Counted from the first letter of the stretch, positions 1 through 64,000 are shown. The stretch: DNA of 64,000 nucleotides from Candidatus Binatia bacterium (GCA_038245295.1 JBBRSP010000009.1:32001-96000); one strand, 5' to 3'. The notes: generated by a model not told the origin, from the sequence alone. A program made the numbers and translations.

Positions 1-563
1 GCACCAGGAGCCCTACAATCGACGCTCGTGACCAGGGGTAGGTGTACCTAGCCACCCAAACTCAACGTTTTTCGGCATTTCGGGGAAGGAGCCTCCGGAA
101 TATCTACGGTTTCTCTTCACCGAGGGCGCCTGCAGGCACTGACTTGCCCGGAATGCTCGCGCCCACGGGGCTCCGACCGATAAACCGCTGATCGGACAGC
201 GGCGTCTCACGCCGCGAACGGCGTCCTCGTGGCGTCGATAGCGGCGCAGACTCGCCGCCGGGGCACGCCTCCGAGAATTGTTCGAAGAGTTGCTACGTCC
301 CGTATTGCGGATCTCCTGCAGCCCCGCTTACGACGACGACCGCGCTCGAGCCGGGGCTTACGGATGGCCCACCGCCCGGCTGGACGGCCAGCACCTCAAC
401 GTCGCCGTCAAGCCCCCCGAGGTCGCGAGTGCGCTCGAGGAGCTCATCGATCGAGGTCGCTACGCTAAATGGGGGTCACACCCTTTTCTCATTCCGATGC
501 GAAATGGGGGTCATCCCGTTATCTCACTCCTTCAGGTATGGGCATCGCCGCAGTGCGTGTGTG

Positions 564-1403
564 TCATGTGTCGATGGTGCGCAGCGAGACTTTGGCGGTC
601 GGCGAAGGCGGCGCGTGCTCGCGAGAGTTCAGGATTGCGTCGAGCTCACGAACGAGTTCCCGCAAGCGTCGCTCGCTGGTGTCCGGTGCAAGTGAACGGT
701 GCTCTTCGATGTCCTGCACCTTCTGGTAGTTGTTGATGACGGCCCCGACGATGAGGTTCACGAGCAGGAACGTCGCGACCACAATCCAGGAGACTTGGAA
801 AGCCGTGAACGCCCCTAGGGGATGACCAGCCTGGGCAAGCTCGTATCGCATCTGGGTCCAGTCATCGCCGGTGAGAATGCGAAAGAGCGTGAAGCACGCC
901 TCATGAATGCTGGTGAAGTAGGGATGCATGGGGTGGGCATCACCCCCGAACAACTTTACCCCGATGACGGCGTAGACGTAGAACAGGATCGCCGCCAGGA
1001 GCGCCACGTACCTCATGCTGGCGACGGATCGTAGGAGAACGTCGACGATGAGCCGCAGTTCCGGGATGGTCTTGACCAGCCGTAACACCCGGAACACGCG
1101 CAGGATGCGGAGAACCGGCCCGACCCCGCCGGACGAGGGAATGAGCGCCGCGATGACGATGACGAGATCAAAGATGTTCCACCCGTTGCGGAAGAAGGCC
1201 GCCGCCGAGTCGCGACCGAGGAATCGCAGGACGATCTCCACGACAAAGATGCCGATGCAGATCGTCTCGATTGCGGCGATGGCGCGGAGCGATGTCGTAT
1301 CGGTCAGATAGGTGCTCAGGCCGATGAGCGCGGCGTTGAGCACGATGACGGCCACAACAAAGTTATTGAAGGTTGTGGACTCGATGAGCCTACGGATGCG
1401 CAT
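564..1403 (-). CDS. Ion_trans family 6-TM voltage-gated-type cation channel (bacterial Nav/Cav-like)
   Basis: S1-S6 hydrophobic segments, WNIFD in S3, S4 with RxxRxxRxxR (LRILRVFRVLRLVK), pore helix and filter TLFRILTGDDWT, S6 NLIVGAVINN. Confidence 0.9.
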   Translation of the reverse strand: MRIRRLIESTTFNNFVVAVIVLNAALIGLSTYLTDTTSLRAIAAIETICIGIFVVEIVLRFLGRDSAAAFFRNGWNIFDLVIVIAALIPSSGGVGPVLRILRVFRVLRLVKTIPELRLIVDVLLRSVASMRYVALLAAILFYVYAVIGVKLFGGDAHPMHPYFTSIHEACFTLFRILTGDDWTQMRYELAQAGHPLGAFTAFQVSWIVVATFLLVNLIVGAVINNYQKVQDIEEHRSLAPDTSERRLRELVRELDAILNSREHAPPSPTAKVSLRTIDT

Positions 1404-1562
1404 GTCAGGTTCCTCGCTCAGTGTGCGGTTTTATGGTCGACGACTCCGGTACCCTCGCGTTTTACGAGGAGCGACACGGCGGTGGTGCTGGTTCATCTCC
1501 TGGTTGTCGCGCCCGCCTGATAGCCTGCCAGTGCGAGATCGTCCCCCCACCGCGGCGCGCCC

Positions 1563-2762
1563 TCAGTGCTTCGGTCGCGCATTCCCCCCGGGAGCCGCCC
1601 TCGCTGGTATCAACACGCTCAGCATCGTTGCGAGTGCCAGTGTGCCGACAACGACCAGGAGTGACACCGTCGTGTCGATCTTGATTGGGTCGGCCTTGGC
1701 CATGCCGATCACATCCAGATATTGCGGCACGCTCAGCAGCAGCAGCTTCACGCCGACAAAAGCCAGAATCACAATCAACGCCGGCTTCAGGAATCGGAAC
1801 TTCTGAATCAACGCCGACAGGCAGAAGTACAGCGCCCGCAGCCCGAGGATCGCGAAGATGTTGCTCGTGAACACAATGAACGGGTCGGGCGTGATCGCGA
1901 AGATGGCCGGGATCGAGTCGACCGCGAACACCAGGTCGGTGATCTCAACCAGGAGCAGTGCCAGGAATAGGGGCGTGATCGCCCAGGCCACGCTCAGCGA
2001 CCCGGCTGGCGCCGGGTCCATCACCTCCTTGCCGACCGCATCCCTCGTGTACGTCGGCTTGAGGGTCCGCTTGGTGAAGAACCTCTGCCCATCGTAGAAC
2101 TCGGTCACGCGGAAGAACCTCTTGCACAACCGCACCGCGATGTTCTGCGAGACATCGTCGTTGCCCTTGATCAGGGCCATCTTCAACGCCGTCAGGATCA
2201 GGAACCCGCCGAAGACGATCAGTATCCACTGGTACTTCAGGATCAGCCCCGCGCCCAGGAAGATCATCCCGCCGCGCATGACCAAGGCGCCGATGATGCC
2301 CCAGAAGAGCACGCGGTGCTGGTACTTTGCCGGCACCGCGAAGAACGAGAAGATGAGTGCGATGACAAAGATGTTGTCCATCGCGAGCGACTTCTCGACG
2401 ACGTACCCCACCAAATACTGCTTGGCCGCTTCGAATCCCTGCACTTCGCCCGACACGATGAGCGGTGCACCGGCCTTGATCGCCTCCGCCGTGCTGTACC
2501 TGGCGGTCTCCAACCCCAACCCGAGCCAATGGCTCTCGTACGCCAAGTACACAAACCCGCTGAACGCAATGCCACACGTCAGCCAGACCACCGACCATGC
2601 GACCGCTTCCTTCATGGCGACTTCGTGGGCTTCGCGGTGGAAGACGCCGAGGTCGAGGGCCAGGAACACGATCACGAGGCCGAGGAACGCGATGTACGCC
2701 CAGATCTTCAGATCGGCCGGGTTCGACGTCGCGGAGGTAGCAAGCAGCAGCAGTTCGTTCAT
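1563..2762 (-). CDS. terC: TerC family (Alx-like) metal-homeostasis membrane protein
   Basis: Motifs EKSLAMDNIFV, QHRVLFWGIIGALVMRG, EITDLVFAVDSIPAIFAIT, FTSNIFAILGLRALYF; ATG at 2762 with AAAGGATG RBS preferred over the longer ORF start. Confidence 0.93.
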   Translation of the reverse strand: MNELLLLATSATSNPADLKIWAYIAFLGLVIVFLALDLGVFHREAHEVAMKEAVAWSVVWLTCGIAFSGFVYLAYESHWLGLGLETARYSTAEAIKAGAPLIVSGEVQGFEAAKQYLVGYVVEKSLAMDNIFVIALIFSFFAVPAKYQHRVLFWGIIGALVMRGGMIFLGAGLILKYQWILIVFGGFLILTALKMALIKGNDDVSQNIAVRLCKRFFRVTEFYDGQRFFTKRTLKPTYTRDAVGKEVMDPAPAGSLSVAWAITPLFLALLLVEITDLVFAVDSIPAIFAITPDPFIVFTSNIFAILGLRALYFCLSALIQKFRFLKPALIVILAFVGVKLLLLSVPQYLDVIGMAKADPIKIDTTVSLLVVVGTLALATMLSVLIPARAAPGGNARPKH

Positions 2763-2829
2763 GAACAGATCACATCCTTTGTACCGCACCTGCTCAGGGA
2801 AAGCAGACGCAGCGCAACGTCGCGACAAA

Positions 2830-2902
2830 ATGCTGGTCTCGCCAAGGGCGTCGATCCGCGCTCAGAAGCGACGAGGATCAAAGCCGCTCGAGTCAACCGC
2901 AT
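2830..2902 (-). ncRNA. Possible degenerate yybP-ykoY (Mn-sensing) riboswitch
   Basis: The minus strand upstream of terC has TCGTCGCTTC inside a GATCC/GGATC stem and TTGGCGAGACC, but lacks the canonical GGGGAGTA. Confidence 0.35.
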
Positions 2903-3103
2903 CCGGCGAACAAACACGGCCCGTGGGCGTACAGCCTTCAACTCAAATGTCCGTCAGAAGACTCTTCGTAGAAATCAAGCTTTTCGACGGAAGCATCAAG
3001 ACCAGCGAGGCTCAGTACGACTACATCTTGAACAAGGTCGGGGGTGCTGGCGGCACGACTGAAGGACGCGCTGTGCACCGTCGAGGTCCGCCGGTCCGGC
3101 GTT

Positions 3104-4315
3104 TTACGCGTTGGCGAACTGCCCCATGACCTCGAGCATGAGCGTGTCGTTGGTGCCGTCCATGATCGTCAGTAGTGACGCGTCGCGCATGTGCTTCTCG
3201 AGCTTGTAGTCGCGCGAGATGCCATAGCCGCCCAGCACCTGGACCATCTCCGCCGTATGCTTTACCGCCAGGTTGGTGGCGAGGATTTTGGCGGTGACGC
3301 TGGTCTTCAGATCGCCGGGGAAGTTCTGTGCGCAGTGCCAGCTCCCCTTCCAGAGCAGGGCGCGAGCCGATTCGATGGCGGCGTGAATCTCGAAGAGCCG
3401 GCGTGACACCAGTTGATGTTCCAAGATCGGCTTGCCCCACTGCACGCGTTCGCGCGAATAGGCGAGAGCTTCTTCGAAGGCGGCGCGCATGAGGCCGACA
3501 GCCAGGTATCCGGTGCCCAGGTTGCCGACTGTCATGATCGACCGGTGCAAGTACGGATAGGCATCGCCGGGAGGGAAGATCATGTGATCTTCGGGGATCT
3601 GTACGCCGTCGAACGACACGGCGGCTTGATTCAGGGTCCGCAGGCCGATCCGGTCTTGCGCCGCGCCGCGGAAGACCCCGGCCGCCTCACCGGGCACGAT
3701 GAAGGCACCTGAGCCCTTGAGGCCTCGTTGTGGTTCAAGGCACGCAAAGATCACGTAGTTGTCGGCAATGTTACCGTTGGAAACGAAGTTCGACTTGGTG
3801 CCGTTGAGTTCGAAGCCGTTGGCCGTCTTCGTCGCGGTGGTGCGATGGTGGATGGAAATATCCTCATAATTCTTGCCGTCAGAGCCGATGCTCGGTTCGC
3901 TGCTACCCCACGCTGTGATGCGTTTGCCGGTGGTGTCCTCGCAGAACGGCACGACATATCGTTCGATCAGTTTCTGGTTGCCGGGCGTGAGAAAGCCGAT
4001 GAGTCCGGGCACGACCGAGCCGGCGATCAGGGCGGCCGCAAAGCCGCAGCCGTGGCGGCCTAGCTCTTCCCACACCATGCCGGTGGTGGCGGGATCAAGC
4101 CCCAACCCGCCGTACTCTTGCGAGATGGTCATTTTGTGAAAGCCGAGATCGAAGGCGCCGGCCAGAGTCGTTTTGAAGAGGTAGGTCTTGAAGGTCTCGT
4201 TGGGATCGGCAATCCGATCGAGCGCGATCTCCGCGGGTTCGAGCACTTCACGGCCGAAAGCCCGGGCCGTCTCGATGATCTGCACTTGGGTTTCGTTGAG
4301 CGTGAAATCGGCCAT
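3104..4315 (-). CDS. Acyl-CoA dehydrogenase family protein
   Basis: YGGLGLD, SEPSIGSD, LNGTKSNFVSNG, RVQWGKPI, QVLGGYG, IMDGTND motifs. Confidence 0.93.
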   Translation of the reverse strand: MADFTLNETQVQIIETARAFGREVLEPAEIALDRIADPNETFKTYLFKTTLAGAFDLGFHKMTISQEYGGLGLDPATTGMVWEELGRHGCGFAAALIAGSVVPGLIGFLTPGNQKLIERYVVPFCEDTTGKRITAWGSSEPSIGSDGKNYEDISIHHRTTATKTANGFELNGTKSNFVSNGNIADNYVIFACLEPQRGLKGSGAFIVPGEAAGVFRGAAQDRIGLRTLNQAAVSFDGVQIPEDHMIFPPGDAYPYLHRSIMTVGNLGTGYLAVGLMRAAFEEALAYSRERVQWGKPILEHQLVSRRLFEIHAAIESARALLWKGSWHCAQNFPGDLKTSVTAKILATNLAVKHTAEMVQVLGGYGISRDYKLEKHMRDASLLTIMDGTNDTLMLEVMGQFANA

Positions 4316-4317
4316 GG

Positions 4318-5091
4318 CTACGCATCCGGCGCGGTGAACATGTCGGTCATTTTGAAATAGTAAGGCAGGAAAGCGGCGCCATCGACTTCGGCGAGCACTT
4401 TTCCGGGGAGCATGCGATTGCTGCTCTCAATCACGAACGCCATGAGCATCTGCAGTTCGCCGAGCTCGCTCCACGGCTCCAGTGCTGAGGGCCGAAGCGT
4501 GAGCTCCGGCGTGCCGATCTCGACGCTCCGGGGCTCGATCTCGGTCTGTTGGCGGACGAGAAAAACCGGTCCGTCGAAGCCGGGTTCCAGGTCGGCGCGT
4601 GGCATCCCCTTGAACAGGTACGTAGGCCCCTGCGGCGGCAAGTCGGGCAGAGTACCCGACAACGCGATGTCGAGATCGATGAACCGGTCTCCGCCGCGTT
4701 CGACCCACCCCCGGGCGTGTTCGGCGCTCCGCTCGAGATGGATCTTCGCCGCCTTCTTGGGAAAGCCGTAGATGTCGCGGCCGTTGTGCAGGCGGCTCGC
4801 GTCACTGTCGATCGGCATCGACAGGCAGTAGCTCCCCGGTTGCCCTTGGTAACTGCAGCGGAGGAATAGCGCGGCTTCGCGGTAACCAGGCCCCAGATTG
4901 GTTTCGCCATATTCGGCGATGAAGATGAGGCCGCCCGGCATGGTCGCCTGTTCGAGCGGCGGCGGTAACAACCGGCGGGTTACCTCGGCATCAGCGCCGA
5001 ACATTACTCCCATCATGGTTGCCTGCGGGAAATGTCGCACCTTCAGGCGATAGTAGCTGGCGAGTTCCTCAACGGACTTCACGAATCCCAT
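4318..5091 (-). CDS. Acetoacetate decarboxylase-like (ADC superfamily) protein
   Basis: LLPPPLE, GPGYREAAL, GRDIYGFPKK (Schiff-base Lys motif); ATG 5091 with GAAGGAGG RBS. Confidence 0.88.
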   Translation of the reverse strand: MGFVKSVEELASYYRLKVRHFPQATMMGVMFGADAEVTRRLLPPPLEQATMPGGLIFIAEYGETNLGPGYREAALFLRCSYQGQPGSYCLSMPIDSDASRLHNGRDIYGFPKKAAKIHLERSAEHARGWVERGGDRFIDLDIALSGTLPDLPPQGPTYLFKGMPRADLEPGFDGPVFLVRQQTEIEPRSVEIGTPELTLRPSALEPWSELGELQMLMAFVIESSNRMLPGKVLAEVDGAAFLPYYFKMTDMFTAPDA

Positions 5092-5309
5092 CTCGTTCGC
5101 CTCCTTCTCCGGGCAAGCCTTCGACGATTGCGATTTGCCTGTCCGGGCCCTTGCCGATCGACGACGCTGGGTGCGACGCGTCAAGCGGTGCCGCCCAGTG
5201 TGCCGACGGGAGTCTACTCAAGGCACCATTGCACAATTCGAGTGTTGGCGCGCCTCTGTCGCACGCGCATTCTGTCTAATCGCCGCTTGCCGCGAGCTAA
5301 TGGGGAGAG

Positions 5310-5408
5310 CGCAAGTTGGACACCCATCCACAAGACTCGGCGATTGTGCCGTGAGATCAGCGCCTTGGATGAACGCACCGCTTAGCGACTGCCACTGGGC
5401 GGAGATGG
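5310..5408. repeat. 99-bp dispersed repeat, copy 1 (REP-doublet/MITE-like)
   Basis: 93/99 identical to 11809-11907 by manual alignment; GGACACCCATC ... GATGGGGGTCC imperfect terminal inverted ends. Confidence 0.9.
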
Positions 5409-5460
5409 GGGTCCTTCTTGCCGCCTCTCGCTTGCGCGTGCGAAGAATTTCAACGGACTG

Positions 5461-6372
5461 CTAACCCCAGGTGCTCGCGATGCCGTGCGCCTGCAGCGTG
5501 CCCATGATCTCGTCCCGATCGGGCTCCGCGGCCAGATTCAACGGGGCCTGGGCCGTGCACAGCCCGGCCAGTTTGGCTTCCCAGAGGGCGTGATATGGAA
5601 GCAGCGTGATCTCCCCGAATCCCACCGTTCGCAGTTGCTGCGCCACGGCGGCCAGCGTGGAGCGATCGCTATTCATTCCCGGAACAATCGGCATCCGAAC
5701 AGTGAGGTTCGCCGCCTGGCCGGCCAACCAGGCCAGGTTGTCCAGCACGTGGGCGGCGTCGCCTCCGGTCCACTGCCGGTACCCGGCGTCATTCCCGGCC
5801 TTGAGATCGAAGTACACTGCGTCCAGAAAGGGCAGCAGGGGCTCCAGCATTCGCCGCGCATAGTGGCCGGCCGTCTGCAGCAGGATGTGCACGCCCTGCT
5901 GCTTCAGCAGCGGCAGCAAGGCCTGCAGGAACGGCGACTGCAACACGGGCTCTCCACCCGACAACGTCACACCGCCACCCGAGGAAACGAAGTAGGACCG
6001 GTCGGCCAGACAGAGTTCGGCCAGTTCCTCGGGCGAGTAGTACCGGCCCACCATGCGCAAAGCCCCGCTGGGGCAGACCGCCGGGCATTGACCGCAATGG
6101 TCGCAGCGGTCCCAGTCGATTGGTGTCGTGGACCAGGGCGCCAACGCATCCCGGGGACAGACCGACTCGCAGAGCCGGCAATCGGGCAGGCACCGGGACG
6201 ACGAGAACATCAGCTCGGGGACAGGCCGCAAGGACTCGGGGTTCTGGCACCATCTGCATCGCAGGGAACAGCCCTTGAAGAATACGGTCGTCCGAATACC
6301 CGGACCGTCGTGCAACGAAAACCGCTGCACATCAAAAACCAGTCCCTCGACCCGCGGCGATTCCTCAGCCAT
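5461..6372 (-). CDS. Glycyl-radical enzyme activating protein (radical SAM with ferredoxin-like insert)
   Basis: HDGPGIRTTVFFKGCSLRCRWCQNPE (CxxxCxxC), two extra Cys clusters, GGGVTLSGGEP. Confidence 0.96.
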   Translation of the reverse strand: MAEESPRVEGLVFDVQRFSLHDGPGIRTTVFFKGCSLRCRWCQNPESLRPVPELMFSSSRCLPDCRLCESVCPRDALAPWSTTPIDWDRCDHCGQCPAVCPSGALRMVGRYYSPEELAELCLADRSYFVSSGGGVTLSGGEPVLQSPFLQALLPLLKQQGVHILLQTAGHYARRMLEPLLPFLDAVYFDLKAGNDAGYRQWTGGDAAHVLDNLAWLAGQAANLTVRMPIVPGMNSDRSTLAAVAQQLRTVGFGEITLLPYHALWEAKLAGLCTAQAPLNLAAEPDRDEIMGTLQAHGIASTWG

Positions 6373-8998
6373 GCATCGTTCGGTCGATCAGCTCGTCCTG
6401 CATCGCCCGCGTCAGATCGCAGAAATACGCGGAATAGCCCGAGATCCGAACGACCAGATCGCGGTACGAGGCAGGATCGGCCTGGGCCGCCCTCAGTGTC
6501 TGTGAATCGATAACGTTGAACTGGACCTGGGCGCCCCCCTGGGCAAAATAACCGCGGACGAGACCAAGAACCGCCGCCGCGCCCCCCGAACCGTTGGCCA
6601 GGGCCGGATTCAGCTTCAGATTCATGACCATGCCGTTGCCCGGTGTGGGCACGCGGGCGGCCGAGTTCAGGGCGGCCGTCGGCCCCCGGCTCTCGCTGCC
6701 GATCTGCGGAGAAATGCCATTGCCCAGCGGCCGGCCGGCGCGGCGTCCCGACGGCAGCGCCCCCGTGCGGCTACCCATGCCCTGGTGTGTGGTCATGCCC
6801 CAGAAACCGGCCACATAGCGCCCACCTCTCGGATGGGGCAACCGGCCCACCTCTTCGATGTAGATCCGGGCAACGGCCGCGGCCATCTCGCCGCTGCGCG
6901 GATCATCTTCGCCGTATTTGGGCAGTCGCCAGCGCAGCCGCTCCGCCAACTCGGACTCGCCGGCGAAATCGTCGTCCAGCGCGGCCAGCAGCCGCTCGGG
7001 TTCGAGTTCGCCGGAAAACACCAGGGCCTCGACGGCCACCACGGAATCGACCACATCGGCCAGTCCTATGCCCTGCAGGCCGCTCGTGTTGATATCAGCG
7101 CCCCCGGCCGTCACATCGCGGGCCCGCGCCACACATCCTTCGATGACCGTAGACAACAAGGGCGTCGGCCGCAGCAGCGCGTGAACCCGCTCGATGGCTC
7201 CGTTAGCAGTTGCGGCCCGCTCCAGTACCGCCCGCAACTGCAAGCGGAACGCCTGCAGCAAATCGTCCACCGTGCGTAGCTGCGGCAAGGGCGGGGTGGC
7301 TGGCCCTACCGCCTCGCCGTTCAGCATCCCGCCGCGTAACGCCAGTTCCAGGCAGTGCGCCAGATTGACCGTGCCAGCTCCAGCCGCCGGAAAAGAACAG
7401 CCTGGCACGCCCCATTCGGCGCAGCCGACGATGGAATAATCCCGGGCGCGTGTTGGGTCGATGCCGTCGCGCATCAGCGCCGGCACCACGGCCTCGTCCG
7501 AGAAGAACGCCGGCATCCCGCCACCCCGCCCCACGGTGCGAGCGCACAAATCCAGGAAGCCCGGATCCGAGCCGGAGTGCACGCGCACGTGGATGTTGGG
7601 TTGCCTGAGGCGCATCTGGTCGTAGGCCAGCAGGAACAGTGACGACAGCTCGTTGCTGGCGTCGGTTCCGTCGGCGAGCACGCCGCCCAGGGTGATCCCG
7701 GAAGCGGACGAAAGACCACTGACGTACTCGGTCACGCGCGAAAAGAGCAGGGGCAGCAATTCCGCCGCTTTGCCCAGAAAGCACCCCAACAACTCGACCG
7801 CCCGCGCCGGCGTCAACCGACCCGCGGCCAGGTCGTCCCGGTAATAGGGCAGCAGCAACTGATCCAGGCGCCCGAAGGACATCCCATGTTGAAAGTTCTC
7901 CTGATGCAACATCGCGTGAACGAGGATGATGCTCTGCAGTGCCTGATGAAGGGTTCGTGCCGGATGTTCGGGGACCACGGCCAGGATGTCGGCGAGTTCG
8001 GAGAGTTCGGCGCGGCGCTGAGCGTCGGACTCGCCGGCTGCCAGCTCGAGGAGGTGCTGCCGCCAGCGCCGGCCGTAATCGCAGGCCGCCTGCGCCGAGA
8101 TCGCCGATGCGTCCAGCATCGCCAACTGCTCGCGTTGCCCACGGCTGGGGCGGCCGCGGTCGATCTCGTCGAGCAGAGACCGGCGGCGCGCCTCGATCTC
8201 CGCCGCGATGCCGGCAAATCCCAGACGCAGAACCTTCCCGTGATCGGGCGTCACGTGCGATATGCCTGCAATCTGGCTGAGGGCGAAGGACCGCCCTTCT
8301 TTCATTTCGAGCAACAGCCGCTGATCGCCGATCCAGCCCGGTGCGTGGGCCATGACCGAGCGGTTAAACCAGAACGGAAAGATGCGTTCCTGCAGGTCCT
8401 TCACCTGGGCAGGCGTTGTCGCCAGCGGATTGACGGACCGCGTCGACAGGTCGGCCAAGTCACCCAGCATCAACATACCGGCAAAGTCGGGATGAATGGG
8501 TGCTCCCATTCGCCTGGAGCTGCAGTTGCCGACGATGAGTTCGTGATCGTAGGCGCGGAGCTCCATGTGGCCCAGGACATGTCGCAACGCTTCGGCCATC
8601 AGGCGCATCTGCCGCTGCGGTTCCAGGCGCCAGCTCCGGCAATAGAGCCGCATCAACCAGGAACTTGCTGTGAGTGCGAGGGCGGTTTTCGCTCCCCGCG
8701 GGTCCGCAGCGCCCTGATCCGCGCTCCGATCCATGGCGAGCAAGGTGGAGGCGTACGCGCGGTAGTGCCAGCGCGCCAGGCGGTCCAGCAGCGGGCGGCG
8801 AGGCCAGACCCGTTGCAGGTAGTCGGTCATCAACTCGGCCTTTTGGGTACACAACTCGTACGGCGCCGCCAGCAGGTCGGCCCGCAGCCGTTGCAGGCGG
8901 GGCAAGGGGCCGATGGGTTCGTCGACCGGCATCGGCGACGGCACGGGGTTCAGAGCGGCGTAATCCAGTTGATCCATCTGTCGAGCCGTGTGTCCCAT
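6365..8998 (-). CDS. Glycyl radical enzyme (PFL2/eliminase-like), substrate unknown
   Basis: C-terminal VRISGYSAYF glycyl loop, Cys loop YSIVGCAEWG, SFGRLDQ, QPNIHVR; ATG 8998 with AGAGAGGT RBS; stop overlaps the activase start. Confidence 0.95.
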   Translation of the reverse strand: MGHTARQMDQLDYAALNPVPSPMPVDEPIGPLPRLQRLRADLLAAPYELCTQKAELMTDYLQRVWPRRPLLDRLARWHYRAYASTLLAMDRSADQGAADPRGAKTALALTASSWLMRLYCRSWRLEPQRQMRLMAEALRHVLGHMELRAYDHELIVGNCSSRRMGAPIHPDFAGMLMLGDLADLSTRSVNPLATTPAQVKDLQERIFPFWFNRSVMAHAPGWIGDQRLLLEMKEGRSFALSQIAGISHVTPDHGKVLRLGFAGIAAEIEARRRSLLDEIDRGRPSRGQREQLAMLDASAISAQAACDYGRRWRQHLLELAAGESDAQRRAELSELADILAVVPEHPARTLHQALQSIILVHAMLHQENFQHGMSFGRLDQLLLPYYRDDLAAGRLTPARAVELLGCFLGKAAELLPLLFSRVTEYVSGLSSASGITLGGVLADGTDASNELSSLFLLAYDQMRLRQPNIHVRVHSGSDPGFLDLCARTVGRGGGMPAFFSDEAVVPALMRDGIDPTRARDYSIVGCAEWGVPGCSFPAAGAGTVNLAHCLELALRGGMLNGEAVGPATPPLPQLRTVDDLLQAFRLQLRAVLERAATANGAIERVHALLRPTPLLSTVIEGCVARARDVTAGGADINTSGLQGIGLADVVDSVVAVEALVFSGELEPERLLAALDDDFAGESELAERLRWRLPKYGEDDPRSGEMAAAVARIYIEEVGRLPHPRGGRYVAGFWGMTTHQGMGSRTGALPSGRRAGRPLGNGISPQIGSESRGPTAALNSAARVPTPGNGMVMNLKLNPALANGSGGAAAVLGLVRGYFAQGGAQVQFNVIDSQTLRAAQADPASYRDLVVRISGYSAYFCDLTRAMQDELIDRTMHG

Positions 8999-9131
8999 GA
9001 GCGCACCTCTCTCTTGCAGAAGTGTCTGCACCTCATTCGCATGTGGTCGTGCATACGGTTCGAGCAACGTCGGCGCGTCGGCCTAGGCGCGGTGGGGTTG
9101 CAGAAACAGCAGCCGAGACGTCCACGAGCTG

Positions 9132-9160
9132 CTTATACGCAATTCGCGCTAACTAGTCAA
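9132..9160 (-). promoter_or_regulatory. Sigma70-type promoter for the GRE operon
   Basis: Minus strand reads TTGACT-17 nt-TATAAG. Confidence 0.7.
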
Positions 9161-9174
9161 CCATGACTAATTAG
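9149..9174. promoter_or_regulatory. Palindromic operator 1 (probable TetR site)
   Basis: CTAACTAGTCA-ACCA-TGACTAATTAG with 10/11 arm symmetry, overlapping the -35 of the GRE promoter. Confidence 0.7.
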
Positions 9175-9237
9175 ACTTGCCGCGGCGTCGTGGCCCTTCG
9201 TCTACCGTGGGGAAATGCTCAGGACAGCCGCAACTTG

Positions 9238-9257
9238 AATAGTCAGACTTGACCATT
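9238..9257. promoter_or_regulatory. Palindromic operator 2 (probable TetR site)
   Basis: AATAGTCA-GACT-TGACCATT, sharing the TAGTCA-N4-TGACYA core with operator 1, just upstream of the TetR gene. Confidence 0.65.
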
Positions 9258-9283
9258 TTACCGGGGCTGCGTAAAGAGACGAC

Positions 9284-9928
9284 ATGGCTCTCTCCTCGAC
9301 CACGCTCGCGAAGCCCCGCTGCGTTCAAGCCCGGGGCGAGGCGACGCGCCTTCGCATTCTCGAGGCGACGCTCTCGTGCATCGCCGAGGAGGGCTACGCA
9401 CAGACGAGCACCGTGCGCGTCTGCGAGCGTTCGTGTACCTCGCGGGGGTCGCTGCTGCACCAGTTCTCCACCCGCGCCGAGCTAATGGCGGCGGCGGTTG
9501 CCTACCTCTTCGAGGGCCTGACGGCGGCCTATGTCGATGCCTTCGCGGGCATCCAGCCCGAGGCGACTCACGGCGTCGCCCGGCGCATCGAAGTCGCGGG
9601 CAACCTGCTACGCGCTGCCTATGCGGATCCGCGCCTGCCGGCGGTGCTCGATATCTACGCGGCTGCCCGAACCGACGCCGAGCTGATGGCCGCCCTCAGG
9701 CCCGTGGCCGCGCGGCACCGTCAGACGGTGCGCGAGATTGCGCACAAGCTCTTTCCGAAAACGGTCACATCGAAGCGCGCCAGACGCCGTCTCGAGGTGG
9801 TACTCGACGCCCTACAGGGCCTGGCTTTCCGCAGTGTAGTGTACGCCGAAGGCGCTGGTGACACGATCGAAGGTGCAAAGGAGCTTCTCGTCGAGGTCTT
9901 CACAGATGCACGCAAGGAATCCGCATGA
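9284..9928 (+). CDS. TetR/AcrR family transcriptional regulator
   Basis: N-terminal HTH: TRLRILEATLSCIAEEGYAQTSTVRVCERSCTSRGSLLHQFSTRAEL. Confidence 0.92.
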   Translation: MALSSTTLAKPRCVQARGEATRLRILEATLSCIAEEGYAQTSTVRVCERSCTSRGSLLHQFSTRAELMAAAVAYLFEGLTAAYVDAFAGIQPEATHGVARRIEVAGNLLRAAYADPRLPAVLDIYAAARTDAELMAALRPVAARHRQTVREIAHKLFPKTVTSKRARRRLEVVLDALQGLAFRSVVYAEGAGDTIEGAKELLVEVFTDARKESA

Positions 9929-10129
9929 ACGATCCGATGTTCGGCACCCAATTCCGAGTACGGGGGTTTTCGTCCGCCCACCGCGGATTGGCTGATCGAG
10001 GTCACGGAGAGGATGGCGACCAGCTACCTCGAGCATATCGATTTCGCGAACCGCGCGGCAAGCATCGAATCAGGGCCGACGCTGCTGGTTTTCGACGTGA
10101 TCAAGCAACGACTGCCGAACGGCGCGTGA
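9925..10129 (+). pseudogene. Probable truncated/frameshifted gene remnant coupled to TetR
   Basis: ATGA overlap with the TetR stop; a shifted frame at 9986-10129 (DWLIEVTERMATSYLEHIDF...) has gene-like codon usage. Confidence 0.35.
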
Positions 10130-10220
10130 CCACCGGAATTCGGCAGATCCGGAGCAGTCCGTGGCTGCAGCCCGGAACAATGACCGAGCACACCTCAACA
10201 TCAGACGCACGAGACATCCG

Positions 10221-11168
10221 ATGACCAAGCGCACACTGGACAAACGAGACATCCCCGGCGCGCTGCTGGCGGGGGCCCGTTGGCTCGCGAACCCGGTTTC
10301 CGAGGGCGGCGCCAAGCAGGTCCCCCGCATTAAGCTCCTGGCGGCCGGCCCGGAAATCCTCGGCGACATCGAGCGGATGCGGACCCATCCAACAGGCAAG
10401 CGGATTCTCGACGAGCGGCCCGATCTCGGCGCAGCCCTCTCGGACTCTGCCGCGCTGACGGCCATGCCCGCGGGAAGCCTCGGCCGGACGTTCTCCGAGG
10501 CGATGGAGATCCCCGGAGGCGTGCCCGGCTTTCTCCTGGCGGCGTTGATCTACAAGGATGGGTTCCTCGATTCTTTCGAGATGAGCGAGGATGCGCAGTA
10601 CTACATCGCACGCTCCAGGTGGCTTCATGACCTATTCCATATCGTAACCGGGTACGGCACCGACTTGCCCGGGGAAGGACTCCTCATCTACTTCGCGCTC
10701 GGATACGAGCACCGCATGCCCTATTGGGCGGCGTCCCTTGCGCCTCTCGGTATCGGCCCGAGATTCTTCATCCGACCGAGTTGCGGGCAGCGACACTGGC
10801 GAGCCCTCCTGCGGGACGCCCATGCGCGGGGGCGCGCGGCCAACCGGGTCTGCCCGCCCGAATGCGTCCCGTGGGAGGAGCTGCTTCCACGCCCCCTCGA
10901 CGAGGTCCGCGAGGAGCTCGGCATCGTCCCCTTCCTCGAAGACACGTCGCGCTGGCTCGACCACAGTTGGTTCGGGCGGCAGGCAGCGAACGGCTTCGGC
11001 GCCTACCCGAAATCGGCGAAGCGCGCACAGCTCGCCCTGGCTGTCGTGAAGGCCGGCGTCGACTACCGGGATCTGTACCGCTCCAGCGAGGAAAAAGCGG
11101 GCAAGCTCTTTCGCCTCGCCGCCGCCGGCGCCTCCGCGGAAGAGATCCGTGCCGCGGCAGCGGCCTGA
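10221..11168 (+). CDS. Coq4 family protein
   Basis: GKRILDERPDL, AMPAGSLGR, HDLFHIVTGYGTDLPGE (HDxxH-x11-E), WEELLPRPLDEVREELGI. Confidence 0.85.
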   Translation: MTKRTLDKRDIPGALLAGARWLANPVSEGGAKQVPRIKLLAAGPEILGDIERMRTHPTGKRILDERPDLGAALSDSAALTAMPAGSLGRTFSEAMEIPGGVPGFLLAALIYKDGFLDSFEMSEDAQYYIARSRWLHDLFHIVTGYGTDLPGEGLLIYFALGYEHRMPYWAASLAPLGIGPRFFIRPSCGQRHWRALLRDAHARGRAANRVCPPECVPWEELLPRPLDEVREELGIVPFLEDTSRWLDHSWFGRQAANGFGAYPKSAKRAQLALAVVKAGVDYRDLYRSSEEKAGKLFRLAAAGASAEEIRAAAAA

Positions 11169-11361
11169 CGGACGGTCTGACGGGACGCGGCGACGACTCG
11201 GACAATTCGTCCCGCCCGATTGGCAGCCCCATGTGCCGGGGGGTCGGCATCCCGGGAGCCGGGTCGTGGTGGTACAGGCTTCCAGCCTTTACCTGCCTCG
11301 GGGGCGGCCGAACCGTAGTACGGTTCGGCCGAAGTTTCGGGCGCGTCCGATATGTACCCTT

Positions 11362-11415
11362 ACACCTGATTGGACACCCACGCTCGGTGACACCTGATTG
11401 GACACCCACGCTCGG
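11362..11415. repeat. Tandem duplication of ACACCTGATTGGACACCCACGCTCGG (28-bp period)
   Basis: Two exact 26-nt copies; shares the TTGGACACCCA core with the 99-bp repeat. Confidence 0.9.
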
Positions 11416-11619
11416 AGGCGTCGGGGAGGGCTCCGGTTGCACGGCGACGCCGGCTCGAGAGCAGTTCAGATGGACTCAGTATGAGCCCAGGCGCCGACTC
11501 ACTTGGACAACATGCGGGCGCGTCGGGTAGCTGGATTGGGCGGGAGTAGGATGGATGTCCAGCGAGGCATACTCCTTGCGGGCTCCGTCTCCTCAGGGGC
11601 ACCCACCAAACTCGCCAGC

Positions 11620-11669
11620 TGTCAAGGCTCGCCTAAACTGACCGCCTCCAGCTCGGCCAAACTGACCAC
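11620..11669 (+). mobile_element. Orphan IS21-like terminal repeat
   Basis: TGTCAAGG start followed by two AAACTGACC boxes, an architecture typical of IS21 ends; no istA/istB in the window. Confidence 0.55.
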
Positions 11670-11808
11670 GCGTTTGGGATAAACATCCACAAGCGATCGA
11701 GCGAATTGTCCACAGCGTGTTGGCGTTGTTGAGGCAGACGCATTTCGCCGTGCCGCGGTGGGGCGGAGCGGCGCTGCGCAAGCTGACGCGCCGAGCGTGG
11801 GGAATGAT

Positions 11809-11907
11809 CGCAAGTTGGACACCCACCCACAAGACTCGGTGATTGTGCTGTGAGATCAGCGCCTTGGATGAACGCACCGCTTAGCGACTGTCACCAGGCG
11901 GAGATGG
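11809..11907. repeat. 99-bp dispersed repeat, copy 2
   Basis: Direct repeat of 5310-5408 with 6 substitutions. Confidence 0.9.
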
Positions 11908-12304
11908 TGAAGATCGGTCAAAGCGACGGCACCGTGGATCGCAGTCGATGGTCAGCCTTTGGGAGCCGTGGAGGGGTGAACCGAGGAGTCGCCCGGTGTC
12001 TTCAAAAGCGATACCGCCGTCCCGAAGCACGGAATGGGGTGTGGGGAAGATTTTGCGCCATTCCGATCCTCGGAACGGCCGACAAAGAAGTTGGGTAGCC
12101 ATTCCGTTGTGGGTTCCATCAGTCTGAGTTTATCCAAGGCCGTTCCGTCATTCAGTTGACGATCTTTCGTGCGATCTGACCCGATCGCCATTGGCTCGTG
12201 GTCGCGCGGGAGCCGTGCAAGCGCTCACGCGTCTTTAGATTTTGCACCACGACGGACACGAAGACCACGACGCGGGCTTTGCCCGCAAACCCAACGCAGG
12301 CCTA

Positions 12305-12411
12305 TTGCCACAGATGAATGGGATGAACACAGATGGCTTGTAAACAGACATCGCCAGCATCGCAGGCCCGACGGGCCTGCATCTGTGTGCATCCGTGTCC
12401 ATCCGTGGCAA
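12305..12411. repeat. Imperfect long inverted repeat (CACAGATGAA...CACAGATG type)
   Basis: 12305-12335 pairs with 12380-12411; inner GC hairpin GCAGGCCC-GAC-GGGCCTGC. Confidence 0.8.
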
Positions 12412-12437
12412 AGAGCGGCTGGTGGTGTGTAGGTCGC

Positions 12438-13679
12438 TCAATCTTCGCGCGCCGCCGCGAACAGCTGCTGCACGATCTGTCTGGCCGCTGAGTTCTGGAG
12501 CGACCGGTTCTGAAGGTCCGCGTCCAGGACTCGTTCGAGCGCTGCGCTCTGCGCCGCGGTTCGTAGGAAACCGGCGCAACGTTGAACCTCGGGCAGCAAC
12601 GCTCCGCTGGCGGCCGCCACGGCGGTGCGGACTTGCGCCAGCGTCAGACCGGCGGCGGGAGCTTCGGTTGAGTTGGCTTGGATCTCCTTGGCGAGACGAA
12701 TCAGGATCTCGAAGAGTGCCGCGGCGCCGTCGGGTGAGAGATGCAACTGGGCGGCGTCGGCGCGGGCCCGGGCCAGCACGGCTGTCTCTTGTGCCGCATC
12801 GGTGATCGGCACTCCGTCGCGGCGCTTCACCGCGGCGACGCTGGGCATGAGGCTGAAGCGCAGATCGATGTCGGCCGCGATGGCTTCGTAACACGCCTGC
12901 TGCGGCGTTAGACGCGCGAACTCACCGAGTTCAGCGCGCTGTTCGTCGAGCCAGCCGTCGCTCTCGCGCGCCGCCAGCCAGTCGTTCAGTTGATCGCGCA
13001 GCGGCAGGTGATCGAGCGGCAGGGCGATGGCTTTGCGATCGTGGGTGAACGGGCCGCAGGTCACGACGCCCTTCCATGTGGAGGCTTCGTACAGGTCACT
13101 GATCACGGCGTCGGCCTGCGCTGCGGCGAGAAGCTCTGGGAGTTTCAGATTGTTGGGTGTCGGCGCGATCGTCGCGTGCGGAAAGTGCAGACGCGTAACG
13201 CGCTCGAGATGGCCACCCGCATTCACCGCCAGGCGCACGGCAGGCTGATCCAGCGACTCCAGCGTCGGGAAGCGCTCGCGGTTGGCCGGCAACAAAACGG
13301 CAACGGCACCGCTCACGGCGTAGGGTCGAGTGAATGCCATCGACAGAGCCCGGTCGCCGCGCAGCGTGATTCCGCACAGCGCGAAATCCATGGTGCCGGC
13401 GCTCAAACTCGCCTGCAGCTCCGGCCACCGAAACGGCGCTGCCACGGGTGTCCCCAGTTGCAGATCAGCAACGAAGCGCCGCGCCAGTTTCAGATCGAAC
13501 CCGTCGTAGCCAAGCCAAGCTGTCGGATTGGTGCCGCAGAACGGCAGGTAGTCACCCGTGAGCCCGATGCGCGGACCTGCCGCCGGCACCGCCGCCGGCG
13601 ACGGACCTGCCGGTCGCGAGGTACATCCGATCGCAAGACAGAGGAGACCCAGCAGTGGGCAGCGGAGTCGAGTGCGCAT
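12438..13679 (-). CDS. Exported cyclohexadienyl dehydratase (PheC/SBP_bac_3 fold) fused to an AroQ-type chorismate mutase; predicted lipoprotein
   Basis: Lipobox LAIGC; RIGLTGDYLPF, GFDLKLA, LAVNAGGHLER in the PheC part; C-terminal IDLRFSLMPSVAAVKRRDGVPITDAAQE resembles periplasmic AroQ. Confidence 0.75.
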   Translation of the reverse strand: MRTRLRCPLLGLLCLAIGCTSRPAGPSPAAVPAAGPRIGLTGDYLPFCGTNPTAWLGYDGFDLKLARRFVADLQLGTPVAAPFRWPELQASLSAGTMDFALCGITLRGDRALSMAFTRPYAVSGAVAVLLPANRERFPTLESLDQPAVRLAVNAGGHLERVTRLHFPHATIAPTPNNLKLPELLAAAQADAVISDLYEASTWKGVVTCGPFTHDRKAIALPLDHLPLRDQLNDWLAARESDGWLDEQRAELGEFARLTPQQACYEAIAADIDLRFSLMPSVAAVKRRDGVPITDAAQETAVLARARADAAQLHLSPDGAAALFEILIRLAKEIQANSTEAPAAGLTLAQVRTAVAAASGALLPEVQRCAGFLRTAAQSAALERVLDADLQNRSLQNSAARQIVQQLFAAARED

Positions 13680-13765
13680 GGGTGCGCACGGTTGACACGG
13701 GCTGGAGTGGCAGGCAAGAGACGGCGGTTTCCCGGCAGCCTGGAAGCAGCTAAGGATCGAACCCG

Positions 13766-14245
13766 ATGGCACAACTGACGCAAAAGGAATTCAACTACGC
13801 GGTCGCCCTCCTCGCCCAGAACATGGGTTTGCAGCGCTTGCGCGACCGTTTGGTCAACATCCACGCCCTGACGACGCGCCGCGGCGTCAATTCGGCGGAG
13901 CAGCTCGCCGACCAACTCTACCTCCTCACCGGGGCCTTGCGTCGCCAAGTATCGGCGACGTTTGGATTCTACGCGCTGTGGAACGAATGCTTGCACGCCA
14001 AGCTTGGGGAAGAAGGCGAACAGCAGCTCGAAAAACTTGCCGAGGCGGTTAATGCCTGTTTGGGCGAACGCGACGTCATCATCGAAGAAAAGAGCGCCGA
14101 GCTCGACGCGGCGCTCAAGGTCTACGAAGAAGCGCTTGCCGAGAAGACCGGCAGCGAATTGGCGTGGATGGACATGATGCTGAAGGCCGTTCCTGGAGTA
14201 GCCGAACGTCTGCGCAGCAAGTCGCCGATCGGCGCCGCCGAGTAG
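13766..14245 (+). CDS. Hypothetical helical protein upstream of murE
   Basis: 159-aa ORF with typical codon bias, TAAGGA RBS, 12 bp before murE. Confidence 0.75.
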   Translation: MAQLTQKEFNYAVALLAQNMGLQRLRDRLVNIHALTTRRGVNSAEQLADQLYLLTGALRRQVSATFGFYALWNECLHAKLGEEGEQQLEKLAEAVNACLGERDVIIEEKSAELDAALKVYEEALAEKTGSELAWMDMMLKAVPGVAERLRSKSPIGAAE

Positions 14246-14257
14246 GCTCGTCTCGGA

Positions 14258-15775
14258 ATGGGCCTGGGTCCAAAGCCACTCGCGCAGCTCCTCGAACGAA
14301 TTCCGCATACCTGCCTGTGCGGCGATCCGGCGGTTGCCGTGCGACGCGTTGTCGCGGACTCGCGGCAGGTTGAGCCGGGCGACGTCTTCGTCTGCCTGCC
14401 CGGCTATCGTGCCGAGGGCGGCGAGAGGCGTGCCGATCGTCACGAATTCGCGTCGGTTGCCGTGGAACGCGGCGCCGTGGCGCTGGTCGTCGAACGTGAA
14501 GTCGACGTGCCCGCCGGAATCACCGTGGTGCAGGTGACCGATGCGTGGCAAGCGATCGCGCAGATGGCCTGTGCCGTCTTCGACCATCCGTCGCATCACT
14601 TGCTGACCATCGGCGTCACCGGCACCGCCGGCAAGACCTCGACGACATACTTCATCGAATCGGTCCTACGTCAGGCTGGGCGTCACCCGGCACGCCTCGG
14701 AACCATCGAGTACCGCATCGGCGACACGGTTCTACCGGCGGCGCAGACGACTCCGGAGGCGCCGCAGCTGCAACGGCTGCTGCGACTGGCTGTCGATCAG
14801 CACTGCGAGTCGGTGGTGATGGAGGTGTCGTCGCACGCGCTCGAGTTGCAGCGTGTTGGCGGTGTTGAATTCGACGTCGGCGTGTTCACTAACCTGAGCC
14901 AGGACCATCTCAACTTCCATCCCGACATGCATCACTACAGGCGCGCCAAGGGGCGGTTGTTCGAGTCGCTCGGCAGTGGCGGCAAGCAGGCGACGGCGGT
15001 GGTCAACAGCGACGATCCGGCGTGCGACTTCATGCTGTCCCTGAATCGCAGCCGGGCCATCACCTTCGGCGTCAACGAGCGCGCCGATGTGCGCGCCATC
15101 GATGTGGTCTCCGACCTGCGCGGCACGCGCTACACCGCCATCACGGCGCTTGGCCCGGTCGACGTCGCCATCCCGCACCTCGGCGAGTTTCACGTGCACA
15201 ACTCACTGGCGGCATTGGCAACCGGGGTGAGCCTCGACATCGGCCTGGAAACGATCGCCACCGGCCTGGCAGCGGCGCCTGACGTGCCGGGGCGCTTCGA
15301 GCTGGTCGACGCCGGGGCCGGTCAGCAGTTCCGTGTCGCCGTCGACTACGCGCACAAACCCGATGCTCTGGAACGCCTACTGCGCGGGGCGCGCGGGCTG
15401 CAGCCGCGCCGCCTGATTACCGTGTTCGGTTGTGGCGGCGATCGCGATCGCGCCAAGCGTCCGATCATGGGCAGCATCGCCGCCCGGTTGAGTGATCGGG
15501 TCATCGTCACCTCCGACAACCCGCGCCACGAAACACCCGAGAGCATCGTCGACGAGATCCTGGCGGGGGCGCGTGACAGCGGTGGCGCGGCGCAGGTATC
15601 GGTCGCGGTCGATCGGGCGGCGGCCATCGACCAAGCCATCCAGGAGGCGCAAGCCGGCGATCTCGTGCTGATCGCCGGCAAAGGTCACGAGACCTATCAG
15701 CTCTTCGCCGACCACCAGATCCACTTCGATGACCGCGAAGTGGCGCGACAGGCGCTGCGGCGCCGTCTGGGGTGA
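14258..15775 (+). CDS. murE: UDP-N-acetylmuramoyl-L-alanyl-D-glutamate--2,6-diaminopimelate ligase
   Basis: GVTGTAGKTS P-loop, TTPE, MEVSSHAL, FTNLSQDHL, VDYAHKPD, FGCGGDRD, SDNPR, AGKGHE. Confidence 0.96.
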   Translation: MGLGPKPLAQLLERIPHTCLCGDPAVAVRRVVADSRQVEPGDVFVCLPGYRAEGGERRADRHEFASVAVERGAVALVVEREVDVPAGITVVQVTDAWQAIAQMACAVFDHPSHHLLTIGVTGTAGKTSTTYFIESVLRQAGRHPARLGTIEYRIGDTVLPAAQTTPEAPQLQRLLRLAVDQHCESVVMEVSSHALELQRVGGVEFDVGVFTNLSQDHLNFHPDMHHYRRAKGRLFESLGSGGKQATAVVNSDDPACDFMLSLNRSRAITFGVNERADVRAIDVVSDLRGTRYTAITALGPVDVAIPHLGEFHVHNSLAALATGVSLDIGLETIATGLAAAPDVPGRFELVDAGAGQQFRVAVDYAHKPDALERLLRGARGLQPRRLITVFGCGGDRDRAKRPIMGSIAARLSDRVIVTSDNPRHETPESIVDEILAGARDSGGAAQVSVAVDRAAAIDQAIQEAQAGDLVLIAGKGHETYQLFADHQIHFDDREVARQALRRRLG

Positions 15776-16074
15776 ATCGCTGCGGTGCCTTCACTCACGC
15801 TGAGCACAGCGAGTGTGCCCGAGTGAGTACGTTTAATCCCGAGTGGCGCGTTGGTTTCGACGGTTGCCCAGGCCGGAGCGCGTCGCTCCGCGACCGCCCG
15901 ACTTCGGAATCCGCAACACGCTAGACGTTCCACCGCCAGGCGCCACGGAGTGGCGCGCTCCGGGCGATCCCGATTGATCGACCTATCCGCCGGCGGATCA
16001 GAAAGGCGGTTGCGTCCGGGGCGCGGCCGATACTAGAAGCGCCTGGCGTTTCATAAACACATTGGAGGTTCCCT

Positions 16075-17691
16075 ATGCGCGGCCGGATGATGGACTATCC
16101 GTTGACGATTACGCATCTCTTGGACCGGGCGCGGCAGTACTACCCCGACAAGTGGATCGCCACTCGCACGGCTAGCGGGACGCACCGTTACACGTATGCC
16201 GAGCTCGGCAACCGCGCCTGTCGCCTGGCGAACGCGCTGCGTCGCCTGGGCATCAAGCCAGGCGACCGTGTCGGCACGTTCGCCTGGAATACCTATCGCC
16301 ACCTCGAGCTGTACCTGGCGGTGCCTAGCGCCGGCGCTGTGCTGCATACACTCAACATCCGACTGTTCCCCGAGCAAATCGAGTTCATCGTCAACCACGC
16401 CGAAGACCAGGTGATCTTCGTCGACGATGCGCTGGTGACGGCGCTCGAGCCGCTGGCGGCGAAGTTCCGCAGCGTGCGCGCCTTTGTAGTGATGGGTGAC
16501 GGCCCGTTGCCGGAAACCTCCCTCAAACCGGTGTACCGCTACGAAGATCTCCTCGCCGCCGAGTCGGACGAGTTCGCGTTTCCGAACCTGGACGAGAACA
16601 CGGCGGCCGCCATGTGTTACACCTCGGGCACAACGGGGAATCCCAAAGGTGTCGCGTATTCACACCGCGCCCTGTTCCTCCAGAGCCTGGCGCAATGCGC
16701 CACCGACGCCTTTGGTCTCGGCGAGGCCGATGTGGTGATGTCGGTTGTACCGATGTTCCACGCCAACGCGTGGGGCCTGCCATTTACGTCGACGATGGTC
16801 GGCGCGTCGCAGGTCTATCCGGGAGTACAGCCGACACCGAAGGACATTTGCGATCTCATCCAGACACATCGGGTGACGGTAACCGGCGGTGTACCAACGG
16901 TACTCATCGGTATGCTCGGCGTTCTGGAGCAGCAGAAGTACGACCTCTCGAGCTTGCGTTGCGTCCCATGCGGCGGCTCGGCCGTCCCTGAGAGCCTGCT
17001 GGAGAAGTTCGACGAGATCGGCATCGACGTCGTGCAAGCGTGGGGGATGACGGAGACCTCGCCGCTGGCGACGATTTCGAAGCCTCGTAGCACGATGCGT
17101 GACCACACCGTCGGCGAACGTCGAAGAGTGCGAGCACGTCAGGGTCGCGCCATGTCAGGAGTCGAGACCCGCATCGTCGGCGACGACGGCAAGCCGCTGC
17201 CGTGGGACGCCAAGAGTGTCGGTGAGTTGCAGGTTCGCGGCCCCTGGGTGGTTGGCGAATACTACAACGACGAGCGGTCAAAGGACGCGTTCGACGATGG
17301 CTGGTTCAAGACCGGGGACATCGCCAACATCTGCCCAGAGGGTTACGTACAAATCAGCGATCGCGCGAAGGATGTGATCAAGAGCGGCGGCGAGTGGATC
17401 TCGAGTGTCGAACTGGAAAACGCCATCATGGGGCATCCGGGAGTTCTTGAGGCCGCGGTGATCGGACTACCGCACGAACGCTGGCAGGAACGGCCCTTGG
17501 CTTGCGTGGTAACTAAACCCGGCCAGACGCTAACGAAGAAGGAAATTGTCGACTACCTGACGCCGCGGGTCGCCAAGTGGTGGCTCCCGGGTGATGTCGT
17601 CTTCATCGAGTCGGTGCCCAAAACAAGCGTCGGAAAGTTCGCCAAGCGCGAATTGCGCGATCGGTTCAAAGACTACCACTGGCCTGACTAA
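16075..17691 (+). CDS. Long/medium-chain fatty acid--CoA ligase
   Basis: YTSGTTGNPKG, PMFHANAWG, WGMTETSP, GWFKTGDI, DRAKDVIKSGGEWISS, PKTSVGKF. Confidence 0.95.
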   Translation: MRGRMMDYPLTITHLLDRARQYYPDKWIATRTASGTHRYTYAELGNRACRLANALRRLGIKPGDRVGTFAWNTYRHLELYLAVPSAGAVLHTLNIRLFPEQIEFIVNHAEDQVIFVDDALVTALEPLAAKFRSVRAFVVMGDGPLPETSLKPVYRYEDLLAAESDEFAFPNLDENTAAAMCYTSGTTGNPKGVAYSHRALFLQSLAQCATDAFGLGEADVVMSVVPMFHANAWGLPFTSTMVGASQVYPGVQPTPKDICDLIQTHRVTVTGGVPTVLIGMLGVLEQQKYDLSSLRCVPCGGSAVPESLLEKFDEIGIDVVQAWGMTETSPLATISKPRSTMRDHTVGERRRVRARQGRAMSGVETRIVGDDGKPLPWDAKSVGELQVRGPWVVGEYYNDERSKDAFDDGWFKTGDIANICPEGYVQISDRAKDVIKSGGEWISSVELENAIMGHPGVLEAAVIGLPHERWQERPLACVVTKPGQTLTKKEIVDYLTPRVAKWWLPGDVVFIESVPKTSVGKFAKRELRDRFKDYHWPD

Positions 17692-17723
17692 CGCGGGCAG
17701 CAGTTGACAGAAGCGGGTAGCGA

Positions 17724-18545
17724 TTACGAAGCGACATCGCTGAGGGAGGCCGTGCTGCGCAGCGACAACGGGGGTACGCCATGCCCCGACTCGGTGGAGC
17801 GAACGGCGGACGGCGGCTTGAGGGGCAGTTCAAGCTCTACCGTCGTTCCCACTCCGCTGCAGCTCTCGATCCTGACCTGCCCACCGTGTGCTTCGACGAT
17901 CGCTTTGACAATAAACAAACCCAAGCCCGTGCCGGACGCGCTGCGACCGCTCGGCGGACGAACGAACTGGCGAAACAGTTGCGGCATATCCTTGGCGTCG
18001 ATGCCACAGCCGGTGTCGCTCACCGTAAGGACCACACGCTGCGCCTCAATGCGGCTGCGTAAGGTGACGACACCGCCAACCGGAGTGTACTTGATGGCAT
18101 TGTCCAACACGTTCGTCAGGGCTCGCTCGATATGAACCGGATCACACTCCAGGATCGGCAAGACAGTGCTGTGTTCGACGATAAACTGAACCTGCTTTAG
18201 GTCCGCCGCGGTACGTTCCAAGTCCACGGCATCGTCGACGATCCGGCGCAGATCGGTGGGCAAGGGTGTCAACTCGAGCTTGCCGGCGTTGAAGCGCGCC
18301 CCATCAAGAAGATTGTTGGCCAACTGGATGACGTGACGGACACTGGAATGGACGCGTCGCAGGAGATCCGCTTGATCGGTTGTCAGCGAACCGGCGTCGC
18401 CGGCAAGCAAGATTTCGGTGATCGTCTGGGCGCTGGCCAAGGGGCTTTTGATGTCGTGGGTGATGGACGAAAGGATCTCGGCCTCGCGATGATGTCTGGA
18501 GTGCGCCCGCAATTTCCAACCCGTCCGGGACGAATGTGAGCTCAT
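17724..18545 (-). CDS. Histidine kinase (HisKA + HATPase) without an obvious sensor domain
   Basis: H-box ITHDIKSPL, N-box NVLDNAIKY, G1 DTGCGI, G2 GTGLGL. Confidence 0.88.
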   Translation of the reverse strand: MSSHSSRTGWKLRAHSRHHREAEILSSITHDIKSPLASAQTITEILLAGDAGSLTTDQADLLRRVHSSVRHVIQLANNLLDGARFNAGKLELTPLPTDLRRIVDDAVDLERTAADLKQVQFIVEHSTVLPILECDPVHIERALTNVLDNAIKYTPVGGVVTLRSRIEAQRVVLTVSDTGCGIDAKDMPQLFRQFVRPPSGRSASGTGLGLFIVKAIVEAHGGQVRIESCSGVGTTVELELPLKPPSAVRSTESGHGVPPLSLRSTASLSDVAS

Positions 18546-18697
18546 GAGTGGGAAGACTGAGCACTCTCCGTACCAACGGCGGGGTGCATTTGAAGTCCAA
18601 CAGTCGCTTGTTCAACGGCTGTCCTGGATTGTAGAAAGCAACGCTGCGGAGTGTCATCCTTGACGGACACACACAATCTCACAGCTCACCTATTGGC

Positions 18698-19342
18698 GTG
18701 ATGAAACCCACACTGGACAGCCGTGCCCTCAAGTTGGAACGTCTCGAGCTGCGGCACGAACGCCAGGTGGCAATGCTCTTGGTCCGGGCATTCATCGACG
18801 ATCCGCTGGTGCGAGTGATTTGCCAGGGTGGCGCGTCGCACCGAGCCCGACAGATGGAGTGGAGCTTTCGTATGTCGGTCCGCAGCCATTGCCTGTCGCC
18901 CCAACCGGCATGGGTTCTAGTCGCGGCAAACGGGCTGCCGGCCGGCGTGATTCTCGTATCGCGGCCAAGCATGGCTTTGAACGGTCGTGCCGACGTCGCG
19001 TTCACGCTGCAAGCCTTGCTGCATCTGGACTGGCGAACCATACGACGCGGGTTGCAAGCCGGGGGTGAATTGCTCAAGCACGCTCCCCCCACCGCGTTCA
19101 CCTATATCCGCACACTGGGCGTCGATCCCGATCGGCAGCACCAAGGGGTAGGGACACAACTCTTACGTCACGCCGTGCACTCGTCACCGACGAACTGGCC
19201 GATCTATCTGGAAACCGCGAAAGAGAGCAACCTGACATTCTACCAACGCCAGGGCCTGCAATGCATCGGAGAGTTCAACTGCTTCGGCGTGAAGGTTTGG
19301 CGCTTGTTACGTCCGAGCGCGCGCAAGCTCACCCTCGAATGA
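18698..19342 (+). CDS. GNAT family N-acetyltransferase
   Basis: RAFIDDP, YIRTLGVDPDRQHQGVGTQLL, IYLETAKESNLTFYQRQG. Confidence 0.88.
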   Translation: MMKPTLDSRALKLERLELRHERQVAMLLVRAFIDDPLVRVICQGGASHRARQMEWSFRMSVRSHCLSPQPAWVLVAANGLPAGVILVSRPSMALNGRADVAFTLQALLHLDWRTIRRGLQAGGELLKHAPPTAFTYIRTLGVDPDRQHQGVGTQLLRHAVHSSPTNWPIYLETAKESNLTFYQRQGLQCIGEFNCFGVKVWRLLRPSARKLTLE

Positions 19343-19430
19343 CCATTCCCAGCAATCGCACGTGCCGAGTCCTTGGCCGGTTGCTGCCGTCCAGGCTTTT
19401 GGCTACAGGCGTCCCCGCCCATGCTAGTGT

Positions 19431-19503
19431 GGGGCTGTAGCTCAGTTGGGAGAGCGCCTGAATGGCATTCAGGAGGTCGACGGTTCGATTCCGTTCAGCT
19501 CCA
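19431..19503 (+). tRNA. tRNA-Ala (GGC)
   Basis: GGGGCTGTAGCTCAGTTGGGAGAGC, anticodon arm CCTGA-ATGGCAT-TCAGG, GGTTCGATTCC, acceptor CAGCTCC-A; 3' CCA not encoded. Confidence 0.97.
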
Positions 19504-19544
19504 CTATTTACCCCCGAGGCGGGAACTCGGAGAGGAGAAGACCG

Positions 19545-19790
19545 ATGACCATCGTGCAGCGCCTGTTCCCGATGATCGCCCTGATGCTCCTCATGGTCAG
19601 TGTGCCCGCCTGCTCGTCGCGCCAACAACATGCCCCGGCGATCTATGAACCCGCCGGCTCGATCGAACGACCGGCTAAGGATCTATCGGAAGAGAAGTCT
19701 ACGACCGATCGCGCCGAAGAGATCGCCACGGTCATCTTGGTCCTCAGCATCACGATCGGCCTCATTCTACTGCCAATCCTGCTCCTCTAG
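19545..19790 (+). CDS. Small predicted lipoprotein with C-terminal hydrophobic segment
   Basis: GAGGAG RBS; hydrophobic signal ending VPAC; C-terminal IATVILVLSITIGLILLPILLL. Confidence 0.7.
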   Translation: MTIVQRLFPMIALMLLMVSVPACSSRQQHAPAIYEPAGSIERPAKDLSEEKSTTDRAEEIATVILVLSITIGLILLPILLL

Positions 19791-19996
19791 CGTTCCATTT
19801 CAAAACAGCGCTCCGCGTCCGCAAAATCATCCCTCCGCGGCGGCGCTGCCGCGGGGCAACCCTGCCTCGTTCAGGGAATGTCCAAAAAACACCGATCGCC
19901 GATTCTTCGCCGCTGATTGGGTAGTGCGTGGGTCATTCAACACGCCCTTGATACACCTCACCGAAGTGTTGCTGAGGAATCCGCCATGTCAGGGCT

Positions 19997-20013
19997 CTGG
20001 TATGCGTCTTGCG
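19997..20013 (+). promoter_or_regulatory. Sigma54-type (-24/-12) promoter
   Basis: CTGGTATGCGTCTTGCG: GG-N10-GC with TTGC, about 100 bp upstream of the giant coiled-coil gene. Confidence 0.6.
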
Positions 20014-20111
20014 CATAAGTTCCGACGGAGTGGACCTACCTGCGGTGCAGGCTGAAATAGAATTGTGTTAACACGAGAGCCGCAAAACCCGCAGCTCCAT
20101 GCTGTGGACCC

Positions 20112-23100
20112 GTGCCGAAGTCGGAAAGGCTAAGGCAGATGGAACCCGCTCGCGTGGCAAAAGATACCCCCGGCACCGCCCCCCGCGCTCACATGGCTGG
20201 CCTAGGCAATGGGTTTGTCTCGCTCTTGGCGCGTCGCCTCCCACGCCAACAGTTCGCCGTCGAAGCCGCGCGCCTGATCTCGCAGGCAATGCACGCTACG
20301 GCCATTGCCATTCTAAGCTACGATTTACGCAAGGACCGACTGAGCCTGCTGGCCAGCGAGGGCCTGGCAGAGGATGCTCGTGCCGCGCTTGGCGCCGGTG
20401 GCGATTGCCCATGGGATATCCCCATGCGCGGCTTACGCAATCGTCGCATCAGCGTCATTGTCGGGGCCCAACAGAACCCATTCGTACCGCGCGCTTTGGC
20501 GGCCCTGGGGCCGCGCGGCCTTTCGATCGCGTCGTTGCCCATTTATGCCGACCATGAACCGATCGGCGTACTCCTGGTATTCGCCGCCGGGAACCGATCC
20601 TTCGGCGACTCGCAGCTTCATACCTTGAGCCAAGGCCTGCGTGTCTGCGCTCCCGGCCTTCGTGATGCCGAGGCCGCCCAAGCACGCCGCGGCAACACCG
20701 CCTCACCCGACAACGTCGAAGCGACGATCGCCAAACTGATCGCCGCCGGGGCCATCATCGACCAAGGAGCAACCGGCGCTCAGGACAACGCCACATTCGT
20801 CGAGCCGCGCGTCCTCAGCTCGACAGATGACATCGCTCCGGCGGGAGTTGTGGCGGAGCTCAACGGTCGTGTTCAATCCCTTGAGCGCGAACAGGCGGCG
20901 GCGCGCGAAGAGCTCGAACAAAGCGCGCGACGGATCCGCAGCCTCACGATGCAGAACCACGCGCTCGGACGCGAGCGCGACGGTTTGCTGCAAAAACTCG
21001 CGGATCTTGAAGGCGGCGAATCAACAAACACCACCCAGCTCGAAGCCGAGATCGGAGCACTGCAAGAACGCCTTCTCGCCGTCGAATCCGAGCGATCGCG
21101 GATCCACCGCCTCTCCGAAGGGCGCGCCCGTGCCGCCCAACAATCGTCGGAAGCTCTCGAAGCCGAGCGCGCGGCAATGCACGAGCAATTGCAAAATGCC
21201 GACGCGACCGTCGCCGAACAGCAAACACTACTGTCGGCGGTGTTCGATGAACGCGACCGGCTGCAAGCACAGATTGACTCGCTCAGTGGTGAGTTGCGCT
21301 CGACCCAGGAAACGCTTCAGCGGGCACAGAGCGCCTCAACCCAGGAGCGCCTCGCTCTGGAAGCAGACCGCGAAGGCTGGCGCGAAGAGACCACGACGGT
21401 GCGCGCCCAACTGGTACAGCGCTCCGAGCAACTCGCGACCATCGAACGCGAGCTGCGGAGCCTCACCGTGGCGCACGACGGCGCCTGCGCGCAACTCACC
21501 GCGGCGCGTGCCGAGATCGAACAGCTTGCCCAGAACGTCGAGGAGCTCAACCACAGCAATCTGCAGGGCGAAACGGCTCGCGCCTCGGTGGCCGCCGAAA
21601 ACTCCACGCTTCGCAAGTCTCTCGACGGTGAGCGCGCGGCGCGATCTCAAGCCGAGTCGACGCTACGCACCGACCTCGCCACGACGCGTGCAGAGCTGGA
21701 GCAACTTTCCTCGACGACCAGCAGCCTGCGTGGCGAACTCGCAGAACGTGTTCGCGCCCTCCTGGAACGCGACGAGCAAGTAACCGAGCTGCGACGAGCC
21801 GAAGAGGCGGCACGCAACGCGGCACTGGCCTGGCGCGAAACCGAGACCAGCCTGCGCAACGAGATTTCCGGGCTGGCGGCGCGCCTTGAGCAGGGATTGG
21901 CGGAAAAGTCGCAGATCAGCGGCGAACGCGACCAATTGCGCACGGCAGTCGCGGACCTGCGGCAACGCCTCAGCCAGGCCGAAGTCGGTCACGCTTCGGC
22001 CGCCGCCCAGCTCCAAGCCGAGGCAGCCGAGCTCAAGCGCCAGACGGAATTGCTCAACAGCCAACGCGCCGAGCTACTGCAGCGGTTGGACCACACCGGC
22101 GGCCAAGGCCGCGATCTATCACGCCGGGTCGTCGAGACCGAACACCGGCTTGCCAATACAGAATCAACCCTGCGCGAGCGTGAAGCGCTGCTGGCAGAAG
22201 AGCGACGCCAACACGAAACGGTCGCCGCCGAGTTGGCGAGCTTACGCGGCCAGTTCCAGGCAAGCGATGAGACCGCCCGTCGGCTAACCCAGCGTCTCGA
22301 CCAGGAGCGCGCGGTCTTCGAGCTGCAGCGCAAGTCTCTGGAAGAACAGGGGCAGTCGCTGCGCAGCGAATTGGCTCGCAGCAGCGAGGCTGTTCTCAAC
22401 CTCGAGCGCGAAACACGCACATTATCCGTGTCGCGAAATGCCGCGACGTCGGAATTGGAGACACTGCAGGCGGACCACGGACGCTTGGTCAATCTGGTTG
22501 AAGAACTGCGCCGCAATCTGGCCCAGGTCGAAGCGGAACACGACGCTGTCGGGACCAGTGCCGCGACGTTGCGCCAGTCGTTGGAAACCGAACGCACCTC
22601 GTGGGTCGACACGGAGCGCGCCTTGCGCAGCGAGCTCACCGTCGTACGAAGCGAGATCGAGCGCCTGGGCGCATCGAGCCTGGCCTTGCGCGGTGAAATC
22701 GACGACCGCACACGTCAAGTCGCCGATCGCGAGCAGCAAATCATCTTTCTCACCCGCGAGCTCGAGACCTTGCGCGACGAAGGTGCCGATCGCGGCGTGT
22801 TGGCACAACAGGCGACACAGCTTGGGCGCCAGGTGGTCGAGCTGGAGCGGCAGATCGCGGCGATTCGCGGCGAGGCGACGCGCGCCGCGCGCCAGGCAGC
22901 GGCGGCCAACCAGGAGCTCGAAACGGCACGCCAACTCTATTCCGACCTGGCGAACACACTCAGCGCCGAACGTGCCGACACCCAGGAGACGCGCCAACGC
23001 GCCGTCGAAGATCGGCGCCAGATCGAGGCCGAAGCAGCGGCGTTGCGCAGCGATGTGGGAGCGTTGCGGGCGGCCCAGTCGGAACTGCAAGCGGCCGTCG

Positions 23101-26100
23101 CAAGCGCCCAAGAAGAGCGCACCCGCGCCGCCGAGAATGAATTCCAAGCGGCGCGCATGCTCGAAGATCTGAGCATTGAGCTCCAGCATGCGTTGGACAA
23201 TCGCCACGAGCAGGCCCAACTCGGCGCCGATGCACAAGCGGAAGAACTGCGTCGACGCGAGCAGGAGTTGTCGAGCACCCGAAGTCAGCTCAACGAGATC
23301 AACGCGGCGTACGCCGAGGCAACCGAGAAGTTGGCCAAACTGGAAGGTGTCGCCAGCCGCCACGCCGCCGCCGCCGATGAAGCGCAGCGCCGCGCCGCGG
23401 CGCTCGCGGAGCAACGTGCTTCGCTGCAAGCGGCGTTGGCCTCCGCCGAGCGCCAACGTTCAGACCGTGAAGCAGACCTGACGCGCCTCCACCTCGAGCT
23501 AGATGCGCTGCGCCAGCAAGCCGCGAACAAAGGCGTTCTGGCCGAACAAGCCAATCAGCTCGGCAGTCACGTCGTCGAACTAGAGCAGGCCCTGGCCTCG
23601 GCGCGCGGCGAAGCCTCCGAAGCCAGCCGCCGCTGCGCAACCTTGGGCGAAGAACTCGATTCGATACGCGGCAAGATGGGCGAAACCGAAGGCACCGCGA
23701 CACGCCAGCTCGGCGAGTTGCGCGAAGCCGTCGAGCGACTCAGCCAAGAACGTGCCGCATTGGAAAGCGAAACGATCAACAAGCGCGCCGAACTCGACGC
23801 GCAGCGTACGAGTCTCGAAGACCTGCAGCGCACCGTCGAAGACTTGCACCGCGATCAATCGCAATCGATTGCCCGCGGCCAGAACCTCGCCGAACAATTG
23901 GCCGAAGCACATCATCGCCTCGAGGAACTCAGCGCCCGCTTACATGAGCGCGAGGCCGCTGCCGACAGCGCTGCCACCGAGCGCGGCCGTCTCAGCTCCC
24001 AGGTTGCCAAGCTATCCAGCCAGCTTCGTTCGACACAGGAGGCCCTGGAATCCAAAGAAGGCCGCCTGGTACTCGATCGTTCCGCCCTGGAGACCGAGCG
24101 TGACCGGTGGCGTGATCAAGCCGAGGCCATCCGCGGCGAGTTCGATTCGATTCTGACGTCGGCCGACGCTGCGACGCGCGACGCCGCCGAGTTGGCGGCC
24201 GCGCGCTCCAACATGGAAGCCGAGATTGGTTCCCTGCGGCGCACTCTCGACACCGAACGGCAGACGCGAGCCGAGTTGGAAGCCAGCCTCCGCAGTGAGC
24301 GTGAACAGTTGGCTTCGGAAGTGCGCGGCACAAGCGAATTGCTGCAGCAACGCGAGGCGGCCCTGGTACAGATGCAGGCGGAGTTTGAATCACTGAGCGA
24401 CGCCCAAGTGCGTATTCAGGCCGCCGAAGCGGAAGCACGTACCGAGCTGGCGCGCCTGACGAGCTCTCTCCAAGAATCACAAAACGATATTGAACGATTG
24501 CGGCAAGAGCGACAGGGAATCGAGTCGGTGCTCGCCGAATCGCAAACGCAACGGAACGAAGCGGCCGAAGGCGCCGCCGCCGAGCTGCATGCAGCACGGG
24601 CGCAGCTGCGCGCCCTCGAGCGTGAGCGCGCCACGCTGCAATCGGCGTTGACCGAACATCAACAGCGGACCCGAGACCTGGCATCGATGCATGCCAGTTC
24701 ACTGTCGGGCTTTGAAGAGACAAGTGGCGAACTGCGGCGCCAGGTTGCTTCACTCACGGCGTTGCGTGACCAGTTGATGGATCGCACCGAGCGTGTTGGC
24801 GAAGAGCTGCAGCAACGCGACCGTATCGCCGAAGAGGAGCGACAGTCGTCTATCGCTCTCGCCGAACGTTGCGCACAGCTCGAGCAGGGCATGACCGGCG
24901 CTGAGGCACGGCGCCGTAGCCTCGAGGCCGAGTTGGTCCAAGTGCGCACCGAGAGCGAAAGGCTCCGCGCCCAGTTCAGTGAAAGTAGCCAATCCGAAGA
25001 GCATTCGAGCGAGTTGGCAAAGCAGCTCAGCGCCCTGGAACAGCAGTTGGCAGCAACACGTGGCGAGCTGACGCGTGCCGACCATCAGCGCGCCGCGCTT
25101 GCCGACGAGCTCGCTTCGGCCCATGCGCTACGCGCCGACCTGGTCCAAGCCGCCGAGAGCGAGCAATCACGGCTGCGCGAGAAGCTGCAACAGCTGGCTG
25201 ACGAACGAAAGCGCGTCGAAGCCCTCCAAGCCCAGCAACAAACCGATCTCGAAGCGCAGCGCGCGCAGGCAGCCGACCTGCGCGGCAGCCTCGAGCAGCA
25301 GCGCGAGGAGCGCCTGCATCTCGAACAAGAACGCGATGAACTGGCGGCTCAGATCGACGAGATCCGTGGCCGCGCTGCGGATATTCAAAAGTCGCTTCGC
25401 GAACGTGACGAAGCTCTCGCCGCGGCACGCAGCGAACGTGAAAAACTGGAAGCGCAGCTACGCACTCAGGCCAAGGCCGACGACAGCGAGAACGGCCGCG
25501 CTCCGCTGGCGGCAACCGACGGCAACGCCCATGATGCGGTTCTCGTCATCGAACGCTCGAACGCCAACGACGAGGCCAACGGCGCGGCTGAAGCCGCAGA
25601 ATCGGCCGACAACGAGGCCGGCGAGATTTCCGTCACTGTCGACGCCGTCCGCGAACTGATCCTCATGGACAACGGCAGACGCGGCGAGGAAGCCGCGACA
25701 GTGCTGCGTGGCGCCGGTTTCGAGGTGGCACTTTCCCCGCCTGGGGAACACGCCGCCAAGGATCTAAACGGGCGAAACGTTGGCTGCGTCATGATCAATC
25801 TGGCCGCCGGGCCAGCCGGATGGCATGCCCTGAAGTCGTTACGCGAGGCGCCGGCCTCGTGGGACGTACCGATCCTGGCCTATTTGATGCCACCCGAAGG
25901 ACAGAAGGGCGGCTTCTGTTTCGGCCGCGCCGACTTCGGATTCTGGCCCATGGAGCCGAGCCGATTGATCACCCGCATCAACGCGCTGCGACCGAAATGT
26001 CGGCGCCTCCTGGCCGTGAGTCATGATGTCGACTCGATGGGAAAACTGCGAGAGCCGCTGGCGAAGGTGAACATGTCGACGTCGATCGTGCTCGACGGCA

Positions 26101-26360
26101 AACAGGCCGTGGAGTTTACGTCGATCGTTTCGCCCGAGGCGGCCATCTTCCACTTGTCGCCCAGTACCAACGCCATCGCCCGTGCGGTCGCGTCGATCCG
26201 CGCCCAAGAGTCCACTGCCGACCTGCCGATGCTCTTGCTCCTCGACAAGAATCCACCCCGAGAAGACGTCTTCTTCGCCTCGACGGTTCGCGAACTGTTG
26301 ATGAAGGGGACGTTCCAGTTGACCAACCTACCCGCTGAAATCGCCCGCGTAATCTCCTGA
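20112..26360 (+). CDS. Giant protein: GAF-like domain + ~1550-aa coiled coil + two receiver-like domains
   Basis: N-terminal GAF-like region (LLASEGL...IASLPIYADHEPIGVLLV), long E/R/A/L/Q heptad region, C-terminal tandem CheY-like folds; start could be ATG 20139. Confidence 0.85.
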   Translation: MPKSERLRQMEPARVAKDTPGTAPRAHMAGLGNGFVSLLARRLPRQQFAVEAARLISQAMHATAIAILSYDLRKDRLSLLASEGLAEDARAALGAGGDCPWDIPMRGLRNRRISVIVGAQQNPFVPRALAALGPRGLSIASLPIYADHEPIGVLLVFAAGNRSFGDSQLHTLSQGLRVCAPGLRDAEAAQARRGNTASPDNVEATIAKLIAAGAIIDQGATGAQDNATFVEPRVLSSTDDIAPAGVVAELNGRVQSLEREQAAAREELEQSARRIRSLTMQNHALGRERDGLLQKLADLEGGESTNTTQLEAEIGALQERLLAVESERSRIHRLSEGRARAAQQSSEALEAERAAMHEQLQNADATVAEQQTLLSAVFDERDRLQAQIDSLSGELRSTQETLQRAQSASTQERLALEADREGWREETTTVRAQLVQRSEQLATIERELRSLTVAHDGACAQLTAARAEIEQLAQNVEELNHSNLQGETARASVAAENSTLRKSLDGERAARSQAESTLRTDLATTRAELEQLSSTTSSLRGELAERVRALLERDEQVTELRRAEEAARNAALAWRETETSLRNEISGLAARLEQGLAEKSQISGERDQLRTAVADLRQRLSQAEVGHASAAAQLQAEAAELKRQTELLNSQRAELLQRLDHTGGQGRDLSRRVVETEHRLANTESTLREREALLAEERRQHETVAAELASLRGQFQASDETARRLTQRLDQERAVFELQRKSLEEQGQSLRSELARSSEAVLNLERETRTLSVSRNAATSELETLQADHGRLVNLVEELRRNLAQVEAEHDAVGTSAATLRQSLETERTSWVDTERALRSELTVVRSEIERLGASSLALRGEIDDRTRQVADREQQIIFLTRELETLRDEGADRGVLAQQATQLGRQVVELERQIAAIRGEATRAARQAAAANQELETARQLYSDLANTLSAERADTQETRQRAVEDRRQIEAEAAALRSDVGALRAAQSELQAAVASAQEERTRAAENEFQAARMLEDLSIELQHALDNRHEQAQLGADAQAEELRRREQELSSTRSQLNEINAAYAEATEKLAKLEGVASRHAAAADEAQRRAAALAEQRASLQAALASAERQRSDREADLTRLHLELDALRQQAANKGVLAEQANQLGSHVVELEQALASARGEASEASRRCATLGEELDSIRGKMGETEGTATRQLGELREAVERLSQERAALESETINKRAELDAQRTSLEDLQRTVEDLHRDQSQSIARGQNLAEQLAEAHHRLEELSARLHEREAAADSAATERGRLSSQVAKLSSQLRSTQEALESKEGRLVLDRSALETERDRWRDQAEAIRGEFDSILTSADAATRDAAELAAARSNMEAEIGSLRRTLDTERQTRAELEASLRSEREQLASEVRGTSELLQQREAALVQMQAEFESLSDAQVRIQAAEAEARTELARLTSSLQESQNDIERLRQERQGIESVLAESQTQRNEAAEGAAAELHAARAQLRALERERATLQSALTEHQQRTRDLASMHASSLSGFEETSGELRRQVASLTALRDQLMDRTERVGEELQQRDRIAEEERQSSIALAERCAQLEQGMTGAEARRRSLEAELVQVRTESERLRAQFSESSQSEEHSSELAKQLSALEQQLAATRGELTRADHQRAALADELASAHALRADLVQAAESEQSRLREKLQQLADERKRVEALQAQQQTDLEAQRAQAADLRGSLEQQREERLHLEQERDELAAQIDEIRGRAADIQKSLRERDEALAAARSEREKLEAQLRTQAKADDSENGRAPLAATDGNAHDAVLVIERSNANDEANGAAEAAESADNEAGEISVTVDAVRELILMDNGRRGEEAATVLRGAGFEVALSPPGEHAAKDLNGRNVGCVMINLAAGPAGWHALKSLREAPASWDVPILAYLMPPEGQKGGFCFGRADFGFWPMEPSRLITRINALRPKCRRLLAVSHDVDSMGKLREPLAKVNMSTSIVLDGKQAVEFTSIVSPEAAIFHLSPSTNAIARAVASIRAQESTADLPMLLLLDKNPPREDVFFASTVRELLMKGTFQLTNLPAEIARVIS

Positions 26361-26410
26361 GTCGTCAAGGCGCTGCGGCGACGATCGCGCCACGCTACGA
26401 AAGGACAACC

Positions 26411-29014
26411 ATGTGGCGATGTATTGTAACGCTGTGCCTGCTCGTCGGTCTGCCCGTTGGAACGGCCATGGCGGATCTGACCTACGACATCGAGGCAACC
26501 ATCGATGTCCAGAAGCGTCGTATCGACGGCACCGTTACGGTGCATGGGACAAGCCTCGCTAACGCCGGCGAGATCTGCTGGCTGCTCTTTCCGAACCGCT
26601 TCGCGCACGCCGAAAGCGACGCGGGCGTCAATGATTTCAGCCGTCTGTTGGTCTACCCGGAGGAGACCTTTGAGGCAGGGGGAATCGCGGTGGGCGGCCC
26701 CCACTTCGACGGCCACTTCGTCGAAGCGTCCGCCTTACCCAGAGATACCGTATGGCTACAAGCGTCGGAGGCTGGGCGAACCGAGCTGACACTGAATTTC
26801 ACCACCACAGTCCCGCATCGCTTTGGGGCGTTCGGCGAGTTCGAGGACCAGCTTACGCTACTCGGCGGTTGGCACCCGATGCTGTGTGATGCCACGGGGA
26901 GTACGGCACATCTCCGCGACTCACCTCCGCCGGCGGTGTTCAACATCGACCTGACGCTGGTGCAACCGGCGGATGTCATCCTGAACGGAATCAGCTCACC
27001 GCGTGCGACGCACGTTCGTTATCATTCCAACTCCGCCGAGGCGGCTGCGGCACTGATCGTTGCGCCTACCCTCGAACACCGGGAGTTCGACGTCGACCGG
27101 ACCCACGTCGCCATCCTGCGTTCACCGGAACGCCGAAACTTCCGGATCGCCTGGACGTCATCGCCCGACGAGCGGATCGAGGAAGCGATCGGTGCCACAC
27201 TACGCGCGTTGCCTCATCGTCTTGCGAAGCCGGCGGCACTGACAGTGGTCCTCGCTCCATTGCGTGCGCAACTCACCAGCCCAGCCCCGGGAATGGTCGT
27301 GTTGTCGGATCGCGTCTTCAAGACAAACCCCTTGGTGCAGCCATTTCATGAATTGCAGACGGCCAGTGCCGTCTTCGCCCACGTCATCGAACCGACCATC
27401 GAGCAGCGTGAGGAATACGGTGACGTACGATGGGTGCGGGATGCAATCGCGCGCGACTGGGCTCGGCAGTCGGTGCAACGAGAATACCCCGAGCGCCGCG
27501 GTGTCTACGAGTGGATCGATCTGTTCAACATCTTCGCCATCGTTGATCGCTTCGAAACGTCGCCGCGGATTCCGTTTGTCGATTCCTTCTTCGAGCACAC
27601 GGCACACGCCGACCCGCTGCACGAACAGCTCTTCACTTTCAACAACGATGAGGTTCCCGGCGTCGTTCTGCTCGACAAGTTGCGCCAGGCTTACGGCAAC
27701 GACGTCATCCGCCGAGTCATTGACGACTGTGCCGTCGGCCCGGAGCGCTTCGCCGACTGCGCCCGACGTGCCGACGGCGTGGATGTCGACCACGTCGTCG
27801 CCGACTGGCGCCCGTCGTTCCCACAGATCAACTACGCGATCGTCGACTACGACTTGAACGAGCCCGTTGGAGATGGATTCCAGCAAAGCATTCACGTTCG
27901 GCGCGACGGCGAACGTGCCGTTTCCGAAGCCGTACCGATCCGCTTGCGTGGAATCAGCGGCGCACCAACCACCGTCGTCTGGAATGGTCGTGGCAACGAG
28001 GCGACGGTTACGACACATACCGACCACCGTGTCCTGCAGGCACTGATCGACTCGGACCGCACGCTGATCGAAACCACGCGCGCCGACAATGCGGCACCGG
28101 CCGACCCGCAACTCGTCCTCGATGCGGCGGAAGTCGAGGTCAGCTCCACCGAGTTCGGCTTTGCGGCGCTAGCGGCGTTGCGCAACCGCTACGACTACTC
28201 CAAGGATCTGGCCGCTGCCTTATCCTATTCGAATCGGGCCGCCTCTCTGCACGCCGGAGGTCGGCTGCACTTCGGAACGGCCATCGACGCGAACTCGTTC
28301 CGCAACAACCTCTTCGCCTTCTACGAGGCACATGCGCTCGACAGCAGTTTCAAGGAGAAAGACAACGGCGGCGTTCGAACCGCGGGACACGCCAACGGCT
28401 TTGGCCTGCGCTACGATTACAGCGACGTCTTTGAATCCAACAATCCCAAGCGCAGCCTGCACGTCCGCCTGTTCGGCGACATTTTCCATCGTACTCTCGC
28501 CAGCGACTACGACTTCGCCGACTGGGGAATCGACGCGAGCGCGACGCAGCCGTTGTGGACCCCACGCACGGTGCTTGCCGCTCAAGTCATCAACGGCTTC
28601 AGCGCCGCCATCGGCGACAGCGTTGTGCCACTGCAGGCGCGCTTCAGCCTTGGTGGTTCGCGCTCGATTCGCGGCATCGGCGCCGAAGAAGAGTTGGCAC
28701 GTAATCTCCTGGTCGTTCGGGCCGAGTTGCGACAGAGCATCTTCCCGGAATTCGACCACAACTTCCTCGATCTCGTCAGCGCTCGTCGCCTTCAGATACA
28801 TGCCTTTGTCGACGCCGGCCGGGTCAGCAATTCTGCCGGCCGCGTGTACGACGTCAGCGCCTTCGCTGTCGGCGCCGGGGTGGGCATCGGGTTGAACTAT
28901 GAATTTTTCGGGTTCTTCCCGGCACAAGTCTACGTCGAGATGGCGACACGCGTCGATCGTTCCGACAGCTTGGGAGATATCCAGGTCCTGTTCGGCACTC
29001 GGCAGTCGTTTTGA
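26411..29014 (+). CDS. Exported M1-aminopeptidase-like domain fused to an Omp85/BamA-type beta-barrel
   Basis: Signal peptide; YDIEATIDV...IDGTVTV, LFPNRF, RFGAFG, GWHPML (M1-like); barrel with LGGSRSIRGIG, AFVDAG and C-terminal Phe beta-signal. Confidence 0.7.
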   Translation: MWRCIVTLCLLVGLPVGTAMADLTYDIEATIDVQKRRIDGTVTVHGTSLANAGEICWLLFPNRFAHAESDAGVNDFSRLLVYPEETFEAGGIAVGGPHFDGHFVEASALPRDTVWLQASEAGRTELTLNFTTTVPHRFGAFGEFEDQLTLLGGWHPMLCDATGSTAHLRDSPPPAVFNIDLTLVQPADVILNGISSPRATHVRYHSNSAEAAAALIVAPTLEHREFDVDRTHVAILRSPERRNFRIAWTSSPDERIEEAIGATLRALPHRLAKPAALTVVLAPLRAQLTSPAPGMVVLSDRVFKTNPLVQPFHELQTASAVFAHVIEPTIEQREEYGDVRWVRDAIARDWARQSVQREYPERRGVYEWIDLFNIFAIVDRFETSPRIPFVDSFFEHTAHADPLHEQLFTFNNDEVPGVVLLDKLRQAYGNDVIRRVIDDCAVGPERFADCARRADGVDVDHVVADWRPSFPQINYAIVDYDLNEPVGDGFQQSIHVRRDGERAVSEAVPIRLRGISGAPTTVVWNGRGNEATVTTHTDHRVLQALIDSDRTLIETTRADNAAPADPQLVLDAAEVEVSSTEFGFAALAALRNRYDYSKDLAAALSYSNRAASLHAGGRLHFGTAIDANSFRNNLFAFYEAHALDSSFKEKDNGGVRTAGHANGFGLRYDYSDVFESNNPKRSLHVRLFGDIFHRTLASDYDFADWGIDASATQPLWTPRTVLAAQVINGFSAAIGDSVVPLQARFSLGGSRSIRGIGAEEELARNLLVVRAELRQSIFPEFDHNFLDLVSARRLQIHAFVDAGRVSNSAGRVYDVSAFAVGAGVGIGLNYEFFGFFPAQVYVEMATRVDRSDSLGDIQVLFGTRQSF

Positions 29015-29050
29015 GGAACCCTGCGTTGAAGGTAACAACGACACAGTCCT

Positions 29051-30295
29051 ATGATCATCACCGTGGAAGCTGACCGGCCAGCCCTGCAGCGCGTTTGGGT
29101 GAGCGGCTGCGGTGTGGTGTCGCCTCTCGGCACCGGCGTCGATGCCTTTTGGCGCCGACTCTTGGGCGGAGCGAGTGCCCTCGCGCCCATCACCTGCTTC
29201 GACACAGGCGGGCAGAGTGTGTCGGTTGGCGCTCAAGTACCCGATCTTGATGCCTCCCCATGGCTGACGGCAGCAGAGAAGGGCCGCCTGGAGCGGATTG
29301 ATCAGTACGCCTTGGTCGCCGCACGCGAAGCATTGTGGGACGCCCAACTGGAGATCAATCGCCTCGACACAACGCGCGTCGCCGTAATCGTCGGCTCGTC
29401 ACTCGGAGGGATGGAGGCCGGCGAAGACTATCTGCGAGCCCAAGGGAGCGGCACGCCGTTCGCAACCGACCGTCTACTTGATCACCCGTATTACGCCACC
29501 GCGACAAATCTTGCCCGTGCCCTCGGCGTGCGCGGACCGGTCCTCAGCCCGTCGATTGCCTGCGCCTCCGGTACCCACGCCGTAGGTATGGCCTTCGACC
29601 TCATCCGCCTGGGCCACGCCGACGTTTCTATCGTCGGCGGCGCCGAAACCCTGTGCGAGTTCATCGTTACAGGCTTCAATTGCCTGCGCGCCACGACCAA
29701 CGAGACATTGCGCCCCTTCGACGCGCGGCGCTCCGGACTACTGCTCGGCGAGGGCGCCGCGATGCTGGTTATCGAATCGGACGATCATGCCCGCCGTCGC
29801 CAGCGGACGTCCACGATCGAAGTGTGCGGCAGCGGCATTTCCAGCGACGCCGTTCATATGACCGCGCCAGCGCGCGATGGCTCGGGTGCCGCCCGGGCGA
29901 TGCGTATGGCGCTTGCCGATGCGGCCATGACGCCGGACGAAATCGACTTCGTCAGCACTCACGGCACCGGCACCGTCTACAACGACGCCATGGAGATCAA
30001 CGCCCTGCATACCGTGTTCGGTGCCCGCGCAACGCAGATCCCCATGAACGCGATCAAGGGTAGTATCGGCCATACCTTGGCAGCGGCCGGTGCCTTCGAG
30101 GCGGTGATGTGCCGCGAAGTACTGCGCCACGGTATCATTCCGCCGTCGGTAAATTGCGGGACTCTCGACCCGGCCTGCGATCTCGACATCGTGCGCGGCA
30201 GTTCGCGGATCCATCCGGTCGAGAGGCTGCTCTCAACATCGTCGGCCTTCGCCGGCAACAACGCGGCCATCGTCATGCGAAAGGTAATTGTTTAA
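29051..30295 (+). CDS. Beta-ketoacyl-ACP synthase (FabF-like)
   Basis: IACASG catalytic Cys, RPFDARRSGLLLGEGA, HGTGTVYND, KGSIGHTL, SSAFAGNN. Confidence 0.92.
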   Translation: MIITVEADRPALQRVWVSGCGVVSPLGTGVDAFWRRLLGGASALAPITCFDTGGQSVSVGAQVPDLDASPWLTAAEKGRLERIDQYALVAAREALWDAQLEINRLDTTRVAVIVGSSLGGMEAGEDYLRAQGSGTPFATDRLLDHPYYATATNLARALGVRGPVLSPSIACASGTHAVGMAFDLIRLGHADVSIVGGAETLCEFIVTGFNCLRATTNETLRPFDARRSGLLLGEGAAMLVIESDDHARRRQRTSTIEVCGSGISSDAVHMTAPARDGSGAARAMRMALADAAMTPDEIDFVSTHGTGTVYNDAMEINALHTVFGARATQIPMNAIKGSIGHTLAAAGAFEAVMCREVLRHGIIPPSVNCGTLDPACDLDIVRGSSRIHPVERLLSTSSAFAGNNAAIVMRKVIV

Positions 30296-31098
30296 GGCGC
30301 CGCGCGCTCGAGTTGGCGCTGCGTAAACAGTTCGTCGTCGAGGCCCTGATCGTAGCCAACCTGCTGTATCTCGACCGTGGTCACTGAGCTGCGGTTCAGA
30401 TTCCAGACCTCGACGTGATGTGCCGTTGGGACATTGCCGACATCGTGCCAGTCACGGAAATGGATCCGTTTGACGATCTTGCCGTCCGCCCCCGCCAGGT
30501 GGAGCCGCCGCGGCAGCAGTTTCTCCTTGTCGAGCCAGACGACGATCGCAGCATAGGTGGGCTGCTCGGCCGTCGGTTTCAAGATGACACGGTGGCATAC
30601 GGTTTCATCCAGCGATTCTTCACCGTCTAGTCGACTGGGGGCTTCGGTCTCGTCCCATTCGAGTAGTCGCCCGATGATCTCAAGGTCGCGATACGACAAA
30701 TCGCTCCCGACGAAACTTTCGTCGCGCAGGCCCGTCGCGATCTGTCGTGTACGCTTGAACTCCGGCAGGTAGAGCCACTGCTCAGCGGCACGCCCAGCAT
30801 GCTCCCATTGCAGAAAGGCGACTCCACGCATGTCCGGCGGCGCGCCGATGAAGGCAACCGTCTTCTGCTCGCGGTTGCCATCACGCCTGGTCAGCAGGCG
30901 GACTTCGCGCTGCCTCTCATGGCCGGTCGCGTCGACGATCTTTAGAACCATACGTTGGTCGCGATCCGTCCAATGACGGACTCCATCGTCGAGACGTTTC
31001 GCACGATCGAGTAGGTCGCGGGCGCTTTCGGCCTCCCCCGCTGTCGCGATGCAAAGCTGCAAAGCAACACCCAGTCCAATTCTCCGAAAACGTCCCAT
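30292..31098 (-). CDS. Outer-membrane lipoprotein-sorting (LolA-like) periplasmic protein
   Basis: Signal peptide; PPDMRGVAFL, QWLYLPEFKRTRQI, SFVGSDLSYRDL, LDDELFTQRQL. Confidence 0.85.
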   Translation of the reverse strand: MGRFRRIGLGVALQLCIATAGEAESARDLLDRAKRLDDGVRHWTDRDQRMVLKIVDATGHERQREVRLLTRRDGNREQKTVAFIGAPPDMRGVAFLQWEHAGRAAEQWLYLPEFKRTRQIATGLRDESFVGSDLSYRDLEIIGRLLEWDETEAPSRLDGEESLDETVCHRVILKPTAEQPTYAAIVVWLDKEKLLPRRLHLAGADGKIVKRIHFRDWHDVGNVPTAHHVEVWNLNRSSVTTVEIQQVGYDQGLDDELFTQRQLERAAP

Positions 31099-31238
31099 GT
31101 CGTGCCCCGCCTTTCGTGTCCCAGCCTAGGCCGTAATGGCCGCGCGATACCCGGCTCACCCAAGCCTGCGCAATGTCTGCACTGCAGCCATGCATTGCAG
31201 CCTTTGTTGTGATCGACGTCGACCAGTAGACAGCCCGG

Positions 31239-32804
31239 ATGCGCCGTTGGCTGACCTTGGGGTGGCGTCTGTCGGCGATCCTACACGCCATGGCGACCGT
31301 CACCGTCGGCTTGGATTTGGCGGCGCCCGGATTCGGGCGCTGGAGCATCGCAGGCTTCGCGCAGGGAGATAGCGTCGTTGCCACCGATCATGGCACACCA
31401 CGTCAGCTGCCGCGTCTGTGGCTGGGCACCGTCGTGCGTGGTGATCTAGGCAAGCATGCTCGCACGGTTGTCGACGTACGCGGAATCTGGGGAGGTCCTC
31501 CGATACACCCGAAGGGCGCCGGCTTTGTAAGCTGGCGCGATACGTTCCAGGACCTGTCGCCGGCGGTCGAGCTCGAAGAGGCCTATGTCGAGATCAACGC
31601 CGCACCGTTCTCGGCGCGCCTCGGAAAGCAGAAATTTGCTTGGGGTCGTCTCGACATCACGCACGCCGTCGACATCCTCAACCCGCGTCGCTTCGACGAC
31701 CCGTTTCGTATCGAACCCGAGGATGCCAAGATCGGCGCACCGGCAGCGCAGCTAGAGTACCGCGTCCCGGGCGCAGCGGTAGTAGGGATACGCGAGCTCA
31801 ATGCCGAGTTGATCTGGATTCCCTGGCTCGTGCCTTTTCGGTTCCCGCTGTCGGATGAGCGCTGGTTTCCGCGCTCGGCCGGAGTGCCTTCGTCTCTCGA
31901 CATCCCGCCGGGCTTCTTCTGGATCGGCTCCGGAGCAACGGTGACGACACAGCTGCACGAGTCGAACGCGCCGCCGGCTCTTCAGGTAGACGAGGGCAGC
32001 ATCGCCGGACGCCTCAGCGGCACGACGCAGGGTTTCGACTGGGCATTGTTGGCGTACAACGGAGCGGAGACCAACCCCGCCCTCGCTCTGGCGACGCAGA
32101 TCTCAGCACCGCTGGCACAGCAGAAGCTCGCCCGTGGGCAGACACCGATCCTGAGCGATCTGCGCCAACTCGAGGCGCAGGTGGAGTTATCACCGCGTTA
32201 CGGGCGGGTGGCAGCGGGTGGCGGCGATGTGGCGTTTGGGGTTGGCGGCGCGACGGTACGGGCGGAGATGCTGTATGCGCGTAATCGACTCATACCACGG
32301 CGTAGCGACGATCTGCTGACCCTGGCCAACCTGCGTCGTTCCGTCTGCCATGATGCCGCATGCACCGGCGTCACGCCGCTCATCGCGGCCTTGCTTGCTG
32401 GTGAGTCTGTCGGCGTCGACCTCGGCGAGCTCTTCGTGCGGCGTGATACCGTCGAATGGGGTGTCGGTGCCGACTATCCGATCGCCGGCTGGGTGCCGCT
32501 CTTGCAGATCAACCAGACACTCTTGCTGGACGATGACGACGAGCTGCTCGTACCGCGTGTCGACACGCGGCTGACTCTCGCCTTGCGCCGCGACTTCCTC
32601 AACGAACAATTGCGCTTCGAGGTTGTGGCGTTGCAGGGAATGCCGCGCAGTTACACCAGTGGCATGGTGCGCTGGTCCTACGCACTGACCGACGCAGCGC
32701 GATTGCGCTGGGGTTATTTGCTCCTCGCCGGTACACGCGACTCGCTGATCGGTCAGTATCAGGACAACGACGAAGCCTTCCTCGAGCTACGTTACACCTT
32801 CTGA
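31239..32804 (+). CDS. DUF1302-like outer-membrane beta-barrel protein
   Basis: LEEAYVE...RLGKQKFAWGRLD...DILNP; C-terminal GQYQDNDEAFLELRYTF. Confidence 0.72.
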   Translation: MRRWLTLGWRLSAILHAMATVTVGLDLAAPGFGRWSIAGFAQGDSVVATDHGTPRQLPRLWLGTVVRGDLGKHARTVVDVRGIWGGPPIHPKGAGFVSWRDTFQDLSPAVELEEAYVEINAAPFSARLGKQKFAWGRLDITHAVDILNPRRFDDPFRIEPEDAKIGAPAAQLEYRVPGAAVVGIRELNAELIWIPWLVPFRFPLSDERWFPRSAGVPSSLDIPPGFFWIGSGATVTTQLHESNAPPALQVDEGSIAGRLSGTTQGFDWALLAYNGAETNPALALATQISAPLAQQKLARGQTPILSDLRQLEAQVELSPRYGRVAAGGGDVAFGVGGATVRAEMLYARNRLIPRRSDDLLTLANLRRSVCHDAACTGVTPLIAALLAGESVGVDLGELFVRRDTVEWGVGADYPIAGWVPLLQINQTLLLDDDDELLVPRVDTRLTLALRRDFLNEQLRFEVVALQGMPRSYTSGMVRWSYALTDAARLRWGYLLLAGTRDSLIGQYQDNDEAFLELRYTF

Positions 32805-32815
32805 CGGCAGCACCC

Positions 32816-32833
32816 CGCAGGCTTCAGCCTGCG
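32816..32833. repeat. REP-like palindrome CGCAGGCTTCAGCCTGCG
   Basis: Same core recurs at 57050-57082 and 61056-61078. Confidence 0.8.
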
Positions 32834-32905
32834 CACAGCCGGCCGGTCCGTTCGACGACGCTACACGGTTGCCATCCGGCCACTCCGCGAGGTAGTTCGC
32901 TGCGT

Positions 32906-34087
32906 ATGGAACTCAATCCATTCTCGTACGAATTCCACGAGAACCCCTATCCCACCTACAAGTGGCTGCGGCAAAACTCGCCGTTGTATCGCAACGACAA
33001 ACTCGACTTCTGGGCCCTGACGCGTTTCCGCGATGTCATCGGTGCGTCACACGATTGGGCGACATACAGCTCGGCGGAAGGGATCACACTGGAGCGTATG
33101 GACCCGCGCACGTTCGATTTGACGCCGATGATGATCTTCATGGATCCACCGCGTCACGACCGTCTACGCAAGCTCGTCGGCCATGCCTTCACACCGCGAC
33201 GCATCAACGACCTCGAACCTTTCATTCGGCAGATTTCGGCGCGGCTGATCGAGCCGCTGGCCAAGCAGGGCGGCGGCGACTTTGTGCAGGACTTCTCGAC
33301 GCCGCTGCCGATGGAAGTAATCTTCACCATGCTCGGCGTACCGGATGCGGATCGCCAGGAGCTGCGGCATTGGATGGACAAGTCGCTCGACCGCGATGAC
33401 GACTCACCGCAGATTCCAGCGCGCGCCATCGAGGCATCGATGAATCTGGTGCGTTACTGGTTTCAATTGGTTCCGGATCTACGCCAGCATCCCAACGACG
33501 GCCTGATCTGTAGTTTGCTGGAAGCCGAGATCACCGCCGACGATGGCTCGGCTGCCAAGTTGACCGACGGCGAGATCGCCGGCTTCTGCGCCCTGATCGG
33601 CGCCGCCGGCAACGAGACCGTAACCAAGGCGTTGGCCAACGCTGCGGTCCTGTTCGCGCGCCACCCCGGCGAATGGAACCGAGTCGTCGACACCCCAGCC
33701 CTCATTCCCGGCGCCATGGAAGAATCCCTGCGCTACTATCCGCCGTCGCAGTACCAGGGGCGCACGCTGACGCGCGACGTCGAATGGTACGGCGCAGTGG
33801 TGCCCAAGGGTGCTCGCATCCTGCTGGTCACCGGCTCGGCGACGCGCGACGAAGAAGAGTTCAAGGATCCGGAGCGTTTCGACATCGAACGCCCGGTGCC
33901 GATCGCCATGAGCTTCGGTTACGGCATCCACTTCTGCCTCGGCGCGTCGCTGGCACGCCTTGAAAGCCGCGTCGCGATGGAAGAATTCGCGAAGCGCTTT
34001 CCAAAGTTTCGCATCGACGAGTCGCGCGCCCGCCGGGTGCACATGAGCAACGTTCACGGCTTCGAGAGTGTGCCGTTCGAAGCATAG
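32906..34087 (+). CDS. Cytochrome P450
   Basis: MDPPRHDRLR, AGNETV, EESLR, FGYGIHFCLG heme-Cys motif. Confidence 0.96.
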   Translation: MELNPFSYEFHENPYPTYKWLRQNSPLYRNDKLDFWALTRFRDVIGASHDWATYSSAEGITLERMDPRTFDLTPMMIFMDPPRHDRLRKLVGHAFTPRRINDLEPFIRQISARLIEPLAKQGGGDFVQDFSTPLPMEVIFTMLGVPDADRQELRHWMDKSLDRDDDSPQIPARAIEASMNLVRYWFQLVPDLRQHPNDGLICSLLEAEITADDGSAAKLTDGEIAGFCALIGAAGNETVTKALANAAVLFARHPGEWNRVVDTPALIPGAMEESLRYYPPSQYQGRTLTRDVEWYGAVVPKGARILLVTGSATRDEEEFKDPERFDIERPVPIAMSFGYGIHFCLGASLARLESRVAMEEFAKRFPKFRIDESRARRVHMSNVHGFESVPFEA

Positions 34088-34146
34088 GGCGGGCGTTGCC
34101 CACCGTGGCGGCCTCTACTGAAAAGGTCGCCGGCAGCAGGAGATCA

Positions 34147-35523
34147 ATGACTCCGAACATCGTCTTCATCCTCGCCGACGATATGGGCTACGGCGACTTC
34201 GGTTGTTTCAACGACGGCCTGTCGCAGACGCCGACACTCGATGCGCTCGCCGACGAAGGCGTCTGCCTCACGCAGCACTACTCTGCGTCGCCGGTGTGCG
34301 CGCCGGCGCGCGCCTCGTTGTTGACCGGCCGTTATCCGCACCGCACCGGGGCGATCGACACACTCGAGTTGCGTGGCCTCGATCGCATCGCCTTACGCGA
34401 GCGAACGATCGCCGACTGCCTTCGGCAAGCTGGCTACGTCACCGGCCTGGTCGGCAAGTGGCACAATGGCGCGCTGGATTCGCGTTATCACCCGAACGCG
34501 CGCGGCTTCGATGAGTTCGCCGGCTTCTGCGGCGGCTGGGAGCCTTATTGGGATTGGCATCTCGACAGCAACGGTACACACTCGCGCGCCGATGGCCGTT
34601 ACCTGACCGACGTCTTCACCACTGAGGCAGTCCACTTCATCGAGCGCCACCAGCACTCGCCATTCTTTCTATACCTCGCCTACAACGCCCCACACTTTCC
34701 TTTCCAGTCAAAGGAAGAGGACGCCGTACCATTCCGCGACACCGGCCACTTCACCGAGGCCGTAAACCAGATCTACGGCATGATTCGCTGCATGGACCGT
34801 GGCGTTGCGCAGGTGCTCGAAACGTTGCGCCGTCTAGGCCTGGAAGAGAACACGTTGGTGCTGTTCTCGAGTGACAACGGACCACAGTTCGGCGGCAGCG
34901 GCGATGCCTGTACCGAACGATTCAACTGCGGCTTCAACGGTTCCAAGTTGCTCGTCTACGAAGGTGGCATCCGCCTACCCATGGTCCTGCGCTGGCCCGC
35001 CGGGATGGATGGGCGGCGGCGACTCGATTCGATGGTGCATTTGACCGACTGGTTACCGACGCTGCTCTCGGTCGCCGGGGCCGAAGCGCCGCGCGGCACC
35101 AAGCTCGACGGCATCGATGTCCTACCCATCCTGCGCGGGGAATCGGAAACGGTACCCGAGCAACGCTTCTGGCAATGGAATCGCTACACGCCGGTCGGTG
35201 AATGCAACGCCGCCATGCGTGACGGACGCTGGAAGCTCGTGCGTCCGGCGATAACCGAGTTGTTGAACGTCACAAACGACGACTTCGCCAAGGACATCGA
35301 TTCCAAGTTCAACCCCGAGAAGTACCAGGAACTTGATCGCACTCCGCTGCCGGAACACCAGACGCCGCTGATTCCGACACCGCAGCTCTTCGACCTACAA
35401 ACCGATCCGTTGGAGCAGAACGATCTCGCCGCCCGCGAGCCACAACGCGTGGCGCGCATGCAGGCGGAGCTTGCGGACTGGTTCGAAGAGGTAGAGCGCG
35501 ATCGACGTAGTATTGCGGATTGA
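34147..35523 (+). CDS. Arylsulfatase-like (Cys-type formylglycine) sulfatase
   Basis: PNIVFILADDMGYGD, CAPARASLLTGR, GKWH, SDNG, YEGGIRLP. Confidence 0.94.
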   Translation: MTPNIVFILADDMGYGDFGCFNDGLSQTPTLDALADEGVCLTQHYSASPVCAPARASLLTGRYPHRTGAIDTLELRGLDRIALRERTIADCLRQAGYVTGLVGKWHNGALDSRYHPNARGFDEFAGFCGGWEPYWDWHLDSNGTHSRADGRYLTDVFTTEAVHFIERHQHSPFFLYLAYNAPHFPFQSKEEDAVPFRDTGHFTEAVNQIYGMIRCMDRGVAQVLETLRRLGLEENTLVLFSSDNGPQFGGSGDACTERFNCGFNGSKLLVYEGGIRLPMVLRWPAGMDGRRRLDSMVHLTDWLPTLLSVAGAEAPRGTKLDGIDVLPILRGESETVPEQRFWQWNRYTPVGECNAAMRDGRWKLVRPAITELLNVTNDDFAKDIDSKFNPEKYQELDRTPLPEHQTPLIPTPQLFDLQTDPLEQNDLAAREPQRVARMQAELADWFEEVERDRRSIAD

Positions 35524-35699
35524 GACATTCTTAGAACGGAGTCGGTGCGCCCTCACGCCGCCCATCATGGATCCGTCTACCGCGGGCTGGGGCCCCCTTT
35601 CGCGCCGCGCACTTCGGATAGAAACCAGCCCGACTCCGTTCCGATCTCCCGCGAAGGTCAGCCGTGCACGGGGCTGGATCTCCGAGGCCCATCGCAAGC

Positions 35700-36875
35700 T
35701 CACAAAACGCAGCGCACGCCATGGCGATCCATCTCGGCAACACACTTGTTGCACGAGACACAACGCGACTTTTCGATCTCGCCGCGTTGCATCCGATTGA
35801 CCAGATCTGGATCGGCGATCAGGGCGCGGCCCATGGCCACGAAGTCGAACCCTTCTTGCATCGCTGCCTCAAGGCTGGTGCGGGATAGCACTCCGCCGAT
35901 GAGCACCAGCGGCATGCGGACGGCGCGGCGCACGGCACGTGCGTCCTCGAGGAAGAACATTTCGTGGAACGGATACTCCTTGATGACGCGGGCACCGAGG
36001 AAGCGCAGCACGAGACGCTGCAGCGGATTCTTCTCGACCTCGATCATCTCCTTCAGCGGTCGGGCGCCGCGAAAGAGGTAAAATGGACTCTTGCTGGTGA
36101 AACCGCCGCTCAGGACAAGCGCGTTTACGCCGGCAGCTTCGAGTCGTTCGGCCACGCCAACGGCTTCCTCGATCTGCAGGCCGCCGCGAAAGCCGTCGCG
36201 CAGATTCGTCTTGGCCAGAATCGGTACGGTGTCGCCGACGCGCCGGCGTACTTCGGCGACCACGGCCAAGGGGAGCCGCATGCGATTATCGAGCGAACCG
36301 CCCCAGCGATCACGGCGGCGGTTGGTGGCCGGACTGATGAACTGAGAGAGCAGGTATCCGTGGCCGAGATGCAGCTCGACGGCATCGAAGCCGGCACGCA
36401 CGGCCAACGCAGCGGCGGTGCCGAACTCGTCGATCGCCTGTGTCATATCGTCGTCGTTCATCGCACGCGTGAACGGCATGCCGGACATCACACCGTATTC
36501 GTTGATTGCGAACGATGGTGCGAGCGGCCGCCAGCCGCGCAGCTCTTTGTTCTTGCTGAAGGCGCCGCAATGCCCGAGCTGTAGGGACACCTTGGCCCCG
36601 GCGTCGCGCACCGCCGTCGTCAACGCCGTCAGGGCCGGCACAATCGCCTCGCGCATGTACATCTGTTCGCGGAAGGTGCGGCCGTTCGACGACACCGAAC
36701 AGTATGCCACCGTCGTCATACCGACACCGCCGCGGGCAAGCGCGACATGGTGCTCGGTGAGCGCCGGCGAGGGCAGTCCTCCCGGCGTCATCCCCTCATA
36801 GGTGGCGGTTTTGATGATGCGGTTACGCAGCGACAGCGGGCCGAGCTGCGCCGCTTCGAAAACGGAGGGCGACAT
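35700..36875 (-). CDS. NADH:flavin oxidoreductase (Old Yellow Enzyme family)
   Basis: LRNRIIK, AGFDAVELHLGHGYLLSQFISPATNRRRDRWGGSLDNRMR, GRALIADP, CVSCNKC. Confidence 0.93.
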   Translation of the reverse strand: MSPSVFEAAQLGPLSLRNRIIKTATYEGMTPGGLPSPALTEHHVALARGGVGMTTVAYCSVSSNGRTFREQMYMREAIVPALTALTTAVRDAGAKVSLQLGHCGAFSKNKELRGWRPLAPSFAINEYGVMSGMPFTRAMNDDDMTQAIDEFGTAAALAVRAGFDAVELHLGHGYLLSQFISPATNRRRDRWGGSLDNRMRLPLAVVAEVRRRVGDTVPILAKTNLRDGFRGGLQIEEAVGVAERLEAAGVNALVLSGGFTSKSPFYLFRGARPLKEMIEVEKNPLQRLVLRFLGARVIKEYPFHEMFFLEDARAVRRAVRMPLVLIGGVLSRTSLEAAMQEGFDFVAMGRALIADPDLVNRMQRGEIEKSRCVSCNKCVAEMDRHGVRCVL

Positions 36876-36970
36876 CGGCGGCAGACTGTGCCGTGAACGC
36901 GAAAGAATCAACGGCACGGCCTAACTCGGGCATCGGCCGCCCTGGGGGAACCGCCACACACCAGTCGACT

Positions 36971-37264
36971 TCACGCCTTCGAGCGCGCCGCTCGCTTTGG
37001 TGCCTTTTTCGCCACAGCCTTCTTTGCTGGCTTGGCTGTCGCCTTGGCCGGCTTGCTGAGCTCCATTCTTACCTCGTGTGCGTACTTCTCAACCTGCGCC
37101 GCGACAGCCGCAGCTTTCTGCCGCAACGAGTTGGCCGCTCGTTCGAGGTTCTTGGTAAGCCCCGCCTGGTTCGCCGCACTGCGGATGTCGGCGCGCAGAC
37201 GCTTCGCAAGTTCTTCGAGCTCCTTGATCACTTCCGCCAAACGATCGTTCTTCTTGGTAGCCAT
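36971..37264 (-). CDS. Small basic protein: coiled coil with histone-H1-like AKP/AKK tail
   Basis: AGGAGGA RBS; C-terminus KPAKATAKPAKKAVAKKAPKRAARSKA. Confidence 0.8.
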   Translation of the reverse strand: MATKKNDRLAEVIKELEELAKRLRADIRSAANQAGLTKNLERAANSLRQKAAAVAAQVEKYAHEVRMELSKPAKATAKPAKKAVAKKAPKRAARSKA

Positions 37265-37443
37265 GAGTTCCTCCTGTCTACCAATTCCTTCCGCAAATGC
37301 CCTGCCACGCGGCGTGATGTTTCGCAGCGACGCTTCTTAGGAGGAAGAGAGTCGCCTGCTTCTCGATCCTGATACGTGTTTTCGAAGCGACCTCGCAACT
37401 TCCGGAATTCGCGCCGAGCGTCAGCCCGGCGGAGGTCAACCTA

Positions 37444-38067
37444 CTAGCGGCTCAGGAGGGCGTAGGGTCCACCCTTCTCGATGCCACGCTTGTACGCTGG
37501 GCGTGCCTGCATACGAGCCCGGTACGCAACCAATCCCGGATAAGGTTCGAGCCGTGCGCCGGCCGCCTCGAGCACGAACAAGAGCTGGATATCCGCCCCG
37601 GTGAGATCGTTGCCGACGAAGAACTCGTGGCCCTGGATGGCCGATTCCATGTACGAGAGATTGTTTTCGATCTCGCTATCGACACGCGGCTTCAAGATCG
37701 CCGCCGCGTCGCCGAGAAGACCCGTGTAGAGGGCCATCAAGAGTGGCAGCATCGCCGAGCCCTCGGCATAGTGCATCCACTCGATGTACTTCCAATACTC
37801 GTCGGTGCCGGCTTTCGGTTTCATGCGCCCCTTGCCGTAAGTGTCGATGATGTACTCCACGATGGCACCCGACTCGGCGATTGTCTTGCCGTTATCCGTG
37901 ATCACCGGTGATTTGCCGAGCGGGTGAACCGCCTTCAACTCTGGCGGCGCAAACGGCATCGGCGCACCGCGCGTGTAGTGCGCAATCTCGTACGGAACAC
38001 CAAGCTCTTCGACCAGCCAAAGAATGCGTTGTGAACGTGAATTGTTGAGATGATGAACGACAAGCAT
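37444..38067 (-). CDS. Glutathione S-transferase
   Basis: HHLNNSRSQRILW, HPLGKSPVI, ESGAIVEY, LTGADI. Confidence 0.93.
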   Translation of the reverse strand: MLVVHHLNNSRSQRILWLVEELGVPYEIAHYTRGAPMPFAPPELKAVHPLGKSPVITDNGKTIAESGAIVEYIIDTYGKGRMKPKAGTDEYWKYIEWMHYAEGSAMLPLLMALYTGLLGDAAAILKPRVDSEIENNLSYMESAIQGHEFFVGNDLTGADIQLLFVLEAAGARLEPYPGLVAYRARMQARPAYKRGIEKGGPYALLSR

Positions 38068-38125
38068 CAGGCCCACCTCCGTGTGCGACGCAATCCATCA
38101 GGTGTTGGCCCGCCCTGCAATCCCA

Positions 38126-38215
38126 GAAAAGGGGACAGGACCCTTTCTTGGCGGCCGCGGAAAAGGGGGCAGGACCCTTTCTTGGCGGCCGCGGAAAAGG
38201 GGGCAGGACCCTTTT
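38126..38215. repeat. 34-bp tandem repeat, about 2.6 copies
   Basis: Unit GAAAAGGGGRCAGGACCCTTTCTTGGCGGCCGCG at 38126, 38160 and a partial copy at 38194. Confidence 0.92.
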
Positions 38216-38498
38216 AGTCGGCGTGTGGGTCGAACTCGAAGGCTAGCTGGTGCTTCTTCTTGTTGTTGCAGGGTTTGCAGGCCGGCGCGAGGTTGCCCTT
38301 GGTCGACTGGCCGCCGCGGATGATCGGCACGATGTGGTCCATTGTCAGATCAGCGGGGGCGAACTTTTCGCCACAGTAGTGGCACAGGCCCTCGGCGAGC
38401 TTGCGCTTCCACCAGGTCGATTGGCGCAGCTCGCGGGCCTTGGCGCGCTCGCGGCGGATGTCCTCTTCGGACGCGATGGCGATGAACGAAGAGCTCAT
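38214..38498 (-). CDS. Small HNH endonuclease
   Basis: CHYCG...TMDHIVPIIRGG...NLAPACKPCN. Confidence 0.9.
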   Translation of the reverse strand: MSSSFIAIASEEDIRRERAKARELRQSTWWKRKLAEGLCHYCGEKFAPADLTMDHIVPIIRGGQSTKGNLAPACKPCNNKKKHQLAFEFDPHAD

Positions 38499-38500
38499 TC

Positions 38501-41131
38501 CTATTTGGCGAGCGCCTCGGTGAGCGCCGGCTGGATGCGTTGTACGGCCGCCGTGTCGATACGCAATTGCTCGATCACTTGGGCTGTAGTCTCACGCGTT
38601 TCGTCGTGCACACGTGCCGCCAGGACCTGGCGAACCTCCGAGGAGACCGGCTCGTAGGCGAGCTGACCGACGCCGCGAATCAACCCCTGCAACAGCATCG
38701 GATCCATTCGTTTAGCGAGTGCGTCCCAGCGCTCGCGTACGAACTCCCACGCCGCCTGACGCGACAGACGACGCCCGAGCAGTCCGGATGACAGATAGGT
38801 AAGGTCCTGCGCTCGCACTTCCTCCGAGAGCATCATGGACAGACTCTTCTGGATCAGGTCAGGCGACTCGAACGCCGTCAGCGCCAGAAGAAAGCGCTGC
38901 TCTTCTTCCGGATCGGTCTTCGAGGCGCGCTTGCGTTCGAGATAGCGTTCGTACAAAGCCGCATCACCGTCGCGGGCACTGAGACCGACGACCGTCGACA
39001 CGAGATTCGGTTCCAACGTCGTGCGATTGGTCATGTAGCGCTCGAGCCGCTCGCGCGCTCCTTTGCGGATCGCCGCATCACGCGCCAGACCGCCGAGAGC
39101 GCCGATGACGACGGCGCGGCGCAGCTTGTCGTCGTCGCTGTCTCCCGGCTGTGCTTCCCAGCCGAGCGCCTCGAACTGCGGACGGTAGTAGCCCTCAACG
39201 AACTTCTGGAACGCGGCGCGGCTGCCGTCGGCGACGGCTTGTAGGGACAACCACGACAGCTGATCGGCGATCAGCGAGACAACAGCTCGGTCCTTCTCGT
39301 TGCGGTAGCCTTCCAGCAGATGCAGATACTGCGCGACATCGACATGCCCGGCCTTCAGCAGCGCCCATTGGTTGTCGATCAGCATCAGGCGCTCGTGCGG
39401 CGCCAGGGTTTGGACGTTGTCGACGAGAGCTGCCATCGACGTATCGTCGAGGGCGAAGCGATAGAATCCCGAGGCTCCGCCATTCGGGAAGAACCAGCGC
39501 GCGCCCGGCAGGTCGACCGTCATGCTTGCCTTGTCGAAGACGACGCGTTGCTCCGCCGTGCCGCCGGCAGTTCCGTAGGTGATCACCATCGGCACGGGCC
39601 ACAGTTGTGCCGCGTTGCTCTTGGCGGCGTCCGGATCGGCGAAGAAGCGCTGTTGGCGCAACTCAATCCGCATGCCCTCCTTGGTCGTTTGCGCGGTGGC
39701 GCGCACGACAGGATGCCCCGGCTCCGTGATCCAGGCGTTGGCGATGGTGGCGACGTCGCGTCCGGATGCCGCACTGAGCTCGCGCCAGAAGTCATCCGCC
39801 GTGGCGTTGGCTTCGCGATAACGATTCAAATAGGTGCGCACACCGGCGCGGAAAGGCTCCGCACCCAGGAAACCCTCGATCATCCGCACCACACCGGCGC
39901 CCTTCCAGTAGGTGATCACATCGAATCGCTCGGTGGCTTGTTTGGCGTTCTTCACTTCGAACGAGATCGGATGCGTCGAGACGAGTGCGTCGAGGTTGAA
40001 GGGTCGATTGAGTGTCGCCACAAAGTCGCGCCACATGCCCCACTCCGGCATCAACTCGGCGACGCACTTGTATCCGACAAACGTCGCGAACGATTCGTTG
40101 AGCCACAGATCGTTCCACCACACCATCGTCACGAGGTCGCCCCACCACATGTGGGTCAACTCGTGCGCCGCAGTATAGAAGATGCCTTTCTTGGCCGGCA
40201 GGGAGGTGCGTTCGGCGTCGGCGGCGATCGCCGTGAGCCGATACGTAATCGCACCGGGGTTCTCCATGGCGCCGGCTTCGAAATCGGGAAGACCGATGGC
40301 GTCGACCTTACCGTACGGATACGGGATCGCCGTATAGTCTTCGAGCCAGGTGAGCGAGCGGCTGTGCGCATCGCGGCCGAACACGCCCTTGTCGGCCATG
40401 CCTTTCGGCAGATAGACGCGCACGGGCCAGCCTTTGGCAGAGACCTCCACAGGCGTCGCGTCGAACGGGCCGATCAGGTACGCCACCAGATAGGAAGAGA
40501 TCTTCGGTGTCTCGGCGAACTCAATTTCGATCCGTCCGTCCTTGAGCGTGCGCCGCGACTTCTCCGCTCCGTTCGAAATGGCTGTGCTGCCGGCCGGGAT
40601 CACGAGCGTCAGCGCGAAGCGCGCTTTGAACTCGGGCTCGTCAAAACAAGGGAAGGCGCGCCGTGCATCAGCCGCTTCGAACTGCGTTGCGGCGTAGCGC
40701 GCGCCATCCTTCTGCGAACGATAGAATCCGCGCAGGCGTTCGAGGATCGCGCCTTCGAACTCGATCGCCACGGTCGTGGTGCCAGCAACTAGCTTTTGGG
40801 GGAAGGTCAGCGAGACCGTCTCGGCTTCGAGGTTGTGCGATACGGCGGCAGTCTGCCCGCCGGCAGTGGCGGACTGGATCTGCAGATCAACACTATGCAG
40901 CGTGACCGTGCTGGTCGGCTCGCTGATCCGGACGTCGATCTGCTCTGTGGCGTGAAAGCGCCACCGTTCCAAGTCGGCTTCGATCCGCAGGCCATACCGT
41001 TCCGGCATTACGTTCTTCGACAGGCGAAAATCGCGATCGCTCATGGCTCGACGATCTAGCCTCGGCGGTGCGAAACATCCACCGAGAACCGCGAGGCAGA
41101 GGAGAGTGACGAACAACGACTTACGGCTCAT
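38501..41131 (-). CDS. M1 family aminopeptidase (PepN/ERAP-like)
   Basis: TQFEAADARRAFPCFDEP, GAMEN, HELTH-x18-E (WLNESFA), YWKGA; alternative start 41044. Confidence 0.96.
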   Translation of the reverse strand: MSRKSLFVTLLCLAVLGGCFAPPRLDRRAMSDRDFRLSKNVMPERYGLRIEADLERWRFHATEQIDVRISEPTSTVTLHSVDLQIQSATAGGQTAAVSHNLEAETVSLTFPQKLVAGTTTVAIEFEGAILERLRGFYRSQKDGARYAATQFEAADARRAFPCFDEPEFKARFALTLVIPAGSTAISNGAEKSRRTLKDGRIEIEFAETPKISSYLVAYLIGPFDATPVEVSAKGWPVRVYLPKGMADKGVFGRDAHSRSLTWLEDYTAIPYPYGKVDAIGLPDFEAGAMENPGAITYRLTAIAADAERTSLPAKKGIFYTAAHELTHMWWGDLVTMVWWNDLWLNESFATFVGYKCVAELMPEWGMWRDFVATLNRPFNLDALVSTHPISFEVKNAKQATERFDVITYWKGAGVVRMIEGFLGAEPFRAGVRTYLNRYREANATADDFWRELSAASGRDVATIANAWITEPGHPVVRATAQTTKEGMRIELRQQRFFADPDAAKSNAAQLWPVPMVITYGTAGGTAEQRVVFDKASMTVDLPGARWFFPNGGASGFYRFALDDTSMAALVDNVQTLAPHERLMLIDNQWALLKAGHVDVAQYLHLLEGYRNEKDRAVVSLIADQLSWLSLQAVADGSRAAFQKFVEGYYRPQFEALGWEAQPGDSDDDKLRRAVVIGALGGLARDAAIRKGARERLERYMTNRTTLEPNLVSTVVGLSARDGDAALYERYLERKRASKTDPEEEQRFLLALTAFESPDLIQKSLSMMLSEEVRAQDLTYLSSGLLGRRLSRQAAWEFVRERWDALAKRMDPMLLQGLIRGVGQLAYEPVSSEVRQVLAARVHDETRETTAQVIEQLRIDTAAVQRIQPALTEALAK

Positions 41132-41310
41132 GATGCAAGGTCCGCAACAGCCGTACCGTGGGTGGACCGGGTTGGCAACGACGATGGCTCTGGCGCCTGG
41201 TCACCATCGCTGGGCGCCGTGGAGCGGCGCGCTTCGCCTTTGGAGCCGGCGGCAGCGACACAGAATGGTAGACAGGCCGGCATCGACCAACTAGAGGAAC
41301 GGCGCGCGCG

Positions 41311-42057
41311 ATGAATAAACTCCTCGTCTGCCAGCACGTTCCCTTCGAGATCCTCGGCACACTCAATCCGTTGCTGAAGAGTGCCGGGGTGCGCATCAAA
41401 TACGTGAACTTCGGACGCCACCCCGACGCCGAGCCCAGCCTCGACGGATACCAGGCGCTGGTCGTGCTTGGTGGCCCGATGTGTGTCGACGACGCCGACC
41501 GCTATCCTCACTTGCTTACCGAGGTGCGCTTGATCCAGAACGCCGTCGAACGCGGCCTACCCGTGCTCGGCATCTGCCTCGGTGCGCAACTCATCGCCAA
41601 GGCCCTGGGCGCCAAGGTGGCGACCCATCACACGAAGGAGATCGGCTGGTACGATGTGGCACCAACCACAGCCGGTCGTGGGGATCCCCTCTTGCGTCAC
41701 TTCCGCGGCCGCGAGCGCATCTTCCAGTGGCACGGCGACACGTTCGAGGTGCCGCGCGGGGCGATCCATCTGGCGGGCTCGGCTCTGTGCACGCACCAAG
41801 CGTTCCGTTACGGCACGAACGTTTACGGATTCCAGTTTCACCTCGAAGTGGACGAGGCCCTGATCGAACGCTGGATGCGACTCGCACACTACCGTCAGGA
41901 GGTCGAGGCGCTGCACGGGCCGGACATCACCGACCTCATCCGCCGCGAAACGCCGCTCTATCTGCAGCGCTCGATTCATTTGAGTGAGCTGGTGTTCGGT
42001 GAGTTCGTCGAGCTCATCGGCGCGAAAAAGAAGTATCGCATGTTGCCATCACGCTGA
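41311..42057 (+). CDS. Class I glutamine amidotransferase
   Basis: LGGPM, LGICLGAQL, FQWHGD, FQFHLE. Confidence 0.92.
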   Translation: MNKLLVCQHVPFEILGTLNPLLKSAGVRIKYVNFGRHPDAEPSLDGYQALVVLGGPMCVDDADRYPHLLTEVRLIQNAVERGLPVLGICLGAQLIAKALGAKVATHHTKEIGWYDVAPTTAGRGDPLLRHFRGRERIFQWHGDTFEVPRGAIHLAGSALCTHQAFRYGTNVYGFQFHLEVDEALIERWMRLAHYRQEVEALHGPDITDLIRRETPLYLQRSIHLSELVFGEFVELIGAKKKYRMLPSR

Positions 42058-42071
42058 GGAGGTGGGGCGAG

Positions 42072-44108
42072 ATGCAGCGATTGACCCGGCTGATCGTCCT
42101 CGTCGCGCTGGCGGCGGCCGCGGCACGTGCCGAAGAACATCCGGTAGAACTGGACCCCGTCGTCGTCACGGCGACACGGCTGCCGCAGTCACAGAGCGAA
42201 AGCAACGCCGCGATCAGCGTTGTCAACAAGGAGGACATCCAAGAAGGGCGCGCCACCGTTGGCCTCGAGGAATCGCTGAATCGTCTCCCGGGCGTGTTGA
42301 TCCAGAACAGCGGCAACTACGCCCAGGATGCACGCATCCAAATCCGCGGCTTCGGCACGCGCGCCGGGTTCGGAGTGCGCGAGGTCAGGGTGCTGGTGGA
42401 CGGGTTGCCGGAGACGCTACCCGATGGACAGACAGAACTCGACTCGGTCGACTTCGGAGCGATCGATCACATCGAGGTCTTGCGTGGCCCGGCATCGTCT
42501 CTCTACGGCAACGCTTCCGGTGGCGTCATCCAGCTGTTCACCGAAGATGCGCCGACCACACCGACGCTCGATGTGCGCGGGCTAGGCGGCTCCTTCGGCA
42601 TGCAGAAGTATCAGGTCAAAGGCGGGACGCGCAGCGGGCCGGCGGAGTTCTTCGTTCACGGCTCGTACTTCGAAACCAACGGTTATCGTCGTCACAGCGC
42701 CGCCACCAGCGGTGTCGTCACCGCCAAGATGAAATACAAACTGAGCGACGACACCGACTTCATGCTCCTCTTCTCGGGTGTCGACGCGCCGCGCGGGGAT
42801 GACCCGGGAGCACTGACACGTGCCGAAGCCAACGCCCATCCGCAACAGGCGAATCCGCTCAACGTGCAACTCGACGCCGGCGAGTCGGTGCGGCAGCAAC
42901 GACTCGGGGGTGTCTTGCGCACGCGTGGCAGTCTGGGTGAGCTTTCGAGCTACGCCTACATCCTGTACCGCGACTTCGAGAGTCGCCTGGCGGTGCTGCC
43001 GAGTCGCGGCGAGGGTATCGTCGCTTTCGAGCGCCTCAGTCCCGGCGCCGGGTTACGCTGGGCGATCGACCAAAACTGGTACGCGGTCCCGGTACAGTTC
43101 TTGACCGGGCTCGACGTGCAGTACCAGGACGACAATCGCCGCCGCTACGCCAACAACAACGGCGAGAAAGGCGAGCTGCGGCTGCATCAGCGCGAGCGAG
43201 TCACCAGCGTTGGGCCGTATGCACGCGTCGCCGCAACGCCAATCCGTGACGTCGAGCTCAGCATCGGCGCGCGCTACGACAGTGTACGGTTCGATGTCGC
43301 CCCGGAGACACCGATTGGTGTGCCAGGTGACTCGCAAACCCTCGATCAGTGGAGTCCCTCCGGCGGCGTGCGCTATTCATCGACACGCCTGCTCTCCTTG
43401 TTCGCCAACGTCGGAACAGCATTCCAAACGCCCACCACCACGGAGCTGGTGAGCCCGGACGGGCCGGGCTTGAATCCGAACATCGGTCCGCAGACGGCCA
43501 TCAGCTACGAAGGCGGCGTTCGTCTGGAAGGCGAGTCGCGTTGGCGCGCCGAGCTCGTCGGTTTCCTCATCGACATCAACGATGAGCTGGTGCGATTCGA
43601 GTCGACGTCGGGACGCACGGCGTTTCGTAATGCCGGGCAATCGCGACGCGGTGGGGCCGAGGTCGACGGCACAGTGGAGTTGTTGCCGGGCCTGCGTTGG
43701 ACAAGCGCCTTGAGCGTCATCGATGCGCGTTACCGAAGCTATCGAGTGGGCAAGTCCAATTTCACAGGCAACGACGAGCCCGGCATTCCGTTGTGGAGAG
43801 TGTTCAGTGAGCTTGCCTACCACCACAACAGCGGCATCTATGGAGGAGTGGAGCTGGTTGCTGCGGACAAGTACTTCGTCGACGATGCCAACAGCGCCAC
43901 GAGCCCGGGATACAAAACGGTGAACGTGCGGTTCGGCTTCGATCGTGAATTCGGCGCCTGGCGCGTATCGCCCTTCCTTGGGCTGAACAACCTCAACGAG
44001 GCGCGGTACGACGGCACGGTGCGGCTCAACGCCCTGGCAGGCCGCTTCTTCGAACCGGCGCCCGGTTTCAATCTCGTCGGCGGCCTGCAGGTCGCGGCGC
44101 ACCTTTGA
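42072..44108 (+). CDS. TonB-dependent receptor (YncD-like)
   Basis: Signal peptide, TonB box VVVTATR, plug IRGFGTRAGFGVR...DGLPETLPDGQ, IEVLRGPASSLYG, FFEPAPG. Confidence 0.9.
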   Translation: MQRLTRLIVLVALAAAAARAEEHPVELDPVVVTATRLPQSQSESNAAISVVNKEDIQEGRATVGLEESLNRLPGVLIQNSGNYAQDARIQIRGFGTRAGFGVREVRVLVDGLPETLPDGQTELDSVDFGAIDHIEVLRGPASSLYGNASGGVIQLFTEDAPTTPTLDVRGLGGSFGMQKYQVKGGTRSGPAEFFVHGSYFETNGYRRHSAATSGVVTAKMKYKLSDDTDFMLLFSGVDAPRGDDPGALTRAEANAHPQQANPLNVQLDAGESVRQQRLGGVLRTRGSLGELSSYAYILYRDFESRLAVLPSRGEGIVAFERLSPGAGLRWAIDQNWYAVPVQFLTGLDVQYQDDNRRRYANNNGEKGELRLHQRERVTSVGPYARVAATPIRDVELSIGARYDSVRFDVAPETPIGVPGDSQTLDQWSPSGGVRYSSTRLLSLFANVGTAFQTPTTTELVSPDGPGLNPNIGPQTAISYEGGVRLEGESRWRAELVGFLIDINDELVRFESTSGRTAFRNAGQSRRGGAEVDGTVELLPGLRWTSALSVIDARYRSYRVGKSNFTGNDEPGIPLWRVFSELAYHHNSGIYGGVELVAADKYFVDDANSATSPGYKTVNVRFGFDREFGAWRVSPFLGLNNLNEARYDGTVRLNALAGRFFEPAPGFNLVGGLQVAAHL

Positions 44109-44255
44109 CACGACAACTCCAGACGCAGCATCCGTGGCGGCGGCTCGCGAAACCGCCGCCTACGGAGGGGTCGCTCACTTCTCGCGGCGGTAGGCGTCGT
44201 CCAGGGCAAACGAGATCATTGCGTCGGTCCTGTGCGTTCGCGAGTATCGCGTCCC

Positions 44256-45068
44256 ATGGCCGGTGCCGCGAGCTCACGACGAAAAGCAACATCCAAGGTC
44301 GATCCCTTCGGGTACGACCCGGAGTTCCACGCCAGCGCCCGGCCGGTCGCCGAGTTCTTGTATCGCACTTACTGGCGCGTCGATACCGAAGGCCTCGAAC
44401 ATATCCCGGCCAAGGGACCCGCGTTGATCGTCGGCAACCACTCGGGCGGCATCCCGTTCGACGCGGCGATGATCACGGCGGCCGTCGACCTCGAGCACCC
44501 GCAGCATCGGTTGGTGCGCTACCTGTACGATAAATTCGTCGAGGGCATGCCGCTGGTCGGCGACGCTTACAAACGATTGGGCTCGGTGCCTGCGACGGTG
44601 CAGAATGCACGCTTGCTGCTGCGCCATGGTGACCTCGTCGGCATCTTCCCCGAAGGAGTCGCCGGTGTCGCGAAGGGTGTATTGCAGCGTTATCGCGTGC
44701 AGCCATTCCGTTCGAGCTTCGTGCGCCTGGCGGTTGAAGAGAACGTACCGGTGATCCCGGTCGCCGTGGTCGGTGCCGAGGAGACGTACCCGATCGTCGG
44801 CAAACTCCAGAAGCTCGGCGGGCTGACGCAGTTGCTCAACGTCCCCTATATTCCAGTGACGCCGCTGTTCCCGTTATTCGGCCTCCTCGGCGTCATCCCC
44901 TTGCCGAGTAAGTGGCACATCCGGTTCGGTGCACCGATTCACCTCGCCGATGAGGCGCCAAAGGTCGGAATGCGAAAGCTGTGGTACCGCCAAACGGCAG
45001 AGAAGCTGCGGCGGGAGCTACAGGGAACGCTCCACGAAATGCTCGCGGCTCGCGAATCGCTGTTTTGA
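44256..45068 (+). CDS. Lysophospholipid/glycerol acyltransferase family protein
   Basis: DPFGYDP, NHSGGIPFD (HxxxxD-like), FPEG, PVAVVGAEE; exact start uncertain. Confidence 0.87.
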   Translation: MAGAASSRRKATSKVDPFGYDPEFHASARPVAEFLYRTYWRVDTEGLEHIPAKGPALIVGNHSGGIPFDAAMITAAVDLEHPQHRLVRYLYDKFVEGMPLVGDAYKRLGSVPATVQNARLLLRHGDLVGIFPEGVAGVAKGVLQRYRVQPFRSSFVRLAVEENVPVIPVAVVGAEETYPIVGKLQKLGGLTQLLNVPYIPVTPLFPLFGLLGVIPLPSKWHIRFGAPIHLADEAPKVGMRKLWYRQTAEKLRRELQGTLHEMLAARESLF

Positions 45069-45136
45069 CTCTGGGATGACCGCCACCTCCGCGGCAGCCG
45101 CGCCAATGGACGGATAAACGCCTTGTCCAATTAAAG

Positions 45137-45170
45137 AACGGGGGACGCCTCGAAAGGCGCCCCCCGTTTT
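45137..45170. terminator. Intrinsic terminator between convergent acyltransferase and rplS
   Basis: AACGGGGG-ACGCC-TCGAAA-GGCG-CCCCCCGTTTT hairpin with A/T flanks. Confidence 0.7.
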
Positions 45171-45233
45171 CACATTCTGCCGCTCCGTGCGGCGGACGAT
45201 TGAGTCGAGCCGCCCTCAGGGCGGCAAACGGTC

Positions 45234-45644
45234 TTATTGCGCGGCAGCGGCTGCCGCTGCGGCGGCGGCCGCCTTGCTCTTGCGGGTTGGACGACCGATA
45301 TCGGTCTCCAATTCCTTGATGCGCGCTGCCTTACCGGACAGGTCCCGGAGGTAGTACAAACGCGCGCGGCGGACGACACCACGCGTCATCACTTCGATCT
45401 TGTCGAGGCGTGGGGAGTGGATCGGGAACGTGCGCTCGACGCCAACACCGTAGGAGATCTTGCGCACCGTAAACATGGCGCGGTTGGAACCCTTGGTGCG
45501 GCGGATGCAAACACCTTCGAAGGCCTGGATACGTTCTTTTTCGCCCTCGACCACCTTCACGTGAACCTTGACGGTATCGCCGGCTTTGAATGCAGGGACA
45601 TCCGATCGCAATTGCTCGCGTTCGATTTGATCAATAATGTTCAT
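45234..45644 (-). CDS. rplS: 50S ribosomal protein L19
   Basis: [53 protein letters not shown]. Confidence 0.97.
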
Positions 45645-45684
45645 GGTCCACCTCAGGGCGCAGGAATTTGAAGAAGGGCCGGTG

Positions 45685-46245
45685 TTAGCGTGGTGCACAT
45701 AGACGGTCAAGGAGAATGGCCGCGGCCGAGCGAACCGAGAGGTGATTGTAATCGGTAGGGCCAACAATCGGCTCGAGAAACACGTCGGCGCGCTCGACGA
45801 CCTCGGGGGCCAGGCCCCAACCGGTACCCAGAACGAGCAGATGCGGCTCGTCCAGGGTGAGCAGATCCTGTCGCAACCGCTCGAAGGTAACGCGCTCCCC
45901 ACCCGCCTTCGCCGAGGTGATCACCAGGCGCGGCCGCATACCCGTCTCGTGCTCCAAGGCGGTAATTGTGCTGTCGAGGTCGAGCTCCAGACGCACGAGG
46001 CTCAGGGCGTCCTTGCGGGTCAGGTTGTAGGTGCTCCCGAAGCCCGACTCCCAATGCTCCATGATCTTGCGCGCCAAGGCACGCAACGCCTTGACCGGAT
46101 GCACGACGAAGAAGCGTTTGACGCCATAGGTGCGCGCCGAGCGGGCGATGTCGTGGATATCCATGTTGGTCAGAGCGGTAGTGACGATGAGCCCGTTCTT
46201 GTCGACCGTCGGGTGATGCAGCAGGGCGAGGTACAGATCAGCCAT
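45685..46245 (-). CDS. SPOUT-type RNA methyltransferase (TrmD-associated)
   Basis: [49 protein letters not shown]. Confidence 0.87.
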
Positions 46246-46972
46246 GGCGCTCCGCCTTCCACTGCGCCAGGAGCACGCGCTCGGCGTCGCTGATCTCGGC
46301 ATGCTCGAGCAGATCCGGTCGGCGCTCGGCAGTACGCCGCAGCGATTGCTCGCGACGCCAGCGGGCGATCGCCGCATGATCGCCCGACAACAGGATGTCC
46401 GGCACGGCCTGGCCCTGAAACACCGGCGGGCGCGTGTACTGCGGGTACTCGAGCAATCCATCATGAAAGGATTCGATCGCCGCCGACTGCTCGCTGCCGA
46501 GAACACCCGGGACCAGGCGGCTGACCGCATCAAGCAAGACGATGGCGGCGATCTCACCACCTGACACGACAAAATCGCCGATTGATATCTCGTCGTCGAC
46601 GTATGGCCGCACACGCTCGTCGATGCCTTCGTAGCGTCCGCACAACAAGGCGATCGCTTCGAAGCGTGACAACTCCCAGGCCAGGGTCTGCGTCAACGGT
46701 CGACCCTGCGGCGACAACATGATCTTGCGCGGTACGGGCTCGCAACCCCGCAGCGCAGCCAGTGCGGCAACGATCGGCTCCGCCTTCATCACCATGCCCT
46801 CGCCGCCGCCGTAGGGTGAGTCGTCGGTCACACGATGTTTGTCGGCGGCGTACTCGCGGATGTTGTGGAGATGGAAGTGCAGGGCGCCACGCTCCTGGCC
46901 CTTCTGCAGCATCGTCGCCGACAGAACTGACGTAAACAATTCGGGGAACAGGGTCAGAATGTGAAAGTGCAT
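46238..46972 (-). CDS. trmD: tRNA (guanine-N1)-methyltransferase
   Basis: [51 protein letters not shown]. Confidence 0.97.
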
Positions 46973-47487
46973 TACTCGTCCAACAAGCCCGGAAGCGGAT
47001 GGATCGTCATGCGGCGCGCCGCAACATCGACGTCGAGCACGACCTGGGCAATCAACGGGATGAGATACTCGCGACCGCCGCCGCGGACGACGCAGACATC
47101 ACTGCTCGGTGGCGTCATCACCTCGTGTACGGTCCCCAGCGTCTCGCCGCTATCCGTCACAACCTCCATACCGATCAATTGGTAATGGTAGATTTCGTTC
47201 GGACCGATCGGCGGCAACTCCGCCTCGTGGACGCAGACTTCGTAGCCGACGAGCTTCTCGGCGTCGTTCATCGAGTTGCAACCTTGCAGGATGATCAGCA
47301 GGAACTGCTTGTGGCGCCGCAGGTCGAGCAGTTCACGCGTCTCGATCGTTTCGCCACGGCGCAGGACCACGGTCATGCCGGGTTCCAGCGTATCGGTGTC
47401 CGGATTGAAGGGCAGTAAGCGCAGTTCACCACGCGTTGCGTGAACGTTGACGATGCGCCCTAGAGGGATGAGCCGGTCTGCAGCCAT
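46972..47487 (-). CDS. rimM: 16S rRNA processing protein RimM
   Basis: [33 protein letters not shown]; operon position. Confidence 0.93.
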
Positions 47488-47550
47488 TGGACCAACGGCA
47501 CGCTGAGCGGCCGGGCGACGCTTGGTTTAGCGCCGCGAGGAAGCGGCGGG

Positions 47551-47787
47551 CTACTTCTCTTCGATGATCTCGAGGACAACCTTGCGGTTGTTTCGCGACG
47601 CGGCAGCATTGAGGATCGTGCGAATCGACTTCGCCGTGCGCCCCTGCTTGCCGATGATGCGGCCGAGATCTTCCTGGGCAACCTTCAGCTCAATCACCGA
47701 CGCCGTATCGCCTTGGGTTTCCTTCACTTGTACGGCGTCGGGGTGGTTGACCAGATGTTTCGCCAGGAGCTCGACGAGTTCCTTCAT
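47551..47787 (-). CDS. khpA: KH-domain RNA-binding protein
   Basis: [18 protein letters not shown]; located between rpsP and rimM. Confidence 0.92.
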
Positions 47788-48065
47788 GCTTGCGCCTCCG
47801 CGGGTTCAGCAGCTGCAGTGGGGGCGCTGACCACATGACGCTTGATCAACTCCGCCACGGTTTGCGACGGCAAGGCGCCCTTGCTCAACCAGTACGTGAG
47901 CTTGTCGGTCTTGAACGTAACCTTTTCCGGATCGTGATTCGGATCATATGTGCCGATCTGCTCGAGTCGACGACCGTCACGTGGTGAACGGGTGCTGGCG
48001 ACGACAATGCGGTAAATCGGGTTCTTCTTGGCGCCGTGTCGGGCCAGTCGGATGGTAGTTGCCAT
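47784..48065 (-). CDS. rpsP: 30S ribosomal protein S16
   Basis: [19 protein letters not shown]...PRDGR...GTYDP...WLSKGA. Confidence 0.97.
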
Positions 48066-48107
48066 GGGTGAAATCTACTCCTCTCGTAACGAGTCAGCAA
48101 TCAACAA

Positions 48108-49442
48108 TCACATGGAGAAGCCACGAGGCATGCCACCACGCCCCATGAACTTGCCCATCTGCTTCATAACCTTCTTGGTCTCCTGAAACTGCTTCAGGAA
48201 ACGGTTCACTTCCGCCACACTCGTACCACTGCCGTTGGCGATTCGCTTGCGTCGGCTGCCGTTCAGGATCTGATGGTCGCGCCGCTCCTGCTTGGTCATC
48301 GAGCTGATGATGGCCTCGATGCGCTTCAGCTCACCTTCCGCATCGGCCATATCCATGCCGCGCGTCATCTTCTTCATCCCGGGGATCATCCCCATGAGCT
48401 CGCCCATCGAGCCCATCTTGCGCAGGACGCCGATCTGGTCGCGGAAGTCGTCGAGCGTGAACTCGTTCTTCTTGATCTTCTGCTGCAGGGCCAGCGCCTG
48501 CTTCGCATCAAAGGCCTTCTCGGCCTTCTCGATCAGAGTCAGCACGTCGCCCATGCCGAGGATACGGCGGGCCATACGATCGGGGTGAAACACCTCGAGC
48601 TGCTCGAGTTTTTCGCCCATACCGGCGAAAAGAATCGGGGCTCCGGTGACCGCACGCACCGACAGCGCCGCACCGCCGCGCGCATCACCATCGAGCTTGG
48701 TGAGAATCACGCCGCTGATACCGAGGCGATCGTGAAATCCCTTCGAGACATTGACCGCATCCTGGCCGGTCATCGCATCGACAACGAGAAGGATGTGGTG
48801 CGGCTGGACCGCGGCCTTGAGCCGCTCCAACTCGTCCATGAGCTTCTCGTCGATCTGCAAGCGCCCGGCGGTATCAATCAAGACAACGTCGAGGCCATGG
48901 TTCCTGGCGTAGGCAACCGCATCACGGCTGATCGCCACCGGGTCACCACCGGGTTGTGACGGGTGGATTCCGCATCCGACCTGTGCCGCCAACGTCCCCA
49001 ACTGCTCGATGGCGGCAGGACGGTAGACGTCGGCTGGAACCAGATAGGGCGTGCGCTTGCGTTCGGTCTTCAACAGCCGCGCCAGCTTGCCGACGCTGGT
49101 CGTCTTACCGGAGCCCTGCAAGCCAACCATCAGAATCACCACCGGCGGGGCCTTGGCAAGATCGAGGTCGGTGGCGCGATTGCCCATCAGCTCGATGAGC
49201 TCTTCGTCGACGATCTTTACGAATTGCTGAGCCGGCGTCAGGCTCTGTAGAACTTCTTGCCCCAACGCCTTCTGCCGCACACGATCGGTAAAATCCTTGA
49301 CGACCTGGAAGTTGACGTCGGCCTCGAGCAGCGCCAGGCGCACGTCGCGCACGGCATCCTCGACATTGCGCTCGGTAATCTTGCCGAGACCGCGCAATGT
49401 GCGGATGGTTTGGTCGAGTTTCTCGCTGAGGTTATCGAACAT
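48108..49442 (-). CDS. ffh: Signal recognition particle protein
   Basis: MFDNLSEKL, LLEADV, GLQGSGKTT, DTAGR, TKLDGDARGG, M-domain. Confidence 0.98.
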   Translation of the reverse strand: MFDNLSEKLDQTIRTLRGLGKITERNVEDAVRDVRLALLEADVNFQVVKDFTDRVRQKALGQEVLQSLTPAQQFVKIVDEELIELMGNRATDLDLAKAPPVVILMVGLQGSGKTTSVGKLARLLKTERKRTPYLVPADVYRPAAIEQLGTLAAQVGCGIHPSQPGGDPVAISRDAVAYARNHGLDVVLIDTAGRLQIDEKLMDELERLKAAVQPHHILLVVDAMTGQDAVNVSKGFHDRLGISGVILTKLDGDARGGAALSVRAVTGAPILFAGMGEKLEQLEVFHPDRMARRILGMGDVLTLIEKAEKAFDAKQALALQQKIKKNEFTLDDFRDQIGVLRKMGSMGELMGMIPGMKKMTRGMDMADAEGELKRIEAIISSMTKQERRDHQILNGSRRKRIANGSGTSVAEVNRFLKQFQETKKVMKQMGKFMGRGGMPRGFSM

Positions 49443-49567
49443 GGGTCGAAGGATCGTTTCGTGGGGTTCTGGGGTGTCTTTTTCGAACCCGCCAGGGGTA
49501 GAGAAACGGCCAGGGCTTGTCAACGAAGGCCGTCCCACGTATTGGCGGCCGCGGAACAGGAGATCCG

Positions 49568-50326
49568 ATGAGCGAAAAGAGATTCCAGGGCCGCGTCGCG
49601 GTCATCACCGGAGCGGGCTCAGGGCTTGGCCGCGCCACGGCACAACGCTTGGGCCAGGAGGGCGCCATCGTCGCCTGCCTCGACATCGCCGCCCAGGCGG
49701 CCGCGGAGACGGTGCAGATGTTATCGAGCGTCGGCACGAAGGCTTCCTCCTATGGCGTCGATGTTGCCGACCCGACCTCCGTGCGGGCCGCCGTGACGGC
49801 TGCCGCCAAGGACCTCGGCCGGCCGCAGTTGCTGGTCAATTGCGCCGGAATCGGCCGCTTCGCCCACACCACCGATCTGGCGTTCGAGGATTGGCAGAAA
49901 ATCATCGGCGTCAATCTGACGGGTACGTTTTTGATGTGCCAGGCCACCTTGCCCTACCTCCTGGATGGCGGCGGGGTGATCGTCAACATCGCGTCGAACG
50001 CCGGCCTGCGGGGCCAGCCGTTCAGCGCCGCCTACTGCGCCTCCAAAGGCGGGGTCGTAAATCTGACGCGGGCGCTCGCCGATGAGTTCGTCAAACGCAA
50101 CGTCCGCGTCAATTGCGTTGCCCCCGGCGGTATCGTCACACCGCTACAGGAAGTCTTCCGCAACGCGCCCGAGGGCATGGACTGGACAATGCTCGCCAAA
50201 GTGCGGTCACCCCTGGGAATGTCTCAGCCGGAAGAGATCGCCGGCGTTGTGGCGTTCGTCGCCTCCGACGAGGCGCGCTACATGACCGGCTCGATCGTCT
50301 CGATCGACGGCGGAATTACAACCTAA
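49568..50326 (+). CDS. SDR family oxidoreductase
   Basis: TGAGSGLG, NCAG, YCASK, IDGG. Confidence 0.93.
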   Translation: MSEKRFQGRVAVITGAGSGLGRATAQRLGQEGAIVACLDIAAQAAAETVQMLSSVGTKASSYGVDVADPTSVRAAVTAAAKDLGRPQLLVNCAGIGRFAHTTDLAFEDWQKIIGVNLTGTFLMCQATLPYLLDGGGVIVNIASNAGLRGQPFSAAYCASKGGVVNLTRALADEFVKRNVRVNCVAPGGIVTPLQEVFRNAPEGMDWTMLAKVRSPLGMSQPEEIAGVVAFVASDEARYMTGSIVSIDGGITT

Positions 50327-50331
50327 CTAAA

Positions 50332-50377
50332 CAGGGTGCAGGGTGCGGGGGTCGGAGTGCTGGGGTCCTGCACCCTG
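50332..50377. repeat. Heptamer-based inverted repeat
   Basis: CAGGGTGCAGG ... CCTGCACCCTG perfect 11-bp arms. Confidence 0.65.
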
Positions 50378-50406
50378 AACCCCAACGCGTGGAAGGAGAT
50401 CTAGTA

Positions 50407-50901
50407 GTGACCCCCAACGATCTCGTCGAACTCGAGCTCATCAAGCAGCTCAAATACAAATACATGCGCTGTCTCGACCAGAAACTGTGGGACGAGATCA
50501 GCGACTGTTTTACCGAAGATGCGCAGTGCTCCTACAGCGGCGGCAAGTATGCCTTCGCGGGGCGTGACAACATCGTCACCTTCTTCCGCCAGGCAATGGA
50601 TCGCAAATCTTTTCTATCCAGCCATCGCGTCCATCAACCCGAGATCGAACTGACGAGTGCGACCACAGCCACGGCGATCTGGGCTCTGGAAGACTATGTC
50701 GTCGATACCGAGCGCGACGTGACGATCCACGGCGCCGCGTTCTACCGCGATGAGTACGTCAAGGTTGGCGGCGCATGGAAACTGCACCGCACCGGCTACG
50801 ACCGGACGTTCGAAGAGGTGCTGCCACGCTCAGGGGCGCGACTGACGGCCAGCTTCTGGGAAACCGGCGGGCGCAGCACGCTCGAGGCGAAGAAGGGCTA
50901 A
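50407..50901 (+). CDS. NTF2/SnoaL-like protein (LinA/BaiE-type)
   Basis: IKQLKYKYMRCLDQKLW, SHRVHQPEI, YRDEY...WK; GTG start after GGAAGGAGA. Confidence 0.85.
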   Translation: MTPNDLVELELIKQLKYKYMRCLDQKLWDEISDCFTEDAQCSYSGGKYAFAGRDNIVTFFRQAMDRKSFLSSHRVHQPEIELTSATTATAIWALEDYVVDTERDVTIHGAAFYRDEYVKVGGAWKLHRTGYDRTFEEVLPRSGARLTASFWETGGRSTLEAKKG

Positions 50902-50963
50902 GCTGCCGTGCCCGGCGGGCGCCAGAGACGTGTCCGACACCCGCCGAATACAGCCGCCGCGCC

Positions 50964-51344
50964 TCACGCCGCACGCAATGCGGGCGGCCGGAATCGTTGC
51001 CGTGGGATCGTCGTTACGCGCATGCATTCGCGGAGCAATTGACGTCGGAGGCTATACGGATCGAATCCAAAGGCGTCGCACAGGTTCATGAAGGAGCACG
51101 GCCACTCCCAATCGGTTCGGAAGATCCAGTCCTCGGCTTCCGCGAACTCAACCCTCTGCGCGACCGTGCGCGCGTTGGAGTTGCGGCGGTAGACCTCGAT
51201 GCCATCAGACAAGACAGCCCACAGCAGCGCGCGTTCGCCCGACACTGCCGTCTGTCCACGGTTCTTGAAGTACTGAACCGGCAGCACAGCGGTAGCGCCC
51301 AATAGTTCCTGCAGCGCTGGTTCGGAATAGTCGCGGGCATCCAT
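50964..51344 (-). CDS. Conserved small hypothetical protein
   Basis: AAGGAGG RBS; motif LPVQYF...GERALLWAVLSDGI...EAEDWI...SFMNLCDAFGFDP. Confidence 0.8.
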   Translation of the reverse strand: MDARDYSEPALQELLGATAVLPVQYFKNRGQTAVSGERALLWAVLSDGIEVYRRNSNARTVAQRVEFAEAEDWIFRTDWEWPCSFMNLCDAFGFDPYSLRRQLLRECMRVTTIPRQRFRPPALRAA

Positions 51345-51382
51345 GAGACACGCCCTCCTTTAGTGGCGTGCCTCTTCATCGA

Positions 51383-51399
51383 TGCAATTGGTTTGCCAA
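51383..51399 (-). promoter_or_regulatory. Sigma54 (-24/-12) promoter
   Basis: Minus strand TTGGCAAACCAATTGCA, near consensus, about 40 bp upstream of the ATG at 51344. Confidence 0.75.
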
Positions 51400-51455
51400 C
51401 AGTAGCGCGACCCACGTACTTCTACGTCGCCCCGCTGGTTGAGTGACAAATCGCG

Positions 51456-52325
51456 TCACCGAAACAGAGGCGAACGCAACGTAAGGTCAATGCTTTGCCG
51501 GTATGCCTGAGAAAGAGAGAGGGTCTGCGGACCCGGCCTACCATCACCGATTGCGACTCCATCGATCTCGCAAAGCGGCAGAATCTCGGCGATCGACGAA
51601 GTCAGGAAGGCTTCATCGGCGTCCGCAACCTCTGCGAGTCGCACCCGGCGCTCAACCACTCGTAGCCCCTGAGCCGCCATCAGTTCGCTCACCAGGCCGC
51701 GTGTCACTCCTGGCAAGACGTCGGTGGCGGGCGGTGTGATCCAGCGTCGACCAAGGCGTACGAAGAGGTTGCTGGTGGCACCCTCCAAAACCCGGCCGGC
51801 CGCATCGACAAACAGTCCCTCCACGGCGTGGCGCTGCGCCGCGGCGCGCTTGGCCATGACGGCAGGCAGGTAACCGAGGTGTTTGTGCTCGCTGAGGCCG
51901 AGACGCGAATACGGCACGCTCACCGCCGCAACGCCGCGACCTTGCCAGCGCGGCACACGCCGATCGATCGGTGTCGCAAAAATTAGCACGGTCGCCTCCA
52001 GACGGCGCGGCGGCAGAAGCCCGCGACCGCTACCGCGCGTCACCGTGAGCCGCACGGCGAGCTCGCGTTGCGGTTGGCGCCGAATCAACTCGTGCACTAC
52101 CGTCGGCCAGTCGACCACCGGCAGGCGGATTCCCAGCACACGCGCCGATCGCTTGAGACGTTGCAGGTGCAGATCGAGCCCGAAGGGCCGCCCGTCATAA
52201 ACACGCAAGGTTTCGAAGATGCCGTCGCCGTAAAGGAACCCACGATCGAAGACGCTCAGATGCGCCGTGGCGGCACGGCAGAAGCGACCATTCAGCCAGA
52301 CCCATTCGCTCGCCAGGCCCTTCAT
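51456..52325 (-). CDS. Class IV aminotransferase (aminodeoxychorismate lyase / branched-chain AT-like)
   Basis: DRGFLYGDGIFETL, HK PLP Lys, EGATSNLF, LPGVTR, EAFLTSS; ATGA overlap with pabB. Confidence 0.9.
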   Translation of the reverse strand: MKGLASEWVWLNGRFCRAATAHLSVFDRGFLYGDGIFETLRVYDGRPFGLDLHLQRLKRSARVLGIRLPVVDWPTVVHELIRRQPQRELAVRLTVTRGSGRGLLPPRRLEATVLIFATPIDRRVPRWQGRGVAAVSVPYSRLGLSEHKHLGYLPAVMAKRAAAQRHAVEGLFVDAAGRVLEGATSNLFVRLGRRWITPPATDVLPGVTRGLVSELMAAQGLRVVERRVRLAEVADADEAFLTSSIAEILPLCEIDGVAIGDGRPGPQTLSLSQAYRQSIDLTLRSPLFR

Positions 52326-53614
52326 GCCAATGCCTCGACGGCGTCGAGAAACGGCCGCGCCTTGAGCAAGGTTTCTTGATACTCGCCTTCCGCGGTCGAG
52401 TCGGCGACGATTCCTCCGCCGGAGGGGTAGGTGATCGTTTGGCCCTGAATCGTCGCTGTGCGGATGGTCAACGCCAGCCGCAGGTCACCGCTGGGCCAGA
52501 GAATGCCCGCGGCGCCAGTGTAGAAGCCACGTGTCGACGGTTCGATTTCATCGATGATCTCCATGGCGCGGATCTTCGGAGCCCCGGTAATCGAACCACC
52601 CGGGAAGGTGGCTCGCAACAGCGCCGCAAGCCCGATCTCGGGCTTCAGCTCACCCTCGATCACCGACACCATGTGGTGCACGGCAGGAAAGGAACGTACG
52701 GTCGCAAAATCGCGGACCCGCACTGAGCCGATGGCGCAGACACGCCCGAGGTCGTTGCGCTCCAGATCAACGATCATCACGTGTTCGGCGCGCTCTTTCG
52801 GGTTGGTCGCGAGTTCCTCGACCAGCTGTTGATCGACTTCAGGATCGGCCGAGCGGCGGCGTGTCCCCTTGATCGGGTAGGTGGCGATGCGCCGACCTTC
52901 GAGCGCCAGGAGACACTCGGGAGAATTGGAGACCAATGCTAGGTCGTCACAGTCGATGCACGCCGCGAACGGCGCCGGATTTTGCCGACGCCACCAGGCG
53001 AACAGGTCGGCGGGTGAACCATCCCAAGGACACGAGAACTGCTGCGCCAGGTTGACCTGATAGATGTCGCCGGCAGCCAGGTAGGCCAAGGCTCGCTCGA
53101 CCGCTGCCAGGTACTCGGCCTTGGTCCAGTTCGACACCGCAGAAGTCGCGCTGCCCTGTGGGCGCCGACCCACCTCGGACGGCGGCACCACCGGTTCTAC
53201 GTTCAACGTCGGTAGCCCTGCGCCGTGCATACTCCACGTGCGACTGGCGTAATCGTGCTCGAGAACCGAATCATACGAAGCGGCATAGAGCAGCAACTGC
53301 CCCGTTGCCCCGACGCGCGAGGAGCGAATCCGTTCGATCGTCCGTCCCAGGTCGTAGCTGAGGGCCACCACGACGGCTGCCCTACCGAGGCCGAACTCGC
53401 GTGCCGCAAACGCCTCCAACTGAGTCAGGGGATCGGTATCGACCGGCGTTTGGCGCACAAGCAAGCGGGCGGCAGGGGTGTCGCCGTACCAGGCGCGCCC
53501 GACGCCCCACGAGGCATCGTTCCCACCATCGAGGACGAAGGCTCCACGCCGGCGCGCATAACTGGCAGCGACTCCCGAGGGCGGCGCGTCGAGCGCCAAA
53601 ACTTGCTTCCCCAT
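52322..53614 (-). CDS. pabB: Aminodeoxychorismate synthase component I-like
   Basis: AGDIYQVNL, SPE, PIKGTRRR, KERAEHVMIVDLERNDLGRVC, TFPGGSITGAPKIRAM, GGGIVADS. Confidence 0.85.
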   Translation of the reverse strand: MGKQVLALDAPPSGVAASYARRRGAFVLDGGNDASWGVGRAWYGDTPAARLLVRQTPVDTDPLTQLEAFAAREFGLGRAAVVVALSYDLGRTIERIRSSRVGATGQLLLYAASYDSVLEHDYASRTWSMHGAGLPTLNVEPVVPPSEVGRRPQGSATSAVSNWTKAEYLAAVERALAYLAAGDIYQVNLAQQFSCPWDGSPADLFAWWRRQNPAPFAACIDCDDLALVSNSPECLLALEGRRIATYPIKGTRRRSADPEVDQQLVEELATNPKERAEHVMIVDLERNDLGRVCAIGSVRVRDFATVRSFPAVHHMVSVIEGELKPEIGLAALLRATFPGGSITGAPKIRAMEIIDEIEPSTRGFYTGAAGILWPSGDLRLALTIRTATIQGQTITYPSGGGIVADSTAEGEYQETLLKARPFLDAVEALA

Positions 53615-53684
53615 CTGATTCCTGCTTTTCGAGCGGAGCTAAACAGCGCCGCCGCGGCGATGCAACGCAACACCTCGGGTCAAG

Positions 53685-54800
53685 ATGAATTCCACTACCA
53701 CCGATCCTGCCTCTCCTGAGGTACGCTCGTTCGCCTGCGTCTATGGATCAGCCTACGCACCTTATGTCGAGTCCGTAGCCCAGGGACTCGTGCGGGCGGT
53801 CCGCGAACAAGGCGGTGAACTAGCGGTCCTGACGATCGAAGAGGCGCGACGACGACCGGATCGGACAGCCGACATCGAACGCCTCTACGTCCTGCCATTC
53901 GACCCGAAGACCGACGATCCGGCGGCCGAATTGAAGTATCTGTTTCCACGCGCCCAGCTGATCAATTCGATCCCGGCACAGGATCTTTGCTGGGACAAGA
54001 TTGCCACCCAGGAACGCCTGATCCAGCGCGGCGTGCCGACGCCAGATACGTTGATCACACAGGATGCGGGTGAATTTCGCGCCTTCGTCAAGAAACACGA
54101 GTACGTAGTTCTCAAGGAACCCAGCTCGTGCGCCGGCCAGGGACACTTCATCGTCTGGCTCGATGACGACGGTACGCTACTCGCCGACTGCGGCAGTCAT
54201 CAGTATCAGTTGCAGCTCGTCCCCACCGGCGCACCGACGCTGCGCGGCGACGTCCTCACCTACCCGATGCCGGTATATGCGCAGCGTTTGATCGCCGATC
54301 GCCACGCCAACGGCGTGCGGCCACCGAAGGTGCTGCGCGCTTATGTCGTCGACGGAGAGGTAGTGTTGGTCACCGAACGCTATCGTGATCACTACGAGCG
54401 GCCATCCGACTGGATCGTCAATGTCGCGCGCGGCGCGCGCTACCGCTTCGTGCTGAACCTGAGCAGCGAGCTGACCAAGATCGTCATGCGGGCCGCCGAA
54501 TCGATTGGCGCCCGCGTTGCCGCCGTCGACATCGTGCGCGCCACAAGTGCCGGCGCCTTTGTCCTCGAAGTCGACACCGACGGCTATCACATGTTCATCG
54601 ATCGACAGTTCAAAGAGATTCCGGAGTATCGCGACTTCTTCGATATCGACCGCCACATCGCGCGCGCCATCATGCGGCAGCCACCCGAACCGACGGTCCG
54701 GGCCATGTGGGCTCAAACACGCTCCGCCGCGGATATGGTCGAGACACGTCGCGCGCCGCGACCGCGCGACAATCGCCGCACCCCACGGCCGCGACGCTGA
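53685..54800 (+). CDS. ATP-grasp (RimK-like) ligase
   Basis: CWDKIAT, GVPTPDT, VVLKEPSSCAGQG, RAYVVDGEV, WIVNVARGA, AAVDI, FVLEVD. Confidence 0.8.
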   Translation: MNSTTTDPASPEVRSFACVYGSAYAPYVESVAQGLVRAVREQGGELAVLTIEEARRRPDRTADIERLYVLPFDPKTDDPAAELKYLFPRAQLINSIPAQDLCWDKIATQERLIQRGVPTPDTLITQDAGEFRAFVKKHEYVVLKEPSSCAGQGHFIVWLDDDGTLLADCGSHQYQLQLVPTGAPTLRGDVLTYPMPVYAQRLIADRHANGVRPPKVLRAYVVDGEVVLVTERYRDHYERPSDWIVNVARGARYRFVLNLSSELTKIVMRAAESIGARVAAVDIVRATSAGAFVLEVDTDGYHMFIDRQFKEIPEYRDFFDIDRHIARAIMRQPPEPTVRAMWAQTRSAADMVETRRAPRPRDNRRTPRPRR

Positions 54801-54801
54801 G

Positions 54802-54838
54802 TCGCCGAGTCTCAGCCGCTCAGGCTGAGACTCGGCGA
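54802..54838. terminator. Perfect 16-bp hairpin between convergent ATP-grasp gene and smpB
   Basis: TCGCCGAGTCTCAGCC-GCTCA-GGCTGAGACTCGGCGA; no U-tract. Confidence 0.6.
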
Positions 54839-54863
54839 AGCTGGGTTCTGCGCATCACCCAGC

Positions 54864-55328
<465 letters not shown>

Positions 55329-55366
55329 GGTTTGTCTTCGCCTTCGGGATCCGACCGCAGTGAATA

Positions 55367-55696
55367 TCAGAAAATCGATTTCACCCAACCACCGTCGACG
55401 TCGATCGCGGTTCCCGTGATGAAATTGGCGGGCTCGGAAGCCAGAAAGGTAACGATCGCCGCAATGTCGTCCGGGCGACCGACGCCTCCCACCGGCAGCG
55501 GCCGGCGCGGGATGTAGTAGCGATTCACGAGGTCATCGATCGACATGCCGGTGATGTCGACGCCCTCCTCTTGCAACCGCTTCGCGGCGATCACCAGGTC
55601 GGCGCCTTCGCGTGCCAGCTCCGTGGCAATGCTGGCGCCGATGCCTCGACTGGCTCCGGTAACGAGAGCAACCTTTCCTTTGAGTCCGAGCTCCAT
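55367..55696 (-). pseudogene. SDR oxidoreductase with in-frame internal deletion
   Basis: N-terminal [12 protein letters not shown] joined directly to the C-terminal GRPDDIA...[15 protein letters not shown] and YxxxK core missing; only 109 aa. Confidence 0.8.
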
Positions 55697-55714
55697 GCGT
55701 CGCCCCTTTAGCGA

Positions 55715-55869
55715 TCACACCAGACAATAACCGCCGTCGGCAAACATCGTCTGGCCGGTTACGAAACGCGACTCACCACACGCCAGGGACACGGCGACCG
55801 GAGCGATGCAATTGACGGTGATGCCGCCGCGCCTGTGACAATCGCGACCTTCCCGCTGAGCCGGCCCAT
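55715..55869 (-). pseudogene. Second SDR remnant (deleted and frameshifted)
   Basis: GGAGGT RBS, MGRLSGKVAIVTGAA, then in another frame GITVNCIAP and SRFVTGQTMFADGG; 155 nt in total. Confidence 0.75.
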
Positions 55870-55881
55870 GCATGCACCTCC

Positions 55882-56155
55882 GATGGTTTGAAAGCATACA
55901 AAACATCTCCGTCATTCCGGCGAAAGCCGGAATCTCCACCGCATTTCCGCGATTCCGGCCGAGGACATCCCGGCTTTCGAGTCTGTCGTAAAACCAAAGT
56001 GGAGCAACGTCATCCCGGTGAGAATCGGGATCTCCCAGTGCTGGAAGCCTCGAAAGCTGGCGAGATACCGGCTTTCGCCGGTATGACGGAGGTGTTGGCG
56101 CAGTTTCAAACGATCAATCAGAGAAAATCGACAGTCTCTTTTCGCCGGGATGACG
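55882..56155. repeat. Cluster of CGTCAT(T/C)CCGG...CCGGAAT palindromes (dRS3/REP-like) forming a MITE-like unit
   Basis: Copies at 55910-55935, 56008-56033, inverted 56063-56088, partial 56139-56155; outer arms extend to GTTTGAAA/TTTCAAAC. Confidence 0.85.
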
Positions 56156-56261
56156 TTGCCTACCCTTGGGAATCAAGCGGACCCACTGCAGAATCTACGA
56201 TCCGATTGATTCGTGCCCATGCCCGCCATCAATGATAAGCCCTCATCGAAAGGAGATCCCC

Positions 56262-57053
56262 TTGAGCGACTTGCTGTACGAGAAATCGGATCACATCGCG
56301 ATGATCACGCTGAATCGGCCAGAGCGTCTCAACGCCATCAGTATTGAGATGCTCGAGGCGTTGACGCAGCGTTTGAACGAAGCCGATCAGGACAACGACA
56401 TCCGGGTCATCGTTCTCACCGGTGCGGGACGCGGGTTCTGCAGCGGTCTCGACCTCAAGGAGGCGGCCCAGGGCAAAGGCATCGGCGGCACGTCGATGAT
56501 GAGCGGTGCCTCGCACATCGGGACGCGCACTCTGCCCACCGTCGTGCTGCACGAGATCGACACGCCCGTGATCTGCGCCATCAACGGCCCGGCGGCCGGC
56601 TACGGCCTCGATCTAGCCCTCGGTTGCGACATGCGGCTAATCGCCGACACGGCAAAGCTTCTTCCCGGCTTCGCCAAGCGCGCCATCATCCCCGAGAGTG
56701 GCGGCACCTGGTATCTGCCGCGCCTGGTCGGCTGGGCCAAGGCGTGTGAGATCGGTTTTCTCGCCGACGACATCCTACCAGCTCGAGCCCTCGAACTCGG
56801 ACTCGTCAACAAGATCATCCCGACGGCGGAGCTCATGACGGAAGCGCAAACGTGGGCCACGAAGATTGCCAACAATGCGCCGCTGGCGATTCGCGCCATG
56901 AAACGCCTGTATCGGCACGGCCTCAGCGAGGACTTCGATTCACACTCGCATCACGTGTTGATGCAGTTGATGCTGCTGTTCCGCTCGCAAGACTTCCAGG
57001 AAGGAATCCAGTCGTTCATGGAGAAGCGACCGCCGCAATTTCAGGGCCGGTAG
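56262..57053 (+). CDS. Enoyl-CoA hydratase/isomerase family protein
   Basis: ITLNRPERLNA, TGAGRGFCSGLDL, AINGPAAGYG...LGCDMR, PESGGTWYLPRLVG, FMEKRPPQF; TTG start after AAGGAGA. Confidence 0.92.
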   Translation: MSDLLYEKSDHIAMITLNRPERLNAISIEMLEALTQRLNEADQDNDIRVIVLTGAGRGFCSGLDLKEAAQGKGIGGTSMMSGASHIGTRTLPTVVLHEIDTPVICAINGPAAGYGLDLALGCDMRLIADTAKLLPGFAKRAIIPESGGTWYLPRLVGWAKACEIGFLADDILPARALELGLVNKIIPTAELMTEAQTWATKIANNAPLAIRAMKRLYRHGLSEDFDSHSHHVLMQLMLLFRSQDFQEGIQSFMEKRPPQFQGR

Positions 57054-57082
57054 GCGCAGGCTTCAGCCGGCTTCAGCCTGCG
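57050..57082. repeat. GTAG-type REP with internal duplication
   Basis: GTAGGCGCAGGCTTCAGCCGGCTTCAGCCTGCG. Confidence 0.8.
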
Positions 57083-57211
57083 GGGCGCTTCAGGCCGAGC
57101 GGAAGAGGAAGCTCCATGCCCGTGGTCCTGCAGACCGAAAGAAAAGGCGTGGTCTAATGCACGCACACGGGCTAGAGAAGCACGTGGAGGGAGAGGGGAA
57201 GACATTGATTA

Positions 57212-58573
57212 GTGCGTGATCAGCGACTCGATTTCTGGCGCGGCCTCTGCCTCGTCGACATGATTCTGGTGCACCTCGCCTGGGAGCATGTCGACTTTGG
57301 CCGCTTCGGCACCGATCTGGTGCTCCACTACACACGCTTCGCCGCTGGCGGCTTTGTCTTCATGGCTGGCTTCGGCGTCGGGCATCTCTTCCTGCCCAAA
57401 GCAATCGGCGACTGGCAGGCGCGTCGCACGGTGTACAATCGCCTGTGGCAGCGCGCCGCCGTCCTGCTCATGGTCCATTACATCGCCGCGCTGTCCTTCT
57501 GTGCCATGCAAGTCGAACGTGGTGTTTCGATCGGCACAGCGACTGGCCTGCCGTTGATGTGGCAGATCGTCACCTGGCAACGGATGCCGGAGTACGGTGA
57601 CATCCTGCCCCTGTATGTCGTCCTGCTGGCCGTCGTGCCCCTGGTCAACGAACTGCGCCGCTGGGCCGGCTGGACGAGTGTGGTCCTGCTCAGCGTGGGC
57701 CTCATGGTCCTGGGGCAACAACACCCGGGACTGCTGTCACCGAACGAAGCGGCAAGCTTCCCACCTCTTCTTTGGCAGATCTTCTTCTTCGTCGGCGCCG
57801 CCTGCGGCTGGCTCGAGCCGCGTTATCGCCGGCTGGTCGTAAGCCAGAAGACCATGCTGACGGGGCTCGCAGGGACGGCTTTCGCCTTGCTCTTCGTTGC
57901 CGCCAACGGACCGGCACTTGGCTGGATCCAGGAAGCGCCCTTCGGGCTGGTGTTTCGCAAGGATCCTCTCAGCGGCGGCGAGACAGCCTGGTACTTCGCG
58001 ATCTTCGTTGTCATCCTGATGGGCACCGACCTTGGTTGGACCTGGTTGCGCTCCAGTCAACCCGTGCAAGCGATCGTGCGCCTCGGTCGCCAGAGTCTCT
58101 CCGTCTATATCGCCCACGTCTTTGCGCAGACTGTCGTGCTCGAAATCATCTGGCGCTACCAAGCGGCGCCGGTGCAGCAGATGGCCTTGGTGTTATTGGA
58201 TCTCGTCGCGCTGTGGGCCTTGGCGTGGGTGCAGGACCAGCGCGCTGTCATCGAAACACGCGCGCTGCGTCCGGCATGGAACCATGTGCGTCGCTCGGTC
58301 CAATTTGCCCCGTTCGCGGTGGCCGCGTTCGCCGGCGTTGTCCTGTGGCACGCGCCGCAAACCGGCTCGCTCGGTCCAGCCGATGACGAGATCTCCGTTG
58401 CACAACTGATCGACGCTGAGCCCGCGATCTCGCCGACCGATCCCGAGACCACCCAGATCGAGGTATCCGGAGAACCGGACAACGGCGATCAGGCATCCGA
58501 CAGCTGGCTCGGCAACCCGCCGATGCCACTCGACGTGAGTGATAACGACAGCCCCGATACTCAGTCGCTGTGA
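57212..58573 (+). CDS. OpgC-domain membrane acyltransferase-like protein
   Basis: RDQRLDFWRGLCL, GFVFMAG, DILPLYV, WQIFF, LGRQSL; acidic C-terminal tail. Confidence 0.8.
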   Translation: MRDQRLDFWRGLCLVDMILVHLAWEHVDFGRFGTDLVLHYTRFAAGGFVFMAGFGVGHLFLPKAIGDWQARRTVYNRLWQRAAVLLMVHYIAALSFCAMQVERGVSIGTATGLPLMWQIVTWQRMPEYGDILPLYVVLLAVVPLVNELRRWAGWTSVVLLSVGLMVLGQQHPGLLSPNEAASFPPLLWQIFFFVGAACGWLEPRYRRLVVSQKTMLTGLAGTAFALLFVAANGPALGWIQEAPFGLVFRKDPLSGGETAWYFAIFVVILMGTDLGWTWLRSSQPVQAIVRLGRQSLSVYIAHVFAQTVVLEIIWRYQAAPVQQMALVLLDLVALWALAWVQDQRAVIETRALRPAWNHVRRSVQFAPFAVAAFAGVVLWHAPQTGSLGPADDEISVAQLIDAEPAISPTDPETTQIEVSGEPDNGDQASDSWLGNPPMPLDVSDNDSPDTQSL

Positions 58574-58901
58574 TTCGGCTGCTCGGCGCCCAAGTCGGCT
58601 TGAGTCGGACCATTTGCAACCCCGGGCTCTGGATGGACGCTGAGTTGTTCCTGTGTCGCCGCCAAGGCGGCCCTTAGGGCGCCGAGGTCGGTGTCCTTCG
58701 CCGCCAACTGGTCGCCGAGTTTTCGCAGCTGCGCCTGCGCGCCGTCGAGATGTCTGTGTAACGCCGCCACCTGCACATGCTGCGCGTACCGCGATCGCGC
58801 CTGATTCGCAGGGCCAGGCCGCCGTAGCGATCATACAAGCCGACCAGCGCACGCCCCTCGCCGCAACGCAGCCCGAGCGCCAATTCATCCGTGTCCGACA
58901 C
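58561..58901 (-). pseudogene. Possible collapsed ECF sigma / anti-sigma remnant
   Basis: ALVGLYDRYGGLALRIRRD resembles the start of ECF region 2; shifted frame gives a coiled segment and EPG...GPT resembling RskA-type anti-sigma pieces. Confidence 0.45.
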
Positions 58902-59015
58902 GATCGCCTGTTCCGCTTCTTGCGTCTGCTTCTCCTACGGAATCCCGACGGGGTTAGATGTGTGCGGCCCAATTTGGCCGGCTCCGCCAAGCATGGTCCG
59001 CCTTCCCGCTGGACC

Positions 59016-59122
59016 CAATGGAAAACCGACGACCCAGAACCGACGACTGACAACAGATCCATCGGTCACCGATCCTATTGCGCATTGTCGGCTGTCGGCT
59101 CTGGGTCGTCGGTTTTCCATTG
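59016..59122. repeat. 38-bp inverted repeat with 7-nt periodicity
   Basis: CAATGGAAAACCGACGACCCAGAACCGACGACTGACAA pairs with 59085-59122 at 34/38 positions. Confidence 0.9.
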
Positions 59123-59158
59123 CTCCCAGTGCCGCGGTGTCCTACCTGCAGTCCACCC

Positions 59159-61030
59159 ATGCGCGACAAGCTCCACACCTACCTGGGCGAACACCCGGAG
59201 GGCGCCGGCCCGCAAGAGCTGCTCGATTTGATTTTCGCGCCAGGCAGCCGCGATGCGGAGTTCGCTACACGATTTGTCCATACCCTGCTGGCCGAGGATC
59301 CGCGCTTCACCTGGTCGGAGAGCGACGGCCGTTGGCGCAGCACACGGCAAAACCAGTCGGCACAACAGATCGACGCCACCGACTTCGTTGTTGTCGATCT
59401 CGAGACGGCGGGCACCGTGGTGCACCCGGGATCGATCATCGAAATTGCCGCTCTGCGAATTCACGGCGGCAAGTCCATCGACCGCTTCCACACCTTGGTA
59501 CAGTCCACCATCCCCGTTGCGCCATTTGTGGCGCGGCTCACCGGCATCGATGCCGCGATGCTGGCCGATGCACCGCCCATCGCCGACGCCTGGCGAGAAT
59601 TCCGCGCCTTCATTGGCGTCGACATCGTACTGGCCCACAATGCCGCCTTCGAGGCGAGCTTCCTGGACGCGACGGCACTCGGCCTCGAAGGCACCAACTT
59701 CAGCAACCCGATCATCTGCACCTTCAAGCTGGCGCGTCAGCTGGTGCCGGAGTCGAGCAAACGCGGCCTCGACGCCCTCGCCGGTATCTTTGGTATTCCC
59801 CTCGTGCACCGCCATCGCGCCTATGGCGACGTGGCCATCACGGCGGAGATCTTCTTCCACCTGCGCGAGCGGCTGCGCGAGCGCGGCGTCGATCAACTGG
59901 CCGAGCTCGTCGCCCTGCAGAATCAGGCCAGTGACGGACTTCCATTTGAATGTCCCTTGCCGCGCTCCAAAGTGGATTGCCTACCGGCCGAGCCTGGAAT
60001 CTACCGCTTTTTCGATGAGACCGGCCGACTACTCTACGTCGGCAAGGCCAAGAGTCTACGCCAACGGGTCAGTAGTTACATGAGCAACTCCGGTGATCAC
60101 TCCGGCAAGACACTTGAGCTGATTCGCCGCGTCCATGATCTGCGTATCGAAGCCACCGGCAGCGAGCTCGAGGCCGCACTGGCCGAGGCAAGCGCCATCC
60201 GGCGCGAGCGGCCGCCGTACAATCGTCTGGGTAAACATCTGCCGCGCATCGCCTTCTTGAAGCTCACCAGCAACGATCCGTTTCCGCGCCTGATGATTAC
60301 GCGTCGCCTCGGAAGCGGCCGCGCGCCGTGCCTGGGGCCGCTACGCTCGCGCCCGGAGGCGGTGCGCCTGCTTGCCTTGATGGCGCGAGTCTTCCGACTG
60401 CGCACGTGTATCGGCCGCTTGCATCCCGACCCGGCGTTTACGCCGTGCCTGCAAGCCGACATCGAGGCGTGTACGGCACCGTGCGCCGCACGTGTCGACG
60501 AGGCTGCCTATGCGCAGCAGGTCGAGGAGTTTCTGACAGCGATCGGCCCTGGCCCCAGCAACCTGCGACGAGAGTTGTCGCGACGCCATCAGCAGGCCGA
60601 GGCGGAGAACGATTTCGAGCGCGCCGCAAGTGTGGCCAGCGACATCGAGTTCGTCGAGCGCATCCTACGGCGCCAGCGCAAACTCGGCTGGATCGGCGCC
60701 GGACAGAGCTTCCTCATGCTGCATCCGTTGCACGATGGCGGTGTGATCGCCGCCTATGCCGTGGTCTTCGGACGCCTGGTGGTGCAACGACGCATCGTCG
60801 ACGAATCGGAGATGGACGCTTTCGCCGAAGCCCTGTTGCCGTGTTTTCTGACGCCGCGCGCCGCGCTGCCGGAAGATGTAGACGGCGCGGTGATCCTGAC
60901 CGCGTGGCTGCGTGATCGCGGCGAGCGCGATGGCGCCGTGTTGGCCCTCGTTACGCCAGGCGAGACGGGCTGGGAGACGGCGCAGGTTGAGCAGTGGCGC
61001 AGCACCGTCGGCGCTCTGCTGGTCCGATGA
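59159..61030 (+). CDS. DEDDh 3'-5' exonuclease (DnaQ-like) fused to a UvrC-like GIY-YIG nuclease
   Basis: VVDLETAG, AHNAAFE, HRAYGD; PGIYRF...LYVGKAKSLRQRVSSY; four-Cys region; UVR-like DFERAA. Confidence 0.9.
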   Translation: MRDKLHTYLGEHPEGAGPQELLDLIFAPGSRDAEFATRFVHTLLAEDPRFTWSESDGRWRSTRQNQSAQQIDATDFVVVDLETAGTVVHPGSIIEIAALRIHGGKSIDRFHTLVQSTIPVAPFVARLTGIDAAMLADAPPIADAWREFRAFIGVDIVLAHNAAFEASFLDATALGLEGTNFSNPIICTFKLARQLVPESSKRGLDALAGIFGIPLVHRHRAYGDVAITAEIFFHLRERLRERGVDQLAELVALQNQASDGLPFECPLPRSKVDCLPAEPGIYRFFDETGRLLYVGKAKSLRQRVSSYMSNSGDHSGKTLELIRRVHDLRIEATGSELEAALAEASAIRRERPPYNRLGKHLPRIAFLKLTSNDPFPRLMITRRLGSGRAPCLGPLRSRPEAVRLLALMARVFRLRTCIGRLHPDPAFTPCLQADIEACTAPCAARVDEAAYAQQVEEFLTAIGPGPSNLRRELSRRHQQAEAENDFERAASVASDIEFVERILRRQRKLGWIGAGQSFLMLHPLHDGGVIAAYAVVFGRLVVQRRIVDESEMDAFAEALLPCFLTPRAALPEDVDGAVILTAWLRDRGERDGAVLALVTPGETGWETAQVEQWRSTVGALLVR

Positions 61031-61055
61031 CGCCTCAATTCGAGAAGGTGGCCCG

Positions 61056-61078
61056 GTAGGCGCAGGCTTCAGCCTGCG
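61056..61078. repeat. GTAG-type REP
   Basis: GTAGGCGCAGGCTTCAGCCTGCG. Confidence 0.8.
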
Positions 61079-61110
61079 GAGTGCGCCGAACGCGAAGCCC
61101 ACCCCCTGTA

Positions 61111-61143
61111 CAAAAAAAGGGGCGGCCGTGAGGCCGCCCCTTT
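61111..61143 (-). terminator. Intrinsic terminator (possibly bidirectional)
   Basis: AAAAAAAGGGGCGGCC-GTGA-GGCCGCCCCTTT; 7-U tail on the minus strand after the FG-GAP gene. Confidence 0.88.
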
Positions 61144-61167
61144 GTGTTTCAAGGAACGAGGGATCGC

Positions 61168-63861
61168 TCAGTCGCGCTGCTCGGCGCGGCGGCGGAAGAA
61201 CAGAGCCATCGGCAGCAGGAACAGAGCCAGGGCTCCGTTCTGGTACGAACCGGTCTCATCGATGGCGCAGCTACCGCCGGAACGGTTGACCGTTAGATCG
61301 ATGATCGGTGTCTGCGTCGGCACCGACGTCGCAACAAACGTCGGCGTCGGGGTGAACTCGAGGCTGCACCTCGGCGGGTTGCCGAGACACAGTAGGCCCG
61401 CTTCGCAATCAGAGTTCTTGTTACAGTCTTGTCCTGCGGGAAGCGGTGGTGAACAGATACCGGCTCGGTTCGCGATGTCGCACCGTTCACCTTCCGGACA
61501 GGACTCATCGCTGCAGCAGGTAAAGTCGACGCAGAAGAGGCCGTCGGCGCAATTGGCTGGGGTCGTGCAACGACCGCCGAGATCCATCCTCGGAGTGGGA
61601 GTCGGCCCACGCTTGACGCAGGTACCCGGATTCGTCGCGGAGCGGCAGGTGAAGTCAGGTGGACATACCATATCCGTACAGCACACGCGCTCTTCCGTGT
61701 TGCAAACATGCTCCGCAGAACACTGGCCGCCGACGTTCGGGTTACAGGGATCGCCCGGCGGGATCGGAGTATTGGTCGGCGTCGGCGTCATGGTCGGCGG
61801 GAAGTCGCAGATTCCCGGCGGACGGCAGTAATTGGTGGTGCAATTGCTGTTGTTGGTGCACTGCCGTCCATTGTCGAGCCTATCGTGGCAAACTCCTGCA
61901 GAGCCAGGAATGCTGCACGACTGGTTCGCCGGACATGAAGGGACTTCGCAGCAGGCGCCATCAACACAGTTTCCGGAGGTACAGTTACTACTCGTCTGAC
62001 AAGCTGAGCCGTTCGGCGCCGGGGTCGGCGTACGCGTCGGCGTAGCGGTTGGCCGCGGCGTCGACGGCTGCGGGCGACATAGTCCGGGAACAATGGCGCA
62101 GCTCTCGCCGGCGGCACAATCCCGCTCGCAGCAGAACTCGTCAATACAGAGGCCCGACTGACACTGCGTCGGCGTGGTGCAGGCGTCGCCATTGGGCAAC
62201 TTGGTCATGCAGACACCTTCGAAGCCAGGCACGGAGCACGATTGACCCGCAGGGCAGCGGCTATCAGCGCAGCAGAAGCCGTCGACGCAGAACGTGCTCG
62301 AGCACTGTTCGTCGGCGTTGCAGTGGTTGCCGTTGCCGGCGGGCGGACCACATTGACCGGTGTTGCAGAATTGACCGGCCGGGCAGACGCGGCTGCCGCA
62401 GCAGAAGCCGTCGACGCAGTTGCCGCTTTGGCACTGATGCAGGTCGGTACAAGCCTCGCCGTTCGGCACCGGGTTCATACAAATGCCGGGGCTGCTCGGG
62501 ATGTCGCAACGCTGACCGCTCGGGCAAGTGGCGCTACCGCAGCAGGTGCCATCGACGCAGAAGTTCGATTTACATTGTCGTCCGACATTGCAGTCGCCGC
62601 CGTTGTCGAGGAGCGGTGGGCGCAGGGCCTGAACGATTTGGACAGATCGCGAGCCTTGCAAAGCAACCGCGATGTCATCGACGCCGTCGCCGTTGAAATC
62701 GCCGGTGGCGATGCCCTGAGGATTGTAACCGATGGTGGCGTCGGTCGCGTAGGTGAAGTTGCCGTCGCCACTACCGGCGTACGCTTGGAGGAGACCCGAG
62801 GTCTGAACCGAGCTGCCATCGCCCGGCAGGGTGTAGAAGGAGACGACGAAGTCGGCGAATGTATCGATGTCAAAATCGGCTGCCGCAATCGAGTGCGGGA
62901 AACAAGAGATTGGGATACCGGCCAACGTCAGCGGGCAGCTGATACGAATCGGTGTCAGGGTATCGAAGAAGCCGCTGCCGACGGTCTTGCCGTCGCGCGT
63001 CGTCGGGCGGTTGAGGAGGATGGTGACCGAGTACTCATTCTTGATCGCGGTCTGGCCGGCATTCAAGACAGCCAAGTCGGGTGTGCCGTCGTTGTTGAAG
63101 TCGGCGCTAGTCACATCGCGGGCGCCCGCACCGACGACGAAGTTGTCAGGCGGCTGCGAGAACGAACCCGTTCCATTGTTGAGCAGGATCGAGACGTCGT
63201 CGGCCGGCGAGGTGCGAGTGTTGACTGTGACGATATCGTCGAAGCCGTCGCCATTCAGGTCCAGGGCGATGCCACGCTTTGGAACGCGGCCAACGTCAAA
63301 CTGGCCGACGGAATTGAAGCCGCGGTTACCGCCAAGGTTCTCGAGAACGGTAACCTTGTTGATCAGCTGGTTGACCGTCATTAGGTCAGGCCCGGCGCTG
63401 TTACGCTTCAGGAAGTCGCCGATCGCGACATCTACCGGACGTGCACCTACTTTTTGGCTCTGTGTTTGCCCGAAGGTGCCGGCGCACTTGCCGCCGCTGG
63501 TCTTGTCGCCAAACGTGTAGAACACGCGGGCATCAAGATAGTCCGACGTGGCAATGTCGGGACAGCCGTCACTGTTCAGATCACCCGCCGCGACACCGCG
63601 CAGAACTCGCCCGGTATCAATGTTGATGACGGTTCGGAAGGTGAAGCCGTCGCCGCCATACAGAACGGTTACGCGATTGGTTACCTGGTTCGTAACCACC
63701 ACGTCTTCATGCTGATCCTGGTCGAAGTCAGCAACCGCAATGTACTTGGGCGATTGGGTAACTATGTATTGCGTTCCAGGCACGAGGTTGATCCCGGCTC
63801 TTGCCGTGCCGTAAAGCAGCATCGACGCCGCCGCAAAGACCACTGGAAACACTCGTCTCAT
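61168..63861 (-). CDS. Secreted FG-GAP/VCBS beta-propeller + Cys-rich repeats + Pro/Thr linkers + C-terminal sorting-like anchor
   Basis: Signal peptide; repeated DF/LNxDGxxD; CVDGxCC repeats; TPTPT linkers; GGSCAI...LALFLLPMALFFRRR; GAAGGAGAG RBS. Confidence 0.9.
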   Translation of the reverse strand: MRRVFPVVFAAASMLLYGTARAGINLVPGTQYIVTQSPKYIAVADFDQDQHEDVVVTNQVTNRVTVLYGGDGFTFRTVINIDTGRVLRGVAAGDLNSDGCPDIATSDYLDARVFYTFGDKTSGGKCAGTFGQTQSQKVGARPVDVAIGDFLKRNSAGPDLMTVNQLINKVTVLENLGGNRGFNSVGQFDVGRVPKRGIALDLNGDGFDDIVTVNTRTSPADDVSILLNNGTGSFSQPPDNFVVGAGARDVTSADFNNDGTPDLAVLNAGQTAIKNEYSVTILLNRPTTRDGKTVGSGFFDTLTPIRISCPLTLAGIPISCFPHSIAAADFDIDTFADFVVSFYTLPGDGSSVQTSGLLQAYAGSGDGNFTYATDATIGYNPQGIATGDFNGDGVDDIAVALQGSRSVQIVQALRPPLLDNGGDCNVGRQCKSNFCVDGTCCGSATCPSGQRCDIPSSPGICMNPVPNGEACTDLHQCQSGNCVDGFCCGSRVCPAGQFCNTGQCGPPAGNGNHCNADEQCSSTFCVDGFCCADSRCPAGQSCSVPGFEGVCMTKLPNGDACTTPTQCQSGLCIDEFCCERDCAAGESCAIVPGLCRPQPSTPRPTATPTRTPTPAPNGSACQTSSNCTSGNCVDGACCEVPSCPANQSCSIPGSAGVCHDRLDNGRQCTNNSNCTTNYCRPPGICDFPPTMTPTPTNTPIPPGDPCNPNVGGQCSAEHVCNTEERVCCTDMVCPPDFTCRSATNPGTCVKRGPTPTPRMDLGGRCTTPANCADGLFCVDFTCCSDESCPEGERCDIANRAGICSPPLPAGQDCNKNSDCEAGLLCLGNPPRCSLEFTPTPTFVATSVPTQTPIIDLTVNRSGGSCAIDETGSYQNGALALFLLPMALFFRRRAEQRD

Positions 63862-64000
63862 CTGGCTCTCCTTCGGATCCTTAATTCCTGCCCGGTGCGA
63901 CACTGGCCCCTCCGGACAGAACCGCGGCGGTAATCTCTACCGGACCGCCTTTGTTTGTCAAACGAATTCCAGACTCTCTAGCCAGAAAGTCCGGCCTCGT

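Follow-up and report, generated by a model that had tools for sequence, protein, structure and literature searches.

The clade of oxygen-sensitive glycyl radical enzymes (GREs) treated here is large and lies close to Archaeoglobus PFL2 and to the diol dehydratases. The function of Archaeoglobus fulgidus PFL2 (AfPFL2; 2F3O) is given as debated and unknown in sections 4.4 and 7 of a recent review (PMC13450708). Section 5.6 of that review describes the CXE motif as the mark of GRE eliminases and isomerases, and every substrate in its account of the eliminases is small and polar (PMC13450708). The literature searched for the clade itself, mainly listings and the beginnings of abstracts, contained no study of it, and a published similarity network may include it as a cluster.

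The window, a stretch of 64,000 nucleotides from a Candidatus Binatia bacterium, holds a member of this clade with five genes around it that are considered here. An initial annotation had combined them into one pathway, in which a radical step feeds decarboxylation and dehydrogenation. Comparison of sequences and gene neighbourhoods indicates that the locus is very probably a mosaic of three modules (GRE and activase, TetR and Coq4-like protein, ADC-like protein and ACAD), and the best explanation is that the functional unit consists of the GRE and its activase.

Locus layout and family neighbourhoods

All six genes are real, and their order and strands, as initially annotated, agree with Pfam matches and coordinates. 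The minus strand carries the GRE gene (P0001, 877 aa; 6365-8998; PFL-like, E 3.7e-146, plus Gly_radical; PF02901, PF01228), whose ATG start is accompanied by an SD-like sequence, and the gene of the activating enzyme (5461-6372; Radical_SAM, E 5e-16; TIGR02494, 283 bits versus a cut-off of 174), with a radical SAM CxxxCxxC motif and a ferredoxin insert. The GRE stop overlaps the activase gene by 8 nt, in line with the overlap reported earlier. On the same strand follow the genes for the acetoacetate-decarboxylase-like (ADC-like) protein (4318-5091; Pfam ADC, E 5.4e-39), which keeps the FPKK lysines, and, at a spacing of 2 nt, for the acyl-CoA dehydrogenase (ACAD; 3104-4315; Acyl-CoA_dh_1, Pfam E 2.6e-33), for which every NCBIfam equivalog model scores below its cut-off. 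The TetR regulator (9284-9928; TetR_N, E 1e-9), divergent from the GRE across a 285-nt gap, and the Coq4-like protein (10221-11168; Coq4, E 4.9e-17; HDxxH-x11-E motif) are encoded on the plus strand. GC3 is 0.78-0.82 across all six genes, and positions 2700-12500 contain no Rfam match. As had been stated, genes for microcompartments, ADH/AldDH, ProC or small subunits are absent from the 12 ORFs scanned (564-17691).

The 369-nt gap between the activase and ADC-like genes holds a MITE-like repeat (5311-5421; ~110 bp), the element noted earlier at this junction, with terminal inverted repeats (GGACACCC/GGGTGTCC-type ends). It gives 19 blastn matches in the genome, itself included, with a further copy at 11806-11907. 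The idea that GRE, TetR and Coq4-like genes form one mobile unit between direct repeats at 5307 and 11806 was weak and was dropped, given the genome-wide matches, a GC3 like that of the neighbours and the occurrence of TetR-Coq4 without a GRE.

For the family comparison, 94 candidate loci were collected, and 20 without the family motifs, belonging to other GRE clades, were removed. Among the latter, the distant loci L095, L119 and L125 (two types; 23-29% identity) have an ACAD nearby. The remaining 74 other family loci, from relatives other than the two nearest homologues, P0002 and P0003 (70-71%), have flanks of at least 2.5 kb downstream in 45 and upstream in 33 cases, and within this cover an ADC-like, ACAD or Coq4-like gene stands beside none of them. 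Frequent neighbours are an activase (39 loci), an extended SDR (25, 22 of them strong), a classical SDR (22, 20 strong) and a TetR (16), the usual operon reading TetR > GRE > activase > classical SDR > extended SDR. Both SDR partners are missing at the present locus; nowhere in the genome is there a close orthologue of the extended SDR (best score 122 bits versus 384-577), so the usual set of genes is not complete. The best-scoring models for the extended SDR are OleD and HpnA, both far below cut-off. Folded from its sequence alone, the classical SDR reached a pLDDT of 41, too low for use.

The other two modules are found independently of the GRE. The ADC-ACAD pair recurs in genome G015 (68% and 68% identity), which has no family GRE; the ADC upstream regions of the window and G015 gave no convincing alignment. 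In genome G004, an orthologous TetR (72%) directly precedes the Coq4-like gene (78%), and a Coq4-like orthologue with 93% identity occurs in genome G042; neither G004 nor G042 contains a PF02901 match. The Coq4-like gene is a separate module outside the GRE unit. A route from the GRE to the ADC-like protein and ACAD, with Coq4, finds no support: against it stand these independent orthologues in genomes without a family GRE and the absence of co-occurrence at the 74 loci, an outcome that the initial annotation had itself named as refuting; its caveat that linkage across the repeat may be accidental is the better reading.

The GRE clade, its pocket and its insertion

The GRE is intact, with Gly loop, Cys loop and adjacent activase, and belongs to a distinct clade. 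This clade is tight (SH-aLRT 100; at least 120 proteins) and 31-34% identical to characterised-type GREs; it groups with none of the characterised-type references placed in the tree, from which the AfPFL2 sequence was left out, and for these references the proposed separation from characterised families holds. The superfamily signature (Gly loop R-[VI]-x-G-[YFW], Cys loop, 10-stranded barrel) is present, with G854 in the RISGY (RISG-Y) loop and C526 in the Cys loop. The predicted model (pLDDT 89) has a TM of 0.85 to solved GREs; Foldseek places PD, GD and AfPFL2 on top, above BSS, HPAD and PFL, and VIA-align Z scores for GD, PD, CutC and HypD are almost tied (51-53). The ESM Atlas offers generic PFL-like and SDR names alone.

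C526, E528, H248 and H371, which align to GD C433, E435, H164 and H281, are present in 120/120 homologues, and the C526-A-E528 loop keeps in each of them the CxE motif of eliminases and isomerases. Eliminase or isomerase chemistry of the CxE type is likely for this enzyme. Four further GD residues, S282, Y339 (Y/F339), D447 and Y640, presumably have pocket roles; in the clade they correspond to G372, A432, G540 and W733, exchanges found in all 120 homologues except for A432 (119/120), and the pocket would be roomier for them. Its invariant segments have many F, W, M, G and A residues, while the polar invariants are Q242, Q370, T736 and H738. The sub-branch of the window's GRE deviates from the clade by F418L, F426V and F543T and by the absent SDRs.

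A second peculiarity of the clade is a basic, aromatic two-helix insertion (8621-8815, minus strand; residues ~62-126; predicted helices 69-93 and 103-122), which adds ~52 residues that the other GREs sampled do not have. The segment measures 70-83 residues in 117 of 121 clade members (25-26 in two, 64 in one) versus 21-30 in 78/79 non-clade GREs, with none in one fragment. Its mean net charge is +7.4. A HeliQuest-type lipid-binding score, driven by positive charge, is passed by the hairpin in 68-69% of members, whereas 13 other segments pass in no more than 31%; the hydrophobic moment of the hairpin (0.32-0.34) does not exceed that of core helices. The insertion is regarded as a candidate membrane-docking hairpin. 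Together with Gly or Ala at three pocket positions, this basic helical hairpin suggests that the substrate is bulky and probably hydrophobic or membrane-borne.

Promoter, operators and the TetR regulator

A candidate sigma-70 promoter for GRE and activase lies at 9132-9160 on the minus strand (TTGACT, 17 nt, TATAAG) with 10/12 matches, a value that 9 of 1000 shuffles reach in a custom script; a promoter scanner, which demands T at the last -10 position, reported none. Its -35 box is overlapped by a palindromic operator (operator 1, 9149-9174; TAGTCA-N4-TGACTA), the sole perfect match in the 6.6-Mb genome and absent upstream of the TetR orthologue in G004. Operator 2 (9238-9257), 43 nt before the TetR start, is the predicted autoregulatory site of this TetR family: such a palindrome occurs within 200 nt upstream at 18/26 TetR homologue loci versus 49/1080 random windows. 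No operator copy with up to one mismatch is found near the ADC-like or Coq4-like genes. The TetR control initially proposed is plausible, and repression of the GRE promoter by TetR appears somewhat more probable than its opposite; since it is a second TetR-type operator that overlaps the candidate GRE promoter, this control was probably recruited. The TetR adjoining a family GRE at locus L001 is not an orthologue of the window's TetR.

Distant paralogues of the TetR lie mostly upstream of fatty-acid-hydroxylase-family genes, and a FA_hydroxylase gene is present at 16/27 TetR homologue loci. Within 6 kb of the 74 family GREs none was counted, one locus (L071) having such a gene at ~6 kb. This neighbour of the paralogues, for which no PDB match was found, is assumed to resemble alkylglycerol monooxygenase.

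Proposed chemistry, rival readings and known systems

The substrate that we infer is a diol or amino-alcohol of bulky and possibly lipid nature, and the chances that the GRE serves as a 1,2-eliminase for it are about even. In this scheme, the activase would install a radical on Gly854, giving rise to a thiyl radical on Cys526 that would take hydrogen from the carbinol carbon, the carbinol OH being held by Glu528. His248 would aid departure of the neighbouring OH, OR or NH2, and the product would be an aldehyde or ketone, as in glycerol and propanediol dehydratases. In relatives, the two SDRs could reduce the product or invert a stereocentre of the substrate; in this genome, the operon may have lost them and then have fallen under the neighbouring TetR via the extra operator. 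A lipid-like substrate, as proposed in the initial annotation, is still the leading guess, with a chance slightly short of even, while the decarboxylation and dehydrogenation by ADC-like protein and ACAD that had been attached to it has no counterpart at 74 loci. Hints of a lipid come from the lipid-binding score of the hairpin, from OleD and HpnA as the top-scoring models of the extended SDR and from the FA_hydroxylase genes near the TetR homologues. More speculative, and rather unlikely as a whole, is a lipid-reaching GRE, its hairpin docked on the membrane, that would cleave or dehydrate a mono-alkyl glyceryl ether, long-chain 1,2-diol or sphingoid base anaerobically, as the oxygen-free counterpart of the fatty-acid-hydroxylase-family enzymes normally under this TetR subfamily. 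If true, it would add new chemistry to the way in which lipids are turned over in sediments without oxygen.

A single TetR-controlled route of GRE, ADC-like protein and ACAD, with the Coq4-like protein, on a CoA-linked or lipid substrate could draw on the shared orientation of the first four genes, the similar GC3 of all six and a promoter/terminator scan without a terminator-like site between activase and ADC-like gene, and the three Phe exchanges plus missing SDRs mean that the substrate could have changed. It is nevertheless very unlikely in view of the 0/74 co-occurrence, the ADC-ACAD and TetR-Coq4 pairs living without a GRE, the repeat-bearing gap and the lack of operators near the ADC-like and Coq4-like genes. 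The GRE might instead act on a sugar or polyol derivative or an amino alcohol, like YbiW, PflD or HypD, with sugar-type SDRs and the insertion as an oligomer or activase interface. The CxE motif and the His pair are common to this clade and the sugar isomerases, four invariants are polar and the extended SDR also matches Epimerase/GDP_Man_Dehyd; the F/W/M/G/A-rich pocket and the lack of a recurrent PTS, kinase, aldolase or ProC family among the neighbours leave this reading unlikely, at about one chance in four.

Release of sulfite from a hydroxy-sulfonate (e.g. a sulfonolipid) to feed DsrAB would suit 20 loci that are divergent from dsrAB and the TauE/SafE genes downstream in L082 and L087. 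These 20 loci form one 70% cluster, however, and dsrAB linkage occurs in 1/31 clusters. C-S lyases bind the sulfonate with two Arg and one Gln according to section 5.6.3 of the review (PMC13450708); in an indirect comparison without an IslA sequence, the clade consensus has no Arg at 238-250 and 729-742, the segments that probably correspond. The HpsG model gives 407 bits versus a cut-off of 1000. A C-S lyase is improbable. Fumarate addition to alkanes or similar compounds has been considered because AfPFL2, the best sequence match (E 5e-138, 728 bits), has, according to the review, been suggested as a MASS (PMC13450708), and Binatota are predicted to degrade alkanes, though aerobically (PMC8262859). 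BSS/MASS match at E 1e-50 to 1e-54 and Z 36-42 versus 49-53, small-subunit genes have no room beside the GRE, the CxE motif and the His pair are kept, and the pocket motifs are unlike those of AfPFL2 (FQHG versus YEQA; G540 versus Asp), so that this reading is highly improbable.

Returning to the eliminase reading, guesses at the substrate are best drawn from the SDR pair of the relatives, not from the window's ADC, ACAD and Coq4 genes. The clade is a well-defined target because of AfPFL2 as its best solved match, its invariant distinctive pocket, unique insertion, cognate activase and recurring two-SDR operon.

Among known systems, the more distant ones are readily told apart. PFL has a Cys-Cys pair, and the GRE has C-A-E in place of C-C (TIGR01255, 99 bits versus 994). 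It differs from the X-succinate synthases (BssA/MasD) by the lack of adjacent small-subunit genes and by E ~1e-50 versus 1e-138, and from the arylacetate decarboxylases HpdB and IAD by 203 and 254 bits versus cut-offs of 1150 and 1100. CutC, HypD, PflD, YbiW, HpsG and HpfG share the fold and the CxE Cys loop; identity is 31-34% to the four with reference sequences, and the NCBIfam models of all but YbiW, which has none, give 382-421 bits versus cut-offs of 1000-1109. AfPFL2 is the best match by sequence (465 bits; 728 by profile; 32-35% identity; rmsd 1.6-1.8 A to the predicted model) and shares the AGISH, HQE and RLRQPN segments and CxE. It does not have the ~52-residue insertion, and its pocket motifs YEQA, QATNQA, SSDAA and CYPMTTN are replaced by FQHG, LSSASG, AAGA and FWxMTTH. 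Top structural matches are GD (1R8W/1R9D) and PD (5I2A/5I2G, 9RCO), with Z 52.8 and 52.7 and rmsd 1.7-1.8 A. The GRE keeps the equivalents of GD H164, H281, C433, E435 and G763 and, like these enzymes, has a long-type activase. GD and PD are, however, 33% identical to it and lie outside its clade; the GRE carries D447>G, Y339>A, S282>G, Y640>W and P436>W and the extra insertion, and its clade is accompanied by two SDRs instead of alcohol dehydrogenase and microcompartment genes. The GD/PD residues His164, Cys433 and Glu435 are matched by H248, C526 and E528, while the rest of the pocket and the grouping set the clade apart from GD and PD.

Gene content and conservation of the neighbourhood

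The glycyl radical enzyme (GRE) P0001 (877 aa; 6365..8998, minus strand, start ATG at 8998) and its activase (5461..6372, minus) form an intact pair of a distinct clade, with a CxE motif, a unique basic insertion and a pair of short-chain dehydrogenases (SDRs) as usual partners. The ADC-like gene (4318..5091, minus), the acyl-CoA dehydrogenase gene (ACAD; 3104..4315, minus) and the Coq4-like gene (10221..11168, plus) are not conserved with this family. Together with the TetR gene (9284..9928, plus), all six genes are found as initially annotated, including the overlap of GRE and activase, which share 8 nt. Preceded by a strong Shine-Dalgarno sequence, the ADC-like gene begins at 5091 and lies 2 nt from ACAD. 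The repeat reported between it and the activase is a ~110-bp element with inverted ends in a 369-nt gap, with 19 blastn matches, own copy counted, in the genome (6.6 Mb, 96.6% complete; the window is located on contig C9). The host probably belongs to class Binatia, judging by a genome of its family with a contig that matches a protein so labelled. The 1.27-kb intergenic stretch at 11169-12437 contains several distinct genome-wide repeats (69 blastn matches), among them the ~110-bp MITE-like element in another copy. Farther out (564-2828 and 12438-17691), genes for an ion-channel domain protein, TerC, a solute-binding/chorismate mutase fusion, a Mur ligase, and an AMP-binding acyl-CoA ligase are encoded.

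Of 94 other loci examined, 20 were set aside as other clades, and the 74 with the family motifs fall into 31 clusters at 70% identity; the flanks of the 74 extend at least 2.5 kb downstream in 45, upstream in 33, and both in 24. Within 6 kb of the GRE, these loci encode an activase (39 loci, 24 clusters), an extended SDR (25, 16 clusters), a classical SDR (22, 15 clusters), TetR (16, 11 clusters), and dsrAB (20, all in one cluster and with no adjacent activase). ADC, ACAD and Coq4 occur at none of the 74 within this distance, so the proposal that they share one TetR-controlled pathway with the GRE fails, and such a pathway is now very improbable. The usual operon reads TetR > GRE > activase > SDR > SDR, with the order shuffled in places; 20 classical and 22 extended SDRs reach strong, orthologue-level scores. 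The classical SDR exceeds the PRK06181 cut-off in 5/5 cases tested, and the extended SDR scores best with OleD or HpnA, far under cut-off, in 4/4. The window genome harbors a classical-SDR homologue on a different contig (302 bits); no close extended-SDR homologue was found there.

The dsrAB-linked 70% cluster (L029, L031-L050, L056, L059, L061, L062) comprises a GRE sub-clade divergent from dsrAB, with dsrN-like, dsrC and dsrMK-like genes and without an adjacent activase. In the family GRE operons L222 and L224, short activases (239-247 aa), apparently lacking the ferredoxin insert, follow both SDRs. On contig C17 of the window genome (L230:5717-9273), a TPP enzyme (top PDB match 2-hydroxyacyl-CoA lyase/synthase 8VZD, E 7e-60; every NCBIfam model under cut-off) shares an operon with an extended SDR and the genome's top homologue of the GRE-linked classical SDR, possibly a parallel lyase-plus-two-SDR arrangement.

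Independent modules and plausible TetR control

The ADC-ACAD and TetR-Coq4 modules are independent of the GRE. Genome G015 encodes ADC and ACAD orthologues (68% identity, gene order kept); the family GRE was not found there (best E 4e-121), and an other-clade GRE (33% identity) lies 26 kb away on the same contig. At L135-L136 of G015 (contig C45, ~43.4-46.4 kb), a GRE of another clade occupies an open frame of 1001 aa whose N terminus is greatly extended, and several ~1000-aa GREs are also present among the representatives. TetR (72%) and Coq4-like (78%) orthologues are adjacent in G004, and G042 harbors a 93% Coq4 orthologue without the TetR; neither G004 (100% complete) nor G042 (95% complete) gave a PF02901 match. 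At the DNA level, the Coq4-like gene with ~260 nt upstream (9958-11174) is 90% identical to L187:6827-8048 of G042, a member of another family, which suggests a recent transfer of this block.

The divergent GRE-TetR gap contains two palindromes, TAGTCA-N4-TGAC[TC]A, the genome's only matches at ≤ 1 mismatch. Since related palindromes lie 5' of 18/26 TetR homologue loci (window counted) vs 49/1080 random windows, they represent the operator of this TetR subfamily. The palindrome at 9238 is kept in G004, and the one at 9149, absent there, overlaps a candidate GRE promoter at its -35 box (10/12 matches, equalled by 9/1000 shuffles; not returned by a stricter promoter scanner). TetR control of the GRE, as initially annotated, is therefore plausible, yet looks recruited. 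At L001, a family GRE is preceded by a TetR of the same broad subfamily, which is not an orthologue of the window TetR. A fatty-acid-hydroxylase-family gene is found at 16/27 TetR homologue loci. Paralogous TetR > fatty-acid-hydroxylase pairs sharing this operator occur at L193:4881-8056 (contig C1 of the window genome) and L163-L177; directly 5' of the L193 pair lies a PLP decarboxylase-family gene, which we take to be sphingosine-1-phosphate-lyase-like.

Extent and placement of the GRE family

Searching with the window GRE yielded 260 proteins at E ≤ 1e-50 (8000 scored). The 120 homologues listed show 46-100% identity and 809-899 aa; named sources among them are Binatia, Myxococcota, Deltaproteobacteria, Desulfobacteraceae, Schekmanbacteria, and one Alphaproteobacterium. 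The family is sparsely distributed, with 6/301 genomes of the host class, 9/401 of the phylum of G690 and, at ~50% identity or above, 3/401 of the host phylum. Against 50%-identity representatives, the family profile gave 1222 and 974 bits for two members and 863 for the top non-member. A fast IQ-TREE run on 124 rows (45/121 family members, 72 other representatives and 7 plasmid-record references) places the family on one side of a long branch (SH-aLRT 100), separate from the glycerol (GD) and 1,2-propanediol (PD) dehydratases, CutC, HypD, PflD and YbiW; the tree is midpoint-rooted only, with Archaeoglobus PFL2 (AfPFL2), IslA, BssA and HpdB outside it. Identity to reference GREs is 31-34%, and the window GRE reaches no NCBIfam equivalog cut-off tested (scores below half). 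AfPFL2 is the top PDB match by sequence; PD and GD are the top structural matches of the predicted model (pLDDT 89), nearly tied with CutC and HypD. The accessible literature searched gave no account of this clade. A second GRE of the window genome (L127, contig C5, ~221.7-225 kb; 36% identity) belongs to another clade and has a short activase.

Basic insertion, active site and predicted substrate

Between residues 54 and 135, 117/121 family GREs have 70-83 residues (25-26 in two, 64 in one), as against 21-30 in 78/79 other GREs. Two helices are predicted (mean net charge +7.4), and both exceed the lipid-binding threshold of a HeliQuest-type discriminant in 68-69% of members, as against 0-31% for 13 other segments; the score is driven by charge and not by hydrophobic moment. 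Oleate hydratase, reported to dock to membranes via a basic helix-turn-helix (PMC10847778), serves as an analogy here, not as evidence.

CXE is named as the defining motif of eliminases/isomerases, and His164 as the acid of GD, in PMC13450708 (section 5.6). The GRE has an even chance of being a radical 1,2-eliminase, acting on a diol or amino-alcohol that is bulky and possibly a lipid; the SDRs would process the carbonyl product or the stereocentre. A small polar substrate is a weaker candidate; a sulfite lyase is quite unlikely, the dsrAB-linked loci belonging to a single cluster, and a fumarate addition enzyme is slightly less likely still.

The clade is a target worth testing, though the proposed pathway does not hold. 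H248, H371, C526 and E528 are conserved in 120/120 homologues listed and G854 in 119, aligning with H164, H281, C433, E435 and G763 of GD; F369, Q370, W529, F536, M735 and H738 are also invariant. The sub-branch of the window GRE differs from the clade by F418L, F426V and F543T. S282, Y339, D447 and Y640, further pocket positions of GD, correspond to G372, A432, G540 and W733 in the family. Together these positions suggest a site that keeps its carbinol-binding end and may have gained space for a larger substituent.
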